DNA from: Bordetella parapertussis
GTDB lineage: Bacteria > Pseudomonadota > Gammaproteobacteria > Burkholderiales > SG8-39
Reading direction: 5' to 3'
DNA length: 64,000 nt
Assembly: GCA_945862265.1 (NCBI GenBank)
Contig: CAMAXP010000002.1
Coordinates: 96,204 to 160,203 of the forward strand
Shown here: piece after piece, positions 1 to 64,000 of the stretch
How the letters are laid out: every line of letters starts with the position of its first letter
Position numbering within the stretch: the first letter of the stretch is position 1
Program-made: the position numbers and the translations under genes
The notes under the pieces: model-generated
Databases searched by the model: none
Seen by the model: only the letters and a program-made list of their open reading frames with translations
Told to the model about the DNA's origin: nothing

Positions 1-951
1 GGCAAGAACCAGACGCGCCCGCCGCTGACCCGCGAGCAGATCCAGGTCAACGCCGCGACCTACCAGAAGCAGGTGTTCAAGATCCTCGACCCCGAAAAGA
101 CCGAGATCATGTTCAACTCCACCTGGTCGGACAAGCTCGGCGCCGAGGGCCTGATCCGCCTGTGTGCGCGCTACACCGTGGCGCGCATCCTCGAGCGCGA
201 CGACTTCGCCAAGCGCTACAAGGGCGGCCAGCCGATCGCGATGCACGAGCTGCTCTACCCGCTGATGCAAGGCTACGACTCGGTGGCCATGAAGAGCGAC
301 GTCGAGCTCGGCGGCACCGACCAGAAGTTCAACCTGCTGGTCGGCCGCGAACTGCAGAAAGACTGGGGCCAGGAGCCCCAGTGCATCCTGACCATGCCGC
401 TCCTTGAAGGGCTGGACGGCGTGAACAAGATGTCCAAGTCCCTCGGCAACTACGTCGGCATCGACGAGGCCCCGAACGAGATTTTCGGCAAGCTGATGTC
501 GGTGTCGGATGACCTGATGTGGCGCTACTTCGAGCTGCTGTCGTTCCGCCCCATGGCCGAGGTCGGCGCCTGGAAGCGGGAGGTGTCGGAGGGACGCAAC
601 CCGCGCGACGTCAAGGTGGCGCTGGCACAGGAAATCGTCGAGCGCTTCCACGGCCGGCCGGCGGCGGAGTCCGCGCTGGCCGATTTCGAGGCGCGCTTCC
701 GCCACGGTGAGATCCCCGAGGACATTCCCGAGGTGACCCTGACCGCGCCCGAGGGCGGGCTGGCCGTGGCCCAGATGCTCAAGCAGGCCGGGTTGACCGC
801 CAGCACCAACGAGGCCATGCGCATGATCGAGCAGGGCGGGGTGCGCTTCGACGGCGAGCGGCTGACCGACCGCACCCTGAAGGTCGCTGGCGGCACGACC
901 ATCGTTGCCCAGGTCGGCAAGCGCAAGTACGCGCGGATCCACCTAAAATAA
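1..951 (+). CDS. tyrS: tyrosine--tRNA ligase, C-terminal 316 aa (5' end outside window)
   Basis: Frame 1 is open from base 1 ([13 protein letters not shown]...). Class I aaRS KMSKS loop ([10 protein letters not shown]), GGTDQKFN motif, and an S4-like C-terminal tail. Confidence 0.9.
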
Positions 952-970
952 CCTCTTCGAGGGGGACGCA

Positions 971-1774
971 ATGGCCAGCCTGCCCGAGTACGAGGTCTAC
1001 GCAGTCAAGTACGCCCACCACGAGCGGCGCTCGCACGAGAATTTTCTCGGTGGGGATCCGCATGACGTGCCGATGCCGCTGGACTACTTCGTCTGGCTGA
1101 TCCGTGGGGGCGGGCGCGAGATCGTCGTGGACACGGGGTTTTCCGCCGCGATGGCGTCCAAGCGCCAGCGCAACCACCTGCGCTGCCCGGCCGAAGGGTT
1201 GCGGCTGCTGGGCGTCGACGCGTCCACGGTCAGCGACGTCATCATCACGCACCTGCACTACGACCACGCCGGCAACCTCGACCTCTTCCCGGCGGCGACG
1301 CTGCACATCCAGGACCGCGAGCTCAACTACGCCACCGGCCGTTACATGTGCCACGACTGTTTTCGCGGCGCGTACGAGGTGGAGGACGTGGTCTCCATGG
1401 TGCGCCGCGTGTACGCGGGGCGCGTCCGGTTCCACGAAGGGGACGCTGAAATCGCGCCCGGCGTGTCGGTCCACCTGATCGGCGGCCACACCATGGGCAT
1501 CCAGTCGGTACGCGTGATGACGCGGCGGGGATGGGTGGTCCTCGCGAGCGATGCCTCCCACTTCTACGCCAACATGGAAGAGGAGCGCCCCTTCCCGATC
1601 ATCTGGTCGGTGGCGCAGATGGTGGAGGGGTATGCCAGGCTGCGCTCGCTCGCGGACTCCCCGCAGCACATCATCCCCGGCCACGACCCCCTCGTGATGG
1701 CCCGCTACCCCGCGCCTTCCGGCGCCCTCGAGGGGATCGTCGCCCGCCTCGACGTTATTCCAAAAGAAGAATAG
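971..1774 (+). CDS. MBL-fold metallo-hydrolase (N-acyl-homoserine-lactonase-like)
   Basis: 267 aa with the metallo-beta-lactamase zinc motif THLHYDHAGN and downstream GGHTMG. No signal peptide. Confidence 0.75.
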   Translation: MASLPEYEVYAVKYAHHERRSHENFLGGDPHDVPMPLDYFVWLIRGGGREIVVDTGFSAAMASKRQRNHLRCPAEGLRLLGVDASTVSDVIITHLHYDHAGNLDLFPAATLHIQDRELNYATGRYMCHDCFRGAYEVEDVVSMVRRVYAGRVRFHEGDAEIAPGVSVHLIGGHTMGIQSVRVMTRRGWVVLASDASHFYANMEEERPFPIIWSVAQMVEGYARLRSLADSPQHIIPGHDPLVMARYPAPSGALEGIVARLDVIPKEE

Positions 1775-1933
1775 GAACTGTCCGGATCCGGCGAATGCGG
1801 CACTGCACCTTCGCATCCGATGGTCGTTTCGCAGGCATTCGTGCAGAATGCCTCGGATTCCGGTGGGGGGCGGCTGCAGGTGCAGCCGGCAAAGCATGCC
1901 GGGACGACAAGCCAACCAATTGAGGAGATCTTT

Positions 1934-3067
1934 GTGAAACGTCGCTCATTTCTGAAGAAAGCCGGTGTGGGATTGGCAGCGGGCTCCGCCATTGCCGCTC
2001 CCGGGATAGTCAAAGCACAGGCGCCTGCTGGCCTGCCCAGCATCACCTGGCGCCTCGCCGCCAGCTGGCCCAAGAGCCTCGACACGCTTTACGGCGGCGC
2101 GGAGTTCATGGCCAAGCGCGTCGGGGAGATTACGGACGGCAAGTTCCAGATCCGCACGTTCGCCGCAGGCGAAATCGTCCCTGCGCTGCAGGTGCTGGAT
2201 GCCGTGCAGGCCGGCACCGTCGAAATGGGCCACACCGCCTCCTACTACTATTTCGGCAAGGATCCGGCGTTCTCCCTGGCGACGGCGGTCTGCTTCGGGA
2301 TGAACGCCAGGCAGCAGCACGCCTGGTGGCATTTCGGTGGAGGCTCCGAGGCGATGGCGCCCCTCTTCAAGGACTACGGCTGCGTCGCGCTTCTTGCGGG
2401 CAACACCACTTGCCAGATGGGTGGTTGGTACCGGAAGGAAATCAAGACCGTGGCCGACCTCAAAGGCCTGAAGATGCGCATCGGCGGCATGGCCGGCCTG
2501 ATCCTCGCGAAGATGGGCGTGGTCCCGCAGCAGCTCGGCGCCCCGGACATCTACCCTGCGCTGGAAAAGGGTACGATCGACGCGGCCGAGTGGGTGGGTC
2601 CGTACGACGACGAGAAGCTCGGCTTCAACAAGGTCGCCAAGTACTACTACTACCCCGGCTTCTGGGAAGGCGGCCCGATGCTGATGAGCCTCGTGAACGA
2701 CAAGAAATGGGCCGAACTGCCCAAGTCCTACCAGGCCGCGCTGCAGGCCGCCTGCGGCGAAACCACCACCTGGATGATGGCCAAGTACGACGCGCAGAAC
2801 CCGCCGGCGCTGCGCCGGCTGGTGGCGAGCGGGACCATCCTCAAGCCTTTCCCGCGGCCGGTGATGGAAGCCGCCGAGAAGGCGTCCTACCAGGTGTACG
2901 AGGAGATGAGCGCGAAGAGCGCGCACTTCAAGCGCATCTATGGCGACTGGAAGAAGTTCCGCGACGAGCAGTTCCTCTGGTTCCGCGTCGCGGAGAGCAG
3001 CTACGACAACTACACGTTCAATTCGAAGATTGGCGCGCCCGCTGCGCCGGCCGCTGCGAAGAAGTAA
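1934..3067 (+). CDS. TRAP transporter substrate-binding protein (DctP-type)
   Basis: In-frame GTG at 1934 sits behind GAGGAG (1923-1928). Tat-like signal KRRSFLKKAGVGLAAGSAIAAPGIVKA, and the body resembles TRAP periplasmic receptors. The ORF-track start at 1820 is probably too far upstream. Confidence 0.8.
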   Translation: MKRRSFLKKAGVGLAAGSAIAAPGIVKAQAPAGLPSITWRLAASWPKSLDTLYGGAEFMAKRVGEITDGKFQIRTFAAGEIVPALQVLDAVQAGTVEMGHTASYYYFGKDPAFSLATAVCFGMNARQQHAWWHFGGGSEAMAPLFKDYGCVALLAGNTTCQMGGWYRKEIKTVADLKGLKMRIGGMAGLILAKMGVVPQQLGAPDIYPALEKGTIDAAEWVGPYDDEKLGFNKVAKYYYYPGFWEGGPMLMSLVNDKKWAELPKSYQAALQAACGETTTWMMAKYDAQNPPALRRLVASGTILKPFPRPVMEAAEKASYQVYEEMSAKSAHFKRIYGDWKKFRDEQFLWFRVAESSYDNYTFNSKIGAPAAPAAAKK

Positions 3068-3081
3068 CTCGCCGGACCCGT

Positions 3082-3111
3082 AAAAAACCCCGCCTCGGCG
3101 GGGTTTTTTTT
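3082..3111. terminator. bidirectional rho-independent terminator between convergent TRAP genes
   Basis: AAAAAA-CCCCGCC-tc-GGCGGGG-TTTTTTTT. A GC stem flanked by an A-run and a T-run, lying between the stop at 3067 (+) and the stop at 3115 (-). Confidence 0.8.
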
Positions 3112-3114
3112 GGC

Positions 3115-4776
3115 CTACTTCTTCTCGGGCGTGCTGAAGTCCGGCGCAGGCGGGCTGTCTTCCTGGTCCGGGTCTTTGGCCTCGAAATCCGACTTCGGCA
3201 GCTCGATCTGGATCTTCGTCGCATCGACGTTGTTGCCCTTGTCGAGGAAAGCGGTTACCAGGCCCGGCCAGGCGATGACGATGCCCACCATGATCACCTG
3301 CAGCACCACCCAGGGGATCGCGCCCCAGTAAATGGCGGAGCTCTTGATTTCTTTCGGCGCGATGCTGCGCAGGTAGAAGAGCGCAAATCCGAACGGCGGG
3401 TGCATGAACGAGGTCTGCATGTTCACGCACAGCAGCACCCCGAACCAGATCAGGTCGATGCCGAGCTTGGCCGCCACCGGCGCGAGCAGCGGCACGATGA
3501 TGAAGGCGATCTCGAAGAAATCCAGGAAGAACGCGAGGAAGAACACGAACACGTTCACGAAGATCAGGAACCCGACCTTGCCGCCGGGCAGCCCCGAGAG
3601 CAGGTGCTCGATCCACAGGTCGCCGTCCACGCCGCGGAACGTCAGCGTGAAGATGGTCGAGCCGATCAGGATGAAGATCACCATCGCGGTGATGCGCATC
3701 GTCGAGCGGGAGGCTTCGGCGATCAGGCCGCGCAGCGCGGGAATCACCACCGCCTCGAGCATGACGAGGGCCAGGCCCGCGTAGAACACGATGAACAGCG
3801 GCATCCTCGTCACCCCGAGGAACGCGTTCGCGCCCTCCACCAGCCCCGCGGGCAGGACGGCGGCCTGCAGGATCACGATTTCCGGGAGGCAGATGGCCGA
3901 GATGGCGGCCCCCGAGACCCACCCGGCCAGCTGGCCGCGCCTGGAGAACTCCGGGCGATGCAGGACCGCCAGCACGATGGCCCCGACCGTCCCCATGGCG
4001 CCGGCCTCCGTGGGCGTCGCCAGACCCATGAAGATCGTGCCGAGCACGAGGAAGATCAGCACCACCGAAGGCACGATGCCCCACAGGCATTTCTTCACCA
4101 GCGGCCAGCCCGACAGCGTGCGGCCTTCCCGCGGGATGCCCGGCACCCACTGGGGCTTCACGATGCTGACGATGAGCACATACAGGCTGAAGAGCAGCAC
4201 CTGCACCAGGCTCGGGCCCCAGGCGCCGGCGTACATGTCGCCGACCGAGCGCCCGAGCACGTCCGCAAGCACTATCAGCACGAGCGATGGCGGGATCAGC
4301 TGCGTGATCGTCCCGGAGGCCGCGATCACGCCGGTGGCGAAGCGCTGGTCGTACCCGTAGCGCATCATCACCGGCAGCGAGATGAGGCCCATTGCGATCA
4401 CCGAGGCGGCGACCGTCCCCGTGATTGCGCCGAGGATCGCGCCGACCACGATCACCGCGTAGCCCAGGCCGCCGCGGATCGGGCCGAACAGCTGCCCCAG
4501 GCCGTCGAGCAGGTCTTCCGCGAGGCCGCATCGTTCGAGGATGGCGCCCATCAGCGTGAAGAACGGGATCGCAAGCAGCGTGTCGTTCGAGATGATGCCG
4601 AACACGCGCTCGGGCAGGGCCTGCAGCAGGCTGAAATCGAAGAACCCCAGGTTGATGGAGATGAACCCGAAGAACAGGCCCACCGCCGCCAGCGAGAACG
4701 ACACCGGGTAGCCCACCAGCATGAAGACCACCAGCCCGCCGAACATCAGCGGGGCCATCAGTTCGCGCGAGATCAT
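3115..4776 (-). CDS. TRAP transporter large permease (DctM-type)
   Basis: 553 aa polytopic membrane protein. It overlaps the upstream small-permease gene by 4 nt. Acidic, Pro-rich C-terminal tail. Confidence 0.85.
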   Translation of the reverse strand: MISRELMAPLMFGGLVVFMLVGYPVSFSLAAVGLFFGFISINLGFFDFSLLQALPERVFGIISNDTLLAIPFFTLMGAILERCGLAEDLLDGLGQLFGPIRGGLGYAVIVVGAILGAITGTVAASVIAMGLISLPVMMRYGYDQRFATGVIAASGTITQLIPPSLVLIVLADVLGRSVGDMYAGAWGPSLVQVLLFSLYVLIVSIVKPQWVPGIPREGRTLSGWPLVKKCLWGIVPSVVLIFLVLGTIFMGLATPTEAGAMGTVGAIVLAVLHRPEFSRRGQLAGWVSGAAISAICLPEIVILQAAVLPAGLVEGANAFLGVTRMPLFIVFYAGLALVMLEAVVIPALRGLIAEASRSTMRITAMVIFILIGSTIFTLTFRGVDGDLWIEHLLSGLPGGKVGFLIFVNVFVFFLAFFLDFFEIAFIIVPLLAPVAAKLGIDLIWFGVLLCVNMQTSFMHPPFGFALFYLRSIAPKEIKSSAIYWGAIPWVVLQVIMVGIVIAWPGLVTAFLDKGNNVDATKIQIELPKSDFEAKDPDQEDSPPAPDFSTPEKK

Positions 4777-5312
4777 TGCAGCGGCCTTTCGTAGTGGAGG
4801 TTCGCTTCCATGTGCCCGGTAAGCATCGCTATGCGCTTGATCAGTTCGGAGAGGCCCTGCAGGCTGAGCAGCACGAAGCCGACCGGCAGGAGCAGCTTGA
4901 CCGGCCAGCGCACCAGCCCGCCCGCGTTGGCGGAGATCTCGTTCTCGGCCCAGGAGTTATAGAAGACCGGCCAGGACAGGTAGGCCATGATCAGCGTAGC
5001 GGGCAGCAGGAACAGGATCGCCCCGAAGATGTCGACCCCGATCTGCTTCCTGGTGGACAGGTTGCTGAACACGATGTCCACGCGGACGTGCTCGTTCTTC
5101 CTCAGCGTGTAGGAGGTGCCCAGCATCACCATGGCGCCGAACATGTACCACTGGATCTCGAGCCAGGCGTTGGAACTGATGCTGAACGCGTAGCGTGAAA
5201 AGGCGTTCCCGGCGCTGATCAGGCAGGACAGCAGCACCAGCCAGTTGGCGATGTAACTCACGCGTTCGTTGAACGCATCGACCACCCGCGAAAATGCGAG
5301 CAAGGGTTTCAT
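4773..5312 (-). CDS. TRAP transporter small permease (DctQ-type)
   Basis: 179 aa with 4 predicted TM helices, translationally coupled to the large permease. Confidence 0.8.
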   Translation of the reverse strand: MKPLLAFSRVVDAFNERVSYIANWLVLLSCLISAGNAFSRYAFSISSNAWLEIQWYMFGAMVMLGTSYTLRKNEHVRVDIVFSNLSTRKQIGVDIFGAILFLLPATLIMAYLSWPVFYNSWAENEISANAGGLVRWPVKLLLPVGFVLLSLQGLSELIKRIAMLTGHMEANLHYERPLQ

Positions 5313-5466
5313 TCGTCTCCTCCTCCACGTGGCCGCGCCCCGTGATCGGCCCGGGGCTTTGCGTTCCGCAGGGATTCTCTACGATTGTGCGGGTTCGGGC
5401 AATCGGACCGCCATCGGATCGCCATCCTTGCGGCAGGCTGAACCGCGGTTCTGAGATACTTGCAGG

Positions 5467-6618
5467 ATGAGCACATTCAATTTCGACTCCCCCACCGACC
5501 GTTCCGGCACCCACAGCCTGCGCTGGGAGAAGTACAAGGGCCGGGATGTCATTCCCCTGTGGGTCGCGGACACCGACTTTCGCGCCCCCCCTGCGGTCAT
5601 CGATGCCCTGCGGCGGCGCGTGGAGCAGGGGATCTTCGGCTACACCTCGCCCCCATTGGAACTGCGCGAACTGATCGTCGCGCGCATGGCGCGGCTGTAC
5701 GACTGGAAGATCGCCGCCGACTGGATCGTCTTCCTGCCGGGGGTGGTTTCCGCGCTTTACATGGCGGCCAACCGGCTGACGCGGCCCGATCAGCACATCC
5801 TTTCGCCGGCGCCGGTGTACTACCACCTCTTTCGCGCCGCGCAGAGCGCCCCGCGGCCCTCGACCAATGTCCCCATGAAGCTCGCGGGCGGCCGGTGGGT
5901 CTGGGATGAGGCGGCCCTGGAGGCCTCGGTGCGCGCCGGGACCCGCATGCTCATGCTGTGCAACCCGTACAACCCGGGGGGCACGATCTTCACGCGTGAA
6001 GAGCTGTCTCGGCTCGCGGCGTTTGCCGAAAAGCACGACCTCCTGCTCGTGTCCGACGAAATCCACTGCGACCTGCTGTTGGACCCGGGCAAGCGGCACC
6101 TGCCGATCGCCAGCTTGGCGCCGGAGACCTCGCGCCGGACCATCACGCTGATGGCGCCGTCGAAGACTTTCAACATTGCCGGGGTCGGCGTGGCGTACGC
6201 GATCATCGAAGACCCGGCCCTGCGCGAGGCCTTTTCTTTCGACCTGAAGAAGTCGGTGCACGATGCCTCGCTTTTCGCCTACGAGGCGGCCGTGGCCGCG
6301 TACCGGGACGGCGGTCCGTGGCTCGACGCGCAGCTCGACTACCTGCGGGGCAACCGCGAACTGGTGGAGGCCACGGTGGCGCGCCTGCCGGGCGTCACCA
6401 CCGCGCACCTGGAGGCCACCTACCTTTCATGGATCGACTGCAGCGGCCTGGGCGTGGCCGATCCGCACGCCCACTTCCTTGCGCATGGGGTGGGCCTGTC
6501 GCCCGGCGCCGATTTCGGCGCGCCGCAGTACGTGCGACTCAACTTCGGTACGCAGCGGGCCGTCCTGGAAGAAGCGATGCGGCGCTTCGAGTCGGCCGTA
6601 CGCGCAGCGAAGCCCTAG
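5467..6618 (+). CDS. PLP-dependent class I/II aminotransferase, MalY/PatB-type C-S lyase
   Basis: 383 aa. N-terminus (DRSGTHSLRWEKY...VIPLWVADTDF) and SKTFNIAG (PLP lysine) are typical of MalY/PatB cystathionine beta-lyases. Confidence 0.8.
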   Translation: MSTFNFDSPTDRSGTHSLRWEKYKGRDVIPLWVADTDFRAPPAVIDALRRRVEQGIFGYTSPPLELRELIVARMARLYDWKIAADWIVFLPGVVSALYMAANRLTRPDQHILSPAPVYYHLFRAAQSAPRPSTNVPMKLAGGRWVWDEAALEASVRAGTRMLMLCNPYNPGGTIFTREELSRLAAFAEKHDLLLVSDEIHCDLLLDPGKRHLPIASLAPETSRRTITLMAPSKTFNIAGVGVAYAIIEDPALREAFSFDLKKSVHDASLFAYEAAVAAYRDGGPWLDAQLDYLRGNRELVEATVARLPGVTTAHLEATYLSWIDCSGLGVADPHAHFLAHGVGLSPGADFGAPQYVRLNFGTQRAVLEEAMRRFESAVRAAKP

Positions 6619-7211
6619 CAGCCGCAGAGCTTTTGCACGGCGCGGAGCACCTCGTGGAGGTGTCCTTCGCGCAGGCCCAGCGCCTCCATGTGCGCCACGG
6701 TCTGCTCCAGGTAGTGGCGGTTTTCGCCGCGCTCCCCGCATCCCTGGGCCACCATGCGCGCCGTCTGGGCGACGCTGAGCCGCCCGGTGAATTGCGCGTG
6801 CGCCGGATCGGCGACAAAGGTGAGGGCCGGGACCGTGCGGCGGCCGATGCGCACCGGGATCACGCGCGGTTCGTAGACGTGGTTGAGCATTTCCCGTTCC
6901 CACAGGATGCGGAGCGTGCGCCGGGCGAGGCGCTGCTCGACCCGGAAGGCCACGCCCCAGCACGATCCTCCCCGGCACAGCCCCATCACGAGCCCGGGGC
7001 GTTCCGGGGTCCCCCGATAGCGGTGCGAGTAGACGCAGAGGGAGCGGTGGAATCCATGGACGAGGGCGGTATGCCGCTCCGCGTAGCGGAAGTCGGGCGC
7101 CCACATCAGGGAGGCGTACCCGAATACCCACAAGTCCCCGCGCGGAAGCAGGTCCGGGAGTGCTGCGAGGTCTTTCGGCAGCGAAGCTTGAAGCAGTGTG
7201 CCCATCGGCAT
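6615..7211 (-). CDS. ChaC-family gamma-glutamylcyclotransferase
   Basis: 198 aa. DLWVFGYASLMWAPDF N-terminal signature of ChaC / glutathione-specific gamma-glutamylcyclotransferases. Confidence 0.75.
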   Translation of the reverse strand: MPMGTLLQASLPKDLAALPDLLPRGDLWVFGYASLMWAPDFRYAERHTALVHGFHRSLCVYSHRYRGTPERPGLVMGLCRGGSCWGVAFRVEQRLARRTLRILWEREMLNHVYEPRVIPVRIGRRTVPALTFVADPAHAQFTGRLSVAQTARMVAQGCGERGENRHYLEQTVAHMEALGLREGHLHEVLRAVQKLCGC

Positions 7212-7283
7212 CGATTATAGGGGCCGTGCACCGGCCGGGCGCGTCGCTGCGCTAGAATCCGGGCTTTCGCCCCTGGGGTTTCC

Positions 7284-8360
7284 ATGAGCCAGACCCGTCG
7301 CCCGCCGATCGTCGGCCGCTACATGCAGGAGGAAGTGGCGCTCGCGTCGCGCAACTGCGGCATGCCGCTCGAGGCCCTGCGCTACGACGTAACCCCGGCC
7401 GGCCTGCACTACCTGCTCATCCACTTCGACATCCCGGCGGCCGACGCCGCGCAATGGCGGCTGGCGATCGGCGGGCAGGTCGAGCGGCCGCGCGCGCTTG
7501 CGCTCGACGAGATCCGGGCGCTGCCCGCCAAGACCCTGCGGGTCACGCTCGAATGCGCGGGCAACGGGCGCGGCCAGACCTCGCCGCGCTACCCCTCGAT
7601 GCCGTGGCTGGAGGAGGGCGTCTCGACCGCCGAGTGGACCGGCACGCCGCTCGCCGCGCTGCTGGAGGCGGCCGGGGTGCGGCCGGGTGCGCGGGAGATC
7701 GTGTTCCGCGGCACCGACCGTGGGATCGACCGCGGCACCGAGCACGACTATGCGCGCAGCCTCACCGTCGCCGAAGCAATGCGCCCGGACGTGCTGGTCG
7801 TCTATGCGATGAACGGCCAGCCGCTGCTGCCGCAGCACGGCGCTCCCCTGCGCCTTGTCGTGCCCGGCTGGTACGGCATGGCGAGCGTGAAGTGGCTGGC
7901 GAACATCGACGCGGTGGCCGAGCCGTTCGACGGCATCCAGCAACTCGCGAGCTACCACTTCCGCGCCCAGGCTGCCGATGCCGGCACGCCGTGCACCTAC
8001 ATGCGCGTCAACTCGCTGATGGCGCCGCCCGGCGTTCCCGACTTTTTCACGCGCAGGCGCCTCGTGGACCCGGGGCCGGTCCGTCTCGCCGGTCGCGCGT
8101 GGTCCGGCGGCGGCGTGCCGATTGCGAGGGTGGAAGTCGCGGTCGACGGCGCCTGGGGCGAAGCAAGGCTCGACCCTGTGGCCGGCCCGTGGGCCTGGCG
8201 TGGATGGTCCTTTGACTGGGACGCAGTGCCCGGCGAGCACGTCCTCGCCTGCCGGGCGACCGACGCGAACGGGAACGTGCAGCCCGACGTACCGGCGCCT
8301 GACGTCGGCGGTTTCGGCAACAATGCAACCCACCGCGTACCGATCACAGTTCGCGACTGA
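7284..8360 (+). CDS. sulfite-oxidase-family molybdopterin oxidoreductase
   Basis: 358 aa. Matches Mo-co-binding and dimerisation domains of the SO family (TLECAGNGR; C-terminal Ig-like part). No obvious signal peptide. Confidence 0.7.
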   Translation: MSQTRRPPIVGRYMQEEVALASRNCGMPLEALRYDVTPAGLHYLLIHFDIPAADAAQWRLAIGGQVERPRALALDEIRALPAKTLRVTLECAGNGRGQTSPRYPSMPWLEEGVSTAEWTGTPLAALLEAAGVRPGAREIVFRGTDRGIDRGTEHDYARSLTVAEAMRPDVLVVYAMNGQPLLPQHGAPLRLVVPGWYGMASVKWLANIDAVAEPFDGIQQLASYHFRAQAADAGTPCTYMRVNSLMAPPGVPDFFTRRRLVDPGPVRLAGRAWSGGGVPIARVEVAVDGAWGEARLDPVAGPWAWRGWSFDWDAVPGEHVLACRATDANGNVQPDVPAPDVGGFGNNATHRVPITVRD

Positions 8361-8446
8361 GAAACCATTCCGCATAATGAACGGCAGCACAGCGAGGCGC
8401 TGAGGCGCGTAGCATTGCGGAAGAGAACCGTAACCAGGGGACGACA

Positions 8447-8980
8447 TTGAAGAAACCGACGGACTGGCCGCTGGCCATCCACAAGGTGCTTGCCGGGAAC
8501 GGTATCCGCCAGGTCAGCTATGTGCCTGACGCAGGCCACAAGCGCCTCATCGAACTGTGCCAGGCCGACAAGGCCATGCGCACCGTCGTGCTGACGACGG
8601 AAGAAGAAGGCCTCGGCCTCGTGATGGGTGCCTGGCTTGCCGGCGACAAGAGCGCCGTGCTGATGCAGTCTTCCGGCGTGGGCAACATCATCAACACGCT
8701 GGCGACCATCAAGGAATGCCGCTTTCCGCTGCTGATGCTGGTCACGATGCGTGGCGATGAGGGCGAGTTCAACCCGTGGCAGGTGCCTATGGGCCAGGCC
8801 ACGCAGACCGTTCTCGAAGCGATGGGCGTCGTGGTCAAGCGCATCACGACAGCCGAAGACGCGGAGCCCGTGGTCAGCGCTGCCGCGCGCCTTGCCTACA
8901 ACAGTTATGCCGCCGTGGCCGTGCTGATCGCACAGAGCCTCATCGGCATCAAGAGCTTCCAGGACCAGACCAGCCGATGA
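8447..8980 (+). CDS. TPP-dependent decarboxylase, alpha subunit (sulfopyruvate/phosphonopyruvate decarboxylase-like N-terminal half)
   Basis: 177 aa with a TTG start, resembling a TPP-enzyme PYR domain (ComD-like). Coupled to the next gene by an ATGA overlap. Confidence 0.7.
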   Translation: MKKPTDWPLAIHKVLAGNGIRQVSYVPDAGHKRLIELCQADKAMRTVVLTTEEEGLGLVMGAWLAGDKSAVLMQSSGVGNIINTLATIKECRFPLLMLVTMRGDEGEFNPWQVPMGQATQTVLEAMGVVVKRITTAEDAEPVVSAAARLAYNSYAAVAVLIAQSLIGIKSFQDQTSR

Positions 8981-9567
8981 AACCGACCCTGCACAGACGC
9001 GACGTGGTGAACGCGCTCCTCGCCGACCGCGGCGACCTGCTCGTGATCACCGGACTAGGATCCACCGCTTGGGACGCGACCGCCGCGGGCGACCACGACC
9101 TGACCTTCCCGCTCTGGGGCGCGATGGGCAGCGCCGTCATGATCGGCCTCGGCCTCGCGATTGCGAAGCCCCGCCGGCGCGTGCTGGTGCTGACCGGCGA
9201 CGGCGAGATGCTGATGGGCCTGGGGTCGCTTGCGACCGCGGGCGTGCAGAAGCCGAAGAACCTGTCCGTCGTCGTGATCGACAACGAGCGCTACGGCGAG
9301 ACCGGCATGCAGCAGACGCACACCGCCAGCGGCGTGAGCCTCGCGGCCATCGCGACCGGCGCCGGCTTCACGCAGTCGCGCCTTGTCACCGAGAAGAAGG
9401 GCATCGCCGCCCTGCGCAAGATGGTGTACGAAGAGGCGGGTCCGAACTTCGCGCAGGTGAAGGTGATTGCGGAAAAGATCCCCCTCGTCCTGCCCCCGCG
9501 CGAAGGTGCGCTGCTCAAGGCCCGCTTCCGTCGCGCGTTGAACGGCCCGTCCGCCGACGCGCAGTGA
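8977..9567 (+). CDS. TPP-dependent decarboxylase, beta subunit (TPP-binding half)
   Basis: In-frame ATG at 8977 overlaps the upstream stop. TPP-binding motif GDGEMLMGLGSLATAG...VIDN. The ORF-track start at 8776 is rejected. Confidence 0.75.
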   Translation: MKPTLHRRDVVNALLADRGDLLVITGLGSTAWDATAAGDHDLTFPLWGAMGSAVMIGLGLAIAKPRRRVLVLTGDGEMLMGLGSLATAGVQKPKNLSVVVIDNERYGETGMQQTHTASGVSLAAIATGAGFTQSRLVTEKKGIAALRKMVYEEAGPNFAQVKVIAEKIPLVLPPREGALLKARFRRALNGPSADAQ

Positions 9568-9586
9568 CCGGCAGTGTTCGATAGCA

Positions 9587-12559
9587 GTGTCGACTAACGG
9601 CGCGACTGCGGGCTGGGTCGGAAAGTCCCTGCCCCGCAAGGAAGACGCACCGCTCCTGACCGGCCGCGGCCGGTTCATGGACGACCTCGAGCCGGTGGCC
9701 GGGATGCGCCACGCGGCGATCCTGCGTTCGCCGCACCCGCATGCCCGCATCCGCGGCATCGACACCAGCGCCGCAGAGAAGCTTCCCGGCGTGATCGGCG
9801 TGGTCACCGGCGCGCAGATCGCGCAGGTGGCCGGCATCATCCCCAGCGTCGTGCGTTCCAAGATGCGCTTCCAGGTCTGCGCGACCACCAAGGCGCGCTA
9901 CAGCGGCGAGCCGGTGGCCGTGGTCGTGGCGGTCGACCGCTATGTCGCCGAAGACGCGCTGGAACTGATCGAAGTCGACTACGAGCCCCTGCCTGGCGTG
10001 GCGCATCTCGATGACGCGATTGCGCCCGGCGCGCCGCTGCTTTTTGAAGAGGCCGGCACCAACATCGCGCAGCAGCGCGAGTTCAAGTACGGCGACCCGG
10101 ACGGCGCCTTCGCGCGCGCCGACCGCACGTTCAAGTACGACTACCGCTTCCCTCGCTCGATCGCCACGCCGATGGAGACCTACGGCGTGATCGCGCAGTT
10201 CGAGCCGCACCCGGACCGCTACACGATCTGGTCGAATTTCCAGGGCCCGTTCGTGCTGCAGCCGTTGATGGCCGGTGCGCTCAACGTCGCCGGCAACCGC
10301 CTGCGCGTGATCACGCCGCCCAATTCCGGCGGCAGCTTCGGCATCAAGCAGGCGGTGTACTCGTACATGGTGCTGATTGCGGCCGTGTCGCGTCTCGTCG
10401 GCGTGCCGGTCAAGTGGACCGAGGACCGCCTCGAGCATCTTTCCGCGTCCTCCAGCGCCACCGACCGCACCGGCGACATCGAGGCGGCCTTCTCGAACGA
10501 CGGCGAGCTGCTCGGCCTGCGGTTCCGCAACGTGGTGAACCTCGGCGCCTACATCCGCGCGCCCGAGCCGGCTTCGGTCTACCGCATGCACGCGACGTCG
10601 AGCGGCGCGTACCGGGTGAAGAACCTGGCCATCGACAACACACTGGTGGTGACCAACCGGATGCCCGCGGGCCTCAATCGCGGCTATGGCGGGCCGCAGT
10701 TCTACTTCGCGCTCGAACGGATCATGGAGATCGCCGCGCGCGGCCTCGGCATCGACGTGGCCGAGATCCGGCGCCGGAACCTGGTGCGCAAGGACGAGTT
10801 CCCTTACGACTCCCCTGCGGGGTCCGTGCTCGACTCGGGCGACTACCAGGCCTGCCTCGACGAAGTGCTGCGCCTGGCGGACTACCCGGCGCTGCTGGCG
10901 CGGCGCGACGCGGCGAAGCAGGCGGGCAAGCTCTTCGGCATCGGCTTTGCGCTTGGCGTGGAGCCCTCGGGGTCGAACATGGCCTATGTGGGACTCGCGC
11001 AGACCGCGGAGCAGCGCGGCAAGTCAGAGGCCAAGTCCGGCGCGAATTCCGCGGTCACGATTTCCATCGACCCGAGCGGCGGGATCACGGTGCAGCTCGA
11101 CAGCACGCCCAACGGGCAGGGGCACTCCACCGTCGCGGCGCAGATCGTCGCCGACGAGCTCGGCGTGTCGCCGGAGGACGTGGATGTGCTGACCGAGGCC
11201 GACACGCGCAACATCGCTTGGACCATCGCCTCGGGCAACTATTCCAACCGCTTCGCTTCCGCGGTCACCAGTGCCGTGCAGGGCTGCGCGCGCAAGCTCG
11301 GCGACAAGCTGAAGCAGATGGCGGCCGAGGATTTCAATGTTGCTGCCGATGCGGTGGAGCTCGCGGGCGGCGCAGCGCGCCTGAAGGCGGACCCGCAACG
11401 CGCCATCGGCGTGGGGCGCCTCGCGTCGCGCGCGCACTGGAACCCGGCCGGCATGCCCGGCGGCATGAGCGCCGGCATGACCGAGACCTTCGTGCTCGAT
11501 GCCCCGACGCTGACCAGCCCCGGCGAAGACGACCGTGTTTCGTCGGCCATGACCTACGGGTTCGTCGCCGACCTCGCCGCCGTCGAGATCGACCGCGCCA
11601 CAGGCCGCATCGAGATCGTGAAATACGTTTCGGTGCACGACGTCGGCACCATGCTGAACCCCTTGATCGTCGAAGGCCAGATCAACGGCGGCTTTGCGCA
11701 CGGTCTCGGCGCCGCGCTTTACGAAGAACTGGTGCACGACCGCGCGGGCAACTTCGTCTCGGGCACCTTCGCCGAGTACCTGTGCCCGACTGCGCCGGAG
11801 ATGCCGCACGTCGACATCGGGCATGTCTCTACGCCCACGCCGGTGAACGCCACTGGTGCCAAGGGGATGGGCGACGGCAGTTCCATGCTGGCGCCGGCGG
11901 CGCTCGCCAATGCCGCGGCCGACGCGCTCGGCCGAGAGGACATCGAGTTGCCGCTGTCGCTCAACCGCCTGTGGGAACTCGCCAACGGCCAGGCAGCCAC
12001 CGTCAGCGGGACGTATGGCGGCGTGCGCAAGAAATCGGGCGGCGTCGACCTCGGCGGCTCGTTGCAGGGTGAGGGCGAGACGCTGTTGTCCGCGCCCCCC
12101 GCGGAAGTGTGGGCGCGCCTGCTCGACCCGGAAGTGCTGGCTGCCGTGATTCCCGGGTGCAAGAAGATGGAGCGCACCGGTGCCGACGCCTTTGAGGCCG
12201 AGGTCAGCATCGGCGTGGCGGGCATCCGCGGCGTCTACGCGGCGAAGATCAGGGTGGCCGAGCAGGACATGCCGCATTCGATGCGCATGGACTTCCGCGC
12301 CAACGGGCGCCTGGGCAACGGGCACGGCAGCGCGATCGTCGGCCTTGCGCCGGAGGGCACGGGCACGCGGCTCACGTACCGGTACGGCGCGGATGTGGGC
12401 GGCACGGTTGCGGCCGTCGGCGCGCGCATGCTCGGCTCGGTCACGGGCGTGATCATCGCGCAGTTCTTCAAGGCCTTCGAGCAGTACGGAAAAGAGGGCG
12501 GTAAGGCAGGTCTCTGGAGCCGCGTCAGCGGCTGGTTCGGCGGCGGAGGCAAGGCATGA
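9587..12559 (+). CDS. molybdopterin hydroxylase large subunit (CoxL/XdhA family) fused to a C-terminal CoxG/SRPBCC domain
   Basis: 990 aa. The first ~800 aa are xanthine dehydrogenase-family (NRGYGGPQ loop, not the CODH AYxCSFR loop). The last ~170 aa (LSAPPAEVWARLLDPEVLAAVIPGCKKME...) resemble CoxG. Confidence 0.8.
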   Translation: MSTNGATAGWVGKSLPRKEDAPLLTGRGRFMDDLEPVAGMRHAAILRSPHPHARIRGIDTSAAEKLPGVIGVVTGAQIAQVAGIIPSVVRSKMRFQVCATTKARYSGEPVAVVVAVDRYVAEDALELIEVDYEPLPGVAHLDDAIAPGAPLLFEEAGTNIAQQREFKYGDPDGAFARADRTFKYDYRFPRSIATPMETYGVIAQFEPHPDRYTIWSNFQGPFVLQPLMAGALNVAGNRLRVITPPNSGGSFGIKQAVYSYMVLIAAVSRLVGVPVKWTEDRLEHLSASSSATDRTGDIEAAFSNDGELLGLRFRNVVNLGAYIRAPEPASVYRMHATSSGAYRVKNLAIDNTLVVTNRMPAGLNRGYGGPQFYFALERIMEIAARGLGIDVAEIRRRNLVRKDEFPYDSPAGSVLDSGDYQACLDEVLRLADYPALLARRDAAKQAGKLFGIGFALGVEPSGSNMAYVGLAQTAEQRGKSEAKSGANSAVTISIDPSGGITVQLDSTPNGQGHSTVAAQIVADELGVSPEDVDVLTEADTRNIAWTIASGNYSNRFASAVTSAVQGCARKLGDKLKQMAAEDFNVAADAVELAGGAARLKADPQRAIGVGRLASRAHWNPAGMPGGMSAGMTETFVLDAPTLTSPGEDDRVSSAMTYGFVADLAAVEIDRATGRIEIVKYVSVHDVGTMLNPLIVEGQINGGFAHGLGAALYEELVHDRAGNFVSGTFAEYLCPTAPEMPHVDIGHVSTPTPVNATGAKGMGDGSSMLAPAALANAAADALGREDIELPLSLNRLWELANGQAATVSGTYGGVRKKSGGVDLGGSLQGEGETLLSAPPAEVWARLLDPEVLAAVIPGCKKMERTGADAFEAEVSIGVAGIRGVYAAKIRVAEQDMPHSMRMDFRANGRLGNGHGSAIVGLAPEGTGTRLTYRYGADVGGTVAAVGARMLGSVTGVIIAQFFKAFEQYGKEGGKAGLWSRVSGWFGGGGKA

Positions 12560-13431
12560 AGCCCGTCTCTTTCGAATACTGCCGTCCCAACACGATTGCC
12601 GAGGCGATTGCGCTGCTCGAGGAATTCGGGGCCGACGCCACCGTGCTGGCCGGCGGCATGTCGCTCGGCGCGATGCTGAACATGCGGCTCGTGCGTCCCA
12701 CGGCGGTGATCGACATCAAGCGCATTGCAGGCCTCGATGCGGTCACCCTTCCTGGAGAAGCGAATGGCGAAGTGCGTACCGGCGCCACGCTGCGCCAGGC
12801 CGTCGCGCTGGAGAATTCCGCGCTGATGAGCGCAGTGCCGCTGCTTGCGCGCGCGCTGCCCAATGTCGGTCACTACCAGACCCGCAACCGGGGCACGCTT
12901 GGCGGCTCGGTCGCGCACGCCGATCCCAGCTCGGAGATCCCGCTCGCCCTGGTCACGCTGGGCGGCGCGGTCGAATTGCAATCGAAGCGCGGCGTGCGGC
13001 GCGTGCCGGCCCGCGACTTCTTCCTCGACATCCTGACGACCACGCGCGCTTCGGACGAACTGCTCACGGCGTTGATCTGGCCCAAGGGCAAGGCCGGGGC
13101 GGGCTACGCGTTCGGCGAGATCGCCCAGCGGTATGGGGACTTCGCCATCGTCGCCTGCGCGGCCGAGGCGGTGCTGAAGGCCGACGGTTCGCTCGCGCAG
13201 TTCGCGCTCGGCCTCGGCGGCGTCGAAAGCCGGCCGATCGTGGTCGATACCAAGGCTTTCCTCGGCAAGCGAGCGGATGCCAGCCTCGCCGCCGACATCG
13301 CAAGGGCGGCCGCGGCCGCCGTCTCGCCGATGAGCGACTTCAAAGCCACGGCCGACTATCGCCGCGCGCTGATCCAGTCCCTCGGCGCCGACGTGCTCGC
13401 CGAGGCGTTCGCCAACGCCAGAGGCCACTGA
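12556..13431 (+). CDS. molybdopterin hydroxylase FAD-binding medium subunit (CoxM-like)
   Basis: 291 aa. FAD-binding PCMH-type domain (LAGGMSLGAMLNMR, NRGTLGGS). 4-nt overlap with the large subunit gene. Confidence 0.85.
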   Translation: MKPVSFEYCRPNTIAEAIALLEEFGADATVLAGGMSLGAMLNMRLVRPTAVIDIKRIAGLDAVTLPGEANGEVRTGATLRQAVALENSALMSAVPLLARALPNVGHYQTRNRGTLGGSVAHADPSSEIPLALVTLGGAVELQSKRGVRRVPARDFFLDILTTTRASDELLTALIWPKGKAGAGYAFGEIAQRYGDFAIVACAAEAVLKADGSLAQFALGLGGVESRPIVVDTKAFLGKRADASLAADIARAAAAAVSPMSDFKATADYRRALIQSLGADVLAEAFANARGH

Positions 13432-13432
13432 C

Positions 13433-13951
13433 ATGCTTCGACTCAAGCCCGGCACCCGCCACAGCGTGACGCTCACCGTCAACGGCAAGCCGTGCACCGG
13501 CACGGCCGAGCCGCGCATGCTGCTCACCGACTTCCTGCGCCATGAACTCAAGCTGCAGGGCACCCACGTCGGCTGCGAGCACGGCGTCTGCGGCGCCTGC
13601 ACCGTGATCATCGACGGCCGCGCGGTGCGCAGCTGCATGCAGATGGCGGTGGAATGCGACGGCGCCGACGTGCGCACGGTGGAGGGGCTCGCCACCGCAG
13701 GCGTGCTGAACGTCCTGCAGGCAGCCTTCAAGAAGCACCACGCATTGCAGTGCGGGTTCTGCACCGCGGGCATCCTGATGTCCGCGACGCAGTACCTCGC
13801 CGAAAATCCCGATCCGACCGAAGATGCCGTGAAGGAAATGCTCTCCGGCCATATCTGCCGCTGCACCGGGTACTACCCGATCGTGGCGGCCATCCTCGAT
13901 GCTGCCGGGCAGATTCGCGCGGCGAACCACATAACCCAGGAGAAACCATGA
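13433..13951 (+). CDS. molybdopterin hydroxylase (2Fe-2S) small subunit (CoxS-like)
   Basis: 172 aa. Two [2Fe-2S] cysteine clusters (GCEHGVCGACTV; CGFCTAG...CRCTGY). Confidence 0.9.
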   Translation: MLRLKPGTRHSVTLTVNGKPCTGTAEPRMLLTDFLRHELKLQGTHVGCEHGVCGACTVIIDGRAVRSCMQMAVECDGADVRTVEGLATAGVLNVLQAAFKKHHALQCGFCTAGILMSATQYLAENPDPTEDAVKEMLSGHICRCTGYYPIVAAILDAAGQIRAANHITQEKP

Positions 13952-14757
13952 CCAACTACGCCAAACAACGCGGGGACCTGATTGCCGAACTCGACGGCAT
14001 GCGCCTCGAGATCGATGCAGCCAAGAGGGTTGCCACCCTGATCCTCGACCGCCCGCCCCTCAACATCGTGTCCTACAAGGCGCGCTCGCAGATCTGCGCG
14101 CTGTTCGAGGAACTCGGCCGCGACCCGGACGTGGGCGTGATCGTGGTGCGCGGCGCCAACGGCGTGTACACCTCGGGCGGCGACGTGCGCGGCTTCTTCG
14201 ACGTGCCGCGCGACGGCATGTCGCACCTCGCGTGGAACATCGGCGCCCCTGAGCGCTGCCCCAAGCCGGTGATCGCGGCGCTCGAGAAGTATGCGTTCGG
14301 CGTGGGCTGGGAACTGGCGCTCGCCTGCGACTTCCGCCTCGCGACCAAAGAGACGCTGGTGGCGCTGCCGGAAATCACCATCGGCCAGATGCCCGGCTCG
14401 GGCGGCAGCCAGCGGGTGCTGCGCATGGTCGGCATGACCCGCGCCAAGGACATGGTGCTGATGGGCCGCCGCCTGCCCGCGCCGGAAGCCCACTCGTGGG
14501 GCCTGATCACCGAAGTCGCCGAGGACTCGGCCGCGCTCGACAAGCTGGTCGACAGCTATTGCACCAAGCTCAATGCGCTGTCGCCGCTGGCGCTGTCGTC
14601 CCTCAAGCGCGTGCTGAACCAGGGCGAGGATTGCAGCCTCGAAGCGAGCTTCGACCTCGAAGGCCATGCCTACGAGAAGCTGCGCGATTCGCACGACTAC
14701 AAGGAGGGCGCGAACGCGTTCTTCGAGAAGAGGAAGCCCAAGTACAACGGCACCTGA
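13948..14757 (+). CDS. enoyl-CoA hydratase/isomerase (crotonase) family protein
   Basis: In-frame ATG at 13948 overlaps the CoxS stop. Crotonase-fold motifs (GANGVYTSGGD, GVGWELALACD). Confidence 0.8.
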   Translation: MTNYAKQRGDLIAELDGMRLEIDAAKRVATLILDRPPLNIVSYKARSQICALFEELGRDPDVGVIVVRGANGVYTSGGDVRGFFDVPRDGMSHLAWNIGAPERCPKPVIAALEKYAFGVGWELALACDFRLATKETLVALPEITIGQMPGSGGSQRVLRMVGMTRAKDMVLMGRRLPAPEAHSWGLITEVAEDSAALDKLVDSYCTKLNALSPLALSSLKRVLNQGEDCSLEASFDLEGHAYEKLRDSHDYKEGANAFFEKRKPKYNGT

Positions 14758-14828
14758 CCACCACGACCCACCCCCAAGACCGTACCGGAGCGGCCCCCAA
14801 GTGCCGCACCACCTACCAGGAGACACAC

Positions 14829-15998
14829 ATGAAAAGACTGACCATCATCGCGGCCGTGGCCGCAGCCTTCGCCGCCACCGGCGCATTCGCACAGTCGGGC
14901 CCGATCAAGATCGGCGTCGTCACGCCGCTGACCGGCACCTACGCGGGCATCGGCCAGCAGGTGAAGTGGGGCATCGACTTGGCGATCAAGGAGATCAACG
15001 ACAAGGGCGGCATCCTCGGGCGCAAGATCGAGGCGATCTACGAGGACGAGGAGGCCAACCCCAACGTCGCGGTGCAGAAAGCCGAGAAGCTCTTCCAGGT
15101 GTCGAAGGTCGATTTCCTGACCGGCACGGTGAACTCCGGCTCGACGCTGGCCGTCGGCCAGGTCGCTGAGCGCAACGCACGCCTTGCCGCCACGACCGTG
15201 TCGTTCTCCGACGCGATCACCGGCGACAAGTGCTCGCCCAACATGTTCCGCGTCAACGCCAAGGCCGGCATGCAGTCCGCGGCGCTGGCCGAGTGGATGG
15301 TGAAGGAAAAGCCCAACGCCTCGGTGTATTACCTCGGGCCGGACTACGAGATGGGCCGCAGCACCGTTGCGGCGTTCAAGTCGGCGGCGGAAGCCAAGGG
15401 CGCCAAGTCGGTCGGCGAGGTGTACGCCCCCCTCGATAACAAGGACTACTCGCCGTTCTTCGGCCAGATGCGCGCAGCCAAGGCGCAGGTGCTCTACACC
15501 TCGGTGGCCGGCAACGACACGGTGCGCTTCCTCAGCCAGCTGTCGGAGTTCGGCCTCGCCAAGCAGATGCAGATCGTCGGCGCGGCCGGCACGGTCACCG
15601 CGCAGAACATGACCGCGATCGGCAAGGCGGCCGAAGGCTACGTGACGGGCGCCGCGTATTCGGGCGAAATCGACACGCCGGCCAACAAGAAATTCGTCGC
15701 CGACTTCAAGGCCGCGTGGAAGATGGACCCCGACCTCTACGGCGTGGACTCGTACGGCGTGATGTATTTCTACAAGGCCGCCGTCGAGAAGGCCGGCACG
15801 ACCGACACCGACAAGCTGCGCACCGCGATGCGTGGGCTGGAATGGCAGACCCCGCAGGGCAAGAAGACCATGCGCGCGGGCGACCACCAGGCGATCCAGG
15901 ACATGTACGCGGTGAAGGTCGTGAACGGTAAGTTCCAGATAATCTCGAAAGTTCCTGGTGAAGCTGCGGTGGGTGCGGACACCTGCACGAAGTTCTGA
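14829..15998 (+). CDS. ABC transporter substrate-binding protein (branched-chain amino acid / LivK family)
   Basis: ATG at 14829. Sec signal MKRLTIIAAVAAAFAATGAFAQ followed by PIKIGVVTPLTGTYAG, typical of type I periplasmic binding proteins. Confidence 0.85.
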   Translation: MKRLTIIAAVAAAFAATGAFAQSGPIKIGVVTPLTGTYAGIGQQVKWGIDLAIKEINDKGGILGRKIEAIYEDEEANPNVAVQKAEKLFQVSKVDFLTGTVNSGSTLAVGQVAERNARLAATTVSFSDAITGDKCSPNMFRVNAKAGMQSAALAEWMVKEKPNASVYYLGPDYEMGRSTVAAFKSAAEAKGAKSVGEVYAPLDNKDYSPFFGQMRAAKAQVLYTSVAGNDTVRFLSQLSEFGLAKQMQIVGAAGTVTAQNMTAIGKAAEGYVTGAAYSGEIDTPANKKFVADFKAAWKMDPDLYGVDSYGVMYFYKAAVEKAGTTDTDKLRTAMRGLEWQTPQGKKTMRAGDHQAIQDMYAVKVVNGKFQIISKVPGEAAVGADTCTKF

Positions 15999-16073
15999 AG
16001 CTGAAAGCGTAGTTTTGACGCGGGGGAAGGGGAGAGCCCCTTCCCCCGCACCCCCAGCCCCCTCGCGACGTCT

Positions 16074-16967
16074 ATGACAGAGTTGATCGAAACGCTGCAG
16101 TTCGTCTACGCCCCGCAGGTCGTCAACGGCCTTGCGATCGGCGTGGCGGTGATCCTGATGGCCCTCGGCCTCACGATCATCTTCGGGCTGCTCGACGTCA
16201 TCAACATGGCGCACGGCGAGTTCTACGCGCTCGGCGCCTACCTCGGCATCACCCTTGTCGCCAAGGGCGTCAGCTTCTGGGTGTGCCTCGCGCTGGTCCC
16301 TGTGGTGATGGCGGGCATCGGCTACTTCACCGAACGCATGCTGATCCAGCGCGTGTTCCATACCAAGGACCGGCACATCCTCACGCTGCTCCTCACCTTC
16401 GGCCTTGCGATCATCGCCGAGGACGTATTCAGGCTCGGCTACGGGCCGAACCCCTACAAGCCGGAGTCGCCGATCCCGGGCGCGAGCGAGCTCTTCGGCG
16501 TGATCCTGCCCAACTACCGCCTGTTCCTGATCGCCGCGGGCACCGCGATCATCGTCGCGGTATGGGTCGTCGTTTACCGCACGAGCCTCGGCGCCATGGT
16601 GCGCGCGGCCGCGTTCGACCGTGACATGGCGTCTTCGCTGGGCGTGCCGGTGGAAAGGGTCTACGCCGGCACCTTCGCGTTCGGCGTGGCGCTGGCGGGC
16701 CTCTCCGGCGTGCTGCTCGCACCGATCTATTCCGCCTTCCCCACCATGGGCAAGGACTTCATCCTGATGGCGTTCTCGGTGGTGATCGTCGGCGGCATGG
16801 GCTCGATCAAGGGCGCGGTGATCGCCGGCCTCGTGCTCACCCAGATCCAGTCGATCTCGAGCCTTTACATCTCGCCGGTCTGGGGCGAGCCGCTGGTATT
16901 CGGGATCATGGTGCTGTTCCTGATGGTGAGGCCGCAGGGCCTTGCGGGAAGGCTGGGTCATGGCTGA
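16074..16967 (+). CDS. ABC transporter permease (LivH family)
   Basis: 297 aa polytopic protein with N-terminal LivH-like GLTIIFGLLDVINMAHGEF. Confidence 0.85.
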   Translation: MTELIETLQFVYAPQVVNGLAIGVAVILMALGLTIIFGLLDVINMAHGEFYALGAYLGITLVAKGVSFWVCLALVPVVMAGIGYFTERMLIQRVFHTKDRHILTLLLTFGLAIIAEDVFRLGYGPNPYKPESPIPGASELFGVILPNYRLFLIAAGTAIIVAVWVVVYRTSLGAMVRAAAFDRDMASSLGVPVERVYAGTFAFGVALAGLSGVLLAPIYSAFPTMGKDFILMAFSVVIVGGMGSIKGAVIAGLVLTQIQSISSLYISPVWGEPLVFGIMVLFLMVRPQGLAGRLGHG

Positions 16968-17985
16968 ACCAGTCTCATTGCGCACCGCCGTGGAGGCCAC
17001 CGAGAGCATCGCGCTCGGTGGACGCAACCTGCTGGCGGGAGTGTTCGTTGCGATCGCGCTGGTCTTTGCCGCCGTGGCCGGCGTCACCGGCGACACGTTC
17101 TTCTTCCGTCTTGCCACCGAGGCGCTGATCTTCGCGGGCCTCGCGTTGTCGGTCGACCTGCTGCTCGGCTACACCGGGCTGTTGTCGCTGGGGCAGGCGT
17201 TGTTCTTCGGGTTCGGCGCGTATGTGTCCGGGCTCGTCCTCAAGCACGTCGCGCCGTCCTTCTGGGCGGCGATCGGCATCACGCTCGCCGCGTCGCTGGT
17301 CGTCGGCCTGATCGCGGGCATCATCTCGATCCGCGCGAAGGGCGTGTATTTCGCACTGATCACCTTCGGCCTCGCGCAGGTCGCTTTCAAGGTCGTGTTC
17401 AACACGCGCGAGATCGGCGGCTCGGACGGCATCATCGGCATCCCGCAGATCCGCGCCGAATTCGGGTTGTTCTCGGTGGACACGCAATCGCCCGCCGGGT
17501 TCTTCCTGCTGACGCTGGCCTTCATGATGCTGCTGTATGCCGGCTGCGCCTACCTCGTGCAGACGCCCGCCGGCCGGATGCTGGTGGCGATCCGCACGAA
17601 CGAGTCGCGGGTGCCTTTCCTCGGCTACTCGCCGTGGCGCGCGAAGCTTTTCGCGTTCGTGGCGGCGGCCGTAGTGGCATCGCTTTCCGGCAGCCTCTAC
17701 CCGATGCTGCGCGGCCTGGTGTCGCCCGAGCTGCTTGCATTCCAGATCTCGGGCAACGCCGTGATCATGGTGGTGATCGGGGGCGTGGGCACGCTGGCCG
17801 GGGCCTTCTACGGCTCGGCGATCCTCACGATGCTGAAATCGGTCATCGGCACCTTCACCGAGCACCACCTGATCATCATCGGCGGCCTGTTCATGCTGTC
17901 GGTGATCTTCTTCCCCAAGGGGCTCGCAGGCTATGCGCTGCCGCGCCTCGAGCGCTGGGTCGCGCGGCGCAGGGGGCGGGCATGA
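16960..17985 (+). CDS. ABC transporter permease (LivM family)
   Basis: ATG at 16960 overlaps the LivH stop (alternative TTG at 16942). Polytopic, with LivM-like GYTGLLSLGQALFFGFGAY. Confidence 0.8.
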   Translation: MAEPVSLRTAVEATESIALGGRNLLAGVFVAIALVFAAVAGVTGDTFFFRLATEALIFAGLALSVDLLLGYTGLLSLGQALFFGFGAYVSGLVLKHVAPSFWAAIGITLAASLVVGLIAGIISIRAKGVYFALITFGLAQVAFKVVFNTREIGGSDGIIGIPQIRAEFGLFSVDTQSPAGFFLLTLAFMMLLYAGCAYLVQTPAGRMLVAIRTNESRVPFLGYSPWRAKLFAFVAAAVVASLSGSLYPMLRGLVSPELLAFQISGNAVIMVVIGGVGTLAGAFYGSAILTMLKSVIGTFTEHHLIIIGGLFMLSVIFFPKGLAGYALPRLERWVARRRGRA

Positions 17986-18733
17986 GCTGCGCAACGCCCA
18001 TCCTCGAGGTCGCAGGCCTGTCGATCAGCTTCGGCGCGCTGCGCGCCGTGAGCGACCTGTCCTTCTCGGCCGCCCGCGGCGGCATCACCTCGGTGATCGG
18101 CCCGAACGGCGCGGGCAAGAGCACGCTGTTCAACCTCGTGTCCGGCGCGCTGCGGCCGCAGCAGGGGCGGGTGTCCTTTGCGGGCGCCGATGTCACTGGC
18201 TGGAGCACGCACAAGCTGTTGCGCGCGGGGCTCTCGCGCTCCTTCCAGATCACCAACCTGTTCTTCGACCTCAGCGTGTTCGAGAACCTGAGGCTCGCCT
18301 CGCAGGTGCTGGAGCCCGTGGGCCGCGCGCTGTTGCCGGTGGGGCGCAGCACCGCCGCACGCGATCGAGCGGAGGAACTACTCGCGCAGTTCGGCCTGTC
18401 GGACAAGGCCACCGAGCTCGCCGGGCACTTGTCGCACGGGGAGCAGCGCCGGCTGGAAATCGCCGTGTCGCTCGCCTGCCGCCCGAAGATGCTGCTGCTC
18501 GACGAACCGACGCAGGGCATGTCGCACGGCGACACGCAGTCCACCGCCGCGATGATCAAGGCGCTGGCCGGCGACCTCACGATCCTGCTGATCGAGCACG
18601 ACATCGACGTGGTGATGAACCTCTCGGATCACGTGGTCGTCATGCACCAGGGGGCCAAGCTCGCCGAGGGCACGCCCGCTGAAGTGCGCGGCAACGCCGC
18701 CGTGCAAAAAGCTTACTTTGGCGAGTCCCTCTG

Positions 18734-18734
<1 letters not shown>
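17982..18734 (+). CDS. ABC transporter ATP-binding protein (LivG family)
   Basis: ATG at 17982 (ATGA overlap). Walker A GPNGAGKST, signature LSHGEQRRLEI, Walker B LLLLDEP. Confidence 0.9.
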
Positions 18735-19441
<707 letters not shown>

Positions 19442-19470
19442 CAAGGCACTGACCATGGAAGGGACAAAGC

Positions 19471-21006
19471 ATGTTTGACCTGGGACGCACATTCCTGCAA
19501 AGCGTGGAGCGCCGGCCGGAGCGGCTCGCCATCGTCGACGGTGCGGTGCGCCTGACCTATGCCGAATGGCACGAACGCATCCGCTGCGTGGCCGGCGCGC
19601 TCGACGCGCTGGGGCTCAAGCGCGGCGACCACCTCGTAGTGGTGCTGCAGAACCGTTGGGAGATGGCCACGCTGCACTGGGCCTGCCAGATGCTCGGCAT
19701 CATCGTCACGCCGATCAACTGGCGCTCCAAGGGCGACGAGATCGAGTACTGCGTGGTCGACTCGCAGGCGCGCGCGATGGTGTTCGAGGCGGCCAGCGCC
19801 GAGGCGACGGCGGAGTCACCCGCCTGCCAGGGGATCCCGCGCATCTCGGTAGGTGGGGCCCCGGGCGGCACGCACACCTTCGACCAACTGCTCGCCGGCA
19901 CGCCGCTTGCCACTCCCTGCCGCGCGACGGCGGAAGACATCTCGCTGATGCTCTACACCTCCGGCACCACCGGCCGGCCCAAGGGCGTGCCGCGCCGGCA
20001 TCGCGCCGAGCGCGCGGCGGCGGTCGCTCAGGTCGCGCAGTACAGCTACGCCGTGGGCGAAGTCACGCTCGGGGTCATGCCGATGTACCACACCATGGGC
20101 GTGCGCTCGTTGCTGTCGATGGCCATCGTCGACGGCACGCTGGTCTGCCTGCCGCGCTTCGAGCCCGCCGAGGCGCTGCGCCTGATCCAGGCCGAGAAGG
20201 TCACCAACCTCTTCCTCGTGCCCACCCTCTACCACGACCTGCTCGCGCATCCCGCGTTTGCCGGGACCGACATCTCGTCGGTCACCACGATCGGCTTTGC
20301 CGGTGCGCCGATGAACGATGCGCTGCTGCAGCGCCTCTCGGCCGCGTTCAAGCCGCAGCTCTTCGTCAACCACTACGGGTCCTCCGAGATCTACACCTTC
20401 ACCATCGACCAGGACGCCCCGGCCAAGCCCGGCAGCGCGGGGCGGGCGGGGTTCAACTGCCGCATCCGGGTGGTGAAGCTCGACGAAGGCAACCGGAAGA
20501 GCGGCCCGGACGACGTTGTCGCCCGCGGCGAGGAAGGTCAGATCATCGCGGATCTCTCGGGCGACGAGGCTTTCGAGGGGTACTGGAACCGGCCCGACGC
20601 CGACGCCAAGTCGCTGCGTGACGGCTGGTACTTCACCGGCGACACCGGCACGATCGACGCCGACGGCGACCTCTACGTCACCGGCCGGGTTGACGACATG
20701 ATCATTTCCGGGGGGGAGAACATCTCCCCGGTGGACATCGAGTCGGTGCTGTCGCTCCACCCGGGCGTGGACGAGGTGGCCGTGGCAGGGTTGCCCGACG
20801 CGCGCTGGGGGCAGAAGGTGGTGGCCTTCATCAAGGCCAAGGGCAAGGTCGACGCCGGGATGCTGGATGCCCACTGCCTGGAGTCCGCGCTGCCCAACTA
20901 CAAGCGTCCCCGGGAGTATGTATTCGTGCAGGCCGTGCCCAAGTCGCCCGTGGGCAAGATACTGAGGCGTAAGCTCGTTTCCGGGGAGTACGAGAAGGCC
21001 GGCTGA
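19471..21006 (+). CDS. AMP-dependent synthetase/ligase (acyl-CoA or aryl-CoA ligase)
   Basis: 511 aa. ANL-superfamily motifs YTSGTTGRPKGV, GDTGTIDADGDLYVTGRVDD, and C-terminal PKSPVGKILRRKL. Confidence 0.85.
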   Translation: MFDLGRTFLQSVERRPERLAIVDGAVRLTYAEWHERIRCVAGALDALGLKRGDHLVVVLQNRWEMATLHWACQMLGIIVTPINWRSKGDEIEYCVVDSQARAMVFEAASAEATAESPACQGIPRISVGGAPGGTHTFDQLLAGTPLATPCRATAEDISLMLYTSGTTGRPKGVPRRHRAERAAAVAQVAQYSYAVGEVTLGVMPMYHTMGVRSLLSMAIVDGTLVCLPRFEPAEALRLIQAEKVTNLFLVPTLYHDLLAHPAFAGTDISSVTTIGFAGAPMNDALLQRLSAAFKPQLFVNHYGSSEIYTFTIDQDAPAKPGSAGRAGFNCRIRVVKLDEGNRKSGPDDVVARGEEGQIIADLSGDEAFEGYWNRPDADAKSLRDGWYFTGDTGTIDADGDLYVTGRVDDMIISGGENISPVDIESVLSLHPGVDEVAVAGLPDARWGQKVVAFIKAKGKVDAGMLDAHCLESALPNYKRPREYVFVQAVPKSPVGKILRRKLVSGEYEKAG

Positions 21007-21093
21007 CCCTCTGTCAACCATCTGCGCCTGGTGTGCGTTAGTGGACGTGGATCCGTTTTGGACCAACCGCTACCTGTCTTCAGGAGGACACCA

Positions 21094-21315
21094 ATGACCA
21101 AGCAAAAACTCATCATCGCGCTGATCGCCTCGGCCTTCTCCGCCTCCGTGTTCGCCCAGGCCGCCGCGCCTGCCGCACCGGCCAAATCGGCCCCGGCCGC
21201 CGCGCCCGCTGCTGCGCCCGCCGCTGCCGCCGGCGACGCCAAGCCGGCCAAGCCCGCCAAGGCCGCCAAGGCCAAGAAAGCCAAGGGCAAGAAGAAGGCC
21301 AAGAAGTCCTCCTAA
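21094..21315 (+). CDS. small secreted Ala/Pro/Lys-rich low-complexity protein
   Basis: ATG at 21094 behind AGGAGG. Signal MTKQKLIIALIASAFSASVFAQA, then a 50-residue tail made only of A/P/K/G/S/D residues (AAPAAPAKSAPAAAPAAAPAAAAGDAKPAKPAKAAKAKKAKGKKKAKKSS). Strong terminator downstream. Confidence 0.6.
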   Translation: MTKQKLIIALIASAFSASVFAQAAAPAAPAKSAPAAAPAAAPAAAAGDAKPAKPAKAAKAKKAKGKKKAKKSS

Positions 21316-21336
21316 CCCGAGCCTTCAAGCAGTCCA

Positions 21337-21373
21337 GGCCCGCCGGAGGCGACTCCGGCGGGCCTTTGTTTTT
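21337..21373 (+). terminator. rho-independent terminator
   Basis: GGCCCGCCGGA-ggcgac-TCCGGCGGGCC followed by TTTGTTTTT. Confidence 0.8.
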
Positions 21374-21420
21374 CCGGGCCCCTCGGGTAGATTGGCCGCC
21401 CCATCGCGAAGGATTCCCCG

Positions 21421-21954
21421 ATGTTTCCCGGGACTGTGATCGTGCTCCTCGCCGCGGCAGTGCTGGCCATCGCCGCGGTCGCAGCCCAGGCCGCACCGCC
21501 TGCCGAGCTCAAGCCCTGGGCCGGCGGGCCGACCCCGGCGCTCAGCCTCAAGGACCTCGAAGGGGCCGCGCATTCGCTGCAGGCCCATCGCGGCAAGGTC
21601 GTGGTCCTCAACTTCTGGGCCACGTGGTGCGAGCCCTGCCGCGACGAGATGCCTTCACTGAACAAGCTCAAGCACTCCTTCGACGGCAAGCCCGTGGTGG
21701 TGCTCGGCGTCAACGTGGGCGAGGGCGAGGGGCGGATCAAGGCGTTCCTCGACAAGGTGCCGGTCGAGTTCCCGGTGCTGCTCGATCGCGATGCCGCTGC
21801 GTCCCGGGTGTGGAAGGTGCGGATGCTGCCCGCCACCTTCATCCTCGATCGCGAAGGGCGCATCCGCTACAGCCATGCCGGCGAGCGCGACTGGGATGCC
21901 CTGGAGGTGCGGGCGAAGGTCACCGCGCTCCTCGACGCGAAGTCTGGGCGATAA
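21421..21954 (+). CDS. TlpA-family periplasmic thiol:disulfide oxidoreductase
   Basis: 177 aa. N-terminal signal/anchor and thioredoxin-fold CxxC (NFWATWCEPCRDEMP). Confidence 0.85.
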   Translation: MFPGTVIVLLAAAVLAIAAVAAQAAPPAELKPWAGGPTPALSLKDLEGAAHSLQAHRGKVVVLNFWATWCEPCRDEMPSLNKLKHSFDGKPVVVLGVNVGEGEGRIKAFLDKVPVEFPVLLDRDAAASRVWKVRMLPATFILDREGRIRYSHAGERDWDALEVRAKVTALLDAKSGR

Positions 21955-21961
21955 TCCCGCA

Positions 21962-22804
21962 ATGAAACTTCGCTCAGGCCGCGCAGCCCTGCTGCTGGCG
22001 CTCACTATCGCGCCGTTCTTCGCCTGGGCGCAGGTCGACAGCGCGCAGGTTGCCCCTTTTGTCACTACGCCCTTCGACGTGGTCGACCGGATGCTTTCCA
22101 TCGCCAACACCGGCCCGGCCGACACCGTGGTCGACCTCGGCTCCGGCGACGGCCGCATCGTCATCGCAGCGGCAAGGAAATTCGGCGCGAAGGGCCTCGG
22201 CCTCGAGCTCGACCCTAAACTTGTTCAGCAGAGCCGCGAGGCGGCGCGCGCCGCCGGCGTGGCCGAGCGCACCGAGTTCCGTGTCCAGGACGTGCTGCAG
22301 GCCGACTTCTCTCAGGCGAACGTGGTGACGGTGTACCTGCTGCCGGGGCTGATGGCGCAGCTCTCGCCGCTCTTCCTCGACAAGCTGCGGCCCGGCTCGC
22401 GGGTCGTCACGCACGCGTTCGTGTTCCCCGGATGGAAGCCCGACCGGATCGAGAAGATCAAGCTCGCCGTGCCGCATCCCTCGCAAGGCGACGAGAGCAC
22501 GATCTTCCTGTGGGTGGTGCCGGCCAATGCGCGCGGCTTCTGGAAGGCCCCGTCCCGCGACGGCGAGTGGCGCGTGAAGATCGACCAGAATTTCCAGGAG
22601 ATCGAAGCCGACGGCGAAGGCAGCGGGGTGAAGATCGAAGGCGCCGCCGGCAAGGTCGAGGGCACGCGGGTGCTCTTCTCCGGCAAGCTGCGCGGCGTGC
22701 CGTTCAGTTTCGCGGGCCGCCTCGACGGCGCCCGCCTCATCGGCGAAGCCGTGCTGCAGGACGGTGCCGCCCAACGCAAGCTCCCCTTGGTGTTCTCCAA
22801 ATGA
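21962..22804 (+). CDS. class I SAM-dependent methyltransferase with N-terminal signal peptide
   Basis: ATG at 21962. Signal MKLRSGRAALLLALTIAPFFAWAQ and SAM motif I VVDLGSGDGRIV. Extra ~120 aa C-terminal domain. Confidence 0.7.
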   Translation: MKLRSGRAALLLALTIAPFFAWAQVDSAQVAPFVTTPFDVVDRMLSIANTGPADTVVDLGSGDGRIVIAAARKFGAKGLGLELDPKLVQQSREAARAAGVAERTEFRVQDVLQADFSQANVVTVYLLPGLMAQLSPLFLDKLRPGSRVVTHAFVFPGWKPDRIEKIKLAVPHPSQGDESTIFLWVVPANARGFWKAPSRDGEWRVKIDQNFQEIEADGEGSGVKIEGAAGKVEGTRVLFSGKLRGVPFSFAGRLDGARLIGEAVLQDGAAQRKLPLVFSK

Positions 22805-24411
22805 AAGTCGCCGATTCAATCGCCGCCACCCTCAAAGCCTGGGGCGCCCGCTGGGCGTTCGGCATTCCGGGCAACGATGTCCTCGAAACGGTGCGCGCCT
22901 GCGAAGAGGCCGGCATCGAATTCGTGCTCGGCAAGAGCGAGCCCTCGTGCGCCTTCATGGCCGACGCGGTCTACCAGCTCACCGGCAAGCCGGCGGTGCT
23001 GATCCCCGCGCTGGGCCCGGGTATCTCCAATGCGATGTCGGGCATCGCCGGGGCGATGCAGGAGCGCTCGGCGATCGCAGTGCTGTGCGGCGAGATGGCC
23101 TCCAAGCAGATGGGCATCTACAACCACCAGGTGTTCGACCACGTGGCCCTGGCTCGCCCGGTGACCAAGTACGCCGAGACGCTGAACCCTAAGCGTGCCG
23201 CGCAGCAGATGGCCAAGGCGCTGGACATCGCGATGGCCTATCCCGCGGGGCCGGTGTTCCTCAATGTGCCTTCCGACTACAACCGCGAAGCTGCGACCGC
23301 GGAGGAGCCCAGGGGCCCCGCGCAGCGCGCGATCACGGCGCTCTCGGCCCCGGCGGCCGACGCCCTGCGCGCCAAGCTCGCGCAGGCGAAGCGCCCGGTG
23401 GCGCTGGTGGGCCGCGGCGCGCTGCTGGAGGCCACGCCTGCCGCCTTCCGCGCCTTCGCGGAGGCCTGGAAGCTGCCGTTCTTCACCACGTACAAAGCCA
23501 AAGGCATCACCGGCGATCACCACCCGCTGTGTCTTGGCAGCGTGGGCCTCTCGCCCGTGGTCGATACCGAGAACCTCGTGCTGCTGCGCGAGGCCGATTG
23601 CATCGTGCTGGTCGGGTTTGATCCCATCGAGCTTCGCGACGCGTGGCTCGACGCCTGGCCGGGGACGCTGCCGGTGATCAGCATCGACTGGGCGGCGCTC
23701 AACCACCGCATCTTCCCGGTCGGCGAAGAGGCCCTCGGGCACGTGCCGTCGATCCTCGCCCAGCTGATGCCCGCGGGCCCGGCGCCTGGCGAGTGGCAGG
23801 CGGAGCGCTACGCGCAGTTGCGCGAGCGGGTCGCGCACATCGTGCGGCCGCGCCAGCCCGCCAAGGGCATCAGCCCCGCAGCGTTGTTCCACGCGGTCAG
23901 CGCGCAGGCGAAGGACGACTGGGTCATGACGGTCGACGTGGGCGCGCATCGCATCCTCGCCAACCACGTCCTGCAGTGCCGCACGCCCGGGCAGCTGATG
24001 CAGTCGAACGGCCTCGGGTGCATGGGCTACGCCGTGCCCGCGGCGATCGCCGCGCAGCTCGTGCACCCCGAGCGCACCGTGGTCGCGATGCTCGGCGACG
24101 GCTGCATGCTGATGACGCAGGGCGAGCTGGCGCTGGCCGCCGAACGCAACCTGCCGCTGGTGGTGGTGGTGCTCAACGACTCGGCGCTCGCGCTGATCAA
24201 GCTGAAGCAGTCCAAGATGAACATGGCGCCGCGCGCCACCGACTTCCGCTCGCCGGATTTCGCCAAGATCGCGGAGGGTTTCGGCGCGAAGGGCGTGCGC
24301 GTGGAGTCCATCGAGGCCTTCGGCCAGGCCCTGGCCGACGCCGTGAAGTCCCGGCAGTTCACCCTCATCGACGCGCAGGTCGACCCGGCCGAGTACTGGG
24401 AGCAGATGTGA
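22801..24411 (+). CDS. thiamine-pyrophosphate-requiring enzyme (acetolactate synthase-like family)
   Basis: ATG at 22801 overlaps the upstream stop. Has PYR, middle and PP domains, with TPP motif GDGCMLMTQGELALAAERNLPLVVVVLND. Confidence 0.8.
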   Translation: MKVADSIAATLKAWGARWAFGIPGNDVLETVRACEEAGIEFVLGKSEPSCAFMADAVYQLTGKPAVLIPALGPGISNAMSGIAGAMQERSAIAVLCGEMASKQMGIYNHQVFDHVALARPVTKYAETLNPKRAAQQMAKALDIAMAYPAGPVFLNVPSDYNREAATAEEPRGPAQRAITALSAPAADALRAKLAQAKRPVALVGRGALLEATPAAFRAFAEAWKLPFFTTYKAKGITGDHHPLCLGSVGLSPVVDTENLVLLREADCIVLVGFDPIELRDAWLDAWPGTLPVISIDWAALNHRIFPVGEEALGHVPSILAQLMPAGPAPGEWQAERYAQLRERVAHIVRPRQPAKGISPAALFHAVSAQAKDDWVMTVDVGAHRILANHVLQCRTPGQLMQSNGLGCMGYAVPAAIAAQLVHPERTVVAMLGDGCMLMTQGELALAAERNLPLVVVVLNDSALALIKLKQSKMNMAPRATDFRSPDFAKIAEGFGAKGVRVESIEAFGQALADAVKSRQFTLIDAQVDPAEYWEQM

Positions 24412-25310
24412 GGCGGCTGCTGGCGGCGCTGCTGCTGGCGCTGCCGCTGCTGTTGTCTGCCCTGTCGGCCCTGGCGCTCCCGCCGGGAGATCACTCGATC
24501 TCGTTCGGCGAGCGTTCGTACCTCCTGCACGTGCCGCCGCAGCTGGAGCCGCGGCCCGCGCTGGTGCTCAACTTCCATGGCGGGGGCGGGAACGCCGGCG
24601 CCCACCAGAAGTACGTCCAGATGGACGCGCTGGCCGACAAGGAGGGCTTCCTCGTCGTGTACCCCGAAGGCACCGGCCCCCTCGAAGGGGAGGTGCTGAC
24701 CTGGAACGCGGGCGGCTGCTGCGGCGGCGCCGTGCGCGACAAGGTGGACGACATAGGCTTCGTGAAGAAGCTCCTGTTCGATCTCTCGCGGCGGCAGGCG
24801 TACGACCCGGCGCGGGTCTATGCCACGGGCCTGTCCAACGGAGCGATGCTGGCCTATCGGCTTGCGGCAGAACTCTCGGATCGTGTTGCGGCGATCGCGC
24901 CCGTGGCCGGCGCCATCGCCGTCGAGCGCTTCCCGACCGCGCGCGCCGTGCCGGTCCTGCACATCCACAGCGTGGACGATCCGCGCGCCTTGTATGCGGG
25001 CGGCCTCGGGCCGCCTTTCCCGATGACCAATGCGCGCGTGATGCACCTCGCGGTCGATGCCGCGCTGGCCGAGGTCTCGAAGGAAAACGGTTGCACGGGC
25101 GCTGCCACTTCCGGTGAGAAGAAGGAATGGAAAGGGCACACGGCCACGCTGCTTGCGTATCCGGGCTGCCGCGCCGAGGTGCTGCACTGGAAGCTCACCG
25201 GCGCGGGCCACGTGTGGCCGGGCGCCGTGCTCGGGCCGGGCACGGGGCTCATCGACGCCAATGCCGAGATGTGGAAATTCTTCCAGCGCCACAGGCTGCC
25301 GGGGCCGTAA
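24408..25310 (+). CDS. secreted esterase, PHB-depolymerase (LpqC-like) family
   Basis: GTG at 24408 overlaps the upstream stop. Signal RRLLAALLLALPLLLSALSALA. LHVPPQ...LVLNFHGGGG and GLSNGAMLAY nucleophile elbow. Confidence 0.75.
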   Translation: MRRLLAALLLALPLLLSALSALALPPGDHSISFGERSYLLHVPPQLEPRPALVLNFHGGGGNAGAHQKYVQMDALADKEGFLVVYPEGTGPLEGEVLTWNAGGCCGGAVRDKVDDIGFVKKLLFDLSRRQAYDPARVYATGLSNGAMLAYRLAAELSDRVAAIAPVAGAIAVERFPTARAVPVLHIHSVDDPRALYAGGLGPPFPMTNARVMHLAVDAALAEVSKENGCTGAATSGEKKEWKGHTATLLAYPGCRAEVLHWKLTGAGHVWPGAVLGPGTGLIDANAEMWKFFQRHRLPGP

Positions 25311-25372
25311 ATATTCAGGATTGTGTTTTAAAAGTCCGCCACAGGAGCCGCTCTCCTGTCAGTTTGTGAATC

Positions 25373-25384
25373 TGTACCGGTACA
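25373..25384. promoter_or_regulatory. perfect 12-bp palindrome TGTACCGGTACA (candidate operator)
   Basis: Seen directly in the AT-richer intergenic region upstream of the 25545/26006 gene pair. Confidence 0.3.
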
Positions 25385-25416
25385 TTACCGCCCCAGGAAC
25401 TGAAATCGGCGGAATT

Positions 25417-25434
25417 ATTTTGTATGTACAAAAT
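25417..25434. promoter_or_regulatory. inverted repeat ATTTTGTA-tg-TACAAAAT (candidate operator)
   Basis: 8-bp perfect arms with a 2-bp spacer. Shares the GTAC core with the palindrome 33 bp upstream. Confidence 0.3.
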
Positions 25435-25544
25435 GCTTCCGGCCCGAGGGCGACCGACGTCCGCCAGCTCGTTGAGTACGGTGCGAGGCAGGGTGGGCCG
25501 TTTTCGCACAGAATGCAGCCTGCACGCAAGAAGGAGGGGACGGC

Positions 25545-25997
25545 ATGCTGGAGTTCGAATACCTGTGCGACCTGAAGGTCGACGTGGGCGAGATCGTGAC
25601 GATGGGCCCAGGGCCGCTGGGCGAGCGGCGGATCATTGCGATCAACGGCGGCAGCTTTGAAGGCCCGAAGCTGCGCGGCACGGTGCTGCCGGGCGGCAAC
25701 GACTGGCAGATCGTGCGCACGGACGGCGTGCTCGACGTGGACGCGCGCTATGCGCTGCGGACCGACGCGGGCGACGCGATCCGTGTGGTCAGCCAAGGCT
25801 ACCGGCACGGGCCGCCCGAAGTGCTCGCGGCACTCGGCCGCGGCGAGGACGTCGCGCCCGACCAGTATTACTTCCGCGCGGTGCTGCGCTTCGAGACCGG
25901 CGCGCCGGGCCTCGCCTGGCTGAATAAAACCATCGCGATCGCAAAAGCCCAGCGCAAGGCGCGCCAGGTGCTGCTGACCGCCTACACGCTGCTCTAG
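25545..25997 (+). CDS. DUF3237-family protein (UPF0311)
   Basis: 150 aa. GPLGERRIIAINGGSFEGPKLRGTVLPGGNDWQ is characteristic of DUF3237. Confidence 0.7.
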   Translation: MLEFEYLCDLKVDVGEIVTMGPGPLGERRIIAINGGSFEGPKLRGTVLPGGNDWQIVRTDGVLDVDARYALRTDAGDAIRVVSQGYRHGPPEVLAALGRGEDVAPDQYYFRAVLRFETGAPGLAWLNKTIAIAKAQRKARQVLLTAYTLL

Positions 25998-26005
25998 GAG
26001 ACACC

Positions 26006-26968
26006 ATGAACATTCGCAGACGCACCCTGCTGCAGGCGTTGGGGGCGGCGACGCTCCTCGGGCCCGCGGTTGCACACGCACAGGCGTATCCGGGCAAGCC
26101 GATCCGCATCGTGCACGGCTATGACAACGGCTCGAACCCGGATACCGTGTCGCGCATCATTTCACCGTCGCTCACCGAGCGGCTGGGGCAGACCATCGTC
26201 ACCGAGCCGCGTCCCGGCGCGGGCGGGCGCATCGCCACGGCCTACGTCGCCACGCAGGAGCCCGATGGCTACACGCTGATGATGCTTACGGCCGGCGACA
26301 CGGTGATCGCGGCCACCGACCCGAAGCTCTCCTACGATTTGCTTCGCGACTACGCCTTCATCACCACGGTGGTGGAGTTCCCGTTCATCCTGATGGTGCC
26401 GGCCGAGTCGCCGATCAAGACGCTGCGCGACCTGATCAACGCGGCCAAGGCCAGCCCCGGCAAGCTCACGTTTGCCACGCCCGGCGTGCGCACCACGCAA
26501 CACCTGTCGGGCGAACTCTTCAAGCTCACCGCCGGGATCGACCTGCTGCACGTGCCTTTCAAGGGCAGCGCGTTCACCGACCTCATCGGCGGGCGGCTGG
26601 ATTCGCTGATCGCCGCGCCGGCGGTGTCCACGCCGCAGATCAAGGGCGGCAAGGTGCGCGCGATCGCGGTCACCGGGCGGCAGCGGCTGGAGACTTTTCC
26701 CGACCTGCCGACGTTCGCCGAGACGCTGCCGGGGTTCGAGGTGTACTCGTGGCTGGGGCTCGGGGCGCCGGCCAAGACGCCTGCGGCCGTGGTGGAACGG
26801 TTGGGGTCGGAGGTGCGCACTGTGATCGCTCAAGAAGCGGTGCGCGCCAAGCTCCTTGCCACCGGCAGCCTCGTGGGCGGCAGCACGCCCGAGGCTTTCC
26901 GCGCGCGGGCTGAAGCGGACATCCGCAAGTGGAAGGCATTGGCGGAGAAGGTTAAGCTGGATGCCTGA
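26006..26968 (+). CDS. Bug-family (TctC-like) tripartite tricarboxylate transporter substrate-binding protein
   Basis: 320 aa. Signal RRRTLLQALGAATLLGPAVAHAQAYPGKPIRIV, a typical Bug N-terminus. Confidence 0.85.
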   Translation: MNIRRRTLLQALGAATLLGPAVAHAQAYPGKPIRIVHGYDNGSNPDTVSRIISPSLTERLGQTIVTEPRPGAGGRIATAYVATQEPDGYTLMMLTAGDTVIAATDPKLSYDLLRDYAFITTVVEFPFILMVPAESPIKTLRDLINAAKASPGKLTFATPGVRTTQHLSGELFKLTAGIDLLHVPFKGSAFTDLIGGRLDSLIAAPAVSTPQIKGGKVRAIAVTGRQRLETFPDLPTFAETLPGFEVYSWLGLGAPAKTPAAVVERLGSEVRTVIAQEAVRAKLLATGSLVGGSTPEAFRARAEADIRKWKALAEKVKLDA

Positions 26969-27174
26969 GCGCAAGTCGGCGCTCAGCCGGAGGCGCCTCT
27001 ACGTCGTGGCGCTCGCCGTGCTGGGCCTCGGTGCTGTTCGACGAGTTCACCCGCTGGTTCGCGCGGCTCTGGCAGGGCAAGACGCTTGGCCTTACGCTCG
27101 CGGCGCTGTCCGGTCTTGTCTCGCTCGCCCTGTTTCTTTTCGCGTACTGGTTGCCGCCCGACTGACCTGGCGGT

Positions 27175-28230
27175 TCACGCGCCCAGGTTGGCCGGAGACT
27201 GTTTCAGTTCGCCACGCTCCACGCGCGTGACGATTTCGGTGAGCATCGCGTGGTTCGGGGCCGGCACGCCGATCTCGGCGCCCTTCGCCGCGATGTAGCC
27301 GTTCATGGCGTCTATTTCGGTGCGCCTGCCCTTGATCATGTCCTGCGCCATCGAGGGGCGCTGGATCGCGCCGCGCGGGTTCGCGCCTTCCTGCGGAATC
27401 AGGGTCGGCTCGATCTGCGCTAGTGCCGCGGCGTCGCCTTCGGCCGCGCGCGCGAACACGTCGGCCTCGAAGCCGCGGATCTTTTCGAGCTGGTAGCCGA
27501 GCGCCTGGCCCACGCGCACAGCCTCGCCCGCGAGCTTGATCTGCAGGCGCCGGACAATATCGTTCCTGAGGCAGTCGCCCGAGGTCATGCCGGTCGCCGC
27601 GGTCACGCCGTTGCCCATGCCGTTCTGCACGAGTTTCGTCCAGCGCTCGCCCCACAGGTTGGTGGTTGCCTTCGAGCTGTCGATCTGCGCGAACCAGCCC
27701 ACCAGCTCCTCCACGCGCCCGGTAATGCGGCCGTGCGGCTCGCCGACGCGGAACACGGTGTGCTTGTCGCCGCCCTTGGGGATGGTCCGGCGGATGCGTC
27801 CGGCCTCAAACAGGTCCACCGAGATCAGCGAGGCGACCACGCCCACGGTGCGTCCCCAGCCGACGATGTTCGCGATGGTTTCCTCGTTGAGGCAGTTCTG
27901 CAGCGAGACCACGAACCCCTGCTGCGACAGGTAGGGCTTGATCAGCATCGTCGCCCAGGCGGTGTCGTAGGACTTCATCGCGACCATGGCCACGTCCACG
28001 GGCTTGCGCGCCAGCGACTGGACTTCGGTGAGGTGCAGGATCTTCACGCCCTTGACGGTGAAGCGCTCCTCGGGGGTGAGGCCGTCGAGCTCGAGGCCTT
28101 TCGTCCTGATCGTCTCGACGTTTTCCGGCCAGGGGTCGATCAGCGTGACATCGTGCCCCTGGTGCGCGAGGTTTCCACCGACATAGCCGCCGAGCGCGCC
28201 CGCGCCGACGATTGCAATGCGTTTGCCCAT
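27175..28230 (-). CDS. ketopantoate reductase (ApbA/PanE) family oxidoreductase
   Basis: 351 aa. N-terminal Rossmann motif IAIVGAGALGGYVGG and C-terminal ApbA_C-like domain. Confidence 0.75.
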   Translation of the reverse strand: MGKRIAIVGAGALGGYVGGNLAHQGHDVTLIDPWPENVETIRTKGLELDGLTPEERFTVKGVKILHLTEVQSLARKPVDVAMVAMKSYDTAWATMLIKPYLSQQGFVVSLQNCLNEETIANIVGWGRTVGVVASLISVDLFEAGRIRRTIPKGGDKHTVFRVGEPHGRITGRVEELVGWFAQIDSSKATTNLWGERWTKLVQNGMGNGVTAATGMTSGDCLRNDIVRRLQIKLAGEAVRVGQALGYQLEKIRGFEADVFARAAEGDAAALAQIEPTLIPQEGANPRGAIQRPSMAQDMIKGRRTEIDAMNGYIAAKGAEIGVPAPNHAMLTEIVTRVERGELKQSPANLGA

Positions 28231-28328
28231 TCAAACATCCTCCCTTGAGGCGTCCATGATAGGCGAAGTTGTCGTGGGCTAGGAGCAAGGTCGATGACGG
28301 CCGGCAGGGGAATGCACGCAAGCGGGAA

Positions 28329-28853
28329 TTAGTCTTCCGGCAGCAGCTCCGCGAGCGCGTACAGGGTCTTCTGCGGAAACCGCTCCTTGGGATAGTACCG
28401 TCCGATCGTCTCGAGGGCCTTTGCATAGCTGCGGAGCTCGAGCAGGCGCAGCAGGAAGCGCACGTCGTCCTCGTCGTGGAACTCGGCGCCGATCCGGAAC
28501 GCGAGGCACTTCATCGCGAGCAGATACGCCGGCTGCGCGACCATGACGCGAAGGTGGCTCGACTCCAGCCAGGGCCGGTATTCGCCCCGCTCGCTGAGAT
28601 AGCCCTTGACCGCGTCGTTCAGCCAATCGGCGGGGACGCCAGACCGCGCGGCAACACGCGCCGCCGCCTCGCGTACCTCGCGTGCCGGACGAAACAACGC
28701 GTCCACGTCCTCGGTGGAAGGGCGCGCCGCATGGGCGAGGCACATGACCGCGCCACCCACGAGGTAGAGCTCGCCCTTGCAGTCGCCGGCCGCGAGTTCG
28801 TCGTTGAGTTCGCCAAACAAGCGGTTCAGGTCCTTGGCCGAGAATCCGGGCAT
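28329..28853 (-). CDS. putative nucleotidyltransferase-fold protein (DUF6036-like)
   Basis: 174 aa. GELYLVGGAVMCL...STEDVD resembles the minimal nucleotidyltransferase GG...DxD pattern. 1-nt gap to the upstream RHH gene. Confidence 0.5.
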   Translation of the reverse strand: MPGFSAKDLNRLFGELNDELAAGDCKGELYLVGGAVMCLAHAARPSTEDVDALFRPAREVREAAARVAARSGVPADWLNDAVKGYLSERGEYRPWLESSHLRVMVAQPAYLLAMKCLAFRIGAEFHDEDDVRFLLRLLELRSYAKALETIGRYYPKERFPQKTLYALAELLPED

Positions 28854-28854
28854 C

Positions 28855-29358
28855 TCAGACCTGTCCGCCGACCACGGTATCCACGAAAAGGTTACGCCGC
28901 CTGAAAGCCGCGGGTGAGTTGGTCAGCAGATGCAGCCGCAGGCTCGTCAGCCCGCTGGCGAAGGCCGGTTCCGCCAGGGGCGCGATCTCCCGCGTCCATG
29001 CCGGCGGTTTTGCGCCGCAGGTCGCGCAAACGTGCTCGACCATCGCTGCGACGGTGTTGGCAAGCTGCTCTGACAGCCCGGCGGGAGGCGGCAGCTCGAG
29101 GCCCTCTGCGAGTTCTGCGGGGGCAAGCTTCGCGAGCCATTGGCTGAGCGCGGCAAGCGGGAGGCGTTTGTCGTCCGAACGCAGGAGCTCTTGCAACAAC
29201 CCGCGCCACTGCCCGGCCCGGCCGGGCAGCAGCCTGCCGAGGACATAGGCAGACATCCCCAAGCCGGCTTGCCGCGCGGCGCGCTCGATCCTCGCCTTCT
29301 CGGACGGCGTGACGCGAATCTGCAGCTGCGCGGTTTTCATCGCGGCAGCATGCAACAA
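28855..29358 (-). CDS. ribbon-helix-helix domain protein with uncharacterised C-terminal domain
   Basis: N-terminus QLQIRVTPSEKARIERAARQAGLGMSAYVLGRL is MobC/RHH-like. The likely true start is the ATG at 29340 (MKTAQ...). The C-terminal ~120 aa has no family I recognise. Confidence 0.5.
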   Translation of the reverse strand: MLHAAAMKTAQLQIRVTPSEKARIERAARQAGLGMSAYVLGRLLPGRAGQWRGLLQELLRSDDKRLPLAALSQWLAKLAPAELAEGLELPPPAGLSEQLANTVAAMVEHVCATCGAKPPAWTREIAPLAEPAFASGLTSLRLHLLTNSPAAFRRRNLFVDTVVGGQV

Positions 29359-29520
29359 ATACGGGATTTATGTCAATACGCGTGTATTGACATAAGGATG
29401 GGGTCGGGAACGGCGAATTTCAGATTGAATGAAACTCGGATTGCCGCCCTGCAGCCACTGGTCCACTATCCCCGCAGGCCGCGATCCGCAGCGCCGAATT
29501 CACCAGCGGGGAAACGAGAC

Positions 29521-30528
29521 ATGACGATCGACATGCACGCGCACTGGGTGCCGCCGGCGCTGTCGGCCGAGTTGCGCGCCCGCAAGCTGCCGCCGCACAT
29601 CGTGCGCACGGAGTCGGGCGAAGAGATGCTCGACAACGGCGGCAAGCGCCTCATTCGCCTTCCCGAAGGGTTCGACGACACGCTCGCGGCGCGGCTGGCC
29701 GAGATGGACCACACGGGCGTCGAGCAGGGCCTGTTATCGCTCGCCACGCAGTACCACGTCGAGTGGCTGCCGCTCGGGGAGTCGCTGGCGCTCTGCCGGA
29801 TGTTCAACGACGCGGTGGCCGAAGCCTGCGCGGCGCACCCGGACCGCTTCAAGGCGCTGGCGCTGCTGCCGTTGGATATGCCGGCAGCGGTGGCCGAGTT
29901 CGAGCGCGCAATGGCGATGCCGGGCATGGCGGGCGCGCTGGTGCTGGGCGACGGGTTCCTGTCCAAGCGCCGGGCGGAGCGCTACCGGCCTCTCCTCGAG
30001 GCGGCGAACAAACGCAGTGCGATCCTCTTCGTGCACTACGGTCACCTGCCCGACGACCCCGAGGCGCCGCACTTCGACATGTCGGACAACATCTTCCAGC
30101 GCACGGTGACGCTCGACTTCCAGGCGCGCCTGTCGGCCAACATGGTGACGTTCTGCCTGACCGATCTCCTCGCGCAGTACCCGAACGTCACGGTGATGAG
30201 CCACAACCTCGGCGGCAACATCCCGTTCGAAGTGGAGCGCATGGACCACCGCGCGATCATCGCCGAAGGGCCCGGCACGGTGCTGCCTTCCGCGAAGTTC
30301 CGCGCCGCGCCGTTGCTCCTCGACAGCAATTCGCTCGGCCCGCGCGCGATCGAACTGGCCACCGAGGTGTACGGCGAAGGCAAGGTCGTGTTCGGCTCGG
30401 ATGGGTCGCTCTTCGGGGCGCGCTGGTCGTTCGACGCGATCGAAAAGGCGCGCATTCCGCAGTCCGCGAAGGACGCCATCCTGCGCGGCAATGCGCAGGC
30501 GGCGTTGTCCCGCGTAAGGAGGGTGTGA
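29521..30528 (+). CDS. amidohydrolase-2 family protein (ACMSD-like decarboxylase/hydrolase)
   Basis: ATG at 29521. MTIDMHAHWVPP is the metal-binding HxH start of the amidohydrolase_2 family. The ORF-track start at 29140 is rejected. Confidence 0.75.
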   Translation: MTIDMHAHWVPPALSAELRARKLPPHIVRTESGEEMLDNGGKRLIRLPEGFDDTLAARLAEMDHTGVEQGLLSLATQYHVEWLPLGESLALCRMFNDAVAEACAAHPDRFKALALLPLDMPAAVAEFERAMAMPGMAGALVLGDGFLSKRRAERYRPLLEAANKRSAILFVHYGHLPDDPEAPHFDMSDNIFQRTVTLDFQARLSANMVTFCLTDLLAQYPNVTVMSHNLGGNIPFEVERMDHRAIIAEGPGTVLPSAKFRAAPLLLDSNSLGPRAIELATEVYGEGKVVFGSDGSLFGARWSFDAIEKARIPQSAKDAILRGNAQAALSRVRRV

Positions 30529-30555
30529 CGTGCCGCGCGGCGTCCGTCCTGCGTC

Positions 30556-31452
30556 CTAGGTCCCGCGCCCCCACAGCCCGCAATACCGCCGGGCAATAAA
30601 CGGCAGCCCCGCCGCATACCCCGGCCAGCTGGCGTACTTATCGAGTTTGAATTCCTTCTCGGCCTGGTCCCAGCACTTGCCTTCGCGCGCGAGCACCTTC
30701 ATCTCGGCGGAGGCGTCCTTCAGCAGTTGCAACTGGTCCTCGGCGTCCTTCTTGGTGCCCAGCCGATCCCCCGGGCCGGGGTGACCGGGGATCAGCGTCG
30801 CCCAGTCCATCGCGGTGACGTCGGCGATGAACTTCTCGGCCTCGAGCGGGTGGAAGTCGATCATGCCGCGCCCGGGCACGGTGCCCACGGGGATGCTGTC
30901 GACCACGAACAGCACGCGCTCCTGCGGCAGGCGCATGACGAGCGTGGTGTCGGAGTGGTTGAGGCCCTTATAGCTCAGCTCGAGGATCGTGCCGCCCAGC
31001 CGGATCACGCGACCTTCGTCACCGACGACTTCATCGACCGGCACGGTGTGCGGGTCGGCGAGTTTGTCGAGGCGCTCCTTGGCCTTGCGATGCGCGATGA
31101 CGATGGCGCCCGCGTCCTTGAATGCCTTGCCGCCGGCGATGTGGTCGTAGTGGTGGTGGCTGTAGATCAGGTACTTGATCGGCTTGTCGGTGACCTTGCG
31201 GATCTCGTCGACGTACGCCTTGCCGCCGGTCGGGCGGCCGTAGGCAACGGGGTCTGTGGCGATCACGCCGTCGGGGGTCACGACGAACATGGCCTGGTGG
31301 TTGCCGTTGCGGAACACGTACACGTTGCTCGTGCCGGGGACCTGCGTTGTCTGGATGGCCGGACGGGCCGGGGCCGGGGCCTGGGCCTGGGCGGTGAATC
31401 CGGCGAGTGCGAGCAGCGCGGCGCCGAGGGCTTGAAGGGCTAAGCGGGACAT
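30556..31452 (-). CDS. secreted MBL-fold metallo-hydrolase
   Basis: 298 aa. Signal MSRLALQALGAALLALAGFTAQAQA and zinc motif YSHHHYDHIAGG. Confidence 0.8.
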   Translation of the reverse strand: MSRLALQALGAALLALAGFTAQAQAPAPARPAIQTTQVPGTSNVYVFRNGNHQAMFVVTPDGVIATDPVAYGRPTGGKAYVDEIRKVTDKPIKYLIYSHHHYDHIAGGKAFKDAGAIVIAHRKAKERLDKLADPHTVPVDEVVGDEGRVIRLGGTILELSYKGLNHSDTTLVMRLPQERVLFVVDSIPVGTVPGRGMIDFHPLEAEKFIADVTAMDWATLIPGHPGPGDRLGTKKDAEDQLQLLKDASAEMKVLAREGKCWDQAEKEFKLDKYASWPGYAAGLPFIARRYCGLWGRGT

Positions 31453-31581
31453 GGGGACACTCCTGAGAGAAAAAGTGTGAGGGGTTTGTACAACGGCTGA
31501 AGTCTACGAGAAACCGCGCATCGGTCAAGATGCACCGCAAGGTATATTGCCGGATGCAATTTCCATTCGGGCAACAAGGGC

Positions 31582-32754
31582 ATGCATAAGCGCTGGCTGG
31601 TCCTCGCGGTGCTTGCCTTTGCGCGCATCGCCATGGGGTTCCAGTTCCAGGCGGTGGCCTCGGTGTCGCCGTTCCTCGTTGAGGAATTCGGCATCGACTA
31701 TGCCTCCATCGGCACGCTGATCGGGCTGTACCTGCTGCCGGGCGTGGTGCTGGCGCTGCCCGGCGGGTGGCTCGGCCGGCGCTTCGGCGAAAAGCGCATG
31801 GTGCTTGGCGGCCTCGCGCTGATGGCCGTGGGTGGGGCGGTCAGCGCGTATGGTACGAGCTATGCAATCCTGGTGACGGGGCGCGTGCTGACCGGCGTGG
31901 GCGTGGTGCTGCAGTTCGTGCTGATGACCAAGATGCTGGCCGACTGGTTCAAGGGCAAGGAACTGGTCTTCGCGATGTCGCTCTACCTCAACGGCTGGCC
32001 CATCGGCATCGGCCTTGCGCTGGTCACCCAGGTCGGCCTCGCCGCCGCGCACTCCTGGCGCACGGTGTTCCTCGCCACGGCGGTGTTCTGCGCGTTCACG
32101 TTCGTGGTGCTCGCGCTGCTCTACCGCAGCCCGCCCGCGCAGAAGGCTGCGGCGGCGGACGCCTCCGACAGCCGCCTCACGCTGCGCGAGATCCTGATGG
32201 TCAGCTTCGCGGGACTGATCTGGACGTTCGTGAACGCCGGCTGGGTCATCACGGTGAGCTTCTCTCCGGGGTACCTGCGCTCGCAGGGCGTGGAGCTGAA
32301 CGAAGCGGCCACGGTGACCAGCCTCGCCACCTGGCTCGGCGTGATTGGCTTGCCCCTCGGGGGCTGGCTCGCGTCGCGGCTCGGCCGGCCGAACGCGTTC
32401 ATCGTCGCCTCCATGGCCATTGGCGGCCTTGCGGTGCTGGCCGTGCCTTTCACCTCCGCCTATGCGCTGTGCTTTTCGGTCATCGGCCTGATCATCTTCC
32501 TGCCCGCGGGCATCATGGCGGCCCTGCCGATCGAGGTGCTGCGCCCGGAAAGCCGGGCGATGGGTCTCGGCCTCTTCTACACGTGGTGGTACGCGGGCAT
32601 GGCGGCGCTGCCGCCGCTCGGCGGCTGGTCGTACGACGTCACCGGCAACCCCGCCGCACCGATCCTGTGCGCCGCCGCCTTTGTGTTCATGACGCTCGTA
32701 GCGCTGCTGTGTTTCCGCCTCTGCCAGCGCATGCCGGCGGGACGTTCCGCATAG
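31582..32754 (+). CDS. MFS transporter
   Basis: 390 aa with about 12 TM segments and an MFS loop motif GWLGRRFGEKRM. Confidence 0.8.
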   Translation: MHKRWLVLAVLAFARIAMGFQFQAVASVSPFLVEEFGIDYASIGTLIGLYLLPGVVLALPGGWLGRRFGEKRMVLGGLALMAVGGAVSAYGTSYAILVTGRVLTGVGVVLQFVLMTKMLADWFKGKELVFAMSLYLNGWPIGIGLALVTQVGLAAAHSWRTVFLATAVFCAFTFVVLALLYRSPPAQKAAAADASDSRLTLREILMVSFAGLIWTFVNAGWVITVSFSPGYLRSQGVELNEAATVTSLATWLGVIGLPLGGWLASRLGRPNAFIVASMAIGGLAVLAVPFTSAYALCFSVIGLIIFLPAGIMAALPIEVLRPESRAMGLGLFYTWWYAGMAALPPLGGWSYDVTGNPAAPILCAAAFVFMTLVALLCFRLCQRMPAGRSA

Positions 32755-32757
32755 CGG

Positions 32758-33738
32758 TCACCTATCCCCGGCCAGCACCTTCGGGTTCACCACGTTGGCC
32801 GGCTTGCCGGCCGCGTAGGCGAGGATCTGATCGAAGATGTCGGTGAACTGCAGGTCGTACTCGTCGCGCGTCACGTAGCCGATGTGCGGCGTGCAGATGA
32901 CGTTGTCCATCTTCAGCAACGGGTCCTCGACATCCGTCAGGGGCTCCTTTTCGTAGACGTCGACCGCAGCCCGTCCCGGGCGTCCTGCGCGCAGGGCTTC
33001 CACCAGCGCACCCGGCGCGATCAGTGGCGCGCGGCTGGTGTTGACGAGGATCGCCGAAGGCTTCATCAGCGCGAGGTCTGCCGCCGTCACGATGCCGCGC
33101 GTGTCCGGCACGAGGCGCATGTGGAGCGACAGGATGTCGCTCTGCTCGAAGAATTCCTTCTTTGAGGCGGCGGCCGAATACCCTTCGGCCACGGCGCGCG
33201 CTCGGGCTTCTTCGCGAGCCCAGACCAGCACCTTCATGCCGAAAGCCTTGCCGTAGCCCGCCACCGCCTGCGCGATGCGGCCGTAGCCGTAGAGGCCGAG
33301 CGTCTTGCCGCGCATCGTGTCGCCTACGCCGACCTGCCACTGGCCGGCCTTCAGCGCCGCCATCTGTTGCGGCAGGCTGCGGGCCGCCGCCTGCGCGAGC
33401 GCCCAGGTGAGTTCCGCGGCCGCATAGCAGGGCGTGCCGGGGTGCTGGTCGGAGGAGACGATGATGCCCTTGGCGGTGCAGGCGTCGATGTCGATGTGCG
33501 GGTAGACGCTGCGCTGGCTGATGAGTCTGAGCTTGTCGAGCCGTTCGACCAGCGGCGCACGGATCTGCGTGCGCTCGCGGATCAGCACAAGCGCCTCGGT
33601 ATCCTTCAGCCGCTCCGCCAGCGTGCCCACATCCTGCACGTGGTCGTTCCAGATCGTCACGCTGTGGCCCGCCAGCTTTGCAAAGCACGGCAGCGTGCGG
33701 ATCGTGTCGAAGTAATCGTCGAGGATCGTGATGTTCAT
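32758..33738 (-). CDS. D-isomer-specific 2-hydroxyacid dehydrogenase
   Basis: 326 aa. NAD motif [12 protein letters not shown] and catalytic region TPHIGYVT. Confidence 0.85.
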
Positions 33739-33816
33739 GGCGTTCCAGATTGAATCGGGGACAGACCCCGATTGTTCCGATTGTTTCGCCGATTGAGACG
33801 TAAGCGCCCGGGGTGG

Positions 33817-34647
33817 CTACTTCTTCTCGGGCGGCTTCTTGCCGTCTTTCGGGGGCGTCAGGCCGAGCACGGCCTTGACCGCGGTGACCAGCACCTCGGC
33901 CTCGAAGGGCTTGGTGACGTAGCCGTCGGCGCCCAGGTTCAGGCCGCGCAGCACCGCCGCGCGGGTCGCTTCGCCCGTCAGCATGATCACCGGCAGGTTC
34001 TTCAGCACCGGGTGTTGGCGCAACCGGCCGAGGATGTCGAAGCCGTCCGCGTCGGGCAGGTGGACGTCGAGCAGCACCAGGTCGGGCGTGGGCTGCATGC
34101 GGAAGGCAATCGCAATGTCGTCGCGCTTGAGCGCACCGCGCACTTTGAAACCTTCAAGCACGAAGTAGGTGCGGATCAGCTTCTGCAGGTCGATGTCGTC
34201 GTCGACCACCAGCACGGTCGGCTGCCAGTCGGCCTTGCGCTCGACTGCATCGGCCTGGCGCCGGGCGATGCGCACGTAGTAGCCGCGCTGCCTGAGGATC
34301 GAGGCGCCGCCCTCGGCCTCGGGGTTGGTGTCGTTCTTCAGGCTGCTGAAAAAGCCTGCGGGCACGGTGATCGTCGAGAAGCCGGACGAGTTGACGTCGG
34401 ATTCGGGCTCGATCGTGTTCACGATGTATTTGGCCAGGGCCAGCTTGAGCACCGCCGCGCTGACCTCGTCCCGGGAGGTCTCGGGAACGATGTCCGCCAC
34501 GGCCGCCACCGGCAGGAGGCCGTCGAGCAGCACCAGCACCTGCAGCTCGGCCACGGACATCTGCGTGTCGGCGGATTTGAGCTCCTTCACCCCTTTTTCG
34601 GTCAGGGCAAAGACGTCGTCGTCGCGGACTACGGTGATTTTGGCCAT
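33817..34647 (-). CDS. response regulator: C-terminal receiver domain with uncharacterised N-terminal domain
   Basis: ATG at 34647 (MAKITVV...). The C-terminal REC domain has VLVVDDD, LLDVHLPDADG and YVTKPF. No DNA-binding output domain was seen. The ORF-track start at 34908 is rejected. Confidence 0.7.
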   Translation of the reverse strand: MAKITVVRDDDVFALTEKGVKELKSADTQMSVAELQVLVLLDGLLPVAAVADIVPETSRDEVSAAVLKLALAKYIVNTIEPESDVNSSGFSTITVPAGFFSSLKNDTNPEAEGGASILRQRGYYVRIARRQADAVERKADWQPTVLVVDDDIDLQKLIRTYFVLEGFKVRGALKRDDIAIAFRMQPTPDLVLLDVHLPDADGFDILGRLRQHPVLKNLPVIMLTGEATRAAVLRGLNLGADGYVTKPFEAEVLVTAVKAVLGLTPPKDGKKPPEKK

Positions 34648-34762
34648 AGTTCCATCATAGGCCAAAACCGGCCCACCGGTCGTCAGGGACACGCAAGAAC
34701 GGTGTGCGGGCCCGGAGTGGCGTAGAGTCACTCTTTTGCGCACAAAAAAGGGGAATTCACGC

Positions 34763-35563
34763 ATGCGTCTCAATCGCCTCAAGCAGCTCTGGAGCGAAGG
34801 CAAGCCCGTCGTTGGCGGCTTCCTGTCGATCCCGCACACCCTGTCGGCCGAAATGATGGCCCACACCGGCCTCGACTGGCTGTGCATCGACATGCAGCAC
34901 GGCTGCATCGACTACTCGGACGCAGTGCACATGCTCGCCGCGATCTCGACCACGGCGGTGACGCCCATCGTGCGGGTGCCCTGGAACGAGCCCTCGATGA
35001 TCATGAAGGCGCTGGACGCGGGCGCCTACGGCGTCATCGTGCCGATGGTGAGCAACCGCGCCGAGGCCGAGCGTGCCGTCGCCGCCTGCCGCTACCCGCC
35101 GAAGGGGATCCGCAGCAACGGCCCCAACCGCGCGGCGCTGTATGGCGGCGCCGACTACCAGAAGCACGCCGACAACGAGATGCTCTGCATCGTGATGATC
35201 GAGACCGCCGAAGGAGTCGAGAAGATGGAGGAGATCATCTCCACGCCGGGCGTGGATGCGGTCTACATCGGGCCGACGGACCTCGCGCTGGCGCTGGGCC
35301 TGCCGCCGGTGATGGACAACGACGATCCCAAGCACGTGGCCACGGTGAACAAGATCCTGGAACTGTGCCGCAAGCACAAGGTGATCGCGGCCATGCACAC
35401 GATGAGCGCGAAGTACACGCAGCGCTACATCGACCAGGGTTTCCAGATGGTGATGCTGACCGCCGACCGCATCGCGATGTCGAACTTCGTGAAGGCCGAG
35501 GTCGCGAAGCTCACCGGCTGGACGCCGCTGGTGCCCACCGAGGCGCCGCGGCGCAACGGTTAG
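34763..35563 (+). CDS. HpcH/HpaI-family aldolase
   Basis: ATG at 34763. Class II pyruvate aldolase TIM-barrel pattern (GLDWLCIDMQHG, IVMIETAEGV, YIGPTDLA). Confidence 0.8.
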   Translation: MRLNRLKQLWSEGKPVVGGFLSIPHTLSAEMMAHTGLDWLCIDMQHGCIDYSDAVHMLAAISTTAVTPIVRVPWNEPSMIMKALDAGAYGVIVPMVSNRAEAERAVAACRYPPKGIRSNGPNRAALYGGADYQKHADNEMLCIVMIETAEGVEKMEEIISTPGVDAVYIGPTDLALALGLPPVMDNDDPKHVATVNKILELCRKHKVIAAMHTMSAKYTQRYIDQGFQMVMLTADRIAMSNFVKAEVAKLTGWTPLVPTEAPRRNG

Positions 35564-35579
35564 TGCGGGCGGGGCCGGC

Positions 35580-36740
35580 ATGACCTTGCGCGTACGCATC
35601 CATTCGCTGCTCGACCCTGCGAGCGACGGGCATGCCGCCCGCCGAATACGCGAGTTTGAGGTGGCGTTGATCCTGGTCGGGATCTCGTCGGTGTCGGCCG
35701 GCACGGTCGACGGTTTGTCGCCTGGGGCGCGGCTGTTGGCCGCGCTGGTGACCGGCGTCGTCGCGGCGTTGTTTTTCGCCGAATACCTGGCGCGGCTCTG
35801 GGTCGCGCCGGAGAATCCGCCCCTGCATCACAGCAGCCCGGCCAACGCGCGGATGCGCTGGGTGCTGTCGGTCGAAGGCATCATCGACCTCCTTGCCGTC
35901 CTGCCTGCCGTGGCGGTGGCCTATGGCGGCGCGCGGCTCGGCGCGGAATCGGCTTCGGTGTTCGTGCTGCTGTGGGTGTTGAAGCTCGCAACGCACGCGC
36001 AGGGCGCGGGCCTGATTGCGCGCGTGCTCCACAACGAGCGGTCGGCGCTTTCGGCCGCAGCGGCGCTGTTCCTCATCGTCCTCTTCTCGGCTGCGACGAT
36101 CGCGCACTGGCTCGAGGGCGAGCGCCAGCCCGAGCATTTCGGCAGTATTCCCGCCTCCCTGTGGTGGGCGGTGGTGACGCTCACCACGACCGGCTATGGC
36201 GATGTGGTGCCGCTCAGCGCCGCGGGTCGCATGCTGGGCGGGCTGGTGATGCTCTGCGGGATCTGCGTGCTCGCGCTGCTTGCGGGGATCCTCGCCAACG
36301 GCTTTGCGGCCGAGGTGCGGCGGCGCGAGTTCGTGCGCATCTGGGAGCTGGTGGCGCGCGTGCCGTTCTTCGCCGACACCGGCGCGATCGCCATCTCGGA
36401 CATCGTGGACCGGCTGCGTTCGCGCAGCTACCCGAGGGGCGCGACGGTGATTCGCAAGGGCGCGGCCGGCGACTCGATGTTCTTCATCGTCTCGGGTGAG
36501 GTGGAGGTGCGCGTGGGCGAGCGTACGCTGGCGTTGCGCGACGGCGATTTCTTCGGCGAGATGGCGCTGCTCGACCGCAAGCCCCGCTCGGCGGACGTGA
36601 CTGCCTTGTCGCCGCTCACGGTGCTGGTGCTGAACGTGGTGGACTTCTACCAGCTCGCCGGCCAGCAGCCCAAGCTCATTGCGGCCATCGAGGCCGAGGC
36701 GGTGCGGCGGCGCTCGACTGACCTGCAGGCGCCGGCCTAG
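35580..36740 (+). CDS. cyclic-nucleotide-gated potassium channel (MlotiK1-like)
   Basis: 386 aa. K+ selectivity filter TLTTTGYGD and a C-terminal cNMP-binding domain (FFGEMALLD...RSADV). Confidence 0.85.
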   Translation: MTLRVRIHSLLDPASDGHAARRIREFEVALILVGISSVSAGTVDGLSPGARLLAALVTGVVAALFFAEYLARLWVAPENPPLHHSSPANARMRWVLSVEGIIDLLAVLPAVAVAYGGARLGAESASVFVLLWVLKLATHAQGAGLIARVLHNERSALSAAAALFLIVLFSAATIAHWLEGERQPEHFGSIPASLWWAVVTLTTTGYGDVVPLSAAGRMLGGLVMLCGICVLALLAGILANGFAAEVRRREFVRIWELVARVPFFADTGAIAISDIVDRLRSRSYPRGATVIRKGAAGDSMFFIVSGEVEVRVGERTLALRDGDFFGEMALLDRKPRSADVTALSPLTVLVLNVVDFYQLAGQQPKLIAAIEAEAVRRRSTDLQAPA

Positions 36741-36744
36741 CTCC

Positions 36745-36866
36745 TCGGAGCGCGGCGCCGCAGTGGAGGCGGCGATGCTGTAGGAGGGCGCGGTGCCCGC
36801 CACGCCGATGGCCACCGCGTGGGTGAGGCCGAGAGCGTCCTTGCGCAGGCCGGGTTCTTCGCTCAC
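36745..36866 (-). pseudogene. 5' stub of an APC-family amino acid permease gene
   Basis: MSEEPGLRKDALGLTHAVAIGVAGTAPSYSIAAS looks like an APC permease N-terminus. The reading frame then runs antisense into the K+ channel gene, so only about 40 codons are credible. Confidence 0.4.
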
Positions 36867-36983
36867 GGCAGCACCTGGCCCTGAGTCAACTCAATGGCGG
36901 ATCTCGCGTTACTGGGATTCATCGTTCCTATCTTATCCCGCCCGACGGACTGTCACTTGAGTATGTATTTATTTTGATACACT

Positions 36984-37058
36984 ATGGCCGCGCCCGAAAA
37001 AATGCTGCCTGTCCGATTTTTTCGAACTCGCGAGGGGCGTGAGCCTGTTTTCTGCTGA
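36984..37058 (+). pseudogene. truncated gp49/HigB-like toxin gene (24-codon stub)
   Basis: MAAPEKMLPVRFFRTREGREPVFC*. PVRFFRTREGREPV matches the conserved N-terminus of gp49-like RelE/HigB toxins. It stops after 24 codons, 19 nt before the antitoxin ATG. Confidence 0.5.
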
Positions 37059-37077
37059 AGCCGGCAAAGGAGTGAAG

Positions 37078-37374
37078 ATGGCGCGCAAGAAGACCAATCC
37101 CCACGTGGGGAGCGATTTCGAGGACTTCCTTCGAGAGCAGGGTCGCCTCGAGGAGTCCACCGCGCTCGCGATAAAGCGGGTCCTCGCCTGGGAGTTTCAG
37201 CAGGCCATGGAAAAAGCTGACGTCAGCCAGGCAGAGATGGCGCGTCGCATGCATACCAGTCGCGCCGTGATCCGGCGGCTGCTGGATGCGAACGATTCGT
37301 CGATCACGCTATCGACGATGAGCAAGGCGGCGACAGCACTTGGGAAGAGTTTGCGGCTGAAGCTCGCGGCCTGA
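37078..37374 (+). CDS. XRE-family HTH antitoxin-like protein (orphan)
   Basis: ATG at 37078 behind AAAGGAG. HTH segment VSQAEMARRMHTSRAVIRRLL. Sits where a HigA partner of a gp49-type toxin would be. Confidence 0.65.
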   Translation: MARKKTNPHVGSDFEDFLREQGRLEESTALAIKRVLAWEFQQAMEKADVSQAEMARRMHTSRAVIRRLLDANDSSITLSTMSKAATALGKSLRLKLAA

Positions 37375-37401
37375 CATGCTGTTCATCACTGCAGTTCGCA
37401 A

Positions 37402-38555
37402 ATGCGCCTAGATACTGCACTCTCGATCGCCGACCTCGCGGCCGCGGCGCGCCGCCGGCTGCCGGCGAGCATCCATGGCTATGTCAGCGGCGGGTCCGAG
37501 GACCAGGCCTCGCTCGAGGGCAACCGCGCCGCGTTCGGCCGCTGGCGTTTCGTGCCACGGATGCTGGTCGACGTGTCGAAGCGCTCGCAGTCGGTAGAGA
37601 TTTTCGGCGTCACGCACGCCTCGCCGGTGGGGATCGCGCCGATGGGCGTATCGGGCCTGTGCTGCTTTGACGGTGACATCGCGCTGGCCCGCGCTGCGGT
37701 GGCGGCGGGCGTGCCTTCGGTGCTGAGCGCCGCGTCCACGGTGCCGCTGGAACGAGTGATGGCCGAGGCGCCGGGCACCTGGTACCAGGCCTACCTGCCG
37801 GCGCAGAAGGAGGTGATCGGCCCGTTGCTCGAGCGCCTCAAGGCTGCCGGGGTCGGCGTGCTGGTGCTGACGCTCGACGTGCAGGTCGCCTCGGTGCGCG
37901 AGAACGAAGTGCGCAACGGGTTCAGCGTCCCGCTGCGCTTCACGCCCAAGCTGGTGATCGGCGGCATGCTGCGCCCGCGCTGGATGGTCGAGACTTTTGC
38001 CCGCACGCTGCTCTCGCGCGGCATCCCGCATTTCGAGAATTTCACCGCCGAGCGCGGCGGTCGCATCATTACTGCGGCCAAGGGCGACCACCGCGCAGGC
38101 CGCGCGGCAATGACCTGGGACGAGGTGCAGTGGATCCGCGAGCGCTGGCCCGGCAAGCTGGTGCTCAAGGGCGTCCTGCACGCTGCGGATGCGCTGCGCG
38201 CGAGGCAGACCGGTTGCGACGGCGTGATCGTCTCCAACCACGGCGGCCGCCAGCTCGACGGCGCGATCGCCACATTGGATGCGCTGCCGGCCATCGTGGC
38301 CGCGGCGCCCGGCTGGCCCGTGATGCTCGACGGCGGGGTGCGCCGCGGGACGGATGTGCTGAAGGCGCTGGCCCTCGGGGCACGGCTCGTGTTCGTAGGA
38401 CGGCCCGCGATGTACGGCCTCGCGGTGGGCGGCGAGGCGGGCGTGGCGCGTGCGCTGGAATTGCTCAGGCGCGAAGTGGACACCGACCTCGCGCTGCTCG
38501 GCTGTCCCGACGTGCGGTCCCTCTCGTCGGAGACCCTGGCCCCCGCCGCTCGTCC

Positions 38556-38559
<4 letters not shown>
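37402..38559 (+). CDS. FMN-dependent alpha-hydroxy acid dehydrogenase/oxidase (LldD / glycolate oxidase family)
   Basis: 385 aa. Family motifs SNHGGRQLD and GVRRGTDVLKALALGA. Confidence 0.85.
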
Positions 38560-39950
<1,391 letters not shown>

Positions 39951-40037
39951 GCGCGATAGTAAGGCCAATTGGCGGGATGGCCGAATCTGCGGCACCATGC
40001 CGGTCGATTCCCACTGTACGAAAGGCCCGATTCCTCC

Positions 40038-41210
40038 ATGCGTATCGTAGAAATCCGTGAGCGCACCGCGCCCATCGCCTCGCCCATCGCCAACGCGTTC
40101 ATCGACTTCTCGAAGATGACGCTGAGCCTCGTGGCCGTGATCACCGACGTCGTGCGCGACGGCCGACCGGTGGTCGGCTACGGCTTCAACTCCAACGGCC
40201 GCTACGGCCAGGGCAGCCTGATGCGCGAGCGCTTCATCCCGCGCGTGATCGAAGCCGACCCGGCCAGCCTCGTCAATGAGGCCGGCGACAACCTCGACCC
40301 GCACAAGGTCTGGGCGACGATGTACAAGAACGAGAAGCCCGGCGGCCACGGCGAGCGCTCGGTGGCGATGGGCACGATCGACATGGCGGTGTGGGACGCG
40401 GTGGCCAAGATCGCCGGCAAGCCGCTCTTCCGGATGCTCGCCGAGCAGCAGGGGCGGGTGGCCGACCCCCGCGTCTTCGTCTACGCCGCGGGCGGCTACT
40501 ACTACCCCGGCAAGGGCATTGAGGGATTGGTGACCGAGATGCAGGGATACCTTGACCGCGGTTACACGGTGGTGAAGATGAAGATCGGCGGCGCGCCGCT
40601 CGCCGACGACTGCAAGCGGATCGAGGCCGTGCTGCGCATGCTGCCCTCGGGCTGCCGGCTCGCGGTGGATGCCAACGGGCGCTTCGACCTGCCCACCGCG
40701 ATTGCCTATGCCAAGGCGCTGGGGGGCTACCACCTCTTCTGGTACGAGGAGGCCGGCGACCCGCTCGACTATGAACTGCAGGCGAAGCTCGCCGAGCACT
40801 ACGCGGGGCCGATGGCGACAGGCGAGAACCTTTTCTCCATGCAGGACGCGCGCAACCTCATCCGCTACGGCGGCATGCGGCCGGAGCGCGACTGGCTGCA
40901 GTTCGACTGCGCGCTGAGCTACGGCCTCGTCGAATACCTGCGCACGCTGGAGATGCTGAAGGCCCATGGCTGGGGCTGGGATCGCTGCATCCCGCACGGC
41001 GGGCACCAGATGTCACTGAACATCGCGGCGGGGCTGGGCCTCGGCGGCAACGAGTCGTACCCGGACCTCTTCCAGCCCTACGGCGGGTTCCCGGACGGCG
41101 TGCGCGTGGAGAAGAGCTACATCAAGATGCCGGAGTTGCCGGGTATCGGGTTCGAAGGGAAGGCGGACTTGTATGCCGAGATGCGGAGCCTCTCGGCAGG
41201 CGCTACTTGA
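40038..41210 (+). CDS. enolase-superfamily enzyme (mandelate racemase / muconate lactonizing family)
   Basis: ATG at 40038. MR/MLE pattern (VKMKIGG, LAVDANGRF, FWYEEAGDP). Confidence 0.8.
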   Translation: MRIVEIRERTAPIASPIANAFIDFSKMTLSLVAVITDVVRDGRPVVGYGFNSNGRYGQGSLMRERFIPRVIEADPASLVNEAGDNLDPHKVWATMYKNEKPGGHGERSVAMGTIDMAVWDAVAKIAGKPLFRMLAEQQGRVADPRVFVYAAGGYYYPGKGIEGLVTEMQGYLDRGYTVVKMKIGGAPLADDCKRIEAVLRMLPSGCRLAVDANGRFDLPTAIAYAKALGGYHLFWYEEAGDPLDYELQAKLAEHYAGPMATGENLFSMQDARNLIRYGGMRPERDWLQFDCALSYGLVEYLRTLEMLKAHGWGWDRCIPHGGHQMSLNIAAGLGLGGNESYPDLFQPYGGFPDGVRVEKSYIKMPELPGIGFEGKADLYAEMRSLSAGAT

Positions 41211-41239
41211 CGTCCTTCAGGATGGGCCTGCCCCTGCCT

Positions 41240-41632
41240 TTACTTGGGCCGATGGAGCGCGCAGAGCTTGTTGCCGTCGGGGTCGCGCACGTAGGCCAGG
41301 TACATGGCGCCCAGGCTGCCGTTGCGCAGTCCCGGCGGGCTCTCGATCGAGGTGCCGCCGTTTGCCACGGCCTTGTCGTGGAACGCGACTACCTGCTCGG
41401 GCGAGTCGCACTTGAAGCCGAGGGTGGCGCCGTTGGCAAACGTCGCCGGCTCGTTATTGATGGGCTCGCTCACGCCGAAGGTGCCGCCGCCATGGCGGTA
41501 GAAGACCCGCATGTGGCCGCTGTCGGACTTGTGGCGGTTGCCTTCGCCCGCGCCCAGCGTGCCGAGCACGGCGTCGTAGAAGCGCTTGGAGCGCTCGATG
41601 TCGTTGGTCCCGACCATGATGTGGTTGAACAT
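41240..41632 (-). CDS. VOC-family (glyoxalase/bleomycin-resistance fold) protein
   Basis: 130 aa. MFNHIMVGTNDIERSKRFYDAVLG is a typical VOC N-terminus. Host-like G+C. Confidence 0.8.
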   Translation of the reverse strand: MFNHIMVGTNDIERSKRFYDAVLGTLGAGEGNRHKSDSGHMRVFYRHGGGTFGVSEPINNEPATFANGATLGFKCDSPEQVVAFHDKAVANGGTSIESPPGLRNGSLGAMYLAYVRDPDGNKLCALHRPK

Positions 41633-41742
41633 GTCTAGTCTCCTGTGTGGGTGAACGTTGCCAATTGTAGATGATGGGCCTTCCCCTGCCGGACTTCCTG
41701 CCGGTCAACGGGTGCGGCTAAAGGGGGCAGGTCAGACCCTGT

Positions 41743-42081
41743 CTAGACCGACAAGACGATGCGAAGCCCGGCGTCAACTTCAGCCAGCAATCGAGGGTTG
41801 AGTTTTCCGATTCGCTCCGTGAGAAACGTCTTGTCCACGGTGATGATCTGAGAGACGTTTGCGACGGACACTTTCGCAAGGCCGGTTCCCTTGACCGGGA
41901 GGCGAACGTTTCCCGGAGCGTCGGCCAAGCGCAGGTTCGATGTAACGACCGCCGCAACAACCGTACTGATGCCGCTGTCATTGAAGCTATTTGCGGAAAC
42001 GATAAGCAACGGCCGTCGGAAGCCAGGGCCAGACCCGGTGGGCTCCGGCAGAGAAGCCCACCAAATCTCGCCGCGGCGCAC
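41743..42081 (-). CDS. type II toxin, MazF/PemK family endoribonuclease
   Basis: 112 aa. RRGEIWWASLPEP...RPLLIVS...VVAAVVTS pattern of the PemK/MazF fold. 1-nt overlap with the upstream antitoxin. Confidence 0.85.
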   Translation of the reverse strand: MRRGEIWWASLPEPTGSGPGFRRPLLIVSANSFNDSGISTVVAAVVTSNLRLADAPGNVRLPVKGTGLAKVSVANVSQIITVDKTFLTERIGKLNPRLLAEVDAGLRIVLSV

Positions 42082-42323
42082 TACCGCTTGCCTCGGGCGA
42101 GTGTGCGATGCTGAAGCAAGGAAAGCTCTGCATCGAGTGATGAGTCCTCTCGACCTGGGCCATAGATCTCGTTGAGGCGGGCCGTTATCAAGTCGTCCTG
42201 GTGCTCATTGACAAGTGCCGCAAGCGCCTTGGAGTAAAGCTCACTTCGAGAAACCCCCAAACGCTCAGCGAGCTGCTCGCCTGAACGAAAAACACGATCG
42301 GGAATTGAGATTGCCGTTTTCAT
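42081..42323 (-). CDS. ribbon-helix-helix (CopG-type) antitoxin
   Basis: 80 aa. MKTAISIPDRVFRSGEQLAERLGVSRSELYSKAL is an RHH N-terminus. Confidence 0.8.
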   Translation of the reverse strand: MKTAISIPDRVFRSGEQLAERLGVSRSELYSKALAALVNEHQDDLITARLNEIYGPGREDSSLDAELSLLQHRTLARGKR

Positions 42324-42372
42324 ATCATAAGTATAACACCGGTTATACCCGCGTAAACTGCCCTTCCACGGG

Positions 42373-42442
42373 GTCTAACGTAGAAGTCATCGGCGCTGCG
42401 CGGCTTTATCGCACAGCGCCCGCGTGGACTGCCGGGTTGGGC
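42373..42442 (-). repeat. attC site
   Basis: Plus strand reads GTCTAAC ... GTTGGGC. Internal stem GGCGCTGCGCG / CGCACAGCGCC with 1 mismatch. It ends 3 nt before the next cassette's stop. Confidence 0.7.
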
Positions 42443-42444
42443 AT

Positions 42445-42987
42445 TTACTTGTTCTCAGAATCATCTTTAACCTGCCTCGATTTCCATTTGGAATAGAAGT
42501 ACGCTCCTCCTGAGACGATCCCCGTAACAGTTGCTGCAACCATGATAACTGGCGCTACCGTCACGATTAGAGGCGCACTCGTTATTCCAGCCGCGACACC
42601 TAAAGCTCCCAAACCAGTTGGTGCTGCTAATGCTGCACCAGCAGCTACCACACCAGAAGTAATGCCTAGTCCCATCGATACTGTTTCTACTTTTTCTGCA
42701 ACTTCTTTGTGATTCTCATCAGCCGCCTTGACTTTAAGAACAACGCGATCAGAAAGCTTCTTTGCCTCACTCGTTGCAGCGGTTGCAAGTTCTTTTACCT
42801 TCGTGAATGCGGCTTTTGTATCTTCATGATCGATAGCGTCACCAATCGCGTGTTGGGCTGATTTTCCAGCGGCTAACGCTACCGCGCTCGCCTTACTCGC
42901 AGCCTCCTGCGCTGATGAAAAATTGCGCCTAGCCAACGACGCAGTATTGGCAGCCAATTCGCTCAGTCTCTCAATTCGAGTTTTCAT
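42445..42987 (-). CDS. cassette protein of unknown function: helical N-terminal domain plus C-terminal glycine-zipper membrane domain
   Basis: 180 aa with RBS GGAGAAGG upstream. Residues 1-100 are A/K/E/S-rich. Residues ~105-165 are G/A/V/T-rich hydrophobic (GLGITSGVVAAGAALAAPTGLGALGVAAGITSAPLIVTVAPVIMVAATVTGIVSGG). AT-rich third codon positions are unlike the host. Confidence 0.7.
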   Translation of the reverse strand: MKTRIERLSELAANTASLARRNFSSAQEAASKASAVALAAGKSAQHAIGDAIDHEDTKAAFTKVKELATAATSEAKKLSDRVVLKVKAADENHKEVAEKVETVSMGLGITSGVVAAGAALAAPTGLGALGVAAGITSAPLIVTVAPVIMVAATVTGIVSGGAYFYSKWKSRQVKDDSENK

Positions 42988-43028
42988 TCCTACCTTCTCC
43001 TGATCCGATGGATTCGCAAATCGGTTAT

Positions 43029-43136
43029 GCCCAACGTATGAGCTTAGCCGTCACTCTTCCCATATCAAGACGTGAAGTGTGCGGGCAAGCGAAGGTCTCA
43101 ACAAACACGTATTCGAACCGTCATGCTTTGTTGGAG
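43029..43136 (-). repeat. attC site (atypical, long; boundaries uncertain)
   Basis: GCCCAAC at 43029 and GTTGGAG at 43130, the latter overlapping the last 5 codons of the GFA gene. I could not trace a clean stem by eye, and the arms share direct repeats (ACGTAT...CCGTCA) instead. Confidence 0.4.
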
Positions 43137-43579
43137 GGAGTCAAGTCTGGTGGCGGGCTGGCGACAAACCCCTTCTGAAACATGGCAATGCCTTCCGGAA
43201 TTGAAACCCAAGGGCGCTTCGATTGAACCCAAATATGCCTGTCAATCTTGAACCAGTCGAGATTATCGAACGTTCCAGCAGCAATCGTTCGCGTGCCGGG
43301 CCGGAGCTCAGCGGTGTGGGAGATAGTTGTTCCGCAGGTGGGGCAGAAATTCATCTTCAACCAACGCCCGCTTTCGCCGGAGCGATGCTCACGCTCCACA
43401 AGTTGCCCTTGAAGGATTTCGACCGACTCCTCAGGAAACGAGGCAAGGACAGCAAAGGCGCTCGCCAGCCTTCGCTGGCAAAACCTGCAGTGGCAGACCG
43501 TACCAACGGCAGGTTTGCCATGCACAACGTATCGAACGGCGCCGCAGGCGCAACCACCAGAATGGGTTTCGTCCATCAT
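43121..43579 (-). CDS. GFA-family (CENP-V / glutathione-dependent formaldehyde-activating-like) zinc protein
   Basis: 152 aa. Cys pattern GGCACGAVRY...CHCRFCQR...CPTCG is characteristic of the GFA domain. Confidence 0.8.
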   Translation of the reverse strand: MMDETHSGGCACGAVRYVVHGKPAVGTVCHCRFCQRRLASAFAVLASFPEESVEILQGQLVEREHRSGESGRWLKMNFCPTCGTTISHTAELRPGTRTIAAGTFDNLDWFKIDRHIWVQSKRPWVSIPEGIAMFQKGFVASPPPDLTPSNKA

Positions 43580-43613
43580 TTGCTCCTAGAGAGAGGCAAG
43601 GGTCATCCGTGAC

Positions 43614-43703
43614 GGCTAACGTTTTGGTGAACGGCGTGCTGAGGTCGTCGCCCGCAATTTTGCACAGTGGCAGCCGGCCTGTCCGTTCCACCTGCAGTTA
43701 GCG
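43614..43703 (-). repeat. attC site
   Basis: GGCTAAC-GTTTTGGTGAACGGCG ... GTCCGTTCCACCTGCA-GTTAGCG with complementary arms. The ParE stop codon lies inside the GTTAGC box. Confidence 0.75.
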
Positions 43704-44006
43704 GGCACGCCTCGGACGACCTGGCCAACTTGAAGGACTGCGTGCGTGATGGAGTACGGCTAGCACGGAAGTCCGTTTCAGCTGAACGACGTAGAAGACG
43801 AGGTACGGAAACCGCGTGATGACAGCTCGTCGGACGTTGCGATAGACGACTGGACTTGCCTGCGGATGTTCACGGACGAACTCCAGCTTCTCCCGCAAGG
43901 CACCCAAGTATTGCTCACCGAGCCCAGGCATCTGTGATTCGTACCATTCGAAGGCGGACTGGATGTCACTTTCAGCCCTGGGACGGAGAATGAATTGCGG
44001 GGTCAT
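43698..44006 (-). CDS. type II toxin, ParE/RelE family
   Basis: 102 aa. ...RPRAESDIQSAFEWY...RRAVITRFPYLVFYVV pattern of ParE-like toxins. 4-nt overlap with the antitoxin. Confidence 0.8.
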   Translation of the reverse strand: MTPQFILRPRAESDIQSAFEWYESQMPGLGEQYLGALREKLEFVREHPQASPVVYRNVRRAVITRFPYLVFYVVQLKRTSVLAVLHHARSPSSWPGRPRRAR

Positions 44007-44230
44007 GAAGCCCGACGAACGCGGGCAAAGACCTCTTCTAAGGAAGACCCGGCGTCGGGATCGGACTCGTACTCCGCTAATCGCCGGTCAAGCTCTTCCT
44101 TCTGCCATTCGGTAAGCGCCAGGGCATCGGGGACGCAAGAGATGCTGTCCCAAATAGCCTCAACGAGATCCACACGTTCCTCCAAAGGAAGGGCGAGGAT
44201 CTCCGCCACCAGTTCATTTTTCATGTTCAT
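44003..44230 (-). CDS. addiction-module antitoxin (TIGR02574-like, ParE-associated)
   Basis: 75 aa. LVAEILALPLEERVDLVEAIWDSI...LTEWQKEELDRRLAEYESDP is the typical 'putative addiction module component' pattern. Confidence 0.75.
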   Translation of the reverse strand: MNMKNELVAEILALPLEERVDLVEAIWDSISCVPDALALTEWQKEELDRRLAEYESDPDAGSSLEEVFARVRRAS

Positions 44231-44255
44231 AGCGTAGCACGTTCGCCAATCTGCA

Positions 44256-44300
44256 CGCTAACGCCGGCCTTCAGCTGCAAGGCAATGTCGGGCGTTCTGG
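44256..44300 (-). repeat. attC site (short, degenerate)
   Basis: CGCTAAC-GCC ... GGC-GTTCTGG. The outer stem ACGCC/GGCGT and an inner CCTTCAGCTGCAAGG hairpin are visible. The right core deviates from GTTRRRY. Confidence 0.4.
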
Positions 44301-44314
44301 GCTCACTCGTGCAC

Positions 44315-45145
44315 CTACGCCTTGCGAGCGATCAACTCAATGGGAGCGACTCTGTTCCGGGAAACATTCTCGATCATGTTTTGAACCTTTGTCGGTGCTT
44401 CCTTCCCCATCAGAATGTGAAGACCGAGGGGCGGGGGACCGTCTGCTACAGCTGAATTTTCTTTGAGACGCTCGAAAAAATCCAGTGCAAATTCTCGACG
44501 ATCTCGCTCACTGACGATCTGGAAGCCTGCAGCCATCAGCGAATGCTTGTAGTTTGCCGGTGACGCCAACGAACTCGCTTTCGCTACGGTTGCCCACGGA
44601 ACCGGGTATTTCAGTTGATCACCACCAACTTCCATGATGTCGTAGATCCCGAAGACCCCACCTGGCCTGAGAACGCGCCAAACCTCCATGGCCAGTGACG
44701 CTTTGTCCGGGATGTTCATACCAACGTGCAGCATGAACGCCTTGTCGACGGTTGCGTCAGGCAAATTCATGGCAAGTGCGTTGCCTTGCGATAGCTTGAC
44801 CCGATTCTCCAGCCCCAGCCAGGAGCAGAGCGTATTCCCGGTTTCAACATATTCTTCTGTCAGGTCCATTCCGGTTACTTGGCACCCATACGTCCGTGCC
44901 GCGAAACGGCTCGCCCCCCCAATTCCACACCCAACATCCAGTACATGATCTTCAGGCCGAATACCAATCTGATCGAGGAAAGAACGTGTCGCCATCCGGC
45001 CGCCGATGTGAAATTCATCTACAGGGGCAAGATCTTCAATGGTGACAGTTTCCGGTGTCTTCCCCAGCTTCTCAACACCGGCACGTATTGCGCTGAGGAG
45101 ATCGCCCCGCGTGTAATGGTTCGCAACCAAGTTCAGATCGATCAT
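44315..45145 (-). CDS. class I SAM-dependent methyltransferase
   Basis: ATG at 45145 behind AGGAGGA. Motif I VLDVGCGIGGASRF and post-I GMDLT. The 34 upstream codons of the ORF-track call are read-through of the attC. Confidence 0.8.
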   Translation of the reverse strand: MIDLNLVANHYTRGDLLSAIRAGVEKLGKTPETVTIEDLAPVDEFHIGGRMATRSFLDQIGIRPEDHVLDVGCGIGGASRFAARTYGCQVTGMDLTEEYVETGNTLCSWLGLENRVKLSQGNALAMNLPDATVDKAFMLHVGMNIPDKASLAMEVWRVLRPGGVFGIYDIMEVGGDQLKYPVPWATVAKASSLASPANYKHSLMAAGFQIVSERDRREFALDFFERLKENSAVADGPPPLGLHILMGKEAPTKVQNMIENVSRNRVAPIELIARKA

Positions 45146-45169
45146 TTGGGTCCTCCTGGTCGTATGCCA

Positions 45170-45260
45170 GCCCAACGTCGTGGTGAACGGCGGGTGCGTG
45201 TAGCGGTTCCGAAGAAGAACAGGACCACTTTCGCCCGTCCGTTCCACCTAAGTGTTAGGC
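45170..45260 (-). repeat. attC site
   Basis: GCCCAAC-GTCGTGGTGAACGGCGG ... CCCGTCCGTTCCACCTAAGT-GTTAGGC with complementary arms. Confidence 0.8.
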
Positions 45261-45273
45261 GCGAAATCAACAG

Positions 45274-45633
45274 TTACTCACGAATACGGACCCGTTCGGG
45301 TTCGATGATCCACAGCCGACCTCGTGTGGGCTCGGTCGCAAGCACCGGCAATGCCGACTTCAGCAAATCCAGGGTGTTCTCGACGCTCTGCGTGTGTGGG
45401 CGCAATACCCAGATGCCCGCGTGACTCGCCGGAGGATAGACACGGATATCGGAGAAATCGAGATCGAAGGTGACAAGGATCCGATCCTCCGCCTGAGAGG
45501 CGTCAAAGACGCGTGGATCGGGGTTGCCTCCCATCTGTTCGTCGAGGACCGTGTGCACGTCATGCCCCGGCTCACGCAGCAAGGCTTCCGCGTCACGAGG
45601 TAGATTCTCGTCAAGCTTGAACCGAGCAGGCAT
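45274..45633 (-). CDS. DUF5615-family PIN-like putative toxin
   Basis: 119 aa. FKLDENLPRDAEALL...ILVTFDLDF pattern (Mut7-C/PIN-like) downstream of a DUF433 gene. Confidence 0.7.
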   Translation of the reverse strand: MPARFKLDENLPRDAEALLREPGHDVHTVLDEQMGGNPDPRVFDASQAEDRILVTFDLDFSDIRVYPPASHAGIWVLRPHTQSVENTLDLLKSALPVLATEPTRGRLWIIEPERVRIRE

Positions 45634-45642
45634 CCTGCAAGA

Positions 45643-45870
45643 TTATGCGGGGATGGGAACGATGCGCTCTCGCGCCAAGTCTGCGGCATAGCTGATCGCC
45701 GCGGGAATATGTTCGGGCCGAAGCGAGGGGTACTGATCGAGAATGCGCTCCGGCGTTTCGCCGGCGGCGAGATTGTCGAGAACGACAGATACCGGTATTC
45801 GTGTGCCGCGGATGCACACTGCTCCGTGCATGATCTGGGGATCGGTCGTGACGTAAGGTTTCCAGTCCAT
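45643..45870 (-). CDS. DUF433-family putative antitoxin
   Basis: 75 aa. DPQIMHGAVCIRGTRIPVSVVLDNLAAGETPERILDQYPSL is the DUF433 signature. Confidence 0.75.
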   Translation of the reverse strand: MDWKPYVTTDPQIMHGAVCIRGTRIPVSVVLDNLAAGETPERILDQYPSLRPEHIPAAISYAADLARERIVPIPA

Positions 45871-45921
45871 CGCAGATGCCTCCGAATATGGCTTTCAATA
45901 TAGCACCGCGCGTTCCTACGT

Positions 45922-46008
45922 GCCTAACGTGTTGTTCTGCGGCGGGCCAGTTGGATGCCAGCATTCGCGAGGCGCCGATGGCCCGTCCGCAGCAACAAAG
46001 GGTTCGGT
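45922..46008 (-). repeat. attC site
   Basis: GCCTAAC-GTGTTGTTCTGCGGCGGGCC ... GGCCCGTCCGCAGCAACAAAGG-GTTCGGT with long complementary arms. Confidence 0.7.
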
Positions 46009-46026
46009 CCCAATGACACAAACATA

Positions 46027-46374
46027 CTACGCCGCTTGCAACAGGAACTCGACCTTCACAGCCTCAAACGGAAACACAATGCTGCCTTCTTCCGTGCGAT
46101 TGAGAACGCCAGCATTAAGCAGGGCGGTAACATCGCCATGAACAGCCTTTACGTCGCGGCCTACACGTCGTGCTGCTTCTCGTATGGAGACTGGACCCGC
46201 GCCGCACAGCGCCTTGAGTAGCTCCCAGCGCTTGGCGCTGAGCACTTTCCAAAGCAGCTCAGGGCTAGCAAAGCTTATACGCGCGGACTTTTGAGATTTC
46301 CCGGTCTTCCAGGATTGCACGAAATCAGACATTGAATCGGCCGGCGAACGCACATCAAGAGTTACGGTTTTCAT
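46027..46374 (-). CDS. HTH transcriptional regulator / antitoxin (TumA-like)
   Basis: 115 aa with a winged-HTH segment (RWELLKALCGAGPVSIREAARRVGRDVKAVHGDV). Overlaps the upstream DUF6516-like gene by 20 nt. Confidence 0.65.
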   Translation of the reverse strand: MKTVTLDVRSPADSMSDFVQSWKTGKSQKSARISFASPELLWKVLSAKRWELLKALCGAGPVSIREAARRVGRDVKAVHGDVTALLNAGVLNRTEEGSIVFPFEAVKVEFLLQAA

Positions 46375-46651
46375 TGTTCCACCTCGCTATGTCTCGTTGA
46401 AAATCAGCGACCAGCTGATCCGGTGTAGTGAACTTGTAGATACTCTCTTTGTCGCCGTAGTGCCTATGGTCACCTTTGCCAACTTCGTTGTCGTAGCGAA
46501 GGACGCACACATCACGCACCACGTAAGCTAGCCTGTACTTGAACCTGTGAGTGGAACCTGCAACAGGCTTCGGGACTTGCCAAAGCACCAACTCCGCGAA
46601 TGCTGCTTCTGAGTATGTGATTCGAGTACGGACAAGCTCGACAGCGTTCAT
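46355..46651 (-). CDS. DUF6516 / TumE-like putative toxin
   Basis: ATG at 46651 (alternative TTG at 46696). WQVPKPVAGSTHRFKYRLAYV...RYDNEVGKGDHRHY matches the pattern I associate with DUF6516. Confidence 0.6.
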   Translation of the reverse strand: MNAVELVRTRITYSEAAFAELVLWQVPKPVAGSTHRFKYRLAYVVRDVCVLRYDNEVGKGDHRHYGDKESIYKFTTPDQLVADFQRDIARWNNENRNS

Positions 46652-46880
46652 GTTGGAGACGATAACAACACAAGGCTTTGTTGTCAATAGCTCCAACGAT
46701 CACGAATGGGGTTATGTGGGGCCGAACTATATTTGGCTGAATTTTTTAGGTGAAAGTTTTCGTTGACACTCTGTGGACCCCGCTCATATCTCAGTTCGAG
46801 ATTCGTGCTCCGCAGTGTCATCCATCCTTGTCTTCAGCACGTTATGCCTGCTTGCCCGAAACCACGAGACCTCCGCAGAC

Positions 46881-47087
46881 ATGGCATCCCCCGGATCGCC
46901 GCCTTCCCCCAAGCCCCGTCTGCTCGATCGCGAGGCGGAGGTGACGGCGTTCCTCAACCACCTTGTGCGGACTCGCGACGTGGCGGCGGCGACGCAGAAC
47001 CAGGCGCTGCCGGAACGGCTCGCGCGGATGAGCGGGACGAATTGGCTGACGGGCTCGCTCCCATGCGGGATAATGGTGCTGCAATGA
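46881..47087 (+). pseudogene. intI: decayed integron integrase remnant (delta-intI)
   Basis: Translation ...[54 protein letters not shown] aligns with three separate pieces of the intact IntI (PPKLLEQ; [27 protein letters not shown]; [14 protein letters not shown]). DNA identity is visible (GAGGCGGAGGTGACGGC, GCGACGCAGAACCAGGCGCTG). All catalytic regions are missing. Confidence 0.7.
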
Positions 47088-48199
47088 GATCCCGACTTCT
47101 ACCGGCGCTGGTACTGGCGCTCGCTTGTGCGACTGCCGGCGCCCAGACCTACCGCTCCGACGAGCACAGCTTCACCGTTACCCGGGTCCTCTCCGGCCTC
47201 AGCCATCCCTGGGCGCTCGCATTCCTGCCGGACGGCCGCATGCTGGTGACCGAACGCGAAGGCCGCCTGCGCATCGCCCGGGACGGCAAGCTGGACCCGC
47301 AGCCGGTCGCAGGCCTGCCGCAGGTCGCGCCGCACGGCCAGGGCGGGCTGATGGACGTGGTTCTGCATCCGAATTACGCGCAGAACAACCTCGTCTACTG
47401 GACCTTTTCGGCGCGCGGGGCCGATGGTTTCGGCACCGAGGTGGCGCGCGGCAAGCTGGTGGGCAACCGCATCGAAGGCGCGGAGGTGATCTTTCGTCAG
47501 AGCCCGAAGGGCGCCACCGGCCGGCATTTCGGCTCGCGCCTCGTGTTCGGCCGGGCCGGGTTTCTCTACGTCACGCTCGGCGACCGCGGCGAGCAGGAGC
47601 GCGCGCAGAAGCCGGACGACCACGCCGGCTCGGTGATCCGGCTGCACGACGACGGCAAGCTGCCTAAAGACAATCCTTTCGTGGGCCAGGCCGGCTGGAA
47701 GCCGGAGAAGTTCACGCTCGGCAACCGCAACCAGCAGGGCGCGGCGCTGCACCCGGCGACCGGCGTGCTGTGGACCCACGAGCACGGCCCGCAGGGCGGC
47801 GACGAGGTGAACGTGATCCGCGCGGGAGCGAACTACGGCTGGCCGGTGATTACCTACGGCGTCAACTACGGCATCGGTACGAAGATCGGCGAGGGCACGC
47901 ACAAGGCCGGCATGGTGCAGCCGGTGCATACCTGGGTGCCCTCCATCGCGCCTTCGGGCATGGCGTTCTACACCGGCGACAGGTTTGCGCGCTGGAAGGG
48001 CGACCTGTTCGTCGGTGCGCTCAAGGACCAGATGCTGGTGCGCCTGAAGCTCGACGGTGAAAAGGTCGTGAAGGAAGAGCGCCTGCTGCGCGGCGTGATG
48101 GGCCGCATCCGGGACGTGAGGGCCGGGCCCGACGGCTACCTGTACCTGGTGACCGACGAGCCCAACGGTGGCGTCGCGAGACTCGAACCGGCAAACTGA
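47084..48199 (+). CDS. PQQ-dependent soluble sugar dehydrogenase (YliI/Asd family)
   Basis: ATG at 47084 overlaps the stop of the intI remnant frame. Signal MRSRLLPALVLALACATAGAQ. Beta-propeller motifs HPWALAFLPDGRMLVTER and HEHGPQGGDEVN. Host-like G+C. Confidence 0.8.
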   Translation: MRSRLLPALVLALACATAGAQTYRSDEHSFTVTRVLSGLSHPWALAFLPDGRMLVTEREGRLRIARDGKLDPQPVAGLPQVAPHGQGGLMDVVLHPNYAQNNLVYWTFSARGADGFGTEVARGKLVGNRIEGAEVIFRQSPKGATGRHFGSRLVFGRAGFLYVTLGDRGEQERAQKPDDHAGSVIRLHDDGKLPKDNPFVGQAGWKPEKFTLGNRNQQGAALHPATGVLWTHEHGPQGGDEVNVIRAGANYGWPVITYGVNYGIGTKIGEGTHKAGMVQPVHTWVPSIAPSGMAFYTGDRFARWKGDLFVGALKDQMLVRLKLDGEKVVKEERLLRGVMGRIRDVRAGPDGYLYLVTDEPNGGVARLEPAN

Positions 48200-48285
48200 G
48201 CAGGCATCATGGCGAAACACGTCCCTGCCGTAAAAGTCAAAGGCTCGGTGCGCGAACAAGGCCGGATCTGATTCCCCGCGTTTCG

Positions 48286-48372
48286 GCATAGCGCTTTGGT
48301 CTGCAGCGGGCCAGAACTGAATGTTGGTCCCGCGCGATGCGGGCTGCCCGTCCGCAGCACCTGTAGTTATGC
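48286..48372 (-). repeat. attC site (terminal, distal end of array 1)
   Basis: GCATAGC-GCTTTGGTCTGCAGCGGGCC ... GGGCTGCCCGTCCGCAGCACCTGTA-GTTATGC. The distal core reads GCTATGC on the cassette strand (GTT changed to GCT). The stop codon of the 48367 ORF lies in the core. Confidence 0.7.
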
Positions 48373-48690
48373 TTCAACACGAATCAGTTGCCCCGGTCGG
48401 ACGGCTGTGATCGCGGTCAACCCCGCCGGAACAAGAGGCAGCAGGTCCTCGAGGGCATTACTCGTAGCGCAGAGTACGACCACGCCAAGACGTCGCTTCG
48501 AGATGTTCTGCTGAAACTCAAGATTCTGATCGCCGGTCAAGAATACCGAGAACCCAGCGTTCTCGGCTTGGGTCAGCAATGCACCATTCTTGAGACCGGC
48601 CCACGATTCTTGGTGAACCGTACGAGCGTCGTGGCCGACCAAGTACGGCGCTAGCTGCCGAGGAAGCTGCTCATCAAGCAGAATGCGCAA
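48367..48690 (-). CDS. DUF5615-family PIN-like putative toxin
   Basis: 107 aa. MRILLDEQLPRQLAPYL...VFLTGDQNL. Second, divergent copy of this family in the region. Confidence 0.7.
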   Translation of the reverse strand: MRILLDEQLPRQLAPYLVGHDARTVHQESWAGLKNGALLTQAENAGFSVFLTGDQNLEFQQNISKRRLGVVVLCATSNALEDLLPLVPAGLTAITAVRPGQLIRVEA

Positions 48691-48907
48691 GATCGCTCAC
48701 GGCTTCGTGAGCAGCTTCCAATGACGCGACCGCTTGCTCTCGGGAAACACTTGGAAAGGAGTCGAGAAACTCGTCGAGACTGTGGTTTCGTTCGAGGTAG
48801 TCGATCAGATTGCGGAATGGAACGCGAGTCCCGACAAACACGGGCGTGCCTCCAAGAATATCCGGATCGCTGTGAACGCTGTGAACGACTGGCGCTGTGT
48901 TTGGCAT
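48674..48907 (-). CDS. DUF433-family putative antitoxin
   Basis: ATG at 48907. DPDILGGTPVFVGTRVPFRNLIDYLERNHSLDEFLDSFPSV. The upstream part of the ORF-track call runs into the attC. Confidence 0.75.
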   Translation of the reverse strand: MPNTAPVVHSVHSDPDILGGTPVFVGTRVPFRNLIDYLERNHSLDEFLDSFPSVSREQAVASLEAAHEAVSDLAHSA

Positions 48908-48952
48908 GTCGGTCCCTCTGTTCGTCAATTTTAGCTCATCGCCCGCGTTGAG

Positions 48953-49042
48953 GCATAACGCTGTGGTCAACGGCAGGCGCGCATGGTGGTCGATGAGAAA
49001 GTCATGGCCGCTTTCGCCTGTCCGTTGCGCCTAGAGTTATAC
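48953..49042 (-). repeat. attC site
   Basis: GCATAAC-GCTGTGGTCAACGGCAGG ... GGCCGCTTTCGCCTGTCCGTTGCGCCTAGA-GTTATAC. The right arm is nearly identical to the attC at 52410. Confidence 0.8.
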
Positions 49043-49322
49043 GTTGCGATTTTTCGGTGAGACGTCCGGTCACATACTTATGTAAGACGCTGGCAATCAG
49101 CGTTTGATAGGGAACACCCTCTTCAAGCGCTTTAACCTGTATGTCGCCAAGATCAATGGAAGACAACCGAATATTCACCCTGCGATCCTTAATTGCAGTG
49201 GCCCTTGCCGCGGTTTTTAGTTTTGCAAGCTCGCCCTTGGTGGCAATAGATTTGAGTTTGCCTTTTTCGTAGGCATCCAATACTTCTCTTTCGTAGGCAT
49301 CAAGTTTCGGCATTCGGATCAC
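49002..49322 (-). CDS. brnA: BrnA-type (CopG-like) antitoxin
   Basis: 106 aa. RRVNIRLSSIDLGDIQVKALEEGVPYQTLIASVLHKYVTG. The last ~13 codons are encoded by the attC. Confidence 0.75.
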   Translation of the reverse strand: MIRMPKLDAYEREVLDAYEKGKLKSIATKGELAKLKTAARATAIKDRRVNIRLSSIDLGDIQVKALEEGVPYQTLIASVLHKYVTGRLTEKSQRITLGATDRRKRP

Positions 49323-49593
49323 CCTTTATCAACCTCTCCCTCGTTGCCTTGCGGCTGGGAATCACGGTCTTCAGGAAGTAATAGTCGTCTTCCTCTACAT
49401 ACGGTACCAAGTACGCGTAGCCATCGATTGCAACTATCATGACTTTTTGACGCGGGTAGCGGGCCAGGTTTGGATGGTCTGTCATATCTAACAGGCCACC
49501 CGATTCGACGGCCACCACGACACGCTCGAAAGACATTCCTCGTTCCGCCTTGAGTGATTCGTTCTTTTCAGAATTCCAGCGAAACGGCTTCAT
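49300..49593 (-). CDS. brnT: BrnT-type (DUF497) toxin
   Basis: 97 aa. FRWNSEKNESLKAERGMSFERV...AYLVPYVEEDDYYFLKTVIPSRKATR. Overlaps brnA by 23 nt. Confidence 0.7.
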   Translation of the reverse strand: MKPFRWNSEKNESLKAERGMSFERVVVAVESGGLLDMTDHPNLARYPRQKVMIVAIDGYAYLVPYVEEDDYYFLKTVIPSRKATRERLIKGDPNAET

Positions 49594-49652
49594 TGGCTTA
49601 GCATAAACGACTGTGTGCCTTTTGTCACCACACTTGGCCGAAGCTTAGCAGC

Positions 49653-49739
49653 GTATAACGTGGAAACCACTGGCGCGCGTGCGCCGGTCGGCGATTTGCG
49701 CGGTAGCTCACGCGCGTCCGGTGCGTTGCCGGGTTATGC
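49653..49739 (-). repeat. attC site
   Basis: GTATAAC-GTGGAAACCACTGGCGCGCG ... CGCGCGTCCGGTGCGTTGCCGG-GTTATGC. The HicB stop lies in the core. Confidence 0.75.
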
Positions 49740-49946
49740 CGCAATATCGACGTACTCAACGCGACTTGCCGGTTGCGGAATAGCGATCCCATCTTCGCGC
49801 ATGCCGTCGAGATGGAATTCGATCGCTTCGCGGATTTGCGATTCCGCCTCCTCTACGGTGGCACCTGTCGCGACACACCCCGGAAGGTCGGGCACGTAAG
49901 CCGAGAAATTACCCTCGGCCTTCTCGATCACGATGGCATAGCGCAT
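49734..49946 (-). CDS. hicB: HicB-family antitoxin
   Basis: 70 aa. MRYAIVIEKAEGNFSAYVPDLPGCVATGATVEEA is the HicB/UPF0150 N-terminal domain. Confidence 0.85.
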   Translation of the reverse strand: MRYAIVIEKAEGNFSAYVPDLPGCVATGATVEEAESQIREAIEFHLDGMREDGIAIPQPASRVEYVDIAA

Positions 49947-49953
49947 GGGAGCC

Positions 49954-50142
49954 TCACTTCTTCAGACCAGACTGTTTCAGGATACTGTTTAGAGTGCCAG
50001 GTGCCAAGTCGTCGCTTGGCTTTCCCGGGACGGTGACACGGCCTGGCTTTGAAGAATGCTTGAATTGCCGGTGGCTGCCGCGTGTAGCCACCAGAAACCA
50101 GCCATCGTCACCAAGAATTCTCAGTATTTCGCTGACCTTCAT
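49954..50142 (-). CDS. hicA: HicA-family mRNA interferase toxin
   Basis: 62 aa. ILGDDGWFLVATRGSHRQFKHSSKPGRVTVPGK...LAPGTLNSILKQSGL. Confidence 0.85.
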   Translation of the reverse strand: MKVSEILRILGDDGWFLVATRGSHRQFKHSSKPGRVTVPGKPSDDLAPGTLNSILKQSGLKK

Positions 50143-50194
50143 GCAATCAGCATATCAAGGACCCGGTTTCTATGCCGGGAGAGCCAGCTTTGCG

Positions 50195-50284
50195 ACATAA
50201 CGTGGAGGCGTGCGGCGCGCCGCGATAACTGCTTGCCAACGGGACACTTGAGCCGGCGCGTCCGGCACCGCCGCCAGGTTATGT
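50195..50284 (-). repeat. attC site
   Basis: ACATAAC-GTGGAGGCGTGCGGCGCGCCG ... CCGGCGCGTCCGGCACCGCCGCCAG-GTTATGT. Confidence 0.75.
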
Positions 50285-50288
50285 GTCA

Positions 50289-50582
50289 TCAGAGTTGATA
50301 GCGGGTGATGTCGAGCGATCCGTGAAAGACACCGAGGACATCGATGTTTCCGTCGCCTTTGATGAGGTATGCGATTCGGTAGTGACCGTAGAGCAGTATT
50401 CGCACGTGTCGCGATGAGGCAGCGTAGCGGGAGCCGATTTCGGGAAATCTGGCGAGATCCTGCACCCGCTCGTAGATACCGAGAACCGTTCGCGTGGCCG
50501 CCTGAGGGTTTTCCGCCGCTACGTATTCAAAGATGTCTGTCAGCCAGCGCTGGGCCTCTTCGGTCCAGCTTATTTCTGCCAT
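50289..50582 (-). CDS. type II toxin, ParE/RelE family
   Basis: 97 aa. AQRWLTDIFEYVAAENPQAA...HYRIAYLIKGDGNIDVLGVFHGS. Confidence 0.8.
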   Translation of the reverse strand: MAEISWTEEAQRWLTDIFEYVAAENPQAATRTVLGIYERVQDLARFPEIGSRYAASSRHVRILLYGHYRIAYLIKGDGNIDVLGVFHGSLDITRYQL

Positions 50583-50755
50583 GACCGAATGCGGCGACCC
50601 ATTTCTTCGTTTGAGATGGTGCGTTTCGCGTCGGAGTCAGCGAGCCCGTTCTCGACCATGACGTGCAAGGCGAGCTCGCGCACGATTTCTTCGCGAGAAC
50701 TGTCCTCAGGCTGCCCTTGAATCAGGCGGGTGAGTTCTTCCTTTGCAGTAGCCAT
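50570..50755 (-). CDS. small acidic putative antitoxin (ParE-associated)
   Basis: 61 aa. Called from its position (13-nt overlap upstream of the ParE gene) and its size. I do not recognise the family. Confidence 0.55.
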   Translation of the reverse strand: MATAKEELTRLIQGQPEDSSREEIVRELALHVMVENGLADSDAKRTISNEEMGRRIRSWQK

Positions 50756-50811
50756 GACAACCTCCGATTTGAATGCAATTCTGCCTCAGTTTTTTGATCT
50801 GTGGGAATGAC

Positions 50812-50877
50812 ACATAACGTTCGCGTTGAGCGGCGCACCGCTTGTTGGTGCGTCCGGTCTCGAACGCGTCGTTAGAT
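50812..50877 (-). repeat. attC site
   Basis: ACATAAC-GTTCGCGTTGAGCGGCGCACC ... GGTGCGTCCGGTCTCGAACGCGTC-GTTAGAT, 66 bp with complementary arms. Confidence 0.7.
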
Positions 50878-50915
50878 GGCAGAAGGTGCATACATTCAGT
50901 CCTGTCAGTTCCGCC

Positions 50916-51587
50916 TCACTGTACTGGTCGCGGCACGGGCGGGTAGTACTGAGGTGCCTCACCGCGACTGAACATGCCGTAATCGCGCATCACCTCAAAC
51001 ACACGAAAGTACTCGGTCGTCGAATCGGCAAAAAGTTTCCGACCAAAGTCGACGCCGGCGTCAGATGACGGCACGTCAATAAGATGCGCAAAAACTCCGG
51101 GTCTGTAGACGCTCTCGAACACGTCACGTTTCCAGGGCGTTTCAACCGACAATTCTCGATTCCGAGATTCCGAGGCGACGACAAAAGTCGGTGGCCGCCT
51201 CTTGGGATCGTTGTACGGACTCAGTCGCTCGGGACGCCACGCCGATTTTTCGAGCCGCTCCTCATGGAGGACCTGTGCGATCCGAATGCGGTAGTCGTCG
51301 AAGACTTTCTCGCGGCCTGCTTCTTGAACCGCATGGTGCTTTGGATCGACCCGCCAAGCGATCATTGATCCCTCGTCCTGCCATATCTGATATGAGAGCA
51401 GGAGATTCTTGCGATTCAAGCTCTTGAACCGGTCGATGAATAGGCAGCCTCCCATGGCTTCCAGGGATGGTTTCAATGAAGCCGCGAGATCCAGATAGCG
51501 ATTGATCTGCCCTTCTTTTATTTGAACTTCGAAAAATTGCGAAATCAAGGCCGTTAGCACCTTATGAGATGGGCAGGAGGTCAACAA
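50916..51587 (-). CDS. cassette protein, tandem ABM-like (antibiotic biosynthesis monooxygenase / Dabb fold) domains; function unknown
   Basis: 223 aa. The first half (LISQFFEVQIKEGQINRYLD...YQIWQDEGSMIAWRVDPKHHAVQ) looks ABM-like, and the second half is of similar length. Start uncertain (TTG at 51587, no clear RBS). Confidence 0.55.
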   Translation of the reverse strand: MLTSCPSHKVLTALISQFFEVQIKEGQINRYLDLAASLKPSLEAMGGCLFIDRFKSLNRKNLLLSYQIWQDEGSMIAWRVDPKHHAVQEAGREKVFDDYRIRIAQVLHEERLEKSAWRPERLSPYNDPKRRPPTFVVASESRNRELSVETPWKRDVFESVYRPGVFAHLIDVPSSDAGVDFGRKLFADSTTEYFRVFEVMRDYGMFSRGEAPQYYPPVPRPVQ

Positions 51588-51631
51588 AAATGCCAGCGTG
51601 CCTCTTGAGAAGCGCCATTCCTACTATAGCC

Positions 51632-51718
51632 ATCTAACGTCTTGGTGAACGGCGGGCCAGCACTGTGGTTGAACAAGGTGTGACGCTTCCGGCCCGTCCG
51701 TTCCACCTGTAGTTGGGC
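51632..51718 (-). repeat. attC site
   Basis: ATCTAAC-GTCTTGGTGAACGGCGGGCC ... GGCCCGTCCGTTCCACCTGTA-GTTGGGC. Confidence 0.8.
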
Positions 51719-51728
51719 TTCACCCGGG

Positions 51729-52040
51729 CTACCGCTGCGGAACCAGTCGGATTTCGATATCGCACCCGACCGCCGCGGCATACTTCTTCAGGGAGGTCAG
51801 CGATGGGGCATGTTTGCCAGCTGATTCGAGACGCGATACCGCGCTCTTGGTCGTGCCCATGCGCGAGGCGACCACCTCTTGGGTGAGTCCGGCACGAGCG
51901 CGTGCAGCGAGCATTTGGTTCGCAACGGCGTATTCGACCGCAAGAGCTTCATAAGCGGCCTTGAATCCCCGGCGCTTGCTCGCTTTCTTAAGAAAGGCGT
52001 CGTGGTCGTGCCGAACGGGCTGGTACTTGAGTTCTGCCAT
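51729..52040 (-). CDS. XRE-family HTH antitoxin (HigA-like)
   Basis: 103 aa. HTH LTQEVVASRMGTTKSAVSRLE downstream of a gp49-like toxin. Confidence 0.8.
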   Translation of the reverse strand: MAELKYQPVRHDHDAFLKKASKRRGFKAAYEALAVEYAVANQMLAARARAGLTQEVVASRMGTTKSAVSRLESAGKHAPSLTSLKKYAAAVGCDIEIRLVPQR

Positions 52041-52359
52041 TTAGCACCTCTTTCATGCGTTTGCGAGCCAACTTCAGCTCTCGGTCTGGTGTTTGCCGTG
52101 CTTTCTTAATGAACGCGTGCAGCACCATGACGCGTTGGCCAACGAGAAAGCAATAGAACGCTCGTCCTATGCCCGACTTGCCCTTCGGTCTGAGTTCGAA
52201 GAGGCCATCTCCGAACGGACGCGAATGCGGAAGTCGCAGGTTCGGGCCGTGCTCCGTGAGAAGCTCAACAATCCTTGCATAGTCCGCGAGAACATCTGCG
52301 GCCCACGATTCGATCTCTGCAAGAACTTTCGGATGAAAGTATTCGATGGAGTACGGCAC
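51988..52359 (-). CDS. gp49-like RelE/HigB-family toxin
   Basis: GTG start. IEYFHPKVLAEIESW...LRLPHSRPFGDGLFELRPKGKSGIGRAFYCF...VLHAFIKK. The 3' end overlaps the antitoxin by 53 nt, so the C-terminal ~17 aa may be non-native. Confidence 0.75.
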   Translation of the reverse strand: MPYSIEYFHPKVLAEIESWAADVLADYARIVELLTEHGPNLRLPHSRPFGDGLFELRPKGKSGIGRAFYCFLVGQRVMVLHAFIKKARQTPDRELKLARKRMKEVLNGRTQVPARSARPRRLS

Positions 52360-52409
52360 GACGCGAGGTTCGCATATTTGAGAACACGGGTCAAGCGTTG
52401 AATGGTGAA

Positions 52410-52499
52410 GCCCAACGTCATGGTCAACGGCGGGCGGGTGACGCCGTTCGCGAAAAATTGAAGGCCGCTTTCGCCTGTCCGTTGCACCTATAGTTGGGC
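52410..52499 (-). repeat. attC site
   Basis: GCCCAAC-GTCATGGTCAACGGCGGGCGG ... GGCCGCTTTCGCCTGTCCGTTGCACCTATA-GTTGGGC. Confidence 0.8.
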
Positions 52500-52506
52500 A
52501 TCGTGA

Positions 52507-52806
52507 TTAGACGCGATTTGCTTGAGCATGAAGTTTCAAACCAAGCGCTCCGATTACCTTGAGGATGGTGTCAAAGCCGGGGCTACGCTCGCCTGAAAGT
52601 GCCTTGTATAAGCTTTCTCGGGACAGCCCGGCATCTCGAGCCACCTGTGACATACCTTTCGCGCGTGCTATATCACCGAGCGCTTTGGCAATAAATGCGG
52701 CATCACCATTTGCTTCTTCAAAGCAAGCTTCGAGATAGGCGGCCATTTCTTCCTGAGTTCTGAGATGCTCGGCGACATCGTAACGAGTCGTGGTTATTTT
52801 GGTCAT
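52507..52806 (-). CDS. addiction-module antidote protein (HigA family, TIGR02684-like)
   Basis: 99 aa. YDVAEHLRTQEEMAAYLEA...IARAKGMSQVARDAGLSRESLYKALSG. Confidence 0.85.
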   Translation of the reverse strand: MTKITTTRYDVAEHLRTQEEMAAYLEACFEEANGDAAFIAKALGDIARAKGMSQVARDAGLSRESLYKALSGERSPGFDTILKVIGALGLKLHAQANRV

Positions 52807-53109
52807 TTAGGTTTCTCCAAAAGGATGCGAGCAAACTGCAATGCTGCTTTGATATCTTTGGCCTGAGAGATTTTTGTCTCCTCCAGCCAGGAGGATGACC
52901 AATTCTTGGCCTCGTTTCTTGAAATACACTCGATAGCCGGGGCCATAATCTATTCGCATTTCCGAGACACCCTCTCCAACCGGCTCTACATCGCCGGGAT
53001 TGCCGGCGGCTAGTCGTTCAATGCGAGCTTGGACACAAGCTCTAGCTTGAATATCACGCAGACCATCGAGCCATTGGATGAATGCATCTGTTTTGCGAAC
53101 TTCGACCAT
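52807..53109 (-). CDS. addiction-module killer protein (TIGR02683-like RelE/HigB), apparently frameshifted near the 3' end
   Basis: FIQWLDGLRD...RIERLAAGNPGDVEPVGEGVSEMRIDYGPGYRVYFKKRG..LLAGGDK. After the A5 run (plus-strand T5 at 52871-52875) the family-like tail SQAKDIKAALQFARILLEKPK* lies in the -1 frame. That tail ends in the canonical ATGA overlap with the antidote gene. Confidence 0.7.
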   Translation of the reverse strand: MVEVRKTDAFIQWLDGLRDIQARACVQARIERLAAGNPGDVEPVGEGVSEMRIDYGPGYRVYFKKRGQELVILLAGGDKNLSGQRYQSSIAVCSHPFGET

Positions 53110-53168
53110 GGACGCACCGTATCCGCAAGGCTACACTCTGTCAAGCGTGCGAAGGCGGCTCCTAAGAT

Positions 53169-53225
53169 GCCCAACGTTCGAATTGTTCGGCGCCGGCAGG
53201 CGTCCGCACCAATGAATAGTTGGGC
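53169..53225 (-). repeat. attC site (short)
   Basis: GCCCAAC-GTTCGAATTGTTCGGCGCCGG ... CGTCCGCACCAATGAATA-GTTGGGC, 57 bp. Confidence 0.7.
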
Positions 53226-53249
53226 ATTGCTCCGGCGGAACTGGTCTGT

Positions 53250-53542
53250 TTACGCTCGCGCGCCGCCATAGCCCGGGCGCTTTCTGTCGTGCTTGACGAC
53301 CAAGACCTTAATCTCATCCGCACCGGTGCGATAGATCACAGTGTACGGAAAGATGCTCATCGAAAACCACGTCGGCCTTTGGTACGTGGTGATCCGATAC
53401 CCGGCTGTTCGATGAGGAGATCTGAAAGCCGCTTGAACTCGGCGACGAACCTTGCAGCCAGAACAGACGAACCCTCGCGCTCGTAGAACGCGGCAGCTTC
53501 ATGAATGTCTTGTTCAGCGCCTGGGTGAAGCGTGACCTTCAT
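53250..53542 (-). pseudogene. ParE/RelE-family toxin, frameshifted
   Basis: N-terminal 61 aa (MKVTLHPGAEQDIHEAAAFYE...GIGSPRTKGRRGF) then a stop. The conserved C-terminus SMSIFPYTVIYRTGADEIKVLVVKHDRKRPGYG* continues in another frame. One extra T in the T4 run (plus-strand A4 at 53363-53366) would restore the frame. Confidence 0.75.
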
Positions 53543-53766
53543 TCAGGGAAGCGCGCTTCCAATCTGGCAATAGCAACGTCGAGCGGCACTGACCGAACGG
53601 CGCCTGTTTCAAGCTCTTGTTCTCGCTTGTCCGCAAGGTCATCCCAGGCGGCCTCCGCGTCGCTGTCGACGTCGAGGCTTGCGATCAGTCGATCGAGGAG
53701 CCGCGCTCTGTCTGCCGGTGACAGACGCAGCACCTCGGCTTGCAGCGTTTCAAGCGTAGTTGACAT
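53539..53766 (-). CDS. addiction-module antitoxin (TIGR02574-like, ParE-associated)
   Basis: 75 aa. LQAEVLRLSPADRARLLDRLIASLD...AWDDLADKREQELETG. RBS AGGAGA. 4-nt overlap with the toxin. Confidence 0.75.
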   Translation of the reverse strand: MSTTLETLQAEVLRLSPADRARLLDRLIASLDVDSDAEAAWDDLADKREQELETGAVRSVPLDVAIARLEARFPE

Positions 53767-53844
53767 CCGTATCTCCTCAGTGTCCGCGTTCTTCGAAGAT
53801 CATAGCTTGCCACAAATCCGAAGTGCGCCTGCGGGGGTGACGAC

Positions 53845-54084
53845 GCCCAACGTGAAGTGGGTTGCCGAAAAACCGGAATGCGTTCCGTGGATTTGTAACT
53901 CATTTTGTCATCCCTTTGTAAGGTCGAGACGTTAGGCGCATTCCGGCATAAAAACGTTCTGTTATTCGGGCGAATGCGACTTTGCATTCCGCCAAGTTGC
54001 AACTGACTTTGTCATCGTTTTTTGGATTCAACGCGTTAAGCCTTCCGCAGCATTAAAAATACATGTTATTCGCGGAGGTGGATA
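53845..54084 (-). other. attI region (approximate) and intI / cassette promoter region
   Basis: The first cassette junction reads GTTGGGC on the cassette strand (plus-strand GCCCAAC at 53845-53851). Between it and the intI start is AT-richer DNA with repeated TTTGT(A/C)A motifs. No attC-like hairpin. Confidence 0.5.
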
Positions 54085-55119
54085 GTGTCGATTAAGGCAA
54101 TTCTTTCGGGTGCGGAACCGGCACGTCCCCCGAAGCTGCTGGAGCAGGTGCGCGACGCGATCCGGCGCAAGCACTACAGCCTGCGCACCGAGGACACGTA
54201 CTTCCACTGGATCAAGCGGTTCATTTACTTCCACAGCAAGCGCCACCCCCGGGATCTGGGCGAGGCGGAGGTGACGGCCTTCCTGAACGACCTGGCCAGG
54301 GTGCGGAACGTGGCGTCCGCGACGCAGAACCAGGCGCTGTCGGCGGTGTTGTTCCTATATAAGGAGGTGCTCCGCACGCCGCTGGCCTGGCTGGACGGCC
54401 TGGATCGGGCCAAGCGGCCGGTTCGGGTGCCGACCGTCCTGACGCAGGACGAAGTCCGCCGGCTTCTCGCTCGCATGGAAGGGACCAAATGGCTGATCGT
54501 GAGCTTGTTAAATGGGTCCGGGCTGCGGCTGCGTGAGTGCCTGAAGCTCCGGGTGAAGGACGTAGAGTTTTCGTACCGGCAGATCGTCGTGAGGGATGCT
54601 AAAGGCGCCAAGGACCGGGTGACGATGCTTCCTGAGTCGGTGATCGAGCCGCTCAGGGAGCACCTGGTCCGCGCGAAGGCGTTGCACGAGTCGGACCTTG
54701 CCAGCGGTCATGGTGATGTGGAGATGCCCTACGCCCTGGCGCGCAAGTACCCCAAGGCGGCCTACGAGTGGGGTTGGAAGTTCGTGTTCCCGTCACGCAA
54801 GCTTTCGGTCGATCCGAGGAGCGGCGTGGTGCGGCGGCATCACGTGTATGACGACGTGCTTGGGCGCGCAATCAAGCAGGCGGCGCGTGAGGCGGGGATC
54901 GCCAAGCACGTGAGTTCGCACACCCTGCGCCACTCCTTCGCCACTCACCTGCTGGAGTCCGGTTATGACATCCGCACGGTGCAGGAGCTGCTCGGCCACG
55001 CGAGCGTGGAGACGACAATGATCTATACGCATGTGATGAACAAGGGCGGGCGCGGGGTGCGCAGCCCGCTGGACCGCGTAGAGCAACCGCGGGCGGGGTA
55101 CGCTGGTGCCGGCGCCTAA
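54085..55119 (+). CDS. intI: integron integrase
   Basis: 344 aa, GTG start behind GGAGGTG. Tyrosine-recombinase residues ([25 protein letters not shown]) plus the IntI-specific extra segment [24 protein letters not shown]. Divergent from the cassette array. Confidence 0.9.
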
Positions 55120-56171
55120 CGCGGCGCATGCGCCAGCGTCCTCGAGGCGCGATGCCCGAACCTGTCCGCGATCCTTTCGATTTCCTCCGGTGAGAAAGCC
55201 AGGGGGCGTTTGCCGTAGGTCTGCAGGCAGACCCGGCTGAAATGGGCGGAATCCGTGAAGCCGCACCCGGCAGCGGCTTCCGAAATGGTTCTTCCGGCAG
55301 CCTGGATCTGCCACAAGCCGTAGTGCAGGCGCAGCGCGCGCGAGTAGGCCTGCAGCGTGATGCCGACTTCCTCTTTGAATACTCGCTGTAGCTGGCGCGC
55401 CGACACGCCCAAGCGGGACGCCACTTCGGTAACTTCCAGCGGGTGTGCGATGTTCTCCTCGAGGACGAGCATCGCCCTGCGAACACGTCCGGACTTTGCA
55501 AGCGTTGGTGCCGGTGGTTGGGGCTGTACGAACTTACCTTGCACCAGGAGCATGTCCGCACATTTCTGGGCCAGTGCATCACTGAGATAGCGCGCAACCA
55601 GCCAGATGCCGAATTGCGCCGCGGCAACCGCGCCCGCGCACGTGACATACCGTCCATCGACGATCAGGACCTGGTCCGTCTTGAACCGGACCTTCGGGAA
55701 CCGGTCGGCGAAATCCCGATACCTGAACCAGTGTACGCAGCAGGTCCTGCCGTCCATCAAGCCCGCCTGGATCAGCGGAAGAACTCCGGTGCCGATGCCG
55801 GCAACGATCTTTCCGTCGGAATCGGCTGCCTGGATGAAGGCGAGGGTGTCCGGCTGGATCGGTGGCTCCCGTTCGATCAAGCCCGCAATTACAACGACTG
55901 CATCGAAGCGCTCCGGGTTGCGGGGTTTGGCCGAAGGTGCGATCGGGATGCCCGAACTGGACATCACCGGGTCGGGCCCTTCAGCAAGGAATGTCCAGTC
56001 ACACCGTATCCGCTGGCTGGCGGCACCCTCATCTGCGGCAAAGCGGAGCGCGTCCACGATGGCCGCCAGTGCGGTAAGGGAGAAGTGGGGGCGTAGAAGG
56101 ATGCCGACCCGGAGCTTTTCCGGCGCGGAACGGGCTAGCGTCTTTTTTCGTGGCATGGCCGTTTTATACAT
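55116..56171 (-). CDS. GlxA-family transcriptional regulator (DJ-1/PfpI domain + AraC HTH)
   Basis: 351 aa (alternative ATG at 56156). N-terminal DJ-1/PfpI-like domain and C-terminal AraC HTH ([24 protein letters not shown]). Overlaps the intI 3' end by 4 nt, convergent. Confidence 0.8.
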
Positions 56172-56250
56172 CCCCTTTGGCGGGCTTGGCTATCTCCGCC
56201 GGCCGGGGGGCTGCGTAGAGTCCGGAGTTCCTTTCGGCCGGGAGTTCTTC

Positions 56251-57222
56251 ATGCTCATCCTTCGTCGCCGTGCACTTTGCGCGCTCCTTTTTGCCGGCCT
56301 GTGCCGGGTGGCCTTCGCACAGCCCGCTTTTCCGCCCCCGGCGGTGACGAGCGTAGTCCCATTGGGGCCCGGATCGGCCACCGATACCGTTGCCAGGATC
56401 TTTTCGCGACACCTTGCGGAAATGTGGAAAGTGCCTGTGACGGTCGAGAACCGGCCCGGAGCGAATGGCATCCCCGGGACGGCGGCCGTGGTACGAGCCC
56501 CCGGCGATGGCTCGACCCTCCTGTGGATTGCAAGCAACCACATCATCAACGAGAGCCTGTACAGCTCGCTGCCTTACAACGGCCTCAAGGACCTGCGGCC
56601 CATCGCGCAGGTCGGGATAGCGCCGCTGATCCTCGTAGTCCCCGCGTCCTCGCCGATAAACACCCTTCAGGACCTCATCAAACTGGCCAAGGCCCAGCCC
56701 GGCAAGCTGAACTACGGTTCCGCCGGTTCGGGCAGCACGACACACCTGGCCGGCGTAGTGCTGAAAGAGGCCGCCAGGATCGACATCGTCCATGTCCCGT
56801 ACAAGGCCATCGGCCAGGCGACGGCCGACCTGCTGGCCGGAACGCTCGACATGCTGTTCCTGTCGCCGCCCACCGCGATGTCCCATATCAAGTCCGGGAA
56901 ACTGAGGGCGATCGGGTCGGCCTCGAAGCAGCGGCTGGCCATCGCCCCAGACGTGATCTCGCTGAGCGAGGCCGGGCTTCCGGAGTTCGAGGTGCAGGCG
57001 ATCCTCGGCGTGGTCGCGCCCGCGTCCATGCCCGATGCGATCGCGGAGCGGATCTCCGCCGACATCAACCAGGTCGCGGGCCGGCCCGACGTGCAGCAGG
57101 CCGTCCTGCAGACCGGCCTCGTGGTCCGCCCGCTCCCGCTCAAGGACTTCGTGAATGTCGTCCGCCAGGAAAACGAGCTCTGGTCCCGTGTCATCAAGGC
57201 GTCCGGGGCGAAGGCGGACTGA
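56251..57222 (+). CDS. Bug-family (TctC-like) substrate-binding protein
   Basis: ATG at 56251. Signal MLILRRRALCALLFAGLCRVAFAQ and a Bug-family body (LNYGSAGSGSTTHL). Confidence 0.85.
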   Translation: MLILRRRALCALLFAGLCRVAFAQPAFPPPAVTSVVPLGPGSATDTVARIFSRHLAEMWKVPVTVENRPGANGIPGTAAVVRAPGDGSTLLWIASNHIINESLYSSLPYNGLKDLRPIAQVGIAPLILVVPASSPINTLQDLIKLAKAQPGKLNYGSAGSGSTTHLAGVVLKEAARIDIVHVPYKAIGQATADLLAGTLDMLFLSPPTAMSHIKSGKLRAIGSASKQRLAIAPDVISLSEAGLPEFEVQAILGVVAPASMPDAIAERISADINQVAGRPDVQQAVLQTGLVVRPLPLKDFVNVVRQENELWSRVIKASGAKAD

Positions 57223-57227
57223 GCCGC

Positions 57228-58685
57228 ATGCTGCGCCCAGCGAACCTCGTCTTCTTCGTTGGCGAAAGCCACGCGCGCACGCTCGTCGGTGCGTATGGAA
57301 ACCCGCAGATCCATACGCCGGCGCTGGACGCCTTGTGCGAACGCGGCACGTTGTTCCGCGAGAGTTATTGCAACAGCCCCATCTGCGTGCCGTCCAGGGC
57401 GAGCCTCGCGACCGGCCTGTACCCTCACCAGCACAAGTACTGGGAGAACTCCATCGCGCTGGACGGGCGCACGCCCACATGGATGAAGGACCTGCGGGAC
57501 AGCGGGTACCACGTGGCCGGCATCGGGAAGTTCCATTTCCGCAACGCGGAGGACGACAACGGATTCAGCGAGGAGATTCTCCCGATGCACCTTGCCGAGG
57601 GGCTGGGTGAACTCCTCGGCCTGTTGCGCAGTGAGGGCGCGGAACCGGTACGCCAAGGATTGTGGGATCTCTACACCAGGAAATGCGGCCCGGGGGACGA
57701 AACTGCCTACCAGGCCTACGACAAGCGGATCACCCAGCGCAGCATCGAGTGGATGCGCGAGCATGCCAACGACGAAAAGCCTTGGGCGCTGTGCATCCAC
57801 TACGTTTCGGCGCATGCGCCTTACACGGTTCCCCGGGACCTGCTCGACCTTTACCCGCTCGACAAGATCGAGCTGCCCAGGACGTTTTACAAGGAGCGGC
57901 GCCCGCATCATGCGGCGATCGAGCATCTGCGCACGATCCTCGCGCACGACGCGGAAGTCGATGAAGGGCTGGTGAAGTTGTTGACCGCGAGTTACTACGC
58001 CGCCATCACTTATCTCGACCGGGAGATCGGGCAAGTGCTCGATTACCTGGACGCCGTCGAAGTGTCCGACAAGACACGCGTGGTCTATACCGCAGACCAC
58101 GGCTACAGCAGCGGCAACCACTTCATCCTCGGGCTGTTCAACCTGTACGAGCACTCGGTCGGGGTGCCGCTGATCATGGCGGGCCCTGATATCCCGAAGG
58201 GCGGGCAGGTGAACCAGCTGGTGTCTCACGTGGACCTGCACCCAACCCTCCTGGACTCGTTTGGCGTTCCGGCCAGGGCGGGCCTTCCCGGACAATCGCT
58301 CTGGGCCGCCATGTACGGGGATGAGGATCTTGATCGACCGGCGTTCGCCGAGTATCACGCGCTCGGGTCCACGTCCGCCAGCTACATGTATCGACGCCGG
58401 CAGCACAAGCTGGTCCATCACGTGGGAATGGAGAGCCAGCTCTTCGATCTCTCGGTCGATCCCGACGAGGAACGCGACCTGGTGGCGCTGGGCGAGGGCG
58501 GCGATACGCTTGCCCGCCTGGAGGCGGAGCTCGGCAGTATCGTCTCGCCGGAGGCGACCGACATCGAGGCAAAGAACGCGCAGCGGGCGCGCATCCGGGA
58601 ACTCGGCGGGGCTGAGGCAGTCCTTGCCCGCCGCCGGGGATTCGTCTACTCCCCGCCGCCAGGCAAGGACTGGAAGAAATTCTGA
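57228..58685 (+). CDS. sulfatase-family hydrolase (Cys-type)
   Basis: ATG at 57228. Sulfatase signature SPICVPSRASLATGLYPHQH (CxPxR). No signal peptide seen. Confidence 0.8.
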   Translation: MLRPANLVFFVGESHARTLVGAYGNPQIHTPALDALCERGTLFRESYCNSPICVPSRASLATGLYPHQHKYWENSIALDGRTPTWMKDLRDSGYHVAGIGKFHFRNAEDDNGFSEEILPMHLAEGLGELLGLLRSEGAEPVRQGLWDLYTRKCGPGDETAYQAYDKRITQRSIEWMREHANDEKPWALCIHYVSAHAPYTVPRDLLDLYPLDKIELPRTFYKERRPHHAAIEHLRTILAHDAEVDEGLVKLLTASYYAAITYLDREIGQVLDYLDAVEVSDKTRVVYTADHGYSSGNHFILGLFNLYEHSVGVPLIMAGPDIPKGGQVNQLVSHVDLHPTLLDSFGVPARAGLPGQSLWAAMYGDEDLDRPAFAEYHALGSTSASYMYRRRQHKLVHHVGMESQLFDLSVDPDEERDLVALGEGGDTLARLEAELGSIVSPEATDIEAKNAQRARIRELGGAEAVLARRRGFVYSPPPGKDWKKF

Positions 58686-58790
58686 GTGCGGGCGGTCAGA
58701 CTCAGAAGCTGATTCTTAAGAATTTATTTAAAAAAACCGCGCTGGGACTGCCTCCCCGGGCAGTTTCGATATCGTTTCCGGTATAACTCT

Positions 58791-60230
58791 CTATAGCACC
58801 TTGCCCGGATTCATGATCCCCTGCGGGTCGAGCGCATCCTTGACCCGCTGCATGAGCTCGAGCTCAACCGCCGATTTCCGCGGCTTGATCGACTCGCGCT
58901 TCAGCTGCCCGACGCCGTGCTCGGCGGAGATCGAGCCGCCGAGGCGGTCGACGACCTTGTAGACGATCTCGTTCACGGCCTTGATGTTCTTCATGAACGC
59001 TTTCGTACTTTCCTCGTCGCCCATGCCGATGTTGTAGTGCAGGTTGCCATCCCCAATATGGCCGAAGATGAATCCCACGCATCCGGGGAAGGCCTGGGTC
59101 AAATCCGCCATGCCTTCGTCGATCATCCGCGCGATGCTCGACACGGGCACCGAGACGTCGTGCTTCACGTTGGTGAACTGCGCCTCGGGGATGGTCTCGC
59201 GGATGGACCACAGGGCGTTCGACTGCGTCTCGCTCTGCGCCAGCGCCACGTCGATGAGGATGCCGCGCTCGGTGCATTCCATCAGCGCCGCCTCGGCGCG
59301 CGCGTTGAGGGCCTCCTGGGTGCCGCCGTCGGTCAGCTCGCACAGCACGTACCAGGGGTGGCGATCGCGCAGCGGGTCGAGGATCGTGGGCTTGCACTTG
59401 ATCACCGAGTCGAGGCACACGCGCGAGATCAGCTCGAACGCGGTGAGCCGGTCGCCCATCAGGCTACGCATGGCCGCCAGCAGTTCCACCGCCCTCTGCG
59501 GGTTCTCGACGGCAATCCACGCCGTGGTCGCGGCGGAGGGCTTGGGAAAGAGCTTGAGTACGGCGGCGGTGATGATGCCCAGCGTGCCTTCGGCGCCCAT
59601 GAAGAGGTGCTTCAACTCGTAGCCGGTGTTGTCTTTGCGGAGCGCCTTGAGGCCGTTCCAGACGCGCCCGTCGGGCAGCACGACTTCCAGCCCCAGCACG
59701 AGGTCGCGAGCATTGCCGTAGCGGAGCACGCCCACGCCGCCGGCGTTGGTCGAAAGGTTGCCGCCGATCTGGCAGCTGCCTTCGGCTGCGAGCGACAGCG
59801 GAAACAGCCGGTTCTCCGCGTCCGCCGCTTCCTGCAGCGTTTGCAGGATGCAGCCGGCCTCCACCGTCATGGTGTCGTTCAGCGGGTCCATCGAGCGGAT
59901 GCGGTTGAGGCGCGCCACCGAGACAACGAGCTCTGGCACGGCCCCCGCGCCGGTGGCGCGCGGTACCGAGCCGCCGCAGAGGCTGGTGTTGCCCGCCTGC
60001 GGCACCACCGACACGCCGTGCTTCGCACACAGGGCCACCACGCGCGACACCTCGTCGGTGTTCGCGGGGCGCACCGCACCGATGCCGGCGCCGGGGAATA
60101 CGCGTCGCCAGTCGGTGAAGAAGGGCGCGGTGTCGGCCGGCTCGGTCAGTACATGCTGGGTCCCGACGATGGACGCGAGGTCCTGGAAAAACGCGGGGAG
60201 GGCGAGATCGGGCTGCGGGTTGGAGGCCAT
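58791..60230 (-). CDS. FAD-linked oxidase (GlcD / D-2-hydroxyacid dehydrogenase family)
   Basis: 479 aa. FAD_binding_4 domain (VVPQAGNTSLCGGSVP) and C-terminal FAD-oxidase domain (SAEHGVGQLK). Confidence 0.85.
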   Translation of the reverse strand: MASNPQPDLALPAFFQDLASIVGTQHVLTEPADTAPFFTDWRRVFPGAGIGAVRPANTDEVSRVVALCAKHGVSVVPQAGNTSLCGGSVPRATGAGAVPELVVSVARLNRIRSMDPLNDTMTVEAGCILQTLQEAADAENRLFPLSLAAEGSCQIGGNLSTNAGGVGVLRYGNARDLVLGLEVVLPDGRVWNGLKALRKDNTGYELKHLFMGAEGTLGIITAAVLKLFPKPSAATTAWIAVENPQRAVELLAAMRSLMGDRLTAFELISRVCLDSVIKCKPTILDPLRDRHPWYVLCELTDGGTQEALNARAEAALMECTERGILIDVALAQSETQSNALWSIRETIPEAQFTNVKHDVSVPVSSIARMIDEGMADLTQAFPGCVGFIFGHIGDGNLHYNIGMGDEESTKAFMKNIKAVNEIVYKVVDRLGGSISAEHGVGQLKRESIKPRKSAVELELMQRVKDALDPQGIMNPGKVL

Positions 60231-60277
60231 GCCGGTATTATCGCAGCAGTGAGAAACAGGAACATTGGAGCCTTGCC

Positions 60278-61006
60278 TTGACTACTGCCGCCCTCGGAGC
60301 CCTTCCTTTCGCCGCCGGTTCACGCGCCACCACGATCGAGGAGGCCCTGCTTTCCCGCCGCAGCGTGCGTGCCTTCAAGAAGGATCCCGTGCCGCGCGCG
60401 GTGCTTGAAGAAATCCTGTCGCTCTCCAGCCGCTCGCCCTCGGGCACCAACATCCAGCCCTGGAAGGTGCGCGTGGTCGCGGGCGAGGTGAGGGACCGCC
60501 TGTGCAACGCGATGGTCGAGGCCTACACCACCAAGGGCGAAGCCGCGTTCGAGCCGCCGTACAACTACTACCCGGTCAAATGGCGCGACCCGTACCTCGC
60601 CCGCCGCCGCAAGGTGGGCTGGGACCTCTACGGCATCCTCGGCCTCACGCGCGACGACAAGGCCGGCATGGCGGCCCAGCACGCGCGCAACTTCAAGTTC
60701 TTCGATGCGCCCGTGGGCCTGATCTTCACGCTCGACACCGACCTCGAGCTCGGCAGCTGGCTCGACTACGGCATGTTCCTCGAGAACCTCATGCTCGCCG
60801 CTCGCGGCAAGGGCCTCGACACCTGCCCGCAGGCGGCGATCTCCAACGCGCACCACGTGGTGCGCGCGGAGCTGCAGATCCCCGACACCGAGCAGATCGT
60901 CTGCGGCATGTCGCTCGGCTACGCGGACCCGGACGCGGCGGAGAACAAGCTGGTGACCGTGCGCGAGCCCGTGGCGGGCTTCGCGCAGTTCCTGGGCTTC
61001 GAGTGA
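60278..61006 (+). CDS. nitroreductase-family protein
   Basis: 242 aa, TTG start. RRSVRAFKKDPVP...SRSPSGTNIQPWKV is the classic nitroreductase N-terminus. Confidence 0.8.
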   Translation: MTTAALGALPFAAGSRATTIEEALLSRRSVRAFKKDPVPRAVLEEILSLSSRSPSGTNIQPWKVRVVAGEVRDRLCNAMVEAYTTKGEAAFEPPYNYYPVKWRDPYLARRRKVGWDLYGILGLTRDDKAGMAAQHARNFKFFDAPVGLIFTLDTDLELGSWLDYGMFLENLMLAARGKGLDTCPQAAISNAHHVVRAELQIPDTEQIVCGMSLGYADPDAAENKLVTVREPVAGFAQFLGFE

Positions 61007-62181
61007 GGGTGAGGCTGCTTGCGCTCCTCCTGGCGCTGGGCTTTGCCGGCGGCGCGCTGGCGCAGGCCAAGCCCGTGCTGGTCGGCGCGGTGCTCTCGCA
61101 GACCGGCTATCTCGAGGACCTCGGGCGCAGCACCCGCAATGCGCTGCAGCTGTGGGCCGAGCAGGTCAATGCTTCCGGCGGGCTGCGCGGCCGGCCGGTG
61201 GAGCTCAAGCTTTACGACGATGCCAGCGACGCGCTGCGGAACACCTCGCTCTACGAACTGCTCATCAAGGACGACGGCGCCGAGCTGCTGATCGGCGGCA
61301 CTGGCTCCGCCGCGACGTCGATGGGCGCGGCGGTCGCCGAGCGCAACCGCCGCGTGATGGTGAATGCGACCGGCACGTCGCCCGCCATCCACAAGCGCAT
61401 CTACCGCTACCTCTTCCAGGTGCCGCCGCCCGCCGATACCGTGGGTGAGGGCCTGCCGCAGCTCGCGGCCAGGGCCGGCCTCAAGTCGCTCGCGGTGGTC
61501 GCTCGCGACGCAAAGGACGCCCTGCCCTGGGAGGAACTCCTCGGCACGCACGTGAAGAAGGCCGGCATGGAGATGCGTCCGCAGGCCTACTACATCCTCG
61601 ATGCCTACCGGGGCCTCGGGCAGTTCACACGCACGCTCATGGCCACCGGCGTAGACGTGGTGGCGAGCCCGTCCGGCGCGCGCGAGGCGGTCGAGATTCT
61701 GCGCGGCTTCAAGACGGCGGGCGTGCTGCCCAAGCTGTTCGTCACGCATGGCGCGATCGATCCGGTGTTCATCCGACTGGTGGGGCAGGACGCCGAGTAC
61801 ACCGTCGGGCTGTCGTCCTACGAGGAGAGGCTGCCCACGCCGGGCAATGCCGCGTTCGTCAAAGCCTACCGGGCGAAGTACCAGTCCGCACCCGATTTCC
61901 AGGCCGCCTGCGGCTGGGCCGCGGGGCAGGTAATCGAGGCCGCCGTGGCGAAGGCCGGGTCGTTCGAGCAGGAGGCCCTGCGCTCCGCGCTGTCTGCGCT
62001 CGAAACCGGCACCGTTCTGGGCGGCTACAAGGTCGACAACGTCGGCACCCAGCTGGCGGCGCAGTCGTTCGTGGTGCAGATCCTCAAGGGCAAGCGCCAG
62101 GTGGTGTGGCCCGAGGCCGTGCGCAGCGCGGTGGCGGTGGTCCCCGCGCCGGAGTGGGCCGGGCGCACGCTCCTCAAGTGA
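61003..62181 (+). CDS. ABC transporter substrate-binding protein (LivK/type I PBP family)
   Basis: GTG at 61003 (or 61009) overlaps the upstream stop. Signal RVRLLALLLALGFAGGALAQ, then VLVGAVLSQTGYLEDLG. Confidence 0.75.
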   Translation: MRVRLLALLLALGFAGGALAQAKPVLVGAVLSQTGYLEDLGRSTRNALQLWAEQVNASGGLRGRPVELKLYDDASDALRNTSLYELLIKDDGAELLIGGTGSAATSMGAAVAERNRRVMVNATGTSPAIHKRIYRYLFQVPPPADTVGEGLPQLAARAGLKSLAVVARDAKDALPWEELLGTHVKKAGMEMRPQAYYILDAYRGLGQFTRTLMATGVDVVASPSGAREAVEILRGFKTAGVLPKLFVTHGAIDPVFIRLVGQDAEYTVGLSSYEERLPTPGNAAFVKAYRAKYQSAPDFQAACGWAAGQVIEAAVAKAGSFEQEALRSALSALETGTVLGGYKVDNVGTQLAAQSFVVQILKGKRQVVWPEAVRSAVAVVPAPEWAGRTLLK

Positions 62182-62191
62182 ACTCCCGGCC

Positions 62192-63454
62192 ATGAAAGCC
62201 GCCGCCAAGGAGCAGCATCGCGGGGGCGACCCGCGTGCCGGCGCAACAGTGGCTGAGCCGGTCGAAGGCTCGCCCCTGCGCCTGCTGGTGCTGCCGGTGT
62301 CGGTGACGCTGGCGATCCAGACGCTGGTGGCGATCGCGGTGTTCTCGGCGCCCGTCATGGCGCCGGTGGCCGGCCCCGACCTCGGCGTGCAGGCCGCGTG
62401 GATCGGCTACTACATCGCGTTCGTCTACATCGGCAGCATGTCGGGCTCGGTGGCCGCGGGTGCGCTGGTGTCGCGCTACGGGCCGATCCGCATGAGCCAG
62501 GCGGGCCTCGTGTCATGCCTCGGAGGCCTCGCGCTCGCGGCCTCGTCCTCCTTCCTGCCGCTGGTCGCGCTGGGCGGGTTCTTCGTGGGCCTTGGCTACG
62601 GCCCGACGACACCCGCGAGCTCCCAGATCCTCGTGCGTGCCACGCCGCCCTCGCTGATCGCGATGACCTTCTCGCTGAAGCAGACCGGCGTGCCGCTGGG
62701 CGCGGGCATCGCAGGCGCGGTCGTGCCCACGATGCTGCTCTTCATGGGCTGGCGCTGGTCGGCGCTCGCCATCGGCGTGGCGTGCGTGCTGCTGGCGCTC
62801 GTGATCCAGCCGACCCGCGCGCGCTACGACACCGAGTTGAACACCACCGCGAAGCTGTCCTTGCGCAGCGCGTTTGCGCCGCTGGGGTTCGTGTTCCGCG
62901 ACCCGCGCCTCACCGAGATGGCCGTGGTGTCGTTCATCTTCGCCGGGGTGCAGATCACGCTGGTGGCTTACCTCGTGACCTTCCTCATCGAGGCCTTCGA
63001 GATGTCCCTCGTGCTGGCCGGCATGGTGATGGCGGCCTCGCAGCTGGCGAGCATGGTCGGCCGCATCCTGTGGGGTGTGGTGGCCGACCGGTTGCTGACG
63101 CGTCGCGTGATGCTCGGGCTGCTCGGCCTCGGCATGGGGCTCTCGGCGCTGCTCACGCTCGCGGCCTCGCCGGCCTGGCCGGTGTGGCTGCTGTTCGTTT
63201 ACGCCTCGGCGTTCGGGGCGACGGCGGTGGGTTGGAACGGCGTGTTCCTCGCCGAGGTCGCGCGCCTCGCGCCGCCCGGCAAGGCGGGGCAGGCGACGGG
63301 CGGCTGCATGTTCTTCACTTTTTTCGGCGTGGTGGTGAGCCCGCCGCTCTTCTCGCAGGCGCTCGCGTTCGGCGGCAACTACGCCGGCGCCTACGCGCTC
63401 TTCGGTTCGCCCGCCCTTCTCGCAGGGGCGTGGCTGCTGCTGCGCCGACGTTAG
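62192..63454 (+). CDS. MFS transporter
   Basis: 420 aa with about 12 TM segments. The N-terminal ~35 aa is hydrophilic. Confidence 0.75.
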   Translation: MKAAAKEQHRGGDPRAGATVAEPVEGSPLRLLVLPVSVTLAIQTLVAIAVFSAPVMAPVAGPDLGVQAAWIGYYIAFVYIGSMSGSVAAGALVSRYGPIRMSQAGLVSCLGGLALAASSSFLPLVALGGFFVGLGYGPTTPASSQILVRATPPSLIAMTFSLKQTGVPLGAGIAGAVVPTMLLFMGWRWSALAIGVACVLLALVIQPTRARYDTELNTTAKLSLRSAFAPLGFVFRDPRLTEMAVVSFIFAGVQITLVAYLVTFLIEAFEMSLVLAGMVMAASQLASMVGRILWGVVADRLLTRRVMLGLLGLGMGLSALLTLAASPAWPVWLLFVYASAFGATAVGWNGVFLAEVARLAPPGKAGQATGGCMFFTFFGVVVSPPLFSQALAFGGNYAGAYALFGSPALLAGAWLLLRRR

Positions 63455-63464
63455 GATCCAATCG

Positions 63465-64000
63465 ATGGGCGCCGACGTCATCCGCGACGTTGTCCTCCTC
63501 CACGGGCTGTGGATGCCGGGGATCGTCATGTCGCCGCTCGCCTCGCGCCTCGCGGGCTTCGGGTATCGCACCCACGTCTTCGACTATGCGAGCCGCAGGA
63601 AACCGCTCGCCATGCATGCGGATCGACTTGCGCGATTTGCACGCGATGCGGCCGGCGGCGCGCCGGTGCACTTCGTGGGGCACAGCCTGGGCGGGCTCGT
63701 CGTGCTTGCGGCGCTCGCCGGGCCGAATCCGCCGCCCGTTGCGTCCGCGGTGCTGCTCGGCACACCCGCGCGCGGCTGCATGGCGGGACGCAGGCTCGCG
63801 CAGCTGGCGCCCGGCCGCTGGATGCTGGGCGAAAGCGCGCCCCTCTGGAAGGAAGGGCGCGTCGCGCATTGGAACGCGCAGGCGCATGGCGGCGCCCCGC
63901 TGGGAGTGATCGCCGGCAGCGTGCCGATCGGCCTTGCGCGCGTGCTCGGGCGGTTGCCCGAGGTGAACGACGGCGTGGTGCGGCTGGAAGAGGCAGAGGT
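63465..64000 (+). CDS. alpha/beta-fold hydrolase (3' end outside window)
   Basis: Not in the ORF track because it has no stop in the window. ATG at 63465, frame open to 64000. LLHGLWMPG and nucleophile elbow GHSLGG. Confidence 0.7.
   Translation, partial: MGADVIRDVVLLHGLWMPGIVMSPLASRLAGFGYRTHVFDYASRRKPLAMHADRLARFARDAAGGAPVHFVGHSLGGLVVLAALAGPNPPPVASAVLLGTPARGCMAGRRLAQLAPGRWMLGESAPLWKEGRVAHWNAQAHGGAPLGVIAGSVPIGLARVLGRLPEVNDGVVRLEEAE

Follow-up and report, generated by a model that had tools for sequence, protein, structure and literature searches.

Two cassette arrays at one chromosomal site

This locus raises the question of whether two neighboring cassette arrays are two adjacent integron platforms, of which one is dead, or the halves of one ancestral array split by a rearrangement; the earlier note left both readings standing. 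The window (the whole 64,000-nucleotide stretch of DNA analyzed) comes from an uncultured Burkholderiales bacterium, a betaproteobacterium of soil or freshwater, and carries two integrons head to tail, the inner one lacking most of its integrase gene. We consider it likely that positions 41644–47066 are a complete but dead integron platform, made up of a seven-unit array, an attI region, and a decayed integrase gene, that a host sugar dehydrogenase alone lies between it and a second, intact integron of a sister lineage (48284–55119), and that the tandem arose as proposed below. Three observations favor the two-platform reading: the dead integron has its own attI region, its integrase belongs to a distinct lineage, and this lineage is intact at the orthologous site in relatives.

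In the complete integron, intI1 (54085–55119, plus strand) encodes a 344-residue integrase that matches TIGR02249 over its full length with 469 bits (cut-off 265). The adjoining attI1 and promoter region (53846–54084, plus strand) is conserved in L168, L169, and L173 as far as the crossover core GCCCAAC (53846–53852, plus strand), where the similarity stops. Array 1 (48284–53852, minus strand) holds about nine cassettes, mostly toxin-antitoxin pairs and some of them common to L168 and L173; its minus-strand attC sites lie at 48284–48374, 48951–49044, 49651–49741, 50193–50286, 50810–50879, 51630–51720, 52408–52501, and 53167–53227. On the other side of intI1 are genes for a GlxA-type regulator, a TctC/Bug binding protein, and a sulfatase (55104–58709), an indel relative to L171 located at the very 3' end of intI1. 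The FAD-binding oxidase gene (58791–60230, minus strand) is the chromosomal flank that directly adjoins the integrase gene in relatives.

Array 2 carries attC sites of the same family as array 1

Array 2 (41644–46720, minus strand) consists of seven cassette units headed by attI2, and toxin-antitoxin pairs account for four of the seven. We scored the boundaries with covariance model R1 and with R2, a model trained on array-1 attC sites alone; all features below are on the minus strand. Cassette 1 (46027–46651) encodes a TumA-like HVO_A0114 regulator (46027–46374) and a TumE toxin (46355–46651; PF25212 and PF20126), with a predicted sigma-70-like promoter at 46687–46659 (promoter scan 10/12). 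It is followed by an attC at 45920–46010 (72 bits with R1, 40 bits with R2) and by cassette 2 (45274–45870), a DUF5615 (PIN-like) and DUF433 pair by Pfam. The next attC, 45168–45262 (82 bits with R1; 61.8 bits, E 6e-15, with R2), is 79.5% identical to the array-1 attC 52408–52501 over an 83-nt blastn alignment. Cassette 3 (44315–45145) encodes a SAM-dependent methyltransferase (PF13649 and PF08241), and cassette 4 (43698–44230) a ParE toxin and a PF09720 antitoxin. An attC at 43612–43705 (71 bits with R1; 46.5 bits, E 1e-10, with R2) borders cassette 5 (43121–43579), which encodes a GFA-family protein (PF04828, 97.6 bits). Cassette 6 (42445–42987) encodes a 180-residue protein with no family match. 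The adjacent attC at 42371–42444 is marginal (18.8 bits with R1, 18.1 bits with R2, DNA fold z −2.0), and a related attC in L173 is 87% identical to it. Cassette 7 (41743–42323) combines a PemK/MazF-like toxin (41743–42081; PF02452, 88 bits) with an 80-residue antitoxin candidate (42081–42323).

Six attC sites had been listed in the earlier note, and covariance scoring retained those at 42373 (marginal), 43614, 45170, and 45922 but not those at 43029 and 44256. At 43029–43120, only an R'-like half (ACGTTGGGC) of a degenerate boundary is visible, with no covariance-model match and a fold no better than shuffles (z −0.76). At 44256–44305, a short hairpin (AACGCC/GGCGTT) marks the cassette boundary, again with no model match and a fold no better than shuffles (z +0.22). 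Thus no attC is detectable at two of the seven boundaries, and the terminal one is absent besides: as the earlier note had remarked, none is recognizable in 41633–41742, where there is no covariance-model match and folding is no better than for shuffles. This distal end (41644–41742, minus strand) is eroded, and homology to the glyoxalase flank of L172 stops at ~41643.

The array-1-only model R2 nevertheless found four array-2 sites, three of them strong (40–62 bits) and 42371–42444 marginal (18 bits). All detected attC sites score far higher on the minus strand and have the extra bases in the 5' L'' arm, which fits minus-strand cassettes read from the right, and compensatory changes occur in 14 of 23 pairs of the attC structure. 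Array 2 is now an orphan (CALIN-like) array, and its attC sites and those of array 1 belong to one structural family.

The integrase remnant belongs to a second lineage

Comparisons by blastn, blastp, profile, and relatives identify a deletion derivative of an integron integrase gene, ΔintI2, at 46881–47066 on the plus strand. The earlier note had described three short IntI pieces there, collinear with the intact IntI and with identity visible at the DNA level, and the match is real and far beyond chance. Alignment with 54085–55119 was significant at both levels: 46930–47013 matches 54260–54343 in 69 of 84 nt (blastn, E 4e-20), a second collinear block matches in 24 of 31 nt (blastn), and the remnant protein matches IntI1 in 24 of 32 residues (blastp, E 7e-11). 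A profile built from 55 IntI homologues matched in the remnant frame only, with 32.3 bits at profile positions 58–84 and an additional weak collinear match at positions 126–141. TIGR02249 and PF13495 both match the same 26 remnant residues.

The three pieces are also collinear with the intact gene of L170 (200 nt at 77%, 82 nt at 91.5%, and 51 nt at 76%). Piece 1 begins at the original intI2 start codon (MASPGSPPSPKPRLLD), preceded by ~160 nt of conserved attI region. The order is start codon plus 16 codons, a 114-nt deletion, 27 codons, a 117-nt deletion, and ~17 codons, with both deletions in frame; the gene is truncated near codon 146 of ~340, and 62 of the ~340 codons are left. The extent of 46881–47087 given in the earlier note therefore needs revision, as it does contain the intI pieces, but piece 1 is longer than noted and the end of the frame is leader sequence of the sugar dehydrogenase gene. 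The remnant is 91% identical in nucleotides to the integrase type of L170 and L172 and 82% identical to intI1, and its piece 2 is identical to P0048 in 26 of 26 residues. By nucleotide identity, the remnant is of an integrase lineage other than that of the neighboring intI1.

A resident platform with its own attI region

The attI2 and promoter region of the dead integron (46720–46880, plus strand) is collinear with the sequence that precedes the intact intI2 in L170 and L172 (77–82%, blastn), and it also aligns at a motif common to attI regions of the intI1 family. The L170/L172 similarity begins at the likely crossover core GCCGAAC (46721–46727, plus strand), located at the proximal end of array 2.

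In L170, attI2 and an intact intI2 are followed by the FAD oxidase gene, 94.6% identical in nucleotides to 58742–59872 of the window. L172 has the FAD oxidase gene on the integrase side, an intact intI2 of 342 residues, an array, and on the cassette side a glyoxalase orthologue 86% identical in nucleotides to 41246–41643. The synteny comparison suggested earlier thus places the same integrase type, intact, beside the FAD oxidase gene in both relatives. Since relatives carry this type at the orthologous site, marked by the FAD oxidase in L170 and L172 and by the glyoxalase in L172, the comparative sequence evidence indicates that integron 2 is the resident platform. In the window, ~11.7 kb now separates codon ~146 of intI2 from the FAD-oxidase flank, a block containing the sugar dehydrogenase gene, array 1, attI1, intI1, and three host-type genes. 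The intI1 type occurs at the same flank as well: in L171 (96% nucleotide identity to the window in the FAD-oxidase flank), such a gene lies ~40 nt from it, and L173 (81–83%, as for L172) has an intI1-type platform with the integrase deleted.

If a single integron had been duplicated in tandem in situ and its inner copy had then diverged and decayed, this would account for the co-orientation of the platforms, for attC sites of one family, and for the same cassette kinds in both arrays (DUF5615/DUF433 and ParE/PF09720 pairs). We regard it as unlikely, as the remnant is closer to the L170/L172 integrase than to its neighbor, and each integrase type is found singly at the same flank in genomes 94–96% identical in the flanking gene. 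Furthermore, the arrays have no cassette in common at the nucleotide level, only the attC sites matching, and the attI regions of the platforms are of two distinct types.

The second reading of the earlier note, an ancestral array served by intI1 and split by an inserted fragment (an integrase piece with the dehydrogenase gene) so that arrays 1 and 2 are its halves, is disfavored and, in our judgment, unlikely. The attC sites of both arrays do fit one model, and the gap between the arrays is just 2.3 kb, so that the 4-kb clustering rule of IntegronFinder would merge them (PMC4889954). Against this, the remnant is accompanied by ~160 nt of attI region, its own and collinear, which heads array 2 with the expected position and orientation and ends at the core site where the L170/L172 similarity stops. 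In L172, an integrase of the same type stands at the head of its own array, with FAD oxidase on one side and glyoxalase on the other, and the junction of the dehydrogenase gene with the end of array 1 occurs without array 2 in L009, which is from another species.

The junction with the sugar dehydrogenase gene

The gene downstream of the remnant (47084–48199, plus strand) encodes a PQQ-dependent sugar dehydrogenase (GSDH/YliI-like; PF07995, TIGR03606). With 69% G+C and 80 orthologous loci found, it has the host-like, high-G+C character assigned to it earlier, and the covariance model detected no attC on its left side; it is a host-type gene and not a cassette. Homology with L009 resumes at 47067, and the surviving native GSDH leader (GGGATAATGGTGCTGCA) occupies 47067–47083 (plus strand), joined to ΔintI2 at a GGG microhomology. 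The last 17–20 nt of the remnant frame are thus native leader common to L009. Six independent assemblies carry this junction (the window, L002, L008, L174, L175, and L176).

The stop of the remnant frame (47085–47087) overlaps the GSDH ATG at 47084, as had been proposed. The 68-codon frame might be a maintained small gene or leader peptide, e.g. a uORF translationally coupled to GSDH via the ATGA overlap. Neither of the two in-frame deletions closes it, it terminates on the start codon of GSDH, gene callers report it in several assemblies, and the three substitutions that separate the window from L008 within it are all at third codon positions, although three are too few for a selection test. 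However, L009 too has the ATGA overlap and the last 17 nt, so the stop position was set by the native GSDH leader and not by the remnant. A 10-nt direct repeat encoding the same residues accounts for one of the in-frame deletions, stop codons are scarce in G+C-rich DNA, and two database clusters alone match, the closer (P0001) being the same locus in related strains. We give such a function very little credence.

A metagenome assembly chimera of two strains with different locus versions is the least credible explanation and very unlikely: related populations do contain both platform types (L170, L171), and arrays are frequent points of contig breakage, but the 3-nt junction microhomology is far below the apparent assembly k-mer (k141 label in the contig name), the six assemblies stem from different samples and pipelines and differ by SNPs, three of them with a common 98-nt deletion, and the deletions within the remnant are nothing an assembler would create.

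Because just 17 nt of the native GSDH leader survive, the former intI promoter could plausibly drive the gene now. With the rest of the upstream region lost, transcription must, from the sequence, come from within or through the remnant. The gene is still kept in L174–L176, the strains in which attI2 positions 46728–46825 (98 nt) are deleted.

Strain variation and a proposed history

L174 and L175 have the identical dead integrase and a different array-2 cassette in place of cassette 2, joined exactly at the core of attC 45920–46010; the divergence point is the R' core GCCTAAC|G (45922–45929). The same dead integrase next to a cassette that differs at an exact attC core suggests that array 2 is still being edited. 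In array 1, L008 has two cassettes fewer, with the junction at the exact core. The proposal that the intact IntI could mobilize the orphan array in trans thereby gains indirect support, from this cassette difference and from the fit of array-2 attC sites to the array-1-only model; editing by the neighboring IntI1 would be the simplest explanation. Between strains, array 2 diverges by 0.9% and the flanking genes by 1–2.5%. The array-2 difference could also have come about by homologous recombination of array variants that already existed, and not by integrase action once intI2 had died.

We propose that one sedentary chromosomal integron locus existed in two versions ("alleles") and that a single illegitimate crossover, at the 3-nt microhomology of intI2 with the GSDH leader, placed them in tandem. 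The most likely route would be DNA uptake from a relative, with the homology anchor on the FAD-oxidase side. Two further short deletions would then have shrunk the integrase, one of them between the 10-nt direct repeats and for that reason in frame. The GSDH gene is 94.5% identical in nucleotides to that of the L009 MAG, above HflX (86%) and the FAD-oxidase region (81%), which points to a recent exchange of the GSDH/array-1 block. Relative to L009, there is a 7.1-kb indel between HflX and GSDH, and elsewhere the neighbor of MR_MLE homologues is a TctC gene and not HflX. The gene order proposed for the donor (GSDH, array 1, intI1, FAD oxidase) is not found whole on any contig. In JANNWA01, the only MAG with both ends (L009 and L173), the array beside the FAD oxidase is bounded at its end by another host gene, suggesting that the locus was rearranged more than once.

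Comparison with known systems

Toxin-antitoxin cassettes stabilize the arrays of sedentary chromosomal integrons. The locus resembles this group (Vibrio superintegron type) in its chromosomal location, an array co-diverging with its flanks, homogeneous attC sites, and many toxin-antitoxin cassettes, but its arrays are short (seven and about nine cassettes) and its host is an uncultured betaproteobacterium. In clinical class 1 and complex or hybrid integrons, intI1 may be cut by an insertion while the array persists, serviceable by another integrase copy; such truncated class 1 or complex integrons involve IS or ISCR elements and mobile class 1 backbones. Here, too, an integrase gene is cut and the array kept, yet there is no IS, transposase, or class 1 conserved segment, only a plain illegitimate junction of two chromosomal platforms.

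CALINs are clusters of attC sites lacking an integron integrase, with an origin by integrase loss proposed (Cury et al. 2016, PMC4889954), and intI pseudogenes lie near 15 of 279 of them (PMC4889954). Array 2 is likewise attC-bounded, without a functional integrase of its own, and adjoined by a remnant. Unlike those cases, this remnant comprises N-terminal pieces only and would be missed by the published screen, which searches for the C-terminal domain of IntI at a coverage of 50% of the profile or more (PMC4889954). Array 2 also lies close to the array of a complete integron, and the 4-kb rule would list GSDH as cassette content. About one-third of intI genes are pseudogenes, and over one-fifth of the lineages with integrons carry at least two intI genes (Nemergut et al. 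2008, PMC2426708). A pseudogene of one clade and a functional intI of another within one genome have been described among "pseudo-integrons" (PMC2426708). In contrast to those genomes, the platforms here are adjacent and co-oriented, and the functional platform with its own flanking host gene replaces the 3' two-thirds of the other intI, a geometry of which we found no description in open-access literature text.

The locus is a well-documented case of known kinds, an intI pseudogene and a CALIN beside a complete integron, and not a new system. It offers a natural picture of how an orphan cassette array originates and continues to be used.

Locus Layout and the Intact Integron

The locus lies on a 171-kb metagenome contig (ENA ERZ27280265, k141_1553304) of an uncultured Burkholderiales bacterium. 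Its flanks have a G+C content of 64–72%, which falls to 53–60% in two blocks at ~41.7–46.9 kb and 48.2–54.0 kb; between them lies one kilobase at 69% G+C. From left to right, the window carries HflX (to 39953, minus strand), an MR_MLE dehydratase (40038–41210, plus), a glyoxalase (41240–41632, minus), a cassette array (array 2) followed by an integrase remnant, the PQQ sugar dehydrogenase gene GSDH (47084–48199, plus), a further cassette array (array 1), the intact integrase gene intI1 (54085–55119, plus), genes for a GlxA-type regulator, a TctC/Bug binding protein, and a sulfatase (55104 to ~58709), and an FAD oxidase (58791–60230, minus). The GlxA stop codon overlaps that of intI1.

The product of intI1 scored 469.3 bits (cut-off 265) over positions 1–315 of the 315-position TIGR02249 integron-integrase model, which takes in the IntI-specific additional domain, and it also matched PF13495 and PF00589. 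The predicted tyrosine-recombinase catalytic residues (R, K, HxxR, H, and Y) occur in GLRLRE, HTLRHSF, LLGH, and MIYTHV, in columns that are near-invariant among 55 homologues. Judged by these matches, intI1 encodes a bona fide integron integrase. In the sense of IntegronFinder, a complete integron has an intI gene with at least one attC site on the appropriate strand within 4 kb and an attI-side junction; positions 48284–55119 form one, with intact intI1, eight minus-strand attC matches, and a conserved attI region ending at a core site.

Genes of the intI1 family have an attI region of ~240 nt (attI1, 53846–54084), which is conserved in the related loci L168, L169, and L173 and ends in GCCCAAC. 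L168 and L169, which hold the closest homologues of intI1, lie at other chromosomal sites; they define attI1 and are uninformative on the history of the window locus. We also observed two internal direct repeats ~100 nt apart in this family (53846–54084; L168:9764–10000; upstream of intI in L169), with the units GTCATCC...CGTTA.GC and AAAAAT.C.TGTTATTCG, which are putative sites that may bind the integrase or a regulator. Within array 1, a cassette encoding a candidate antitoxin (61 aa) and ParE (50200–50820) is 97.3% identical to L173:10124–10744. Host genes of the two genomes are only ~81% identical, which argues for recent interspecies cassette exchange.

A Second Integrase Survives as Three N-terminal Pieces

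An earlier note had described the plus strand at 46881–47087 as collinear pieces of an integrase, and alignment against 54085–55119 bore this out well beyond chance at both the DNA and the protein level. Positions 46930–47013 match intI1 54260–54343 at 69 of 84 nt (E 4e-20); a further collinear block has 24 of 31 nt in common, and the proteins agree at 24 of 32 residues (E 7e-11). A profile built from the 55 homologues and run on 46600–47200 recognized the frame of these pieces only (32.3 bits, positions 58–84), with a weak collinear match at positions 126–141.

Among the 55 homologues, piece 2 of the remnant is identical at 26 of 26 residues to P0048, the intact integrase encoded on L170 (MAG GCA_037134035.1), and at 21 of 26 to intI1; by these comparisons the remnant (delta-intI2, 46881–47066) is different from its neighbor and no copy of it. 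Three blocks align with L170: 46734–46927 with 59–258 (77% over 200 nt; attI region, start codon, and N-terminus), 46932–47013 with 377–458 (91.5%; piece 2), and 47002–47052 with 564–614 (76%; piece 3). A second intact relative, on L172 (342 aa, 93% to P0048), shares the same three blocks with the window. As a check for recombinants, we compared intI1 with the L170 integrase gene, and identity climbs to 88–92% in the last 200 nt, also the catalytic region.

A three-way alignment places the breakpoints to the base. At its head the remnant keeps the start codon of the original gene and 16 codons (MASPGSPPSPKPRLLD compared with MTSPGSPPP..PKPRLLDQ); 114 nt are then deleted, 27 codons follow, a further 117 nt are deleted, and ~17 codons close the remnant, which joins the GSDH leader at a GGG common to both parents. 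Both internal deletions are multiples of three. The 117-nt deletion is flanked in L170 by the direct repeat GGCGCTGCTG, which accounts for its being in frame, so that selection need not be invoked. Nothing past codon ~146 remains: the catalytic C-terminal domain is absent, and neither PF00589 nor other C-terminal similarity was found in any frame of 46600–47200. The remnant is accordingly not predicted to encode a functional integrase. When its 68 residues were searched for homologues, only two clusters came back: one is the strain variant of the remnant itself, the other an N-terminal fragment of an integrase.

Array 2 Is an Integrase-less Cassette Array

An Rfam gathering scan of the whole window gave zero matches, and since no attC family was recognized, we built covariance models from the window's own sites. 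The first, R1, was trained on sites that include those of array 2 and is not counted as evidence for them; to avoid this circularity, R2 was built from six sites of array 1 alone. In the new alignment, one three-pair helix of R2 is shifted by one column, an error that can lower its scores but not raise them. In the consensus fold of nine long sites from both arrays, R''/R' and L''/L' are paired around a 5-nt unpaired spacer, with an extrahelical A in L'', and 14 of the 23 pairs show compensatory changes.

On the minus strand of array 2, R2 matched 45168–45262 (61.8 bits), 43612–43705 (46.5 bits), 45920–46010 (40.1 bits), and 42371–42444 (18.1 bits). Nothing further exceeded 12 bits in 30000–48250, except plus-strand echoes (12–15 bits) of three of the same sites. 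A 20-bit match (E 0.0035) at 10493–10585, in G+C-rich host DNA far from the arrays, is probably spurious, and the 18-bit site at 42371 has to be read against that noise level. The criteria for an attC were an imperfectly palindromic R''-L''...L'-R' layout, RYYYAAC/GTTRRRY cores, a central spacer left unpaired, extrahelical bases on one arm, and covariation; the model-supported sites of array 2 are attC sites in this sense. Four of the six sites previously proposed for the array were supported in this way; the other two, at 43029 and 44256, were undetected by the models and folded no better than shuffles. As had been suspected, 41633–41742, between the MazF stop codon and the glyoxalase flank, yielded no terminal attC by eye, by folding, or by either model, only L'-like fragments.

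The seven units of array 2 encode MazEF-like proteins, a 180-aa protein with no family match, GFA, ParE/antitoxin, a methyltransferase, DUF5615/DUF433, and TumE/TumA. The two arrays have no cassette in common at the nucleotide level; their attC sites alone match. With four model-supported attC sites and an adjacent integrase reduced to 62 codons, 41644–46720 is a CALIN, defined as at least two attC sites without a functional integrase of their own. This label hinges on recognition of the remnant, because the published 4-kb rule would merge array 2 with array 1.

The 160 nt of attI2 (46720–46880) align collinearly with the sequence that precedes each of the intact genes in L170 and L172. The similarity starts at the core-like GCCGAAC (46721–46727), which is GCTTAAC in L170 and CCTAAC in L172, and the sequences are unrelated beyond it, as would be expected at an attI crossover point. 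The attI region of the intI1 family is a different one. Both attI1 and attI2 contain a ~34-nt motif, GTCATCC...TTCA.C.CGTTA.GCC, at an equal distance from the start codon.

Two Integron Platforms Were Probably Joined at One Site

Close relatives retain the intact states. L170 carries attI2 and intact intI2, followed ~30 nt on by an FAD-oxidase flank that is 94.6% identical to window 58742–59872. L172 carries the FAD oxidase, intact intI2, an array of ~6–8 kb, and then a glyoxalase 86% identical to window 41246–41643, with similarity on that side stopping 11–12 nt past the glyoxalase start codon. From this we conclude that the glyoxalase and FAD-oxidase sides delimit a resident chromosomal integron and that integron 2 is its orthologue. 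The L171 flank matches the window at 96%, and ~40 nt from the same flank point lies an intI1-type gene (93% nt); one site is thus occupied by either of the two integrase types. The GlxA, TctC, and sulfatase genes are absent from L171, an indel at or replacing the last few intI1 codons.

A contig of another species, L009 (HflX 86% nt), lacks window 39970–47066: the HflX start is followed by 97 nt and then GSDH. Window 47067–48293, comprising GSDH and its downstream flank, is 94.5% identical to L009:1350–2576, as far as the terminal array-1 attC core (48293), past which L009 has a different cassette. GSDH is much closer to L009 than the genome background, given 86% for HflX and only ~81% for host genes on L173, which belongs to the same MAG (JANNWA01). 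A recent exchange of the GSDH/array-1 block is suggested by this difference, and the dehydrogenase gene seems to move together with the array-1 end.

Beside the FAD oxidase, L173:9312–9620 holds an intI1-type gene cut by one internal deletion that fuses ~20 start codons to the last ~8, with part of attI1 and a short cassette array retained. This is an independent integrase loss at the same locus in a sister lineage; with the gene almost wholly deleted, integrase loss therefore recurs in the clade.

The delta-intI2/GSDH junction is present in six independent assemblies that differ by SNPs (the window, L002, L008, L174, L175, and L176), three of them with an additional 98-nt loss in attI2, which rejects an assembly artefact. 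In the simplest reading, a type-1 locus was joined through its GSDH leader to intI2 (at codon ~146) in a resident type-2 locus; this single illegitimate join would stack two integron platforms. Of the arrangements considered in the earlier note, two platforms side by side with one of them dead is the one supported, by the remnant's own attI2, its complete identity to P0048 in piece 2, and the intact intI2 genes of L170 and L172.

Elsewhere, at a contig end, transposase-like and integrase fragments lie on the opposite strand downstream of a GSDH orthologue (81% aa), at a distance of ~650 nt (L019:11477–11888), the integrase fragment covering residues 102–143 at 64% identity; attC-model matches also occur downstream of GSDH in L014 and L084. 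From these three loci, an integron beside GSDH may predate the species studied. MR_MLE homologues (78–90% aa) in L089, L101, L105, L107, and L116 are preceded by a TctC gene, not HflX, so that MR_MLE in the window lineage may also be relocated. A metagenome scan of 80 loci found no intact partner of the remnant near MR_MLE homologues, and synteny was not conserved either.

The Orphan Array Differs between Strains at an attC Core

As the sign of an active array we took the gain or loss of cassettes at the canonical G|TT crossover in genomes that are nearly identical in other respects; it was found in array 1 (L008) and in array 2 (L174/L175). L008 lacks 48294–49654, two array-1 cassettes of the window, with the junction GCATAAC|G. 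In L008 (98.7% nt to the window), array 2 remains collinear, and its divergence of 0.9% does not exceed the 1–2.5% of the flanks.

L174 and L175 (98–99.5% identical) carry the same three-part remnant, with a different cassette left of attC 45920–46010. The sequences part precisely at AAC|G in the attC core; the replacement cassette, with an attC of its own (39.7 bits), codes for a secreted protein of 177 aa. The three lesions of the remnant are common to the strains and are therefore most likely older than the strain split, in which case the cassette change would have occurred without IntI2. This points to IntI1, encoded 7 kb away, or another integrase acting in trans. The same difference could also have arisen by homologous exchange between older variants of the array, which is possible.

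GSDH Has Lost Most of Its Native Leader

GSDH is not itself a cassette: it lacks an attC on its left side, has host-level G+C, and has orthologues in 80 unrelated contexts. Only 17 nt of its native leader survive, including the ATGA that gives the apparent stop/start overlap, and L009 has the same sequence. Transcription of GSDH must begin within or upstream of the remnant; the former intI promoter was put forward in the earlier note as a possible source. A promoter scan gave only a weak hybrid sigma-70-like match at 47046–47074 (9/12), with the −35 in the remnant and the −10 in the native leader; the scan yields consensus-level matches alone and is not counted as evidence. No LexA-box-like sequence was seen by eye in the aligned attI regions.

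Between strains, GSDH shows 16 nt differences and 99.2% aa identity, a pattern that indicates purifying selection, and it is presumably expressed for that reason. L174, L175, and L176, from other samples, have a 98-nt deletion (46728–46825) that begins directly after the putative attI2 core and removes the TGAC-rich direct repeats of attI2; a 112-aa ORF (cluster P0001) is called across the scar, and GSDH is retained.

Relation to Known Integrons and Implications

CALINs have been proposed to arise by integrase loss, and pseudogenes were found near 15 of 279 CALINs with a C-terminal-domain screen and a 4-kb clustering rule (Cury et al. 2016, PMC4889954). About one-third of intI genes are pseudogenes, and >20% of lineages with intI have several, including cases in which the pseudogene belongs to a clade other than that of the functional copy (Nemergut et al. 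2008, PMC2426708). The locus is an instance of these known phenomena, a CALIN by integrase loss and an intI pseudogene beside a functional intI, and leaves the general understanding of integrons unchanged. Its notable features are the tandem geometry, base-level breakpoints with surviving pre-event states, and strain-level evidence of continued editing.

The origin and persistence of CALINs are usually inferred from cross-genome statistics, and this locus is a resolved natural case. Both pre-event states, intact intI2 and an intI1-type platform, persist at the same site in close relatives; the breakpoints can be read to the base, and cassette differences that fall exactly on attC cores separate strains in which the dead integrase is the same. 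The locus also exposes a blind spot: standard annotation would merge both arrays, assign a host dehydrogenase to the cassettes, and overlook an integrase remnant reduced to N-terminal pieces.

A more speculative proposal, which we consider improbable, is that platform stacking is a route of array growth: an incoming integron would land in the resident integrase gene, the resident array would become an extension serviced in trans by the incoming integrase, and GSDH would be trapped in the composite array and rewired to the stress-responsive upstream region of the dead integrase. Were stacking a general process, such mergers would have left many "long" chromosomal arrays and many CALINs as their fossils, masked by the 4-kb clustering rule and by C-terminal-domain pseudogene screens.

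Follow-up and report, generated by a model that had tools for sequence, protein, structure and literature searches.

Is the run of palindrome-separated genes at 48-55 kb of the window (the whole 64-kb stretch of DNA that was analyzed) a complete, sedentary chromosomal integron as proposed in the original prediction, and is it the only integron platform at this locus? We consider it very probable that the interval from 41.6 to 55.1 kb is composed of two tandem integrons in the same orientation, of which integron A is structurally complete while integron B is older and retains only a decayed integrase gene. Integron A comprises the following features:

54085-55119, plus strand: intI_A, intact integron integrase gene, 344 aa (TIGR02249, Pfam, PDB 2A3V)
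54063-54091, minus strand: Pc-like candidate promoter facing array A, TCGACA-17-TAACAT (consensus scan only, 9/12)
53851-53968, no strand assigned: attI_A, placed by a homology break in relatives; right limit approximate
53175-53850, minus strand: cassette A1, antitoxin (53539-53766) and frameshifted ParE toxin (53226-53542), attC 53169-53225 (PF09720, PF05016)
52416-53174, minus strand: cassette A2, Gp49/HigB-like toxin (52807-53109) and HI1420-type antidote (52507-52806), attC 52410-52499, 83.6 bits (Pfam)
51638-52415, minus strand: cassette A3, Gp49 toxin (51988-52359) and HTH_3 antitoxin (51729-52040), attC 51632-51718, 85 bits (Pfam)
50818-51637, minus strand: cassette A4, ABM-domain protein (50916-51587), attC 50812-50877 (PF03992)
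50201-50817, minus strand: cassette A5, 61-aa presumed antitoxin (50570-50755) and ParE toxin (50289-50582), attC 50195-50284, 72.1 bits (PF05016)
49659-50200, minus strand: cassette A6, HicA (49954-50142) and HicB (49734-49946), attC 49653-49739, 78.7 bits (Pfam)
48959-49658, minus strand: cassette A7, BrnT (49300-49593) and CopG/BrnA-like antitoxin (49002-49322), attC 48953-49042, 82.7 bits (Pfam, below gathering score)
48292-48958, minus strand: cassette A8, DUF433 (48674-48970) and DUF5615/PIN-like (48367-48690), terminal attC 48286-48372, 72.7 bits (Pfam)

The reading frame at 54085-55119 had been called an integron integrase from its R/HxxR/Y residues and an additional IntI-only segment, and this identity holds. 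In a profile search, its product matches TIGR02249 over positions 1-315 of 315 with 469.3 bits (cut-off 265), carries the Pfam domains Phage_int_SAM_4 and Phage_integrase, and aligns over its entire length, including the extra domain, with V. cholerae VchIntIA (PDB 2A3V; E=2.9e-94). All catalytic residues are found (R148, K173, H279, R282, H305, and Y314), and the IntI-only segment of 21 letters is located at residues 217-237. Like VchIntIA, the protein possesses the additional domain that contacts extrahelical bases, which retains W231, P244, H252, and H253; W157 of VchIntIA is replaced by R170. With every attC-contacting residue conserved and the frame uninterrupted, IntI_A may well be active at present, judging from its sequence. 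The 3' end of intI_A overlaps the convergent GlxA-type regulator gene by 4 nt (55116-55119), exactly as predicted.

The palindromes were evaluated with two covariance models, i.e., R1, which was built from six attC sites of array A with the sites at 53169 and 50812 held out, and the broader R2. All eight proposed sites start precisely where a model match starts (48286, 48953, 49653, 50195, 50812, 51632, 52410, and 53169), their lengths of 57-90 nt are likewise borne out, and the E-values range from 1e-19 to 7e-4. R1 finds both held-out sites, i.e., those of A1 (30.3 bits; 43.5 bits with R2) and A4 (24.3 bits; 46.5 bits with R2; fold z-score -5.3), together with four further sites in what we describe below as array B. 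Over the 64 kb, R2 reports exactly 12 sites at E<=1, and outside the two arrays there is no R1 match at E<0.03 and no R2 match at E<=1. When R1 was applied to 21 unrelated intI loci, each of its 57 matches lay on the expected plus strand and upstream of intI (57/57).

Compensatory changes are seen in 14/24 pairs of the consensus hairpin of the six sites, and across 70 sites covariation extends to 19/24 pairs, with 91% of cells paired; shuffled and slid controls reach 72% and 26-43%, respectively. Folding of the bottom strand, a check that had been recommended to look for extrahelical bases, revealed two bulged bases, one of them a T, which are spaced 6 bp apart on the 3' arm of the plus strand of the window. 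The same placement and spacing of bulges is the geometry that IntI1 requires (PMC5027507). The bulged base of the L box is a C in most sites here and "usually a G" in the literature (PMC5027507). The description of the palindromes as starting with RYYYAAC and ending with GTTRRRY holds less well: imperfect palindromes are present at all eight positions, but only 3/8 match this consensus literally while the others are of the RYRYAAC and GTTAYRY type. The terminal attC of array A (48286-48372) reads GCATAGC, i.e., its AAC triplet is mutated to AGC. All eight sites lie on one strand within 5.9 kb.

The cassette insertion site was located by comparing the window with three relatives (L001, L002, and L003). 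Homology of all four sequences starts exactly at AAC/GTGAAGT (with the slash marking the crossover here and below), and to the left, in the first cassette, the DNA is unrelated in each of them. This comparative boundary places the crossover of attI_A, next to intI_A, between A53850 and C53851 of GCCCAAC (53845-53851). The segment 53845-53937 was not scored by R1 or R2 and folds no better than shuffled sequences. The -35 element of the Pc candidate is not conserved in L002, where the promoter is only partly conserved.

Integron A is a complete integron in the sense of IntegronFinder, which demands an IntI accompanied by one or more attC sites (Cury et al. 2016, PMC4889954), as judged by TIGR02249 and the attC models built here. 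The predicted make-up of intI, attI, and eight cassettes is borne out, as are all coordinates given for the integrase and the attC sites. ORF calls place every cassette gene on the minus strand, and the G+C content of array A is 0.556 compared to 0.67-0.69 in the flanks, both in line with the prediction. By Pfam, 7/8 cassettes encode toxin-antitoxin (TA) pairs, with A4 as the sole exception, and the C-terminal half of the ParE toxin in A1 lies in a different reading frame.

A second cassette array at 41.6-46.7 kb, which the original prediction had not reported, lies 1.6 kb from array A:

47084-48199, plus strand: GSDH, host-like PQQ-dependent sugar dehydrogenase, not a cassette (PF07995, 457 bits)
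46816-47070, plus strand: delta-intI_B, integrase remnant of ca. 250 nt (alignments to intI_A, L027, and L024)
46727-46815, no strand assigned: attI_B, crossover GCCGAA/C between 46726 and 46727 (homology with L027)
41644-46726, minus strand: array B, orphaned, about seven cassettes (TumE and HVO_A0114; DUF433 and DUF5615; SAM methyltransferase; antitoxin and ParE; GFA; a 180-aa protein of unknown family; antitoxin and PemK/MazF; by attC models and Pfam)
45922-46008: array B attC, 51.7 bits
45170-45260: array B attC, 59.8 bits
43614-43703: array B attC, 49.2 bits
42373-42442: array B attC, 23.7 bits with R1 and 38.4 bits with R2

None of these four attC sites had been used in building R1. Two further expected sites and the terminal site of array B received no score from R1 or R2, and decayed attC sites are probably present at ca. 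44254-44297 and ca. 43029-43115. The G+C content is again 0.556, and TA pairs make up 4/7 cassettes, adding up to 11/15 (73%) over both arrays. In L087, L088, L089, and L091, array B is collinear and 98-99% identical, and GSDH (G+C 0.686), which sits between the two arrays, adjoins array B in all strains seen.

Homology to the attI and promoter region of L027 (9586-9794, 82%) begins at the attI_B crossover and continues into delta-intI_B, which has lost all catalytic residues but still has its original promoter region and its start ATG at 46881. Its segments are 82-91% identical at the nucleotide level to the intact intI of L027, from which it differs by deletions of 105, 9, and 3 nt. The remnant is an integrase fragment (BLASTP: 75% identity over 32 aa, E=7e-11; local alignment to intI_A with a score of 125 compared to 27 +/- 4 for shuffles), and in strain L089 a further ca. 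80 nt of it are gone. While an alignment with the L024 IntI shows identity at 25/25 aa, nucleotide identity to intI_A is only about 80% over 85 bp. Delta-intI_B thus derives from an integrase of another lineage than intI_A, and this lineage is intact in the related genome L027.

These data bear directly on whether the locus could be one integron of 12-15 cassettes into which GSDH and an integrase-like fragment were inserted later. A single attC family is represented in both arrays, and no more than 2.3 kb separate the end site of array A (48286) from the nearest site of array B (46008), with both on one strand, so that the 4-kb distance within which IntegronFinder groups attC sites by default (PMC4889954) would merge the two. 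We nevertheless regard a single integron as very unlikely: at the head of array B stand a separate attI and the promoter and start codon of an integrase from another lineage, all orthologous to the intact platform of L027, the remnant has the divergent affinities to intI_A and L024 just described, and array B is invariant among the strains compared while array A is variable. In our preferred reading of two integrons, array B is a CALIN, i.e., a cluster of two or more attC sites that has no functional integrase of its own next to it. CALINs with a neighboring intI pseudogene are known (15/279; Cury et al. 2016, PMC4889954), and array B resembles them in having at least four attC sites, no working integrase, and a recognizable, adjoining intI pseudogene, as well as in co-occurring with a complete integron that possibly mobilizes its cassettes. 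It differs in that its pseudogene is of another IntI lineage than the neighboring intact gene, and delta-intI_B does not reach the profile coverage of >50% that the published test for pseudogenes demands.

The PQQ dehydrogenase and the GlxA regulator had been proposed as the host-like flanks of the integron. Both identities stand, with a DJ-1/PfpI and AraC (GlxA-type) regulator on the intI_A side, but host DNA proper does not begin at the dehydrogenase: beyond it lie the integrase remnant, attI_B, and the ca. seven cassettes at 41644-46726, so that the accessory region spans ca. 13.5 kb with two integron platforms.

How would this system work? IntI_A would bind the folded bottom strand of attC, which is the plus strand of the window and on which R box, unpaired spacer, bulged T, and the second bulged base 6 bp off are all present. 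The AAC triplet would be cleaved between its A and its C; recombination of attC x attC would excise cassettes, and that of attI x attC would insert them. In integron B (41644-47070), a separate attI and ca. seven cassettes persist; after the loss of the integrase, these cassettes would be movable only in trans, possibly by IntI_A. Type II TA pairs have their own promoters, and loss of the cassette is penalized; the TA cassettes may stabilize both arrays.

Excision and insertion of cassettes by IntI_A have indirect support from strain comparisons. In contigs of other samples with ca. 98% identity, the cassettes of array A differ, with breakpoints exactly at RYYYAA/C. L087 and L091 lack precisely A7 and A8 and have A6 (98% identity) as terminal cassette, while L089 has another final cassette (DLH hydrolase); all three junctions are at GCATAA/C. 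The half-site flanking the array end is GCATAA in L087 and L089 and GCATAG in the window. Cassettes similar to A5-A7 also occur in the array of L002, a different genome, at 82-93% identity (A5 82%, A7 93%).

These differences between strains could also stem from homologous exchange between strains rather than from IntI acting in this lineage. In its strict form, this alternative holds that integron A is complete in structure but no longer recombining, with all strain differences due to homologous recombination and horizontal exchange of segments. DNA at 98% identity indeed borders the variable segments, with the HicAB cassette and GSDH at one end and GlxA at the opposite end, as allelic replacement would leave them, and sister strains without an integrase at the locus nonetheless differ in their arrays. 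The mutated AAC of the terminal attC and the frameshifted A1 toxin point in the same direction, and shuffling is expected to carry a high cost where TA pairs make up 7/8 cassettes (PMC13108822). However, the intact intI_A with its conserved catalytic and attC-contacting residues speaks against it, as does the fact that both the A7 and A8 indel and the DLH variant stop exactly at the A/C cleavage position and not just somewhere within similar attC sequence. On balance, we find it unlikely that integron A has ceased to recombine, and continue to favor a structurally complete, probably recombination-competent integron A beside the decayed integron B.

The term "sedentary chromosomal integron" is only partly supported. 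A chromosomal location without transposon or plasmid association is what we observe, though the contig may be part of a megaplasmid. As predicted, no transposition gene is nearby, and no transposase, relaxase, replication, or other mobility gene was called within ca. 10 kb on either side. TA cassettes are enriched in both arrays, a trait typical of chromosomal integrons and nearly absent from plasmid-borne mobile ones (PMC13108822). In contrast, with eight attC sites (12 confident ones if array B is included), array A is smaller than the large arrays expected of a sedentary integron (>19 sites, PMC4889954; >10 sites, PMC13108822). Nor is the locus constant within the species: L092-L097, whose flanks are 97-98% identical, have no intI_A beside GlxA but a different attI (of the B lineage), different cassettes, and just 11 codons of another integrase, while L098, a relative at 91.5% nucleotide identity, keeps intI_A at the regulator junction. 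With array A cassettes differing and intI_A missing in some strains, the platform is polymorphic.

Could integron A instead be a mobile integron, carried by a genomic island, plasmid, or transposon? The window has an 11.7-kb block (47062-58718) including integron A where L027 has the 3' part (two-thirds) of intI_B, and the closest relatives of IntI_A, L001 and L002, reside in differing genomic contexts. Against this stand the missing mobility genes, a 171-kb contig with metabolic and housekeeping neighbors such as HflX, the paucity of TA cassettes in plasmid-borne integrons, and the integrase itself, which is at most 58% identical to any plasmid-borne IntI and scores 383 bits with the class 1-type model NF011946 (cut-off 435). 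This origin is therefore extremely improbable. Assignment to mobile integron classes 1-5 was rejected on the NF011946 score, the ca. 54% aa identity to IntI1, and the lack of transposition genes.

The locus is a new example of a kind already known, i.e., a complete integron together with a CALIN that has an intI pseudogene. The reference for chromosomal integrons of environmental Proteobacteria is VchIntIA of V. cholerae with the bottom strand of its VCR (PDB 2A3V). Integron A shares with such integrons the divergent layout of intI, attI, and array, the attC architecture (R box, unpaired spacer, two bulges 6 bp apart opposite the AAC arm, and a variable loop), a cassette G+C below that of the host, and TA cassettes, which at 73% are far more frequent here than in V. 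cholerae (about 10%, 19/179). Unlike them, array A is small, with eight attC sites and not tens to hundreds, its attC sites form two or three subtypes and not one homogeneous family, and a motif scan found no LexA box with at most one mismatch near intI_A. Recombination chemistry and attC architecture are also shared with the class 1 system of IntI1, attI1, and 59-be: the order of elements in the aadA7 attC (stem, T bulge, 6-bp stem, bulge, 3-bp stem, spacer, R-box) is the same as here. There is no Tn402/sul1 context, though, and TA cassettes dominate the array in place of resistance cassettes.

The 68-codon frame of delta-intI_B (46881-47087) remains open despite three in-frame deletions and overlaps the start of GSDH by an ATGA at its end, which, given the retained promoter and start codon, makes co-option as a GSDH leader possible. 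More speculatively, and in our view improbably, the locus would be a hotspot at which whole integron platforms are exchanged, with delta-intI_B maybe serving as such a leader and IntI_A servicing array B.

The 11.7-kb block that distinguishes the window from L027 contains GSDH, integron A, GlxA, TctC, and a sulfatase.

Two integrons lie 1.6 kb apart in the window, one complete (integron A) and one degenerate (integron B), with a PQQ sugar dehydrogenase gene (GSDH) between them. The best-supported interpretation is that a functional-looking chromosomal integron lies beside the relic of an older one and that cassette turnover at this locus is visible in nature. The part of the region that the original prediction had covered is real and was correctly identified, though its extent was incomplete: the low-G+C region extends left of GSDH, and array B and the integrase remnant had been missed. 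The two integrons comprise the following features:

41644-46726, minus strand: array B, seven cassette units
46726|46727: attI_B
46816-47070: intI_B remnant
47084-48199: GSDH
48286-53225: attC sites of array A, with eight minus-strand cassettes (A1-A8)
53850|53851: attI_A crossover
54085-55119, plus strand: intI_A, 344 aa

Most of what is known of integrons outside clinical mobile elements comes from Vibrio and Xanthomonas, and this locus adds a well-resolved case in an uncultured population of Burkholderiales. It is not a new kind of system. The earlier description of integron A as "sedentary" stands on context and content, but by published criteria it does not on array size and universality. 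Three features are combined here, i.e., a working-looking integron next to an integrase-less one, natural variants in which whole cassettes differ with cuts exactly at the recombination point, and arrays made up almost wholly of toxin-antitoxin (TA) modules. For specialists, the interest lies in the tandem intact and decayed pair of two lineages, the cassette-exact variants, the polymorphism of the platform, and the TA-saturated arrays.

The predicted assignment of the ORF at 54085-55119 as an integron integrase is well borne out. Its product scores 469 bits (cut-off 265) against the full length of TIGR02249, the NCBIfam model for integron integrases, carries the Pfam domains Phage_int_SAM_4 and Phage_integrase, and aligns over residues 19-331 with the crystallised integron integrase of Vibrio cholerae (PDB 2A3V; E=2.9e-94). 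According to this alignment the catalytic set is retained (R148, K173, H279, R282, H305, and Y314), and the IntI-specific insertion keeps W231, P244, H252, and H253; the extra IntI-only segment noticed previously corresponds to residues 217-237 within this insertion. Unlike VchIntIA of V. cholerae, IntI_A has an arginine (R170) at the position of W157. The class 1-type model NF011946 scores 383 bits, under its cut-off of 435, while identity to IntI1 of class 1 is about 54% and the closest plasmid-borne IntI is 58% identical. Three observations on the surroundings were likewise reproduced: intI_A overlaps by 4 nt with a convergent gene for a DJ-1/PfpI-AraC (GlxA-type) regulator, the gene on the other side of the array is a PQQ sugar dehydrogenase (PF07995), and the G+C content of array A (0.556) is lower than that of its flanks (0.67-0.69). 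No LexA box (CTGT-N8-ACAG, up to one mismatch) was found near intI_A, and the count of such boxes across the window is under the chance level.

The attI_A crossover was placed at 53850|53851 because conservation starts exactly at ..AAC|GTGAAGT (C = 53851) when the region upstream of intI in the window is aligned with that of three relatives whose IntI proteins are 77-87% identical; to the left of this point, the sequence is unrelated in each genome. The segment 53845-53937 (GCCCAAC...GTTAGGC) had been considered as a ninth attC site or empty cassette and was rejected; it is not scored by either of our attC models, has a fold z-score of -0.18, and is conserved as attI. A Pc-like promoter candidate pointing into array A (54091-54063) is a match to the consensus only. 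Between attI_A and the start of intI_A, the sequence TGTTATTCG occurs twice, 104 nt apart (53960-53968 and 54064-54072). Its first copy is invariant in four genomes, its second copy overlaps the -10 element of the Pc-like candidate, and the DNA between the copies is lost in the relative L001. This repeat may be an accessory site for binding of IntI or of a regulator.

All eight attC sites of array A were confirmed at their predicted positions by covariance models and single-stranded folds. The ends RYYYAAC...GTTRRRY that had been ascribed to all of them are literally present in three of the eight but not in the other five; a strict regular expression thus recovered only these three alongside chance pairs, and a relaxed scan for palindromes with folding drowned in the noise of G+C-rich DNA. 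We therefore used covariance models instead. The first model (R1) was built from the six long sites of array A and run unfiltered over the whole window, where it recovered the two held-out sites at 53169 (30.3 bits) and 50812 (24.3 bits) as well as four sites beyond the range originally predicted (45170, 45922, 43614, and 42373), with no other match better than E=0.03 in the window and far higher scores on the plus than on the minus strand. As an independent control, R1 gave 57 matches in 21 loci of other genomes encoding related IntI, and every one of these lies upstream of intI on the strand that cassettes divergent from it should use, with about half of the DNA searched in these loci being downstream of intI. 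Another covariance model, R2, was then built on 70 sites of this kind; in the window, its matches at E<=1 are 12 sites and no others.

The plus strand is the bottom, recombinogenic strand. When each of the eight sites is folded on it as single-stranded DNA, the terminal 7-mers close a hairpin that contains an unpaired internal spacer and has bases bulging from its 3' arm. Compensatory changes are seen in 14 of the 24 pairs of the consensus hairpin in the alignment of six long sites. In the 70-site alignment there are changes on both sides in 19/24 pairs, and 91% of cells are paired as compared to 72% in column shuffles and 26-43% in slid controls, a count that leans towards structure because the alignment was fitted to the model. 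The 3' arm reads ..CG-T-CCGNNN-C-NNN-(4-5 nt)-GTTRRRY on the plus strand, i.e., a bulged T, a 6-bp stem, and a second bulge. This geometry is as published, in which the second bulged base of the L-box is "usually a G" (PMC5027507), except that this extrahelical base is a C on the bottom strand of at least 9 of the 12 window sites (e.g., 52484-52489), with the T and the 6-bp spacing kept. Related Burkholderiales loci have either C or G at this position. The terminal attC of array A (48286-48292) reads GCATAGC, so that AGC replaces the AAC cleavage triplet, which is invariant otherwise. This change could keep the array locked at its distal end; the flank half-site is GCATAA in the strains represented by contigs L087 and L089.

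Judged by Pfam, array A has two-gene type II TA modules in seven of its eight cassettes, and TA modules account for 11/15 cassettes over both arrays:

Array A, TA cassettes: antitoxin/ParE; two Gp49(HigB-like)/HTH; 61-aa protein/ParE; HicA/HicB; BrnT/CopG-like; DUF433/DUF5615-PIN
Array A, non-TA cassette: ABM-domain protein
Array B, seven units: TumE/HVO_A0114; DUF433/DUF5615; methyltransferase; antitoxin/ParE; GFA protein; 180-aa protein without family; antitoxin/PemK

This share is far above that of V. cholerae (19 TA cassettes out of 179) and also higher than in the relative L002. It fits with TA cassettes being a trait of chromosomal integrons, a single one having been found across 1423 plasmid mobile integrons (PMC13108822). 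The locus provides a natural test for the idea that TA cassettes freeze arrays ("cassette loss killing"). In the first, attI-proximal cassette (53226-53542, minus strand), the antitoxin is intact and the ParE toxin is split by a frameshift near 53357, with its N-terminal 61 aa in one frame and its C-terminal half (...FPYTVIYRTGADEIKVLVVKHDRKRPGYGGARA*) in another. An assembly gap in sample ERR3719153 falls exactly at this cassette (contig L103 ends at window position 53307 and L084 starts at 53728), which suggests heterogeneity in the population. Two proteins of non-TA cassettes are poorly characterised. The one encoded at 50916-51587 (minus strand, 223 aa) has an N-terminal ABM domain and nothing more, and the 180-aa protein of array B (42445-42987, minus strand) is rich in Ala and Gly with a hydrophobic C-terminal half and no match in Pfam.

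The units of array B are separated by attC sites, of which four are confident and two probably decayed; the segments at ~43029-43116, ~44252-44316, and 41640-41745 fold poorly and match no model, and were kept as probable decayed sites. A VOC/glyoxalase gene (41240-41632) was rejected as last cassette given its host-like G+C content, a distance to the next gene too short to accommodate an attC, and its conservation as flanking DNA in the related locus L027. In the PemK/MazF cassette, a perfect palindrome, GTATAAC-ACCG-GTTATAC (42331-42348), directly precedes the antitoxin start; it is shaped like an R-box pair with a 4-nt spacer and is probably the operator of this TA pair.

Between array B and GSDH we found the remnant of a second integrase gene. 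Positions 46857-47013 align with codons ~28-86 of intI_A at a score of 125 (shuffles: 27 +/- 4), flanked on both sides by weaker collinear integrase pieces. The remnant is no copy of intI_A and shares 25/25 aa with the IntI of another locus, L024. It belongs to a different IntI lineage, and a recent tandem duplication as the source of both integrons was therefore rejected. At the nucleotide level, segments of the remnant share 82-91% identity with L027, where the integrase is intact, in the integrase and the attI/promoter region; relative to L027, the start codon is kept (46881), in-frame deletions of 105, 9, and 3 nt and another deletion of ~120 nt have occurred, and the remnant ends short of the first catalytic arginine. 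Homology to L027 starts at GCCGAA|C, on which the placement of attI_B is based. A 68-codon ORF (46881-47087) stays open across the three in-frame deletions and overlaps the GSDH start by ATGA (47084-47087). Its reading as a functional mini-protein or conserved leader is weakened by contig L089, which has a further out-of-frame deletion of ~80 nt and lacks the ORF. No more than about 14 nt upstream of GSDH are its own, and the promoter that once served intI_B may drive its expression; no GSDH adjoining an integron was found in 80 related loci.

Integron B is thus a cluster of attC sites lacking integron-integrase (CALIN) with an intI pseudogene, an arrangement known already, with such pseudogenes near 15 of 279 CALINs (PMC4889954). 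As a practical warning, A and B have their nearest attC sites 2.3 kb apart and on one strand, so that distance-based clustering would report them as one integron of 12 cassettes. The pair also provides a natural test for the idea that an integrase can draw cassettes from an adjacent orphan array belonging to a different lineage.

At the nucleotide level, L027 is homologous to the window in three regions, i.e., the VOC gene (which in L027 lies about 6.8 kb away from the small array), the 5' region of attI_B/intI_B, and window 58719-62170. The latter is homologous to L027 DNA directly past the integrase stop (82.7% over 3.5 kb, resuming 25 nt after the stop). Where L027 (10160-10797) has the last two-thirds of intI_B, the window has an 11.7-kb block (47062-58718) with GSDH, integron A, the GlxA regulator, TctC, and a sulfatase, of which the GlxA-to-sulfatase part (55116-58685) has a G+C content of 0.645. 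This difference could reflect either an insertion in the window lineage or a deletion in L027.

Variant contigs from other samples, found by exact-protein look-up and with flanks 97-99% identical to the window, differ in array A. Array B, the intI_B remnant, and GSDH do not vary and stay collinear across four contigs, apart from the extra deletion in L089. In L087 and L091, the HicAB cassette (98% identical) is joined straight to the flank with A7 and A8 (48292-49658) missing, and the cassettes beyond it differ from those of the window; L089 instead ends in a DLH hydrolase cassette whose attC is short (34 bits with R2). The three junctions coincide at one GCATAA|C half-site, where the window has GCATAG|C. 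Breakpoints exactly at the cleavage position look like traces left by IntI-mediated recombination, and present activity of IntI_A is inferred. It is less likely that integron A is a fossil whose variation was made by homologous exchange, which the 98% identical HicAB and flank sequences would help. Cassettes are also shared with L002, where IntI is 83% identical, the flanks are unrelated, and the rest of the array consists mostly of non-TA genes of unknown function: A5-A6 (82%) and A7 (93%) are found there (L002 66-526 and 2272-3434), with A6 and A5 adjacent and ordered as in the window.

In six further contigs (L092-L097), the GlxA regulator is 99% identical, but flank homology ends at window position 55134. 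They have no intI_A; an attI of the B lineage and 11 codons of its integrase abut the regulator gene, followed by an array with an attC for each cassette (e.g., L097 3862-9366: 4HBT thioesterase, PNPOx, HigB/HTH, SHOCT, DUF433/DUF5615, BrnTA, HicAB, and more). The more distant L098 (91.5% nucleotide identity) has the 3' end of intI_A adjoining GlxA as in the window, and the integron platform is therefore polymorphic at this locus. The regulator itself ends in AHAPR* in the window and RREEK* in L092-L097 (region 55116-55134), so that its last five codons are encoded by platform DNA. Elsewhere in the window, an islet with a 98-aa HTH_3 ORF (36851-37393) between FMN dehydrogenase and cyclic-nucleotide-gated channel genes is missing from L087 and L090 and shared with L088.

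Follow-up and report, generated by a model that had tools for sequence, protein, structure and literature searches.

In a 64,000-nt stretch of DNA (the window) that carries an integron, the toxin genes of the two toxin-antitoxin (TA) cassettes nearest attI are both frameshifted. We consider it probable that the two lesions are genuine loss-of-function mutations that are inherited, and that they were produced by ordinary toxin-first erosion of TA modules, which proceeds stepwise in the population. The analysis shows that the mutations are no artefact, that ancestral alleles with intact toxins occur, that the decayed states are nested, and that other toxins are hit elsewhere in the arrays. According to the proposed mechanism, the ParE gene of cassette 1 would have lost one T from a T5 run, bringing a stop after 61 residues and leaving a product without the C-terminal third that aligns with solved ParE folds; in the HI1419-family toxin gene of cassette 2, a G-to-AT change at codon 80 would have replaced the conserved last 22 residues. 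The antitoxins would stay intact because antitoxin loss is lethal while the toxin works, and toxin loss would be cost-free or beneficial. TA systems decay predominantly through truncation of the toxin (Belot et al. 2026, PMC13617665).

The integrase gene of this integron, intI, is intact (54085..55119, plus strand, 344 aa) and encodes a tyrosine recombinase of the integron type that has the additional domain specific to IntI: it matches TIGR02249 (integrase_gron) over profile positions 1-315/315 with 469 bits (cut-off 265), as well as Pfam Phage_integrase and Phage_int_SAM_4. Between intI and the first cassette lies the attI region (53851..54084), characterized by promoter scan and repeat alignment, which holds two ~85-nt imperfect direct repeats and is 98-100% conserved in L002, L003, L008, L011, L094-L096, L103 and L114 (L numbers designate contigs or loci). 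The core of the attI/cassette-1 junction, GTTGGGC, is at 53845..53851 (minus strand), and alignment of attI-context with attC-context copies of cassette 1 shows that homology starts exactly at ..AC followed by GTTGGGCG. Cassettes 1 and 2 are bounded by attC sites that have RYYYAAC/GTTRRRY cores and fold as imperfect hairpins (cassette 1, 53169..53225, minus strand, 57 nt, DNA hairpin of -18.4 kcal/mol, z=-3.8; cassette 2, 52410..52499, minus strand, 90 nt, -21.9 kcal/mol, z=-2.3), and both behave as integron cassettes in that they are discrete mobile units found at differing array positions. The integrase, the attI junction and the attC hairpins thus identify the two broken-toxin cassettes as cassettes 1 and 2, bearing out the ranks nearest attI that an earlier note on this DNA had assigned to them. 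Eight cassettes make up the intI-linked array, beyond which a degraded intI leads into a second array; the TA cassettes of the window (ParE, HigB/Gp49-like, HicAB, BrnTA, DUF433/DUF5615 and MazEF) are each bounded by attC. The integron is of the sedentary chromosomal type, and its host is an uncultured 65% GC Burkholderiales-type betaproteobacterium; an IntI scan of genome contigs returned no genome of the same species, the best match being a Burkholderiales MAG at 87% identity.

Cassette 1 (53175..53850, minus strand) is a mobile TA unit of 682 nt that is 100% identical between metagenomes apart from the T run. It occurs in at least three array contexts, and its boundaries are the same whether it follows attI, the HicB attC or either of two other attC sites. 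Antitoxin 1 (53539..53766, minus strand, 75 aa) is an intact Unstab_antitox/TIGR02574-like protein (PF09720 positions 2-52/54), which across 26 contigs differs by 0 or 1 nucleotide and is disrupted in none; its stop overlaps the ParE start by 4 nt (ATGA), and the toxin gene adjoins its cognate antitoxin gene within a single operon. The ParE gene (53250..53542, minus strand) is split between two frames: the native frame from 53542 ends in ...GRRGFR and a stop after 61 aa (53357..53542), and the -1 frame carries on as SMSIFPYTVIYRTGADEIKVLVVKHDRKRPGYGGARA to a stop at 53250. As the earlier note had proposed, an extra T in the coding-strand T4 run (53363..53366, minus strand), which allele comparison identifies as a 1-nt deletion of T5, restores a toxin of the expected length: one base added to the plus-strand A4 run yields a 97-aa protein that matches Pfam ParE_toxin over 1-87/89, with the C terminus ...GYGGARA in place of the ...GYG given before. 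Because the native 61-aa ORF covers ParE_toxin positions 1-58/89 and thus falls short of the full-length family (about 90-100 aa), whereas the T5 allele covers 1-87/89, the window carries a pseudogene derived from a ParE family member. Over residues 3-91, the repaired or orthologous protein aligns with PDB ParE2 (8c26) and ParE1 (3kxe). The notion that the short forms are the conserved native ends is contradicted by the homologs: exactly 97 aa are found in 116 of the best 120 for ParE, all 120 are single ORFs (96-111 aa), and lengths as well as C termini are conserved in the families.

Cassette 2 (52416..53174, minus strand), defined by its attC cores and found also in an unrelated array (L113), has the toxin gene first. 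This gene (52803..53109, minus strand) is a pseudogene of the HI1419 family (TIGR02683, RelE/ParE superfamily). Its native frame (52807..53109, 100 aa) ends in ...LLAGGDKNLSGQRYQSSIAVCSHPFGET and a stop, with an unrelated 22-residue tail standing in place of the near-invariant QAKDIK.AL..AR.LS motif; it matches TIGR02683 over positions 2-80/95 (114 bits) and thus lacks the C-terminal motif of full-length members. The repair suggested earlier, removal of one A from the coding-strand run, holds in its effect: one base taken from the plus-strand T5 run (52871-52875) gives 101 aa that match TIGR02683 over 2-93/95 with 131 bits, as the intact ortholog does, and the stop of the repaired gene overlaps the antitoxin-2 start as ATGA. 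It fails, however, as a reconstruction of the lesion. Where the window reads GACAAAAATCTCTCAG, the intact orthologous allele reads GACAAAAGCTCTCAG (GGDKSSQ); therefore the mutation (52870..52875, minus strand, AAAAAT versus AAAAG in intact alleles) is a G-to-AT change at the A run, net +1, and not a simple A4-to-A5 slip. The ancestral GGDKISQ implied by that repair is ruled out, since all intact orthologous alleles read GGDKSSQ; among 22 homologs none has Ile at this position, all having S, N or T. A PDB sequence search returned no structural homolog of toxin 2. The ATG of antitoxin 2 (52507..52806, minus strand, 99 aa) directly follows the TAA of the frameshifted ORF; an HI1420-type antidote gene thereby lies downstream of the HI1419-family toxin gene. 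This HTH protein is intact (dnstrm_HI1420, PF21716, 2-89/90; TIGR02684, 125 bits, cut-off 53.7), its DNA is identical in 15/18 loci scored (several pairs being the same contig), and it is disrupted only in L096. Both cognate antitoxins, already described as intact, match their profiles end to end.

The coordinates and reading frames reported earlier for the two frameshifts all check, and both sites lie at short homopolymers, as they would if sequencing or assembly errors in the window had disguised two toxin genes that are truly intact. Such errors are almost certainly not the cause. The 61-aa ParE product of the T4 allele is present on at least 21 contigs, drawn from numerous independent metagenome assemblies that are mostly of Illumina type; metagenome contigs are consensus sequences, and their counts reflect lineage abundance, not independent events. 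T4 is read directly in L002, L003, L008, L011, L092-L099, L114, L119, L120 and L122 (assemblies from ENA, Logan and NCBI that represent different samples), and the toxin-2 frameshift occurs in at least five contigs (L001, L002, L003, L096 and L122). L003/L109, which shows 100% identity to the window, is possibly the source of it and therefore not independent evidence, but the same alleles recur in MEGAHIT-style k141 contigs (ERZ272802xx), in GROS21 scaffolds, in the Logan assemblies ERR3719153, ERR3719165 and SRR24858485, and in GCA_945875985.1 and GCA_029981975.1, and hence across many assemblies, samples and studies. In addition, allele state tracks genomic context, and the toxin-2 change combines a base substitution with an insertion. 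Integrity of toxins and antitoxins was scored throughout from the DNA; the gene tables of contigs are inconsistent between sources, intact toxin genes being missing from some.

Comparison of orthologous cassettes, a check that the earlier note had proposed, revealed both intact and broken alleles in the population. Cassette 1 of L010 is identical to that of the window over 683 nt except for its T5, and the exact 97-aa intact ParE is encoded on 12 contigs. At the T run, the window reads GGTTTTCG (T4 context GGUUUUCGAUGA), L010, L100-L108 and L115-L118 read GGTTTTTCG, and L004-L009 read GGCTTTTCG. Toxin 2 is intact (GGDKSSQ) in L008, L011, L092-L095, L097, L098, L103, L110, L111, L113 (at this site), L114 and L120. 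At the same locus the alleles form a series: both toxins are intact in L103, ParE alone is broken in L008-type contigs, and both are broken in the window. ParE T5 together with the toxin-2 frameshift was seen on no contig examined. In L096 the toxin-2 frameshift is accompanied by a Y24* nonsense mutation in antitoxin 2. Decay would thus have run from both toxins intact, through ParE broken and then both broken, to the additional loss of antitoxin 2 in one contig.

The frameshifted toxin-2 alleles carry replacements at conserved positions: R25C (near-invariant residue), F10V (invariant) and S97L (near-invariant). Together with the antitoxin Y24* of L096, these replacements are evidence that the frameshifted toxin 2 is probably dead. 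From the sequences, we infer that the toxin products of the window would be non-toxic. An origin of R25C after the toxin-2 frameshift was considered and withdrawn, as L122 has the frameshift with R25, and L108 has C25 with an intact ParE (site 2 being uncovered). The haplotypes are reticulate: those of attI and of cassette 2 occur in all four pairings. Nonsense alleles also occur in three other toxins at distal positions; toxin 2 is Q27* in the unrelated array of L113, the cassette-5 ParE of L102 is Y53*, and the DUF5615 toxin is Q60* in L010, L099, L101, L104 and L107 and intact in L105. An antitoxin disrupted while its own toxin is intact was never seen in the contigs scored.

The T5 run is the sole homopolymer of at least 4 nt in the intact ParE gene. 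T4 and T5 are found on at least three SNP backgrounds (reference, R22H and E45Q), which include sites just 44 nt apart; the gene's only homopolymer is therefore a recurrent loss-of-function site, presumably hit again and again because it is the most mutable one. Both lengths occur in the attI context (window versus L103) and in the Y context (L119 versus L116), and T4 probably also in the HicAB-downstream (D) context (L099). Two tract lengths in the same background and context are a feature expected of a contingency locus, with recombination as an alternative cause, and the spread of T4 and T5 over several haplotypes and contexts suggests recurrent slippage.

These observations bear on whether the run is a device, either a reversible T4/T5 ON/OFF switch, as the earlier note had suggested, or a T4 allele made leaky by -1 slippage at GGU-UUU-CGA-UGA. 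On paper, tRNA-Phe is able to re-pair perfectly one base back, giving exactly GFSMS, and the zero-frame codons that follow are CGA, which accounts for 6.6% of the Arg codons of native genes, and then UGA. A -1 slip in the P site on U4 would remake the exact wild-type ParE and may allow trace toxin synthesis. The site, however, is without an X XXY YYZ heptamer: its zero frame is CGU GGU UUU CGA UGA, which permits a single P-site re-pairing on UUU at most. A hairpin does begin 8 nt downstream (-25.1 kcal/mol, z=-1.8), within the 5-9 nt at which a stimulatory structure would lie, but it is marginal, 10/200 shuffles fold as well, and it is ordinary coding sequence that is also present in the intact alleles. 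Nor is the frameshift conserved, since every one of the best 120 homologs is a single ORF. Phase-variable homopolymer tracts are typically 7 nt or more, and a run of 4-5 nt is far below known tracts of this kind. The toxin-2 lesion is no pure slip and cannot return to the ancestral allele by slippage, conserved residues have been lost, and the lineage is decaying, with antitoxin 2 gone in L096; in L120 (T4), four further substitutions have accumulated in ParE and none in the antitoxin. A switch is thus at best weakly suggested by the recurrence of T4 and T5, and we regard a device of either kind as very unlikely. The evidence points instead to ordinary erosion at a mutational hot spot, as expected from known chromosomal TA biology.

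The two broken toxins of the window are those of cassettes 1 and 2, and the other nine are full length. The chance that two broken among 11 toxins would be these two is 1/55; for the intI-linked array taken alone it is 1/21 (post hoc figures). Among contigs carrying cassette 1, T4:T5 is 8:2 when it is attI-adjacent and 1:8 when it is attC-flanked (Fisher p=0.005, with contigs that are not independent); it is intact (T5) after HicAB or other cassettes in L010, L100-L102, L105, L106, L108 and L116. This distribution is what position-dependent selection, also raised in the earlier note, would produce: a TA cassette at or next to attI would be transcribed constitutively from Pc and escape the autoregulation by its own antitoxin, the toxin would be costly, and null alleles would be selected at positions 1-2. 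The presence of T4 on two attI haplotypes and on the R22H background could mean parallel selection. A promoter scan found no sigma-70 consensus promoter inside cassettes 1-2, its only match being a weak promoter-like site on the minus strand at the intI start (54091-54063), the candidate Pc; the scan is too crude to serve as evidence that cassettes 1-2 depend on Pc.

Several observations conflict with such selection. Intact ParE directly adjoins attI in L103 and L117, and T4 lies between two attC-bounded cassettes in L119, with T5 between the same flanks in L116. In most contigs the toxin 2 found at position 2 is unbroken; in a distal context (L113) it carries Q27*, and the ParE Y53* (L102) and DUF5615 Q60* (x cassette) alleles are distal as well. 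Among related integrons, L032 (ParE, BrnT), L039, L041 and L046 carry intact toxins in cassettes 1-2. When the 22 TA proteins of the window were compared by tblastn with 41 related integrons, TA homologs turned up in only 5 loci. A Pfam analysis of ten small ORFs, taken from the first cassettes of four such integrons, brought in L039, L041 and the BrnT cassette of L032; this sample is too small for a statistic of rank versus integrity. The enrichment of T4 at attI may itself stem from one or two mutational events that were clonally inherited. Selection at the Pc-proximal positions is thus not established, and we infer that proximity to attI or Pc is not required for toxin loss. As the general explanation it is unlikely, though of appreciable probability: given the T4 enrichment at attI and the ranks of the two broken toxins, some position-linked selection may be at work. 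A combined reading, in which the T5 run is a recurrent, possibly reversible slippage site, placement at attI under Pc favours the OFF state (T4) and residual -1 slippage could keep trace toxin, seems to us improbable; if true, TA cassettes would be tolerated in an expressed integron position through toxin silencing at the T run.

Under toxin-first erosion, our preferred explanation, the two genes should be annotated as toxin pseudogenes beside orphan antitoxins, neither as intact TA modules nor as assembly errors. The locus would then display, within an active integron, the decay of TA modules as a natural series of unusual clarity. The same cassette is intact at some array positions and broken at others, and the cost of expressing a Pc-proximal TA cassette is directly testable with defined natural alleles.

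The overall architecture resembles the superintegron of Vibrio cholerae and other sedentary chromosomal integrons (Richard et al. 2024, PMC13108822), in which intI and attI are followed by an array rich in attC-bounded type II TA cassettes and cassette order varies between strains. The present integron differs in belonging to an uncultured 65% GC betaproteobacterium, in its short intI-linked array of eight cassettes with a second array behind a degraded intI, and in the dead toxins of its two attI-proximal TA cassettes, which are not described there. The cassette-1 pair resembles ParDE modules (PF05016; 3kxe, 8c26) in that residues 3-91 of the toxin align and the antitoxin gene is upstream with a 4-nt overlap, but its antitoxin is Unstab_antitox (PF09720) and not ParD/RHH, and in the window the toxin gene encodes no more than residues 1-61. 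The cassette-2 pair follows the HI1419/HI1420 killer/antidote plan (TIGR02683/TIGR02684), with the toxin gene first and an HTH antitoxin; in its intact alleles the two genes overlap as ATGA and the toxin has the conserved GGDK[ST][ST]QAKDI motif, whereas the window allele loses everything after GGDK. As in the contingency loci of Neisseria, Haemophilus and Campylobacter, a coding mononucleotide run with two lengths in the population turns an ORF on or off, but here the run is 4-5 nt and the second lesion is not revertible to the ancestor by slippage. The erosion of TA modules in Photorhabdus (Belot et al. 2026, PMC13617665) is similar in that the toxin ORF is disrupted with the antitoxin intact, intact and pseudogenized alleles coexist in close relatives, and the same module has been inactivated independently more than once. 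That erosion takes place at chromosomal hot spots; here it affects integron cassettes, the metagenomes allow the decay to be followed from one allele to the next, and one of the lesions arises repeatedly at the same T5 run.

The integron in the window is built around an intact integrase gene, intI (54085..55119, plus strand), whose product matches TIGR02249 across the full profile (469 bits, cut-off 265). Its cassette array runs leftwards on the minus strand at 53-58% GC, lower than the 65% found across the window. The attI/cassette junction has its GTTGGGC core at 53845-53851, and the attC sites of cassettes 1 and 2 (53169-53225 and 52410-52499) form imperfect hairpins (z=-3.8 and z=-2.3, respectively). 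In cassette 1, the gene of a 75-aa Unstab_antitox antitoxin (53539..53766, minus strand) precedes a ParE gene; in cassette 2, on the same strand, an HI1419-family toxin (TIGR02683; toxin 2) precedes its HI1420 antidote (52507..52806). Six further intI-linked cassettes carry Gp49/HTH, an ABM-domain protein, ParE, HicAB, a BrnTA-like pair and DUF433/DUF5615. Beyond a GSDH gene of native GC (47084-48199) and a second-intI remnant (...ATQNQAL..., 46880-47060, plus strand, oriented as the intact intI) lies a second, minus-strand array (41700-46700) with five more TA modules, its content being TumE/HVO_A0114, DUF433/DUF5615, a methyltransferase, Unstab_antitox/ParE, GFA, a 180-aa unknown and MazEF. 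Filling the attI region from intI to cassette 1 are two imperfect direct repeats of ∼85 nt (53888-53972 and 53990-54078; 53/85 positions identical), both containing TTTGTCATC...CGTTARGC...GTTATTCG; these could serve in integrase binding or represent duplications of attI elements.

Three-frame translation agrees with the earlier note that the toxins of cassettes 1 and 2 are both frameshifted, with two corrections, to the end of ParE and to the type of lesion in toxin 2. The native ParE frame stops after 61 codons (...GRRGFR*), covering only positions 1-58 of the ParE_toxin profile, and the remainder lies in the -1 frame (SMSIF...GYGGARA*); the C-terminal end quoted previously was four residues short. 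One base added to the plus-strand A4 run at 53363-53366 restores a 97-aa protein matching positions 1-87/89. In native toxin 2, ...LLAGGDKN leads into a tail of 21 unrelated residues, and the match to TIGR02683 ends at profile position 80; removing one base from the T5 run at 52871-52875 gives a 101-aa protein that matches positions 2-93/95 and ends in an ATGA overlap. The replaced tail includes the near-invariant motif QAKDIK.AL..AR.LS. Judged from sequence, the two are a ParE-family and an HI1419-family toxin pseudogene, each beside an orphan antitoxin. The other nine toxins of the window have end-to-end Pfam matches, and the chance that the broken pair among 11 would be cassettes 1 and 2 is 1/55, a post-hoc figure. 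The Gp49/HigB-like toxin ORF of cassette 3 (51988-52359) overlaps its HTH antitoxin (51729-52040) by 53 nt and runs through a TAA-ATG junction in another frame, giving an unusual, long C-terminal extension; it was treated as intact on its complete Pfam match (positions 2-90/90).

Exact-protein look-ups in many public metagenome assemblies recovered contigs (L-numbers) with the same cassettes. The 61-aa ParE product is present on 21 contigs, and the broken coding-strand run (T4) was read directly in L002, L003, L008, L011, L092-L099, L114, L119, L120 and L122; the toxin-2 frameshift is carried by L001, L002, L003, L096 and L122. L003/L109, 100% identical to the window and possibly its source, were left out as independent evidence. 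The broken-allele contigs stem from different samples, studies and assemblers, which refutes homopolymer sequencing error, the first of three explanations offered earlier. Nor is the short form of ParE a conserved native end: 116 of its 120 best homologs have a length of exactly 97 aa, with no short ones among them. The proposed ParE repair is borne out by L010, since its cassette 1 is identical to that of the window over 683 nt except for a T5 run (GGTTTTTCG). ParE is also intact in a paralogous, 97% identical cassette (L004-L009), which reads GGCTTTTCG. For toxin 2, the intact ortholog reads GACAAAAGCTCTCAG (GGDKSSQ; L008, L011, L092-L095, L097, L098, L103, L110, L111, L114 and L120) and the window GACAAAAATCTCTCAG; this makes the lesion a substitution combined with an insertion (G->AT) instead of the simple A-run slip proposed. 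The residue after GGDK is S, N or T in 22 homologs and never I.

The L004-L009 copy of cassette 1 occupies a different locus, with amidase and MauG-type genes on its flanks. Downstream of it are an Unstab_antitox gene and a DUF433 gene with no toxin partner called, and tblastn around the former gives only weak ParE-like matches (26-30% identity, two different frames); both genes may be further orphan antitoxins.

The T run itself appears to vary recurrently. Both T4 and T5 are found on the reference haplotype, on the R22H background (L114 versus L115), on the E45Q background (L119 versus L116, L117 and L118), and on both attI haplotypes. T5 is the sole homopolymer of at least 4 nt in the intact ParE gene. 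Sharing of both alleles on E45Q could reflect recombination, including short-tract conversion, but the SNP lies only 44 nt from the run, so recurrent slippage at the sole homopolymer appears the more parsimonious account. Such slippage had also been proposed to act as an ON/OFF switch. Exact wild-type ParE would result from a P-site -1 slip on U4, which may permit trace expression, but the tract is short and lacks a slippery heptamer, the hairpin downstream of it is marginal and ParE homologs are uniformly single ORFs. A functional switch, though conceivable, is thus not supported; the run looks like a mutational hot spot at which losing the function is tolerated or even favoured.

The remaining proposal, that toxins are lost through selection at the positions expected to be most strongly expressed from Pc, the candidate cassette promoter, draws on an enrichment. 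With upstream junctions verified, attI-adjacent copies of cassette 1 comprise 8 T4 and 2 T5, and attC-flanked copies 1 T4 and 8 T5 (Fisher p=0.005), but these contigs are phylogenetically non-independent. Moreover, an intact ParE directly adjoins attI in L103 and L117, and in L119 a T4 copy sits with ordinary cassettes on both sides; L116, with the same flanks and the same E45Q background, has T5. Most contigs have an intact toxin 2 at position 2, and where the gene lies in an unrelated array (L113:3699-4001), another mutation, Q27*, knocks it out. Other knock-outs are Y53* in the cassette-5 ParE of L102 and Q60* in the DUF5615 toxin of five contigs (L010, L099, L101, L104 and L107; open in L105). 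Q27* and Y53*, together with the antitoxin lesion of L096 described below, are independent of one another. Intact toxins in cassettes 1-2 are also found in related Burkholderiales integrons (L032, ParE and BrnT; L039, BrnT; L041, HigB-like; L046, ParE). Intact attI-adjacent copies and knock-outs elsewhere together indicate that toxin loss is pervasive and extends beyond attI; Pc-driven expression may contribute, though this is unproven, and position-dependent selection is not supported as the explanation. The DUF433/DUF5615 cassette bearing Q60* sits after cassette 1 in other strains. In L031, a related integron (73% IntI identity), BrnT is split across two frames at residue 41 beside an intact BrnA, ∼2.0-2.3 kb from intI and outside the first cassette.

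At the attI-proximal locus the alleles form a nested series of three states: both toxins intact (L103, whose intI and attI match those of the window at 100% identity); ParE broken with toxin 2 intact, the commonest state (L008-type contigs); and lesions in the two together (the window, L002, L096 and L122). Intact ParE together with the toxin-2 frameshift was seen in no contig compared at this locus. Frameshifted toxin-2 alleles also carry R25C, F10V and S97L at invariant or near-invariant residues, and the T4 ParE of L120 has four additional substitutions, its antitoxin none. L096 combines the toxin-2 frameshift with a nonsense mutation, Y24*, in antitoxin 2, the only disrupted antitoxin among all contigs scored; this loss would be lethal were the frameshifted toxin still working.

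The window, L001 and L003 carry cassette 4 (ABM-domain, 223 aa, 50916-51587), which is missing from L008, L011, L093 and L114, where cassette 3 joins cassette 5 directly; cassette 1 follows HicAB in other strains, and a GFA cassette follows cassette 2 in L095. Such polymorphic cassette order implies that the integron was active recently. In L008/L110, L095, L096 and L117, attI and the first cassettes are near-identical, yet the intI 5' end is divergent (84-92% identity) or intI is truncated (a 113-aa fragment in L008), a sign that the integrase itself may have recombined or decayed.

Among the known hallmarks of sedentary chromosomal integrons is the presence of TA cassettes (PMC13108822), and the main documented route of chromosomal TA erosion is truncation of the toxin with retention of the antitoxin (PMC13617665). 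The window shares with that route a broken toxin beside a retained antitoxin, and its pair is a fresh example of this already known erosion; somewhat unusual here are how finely the natural series of alleles is resolved and that lesions recur at a single short run.
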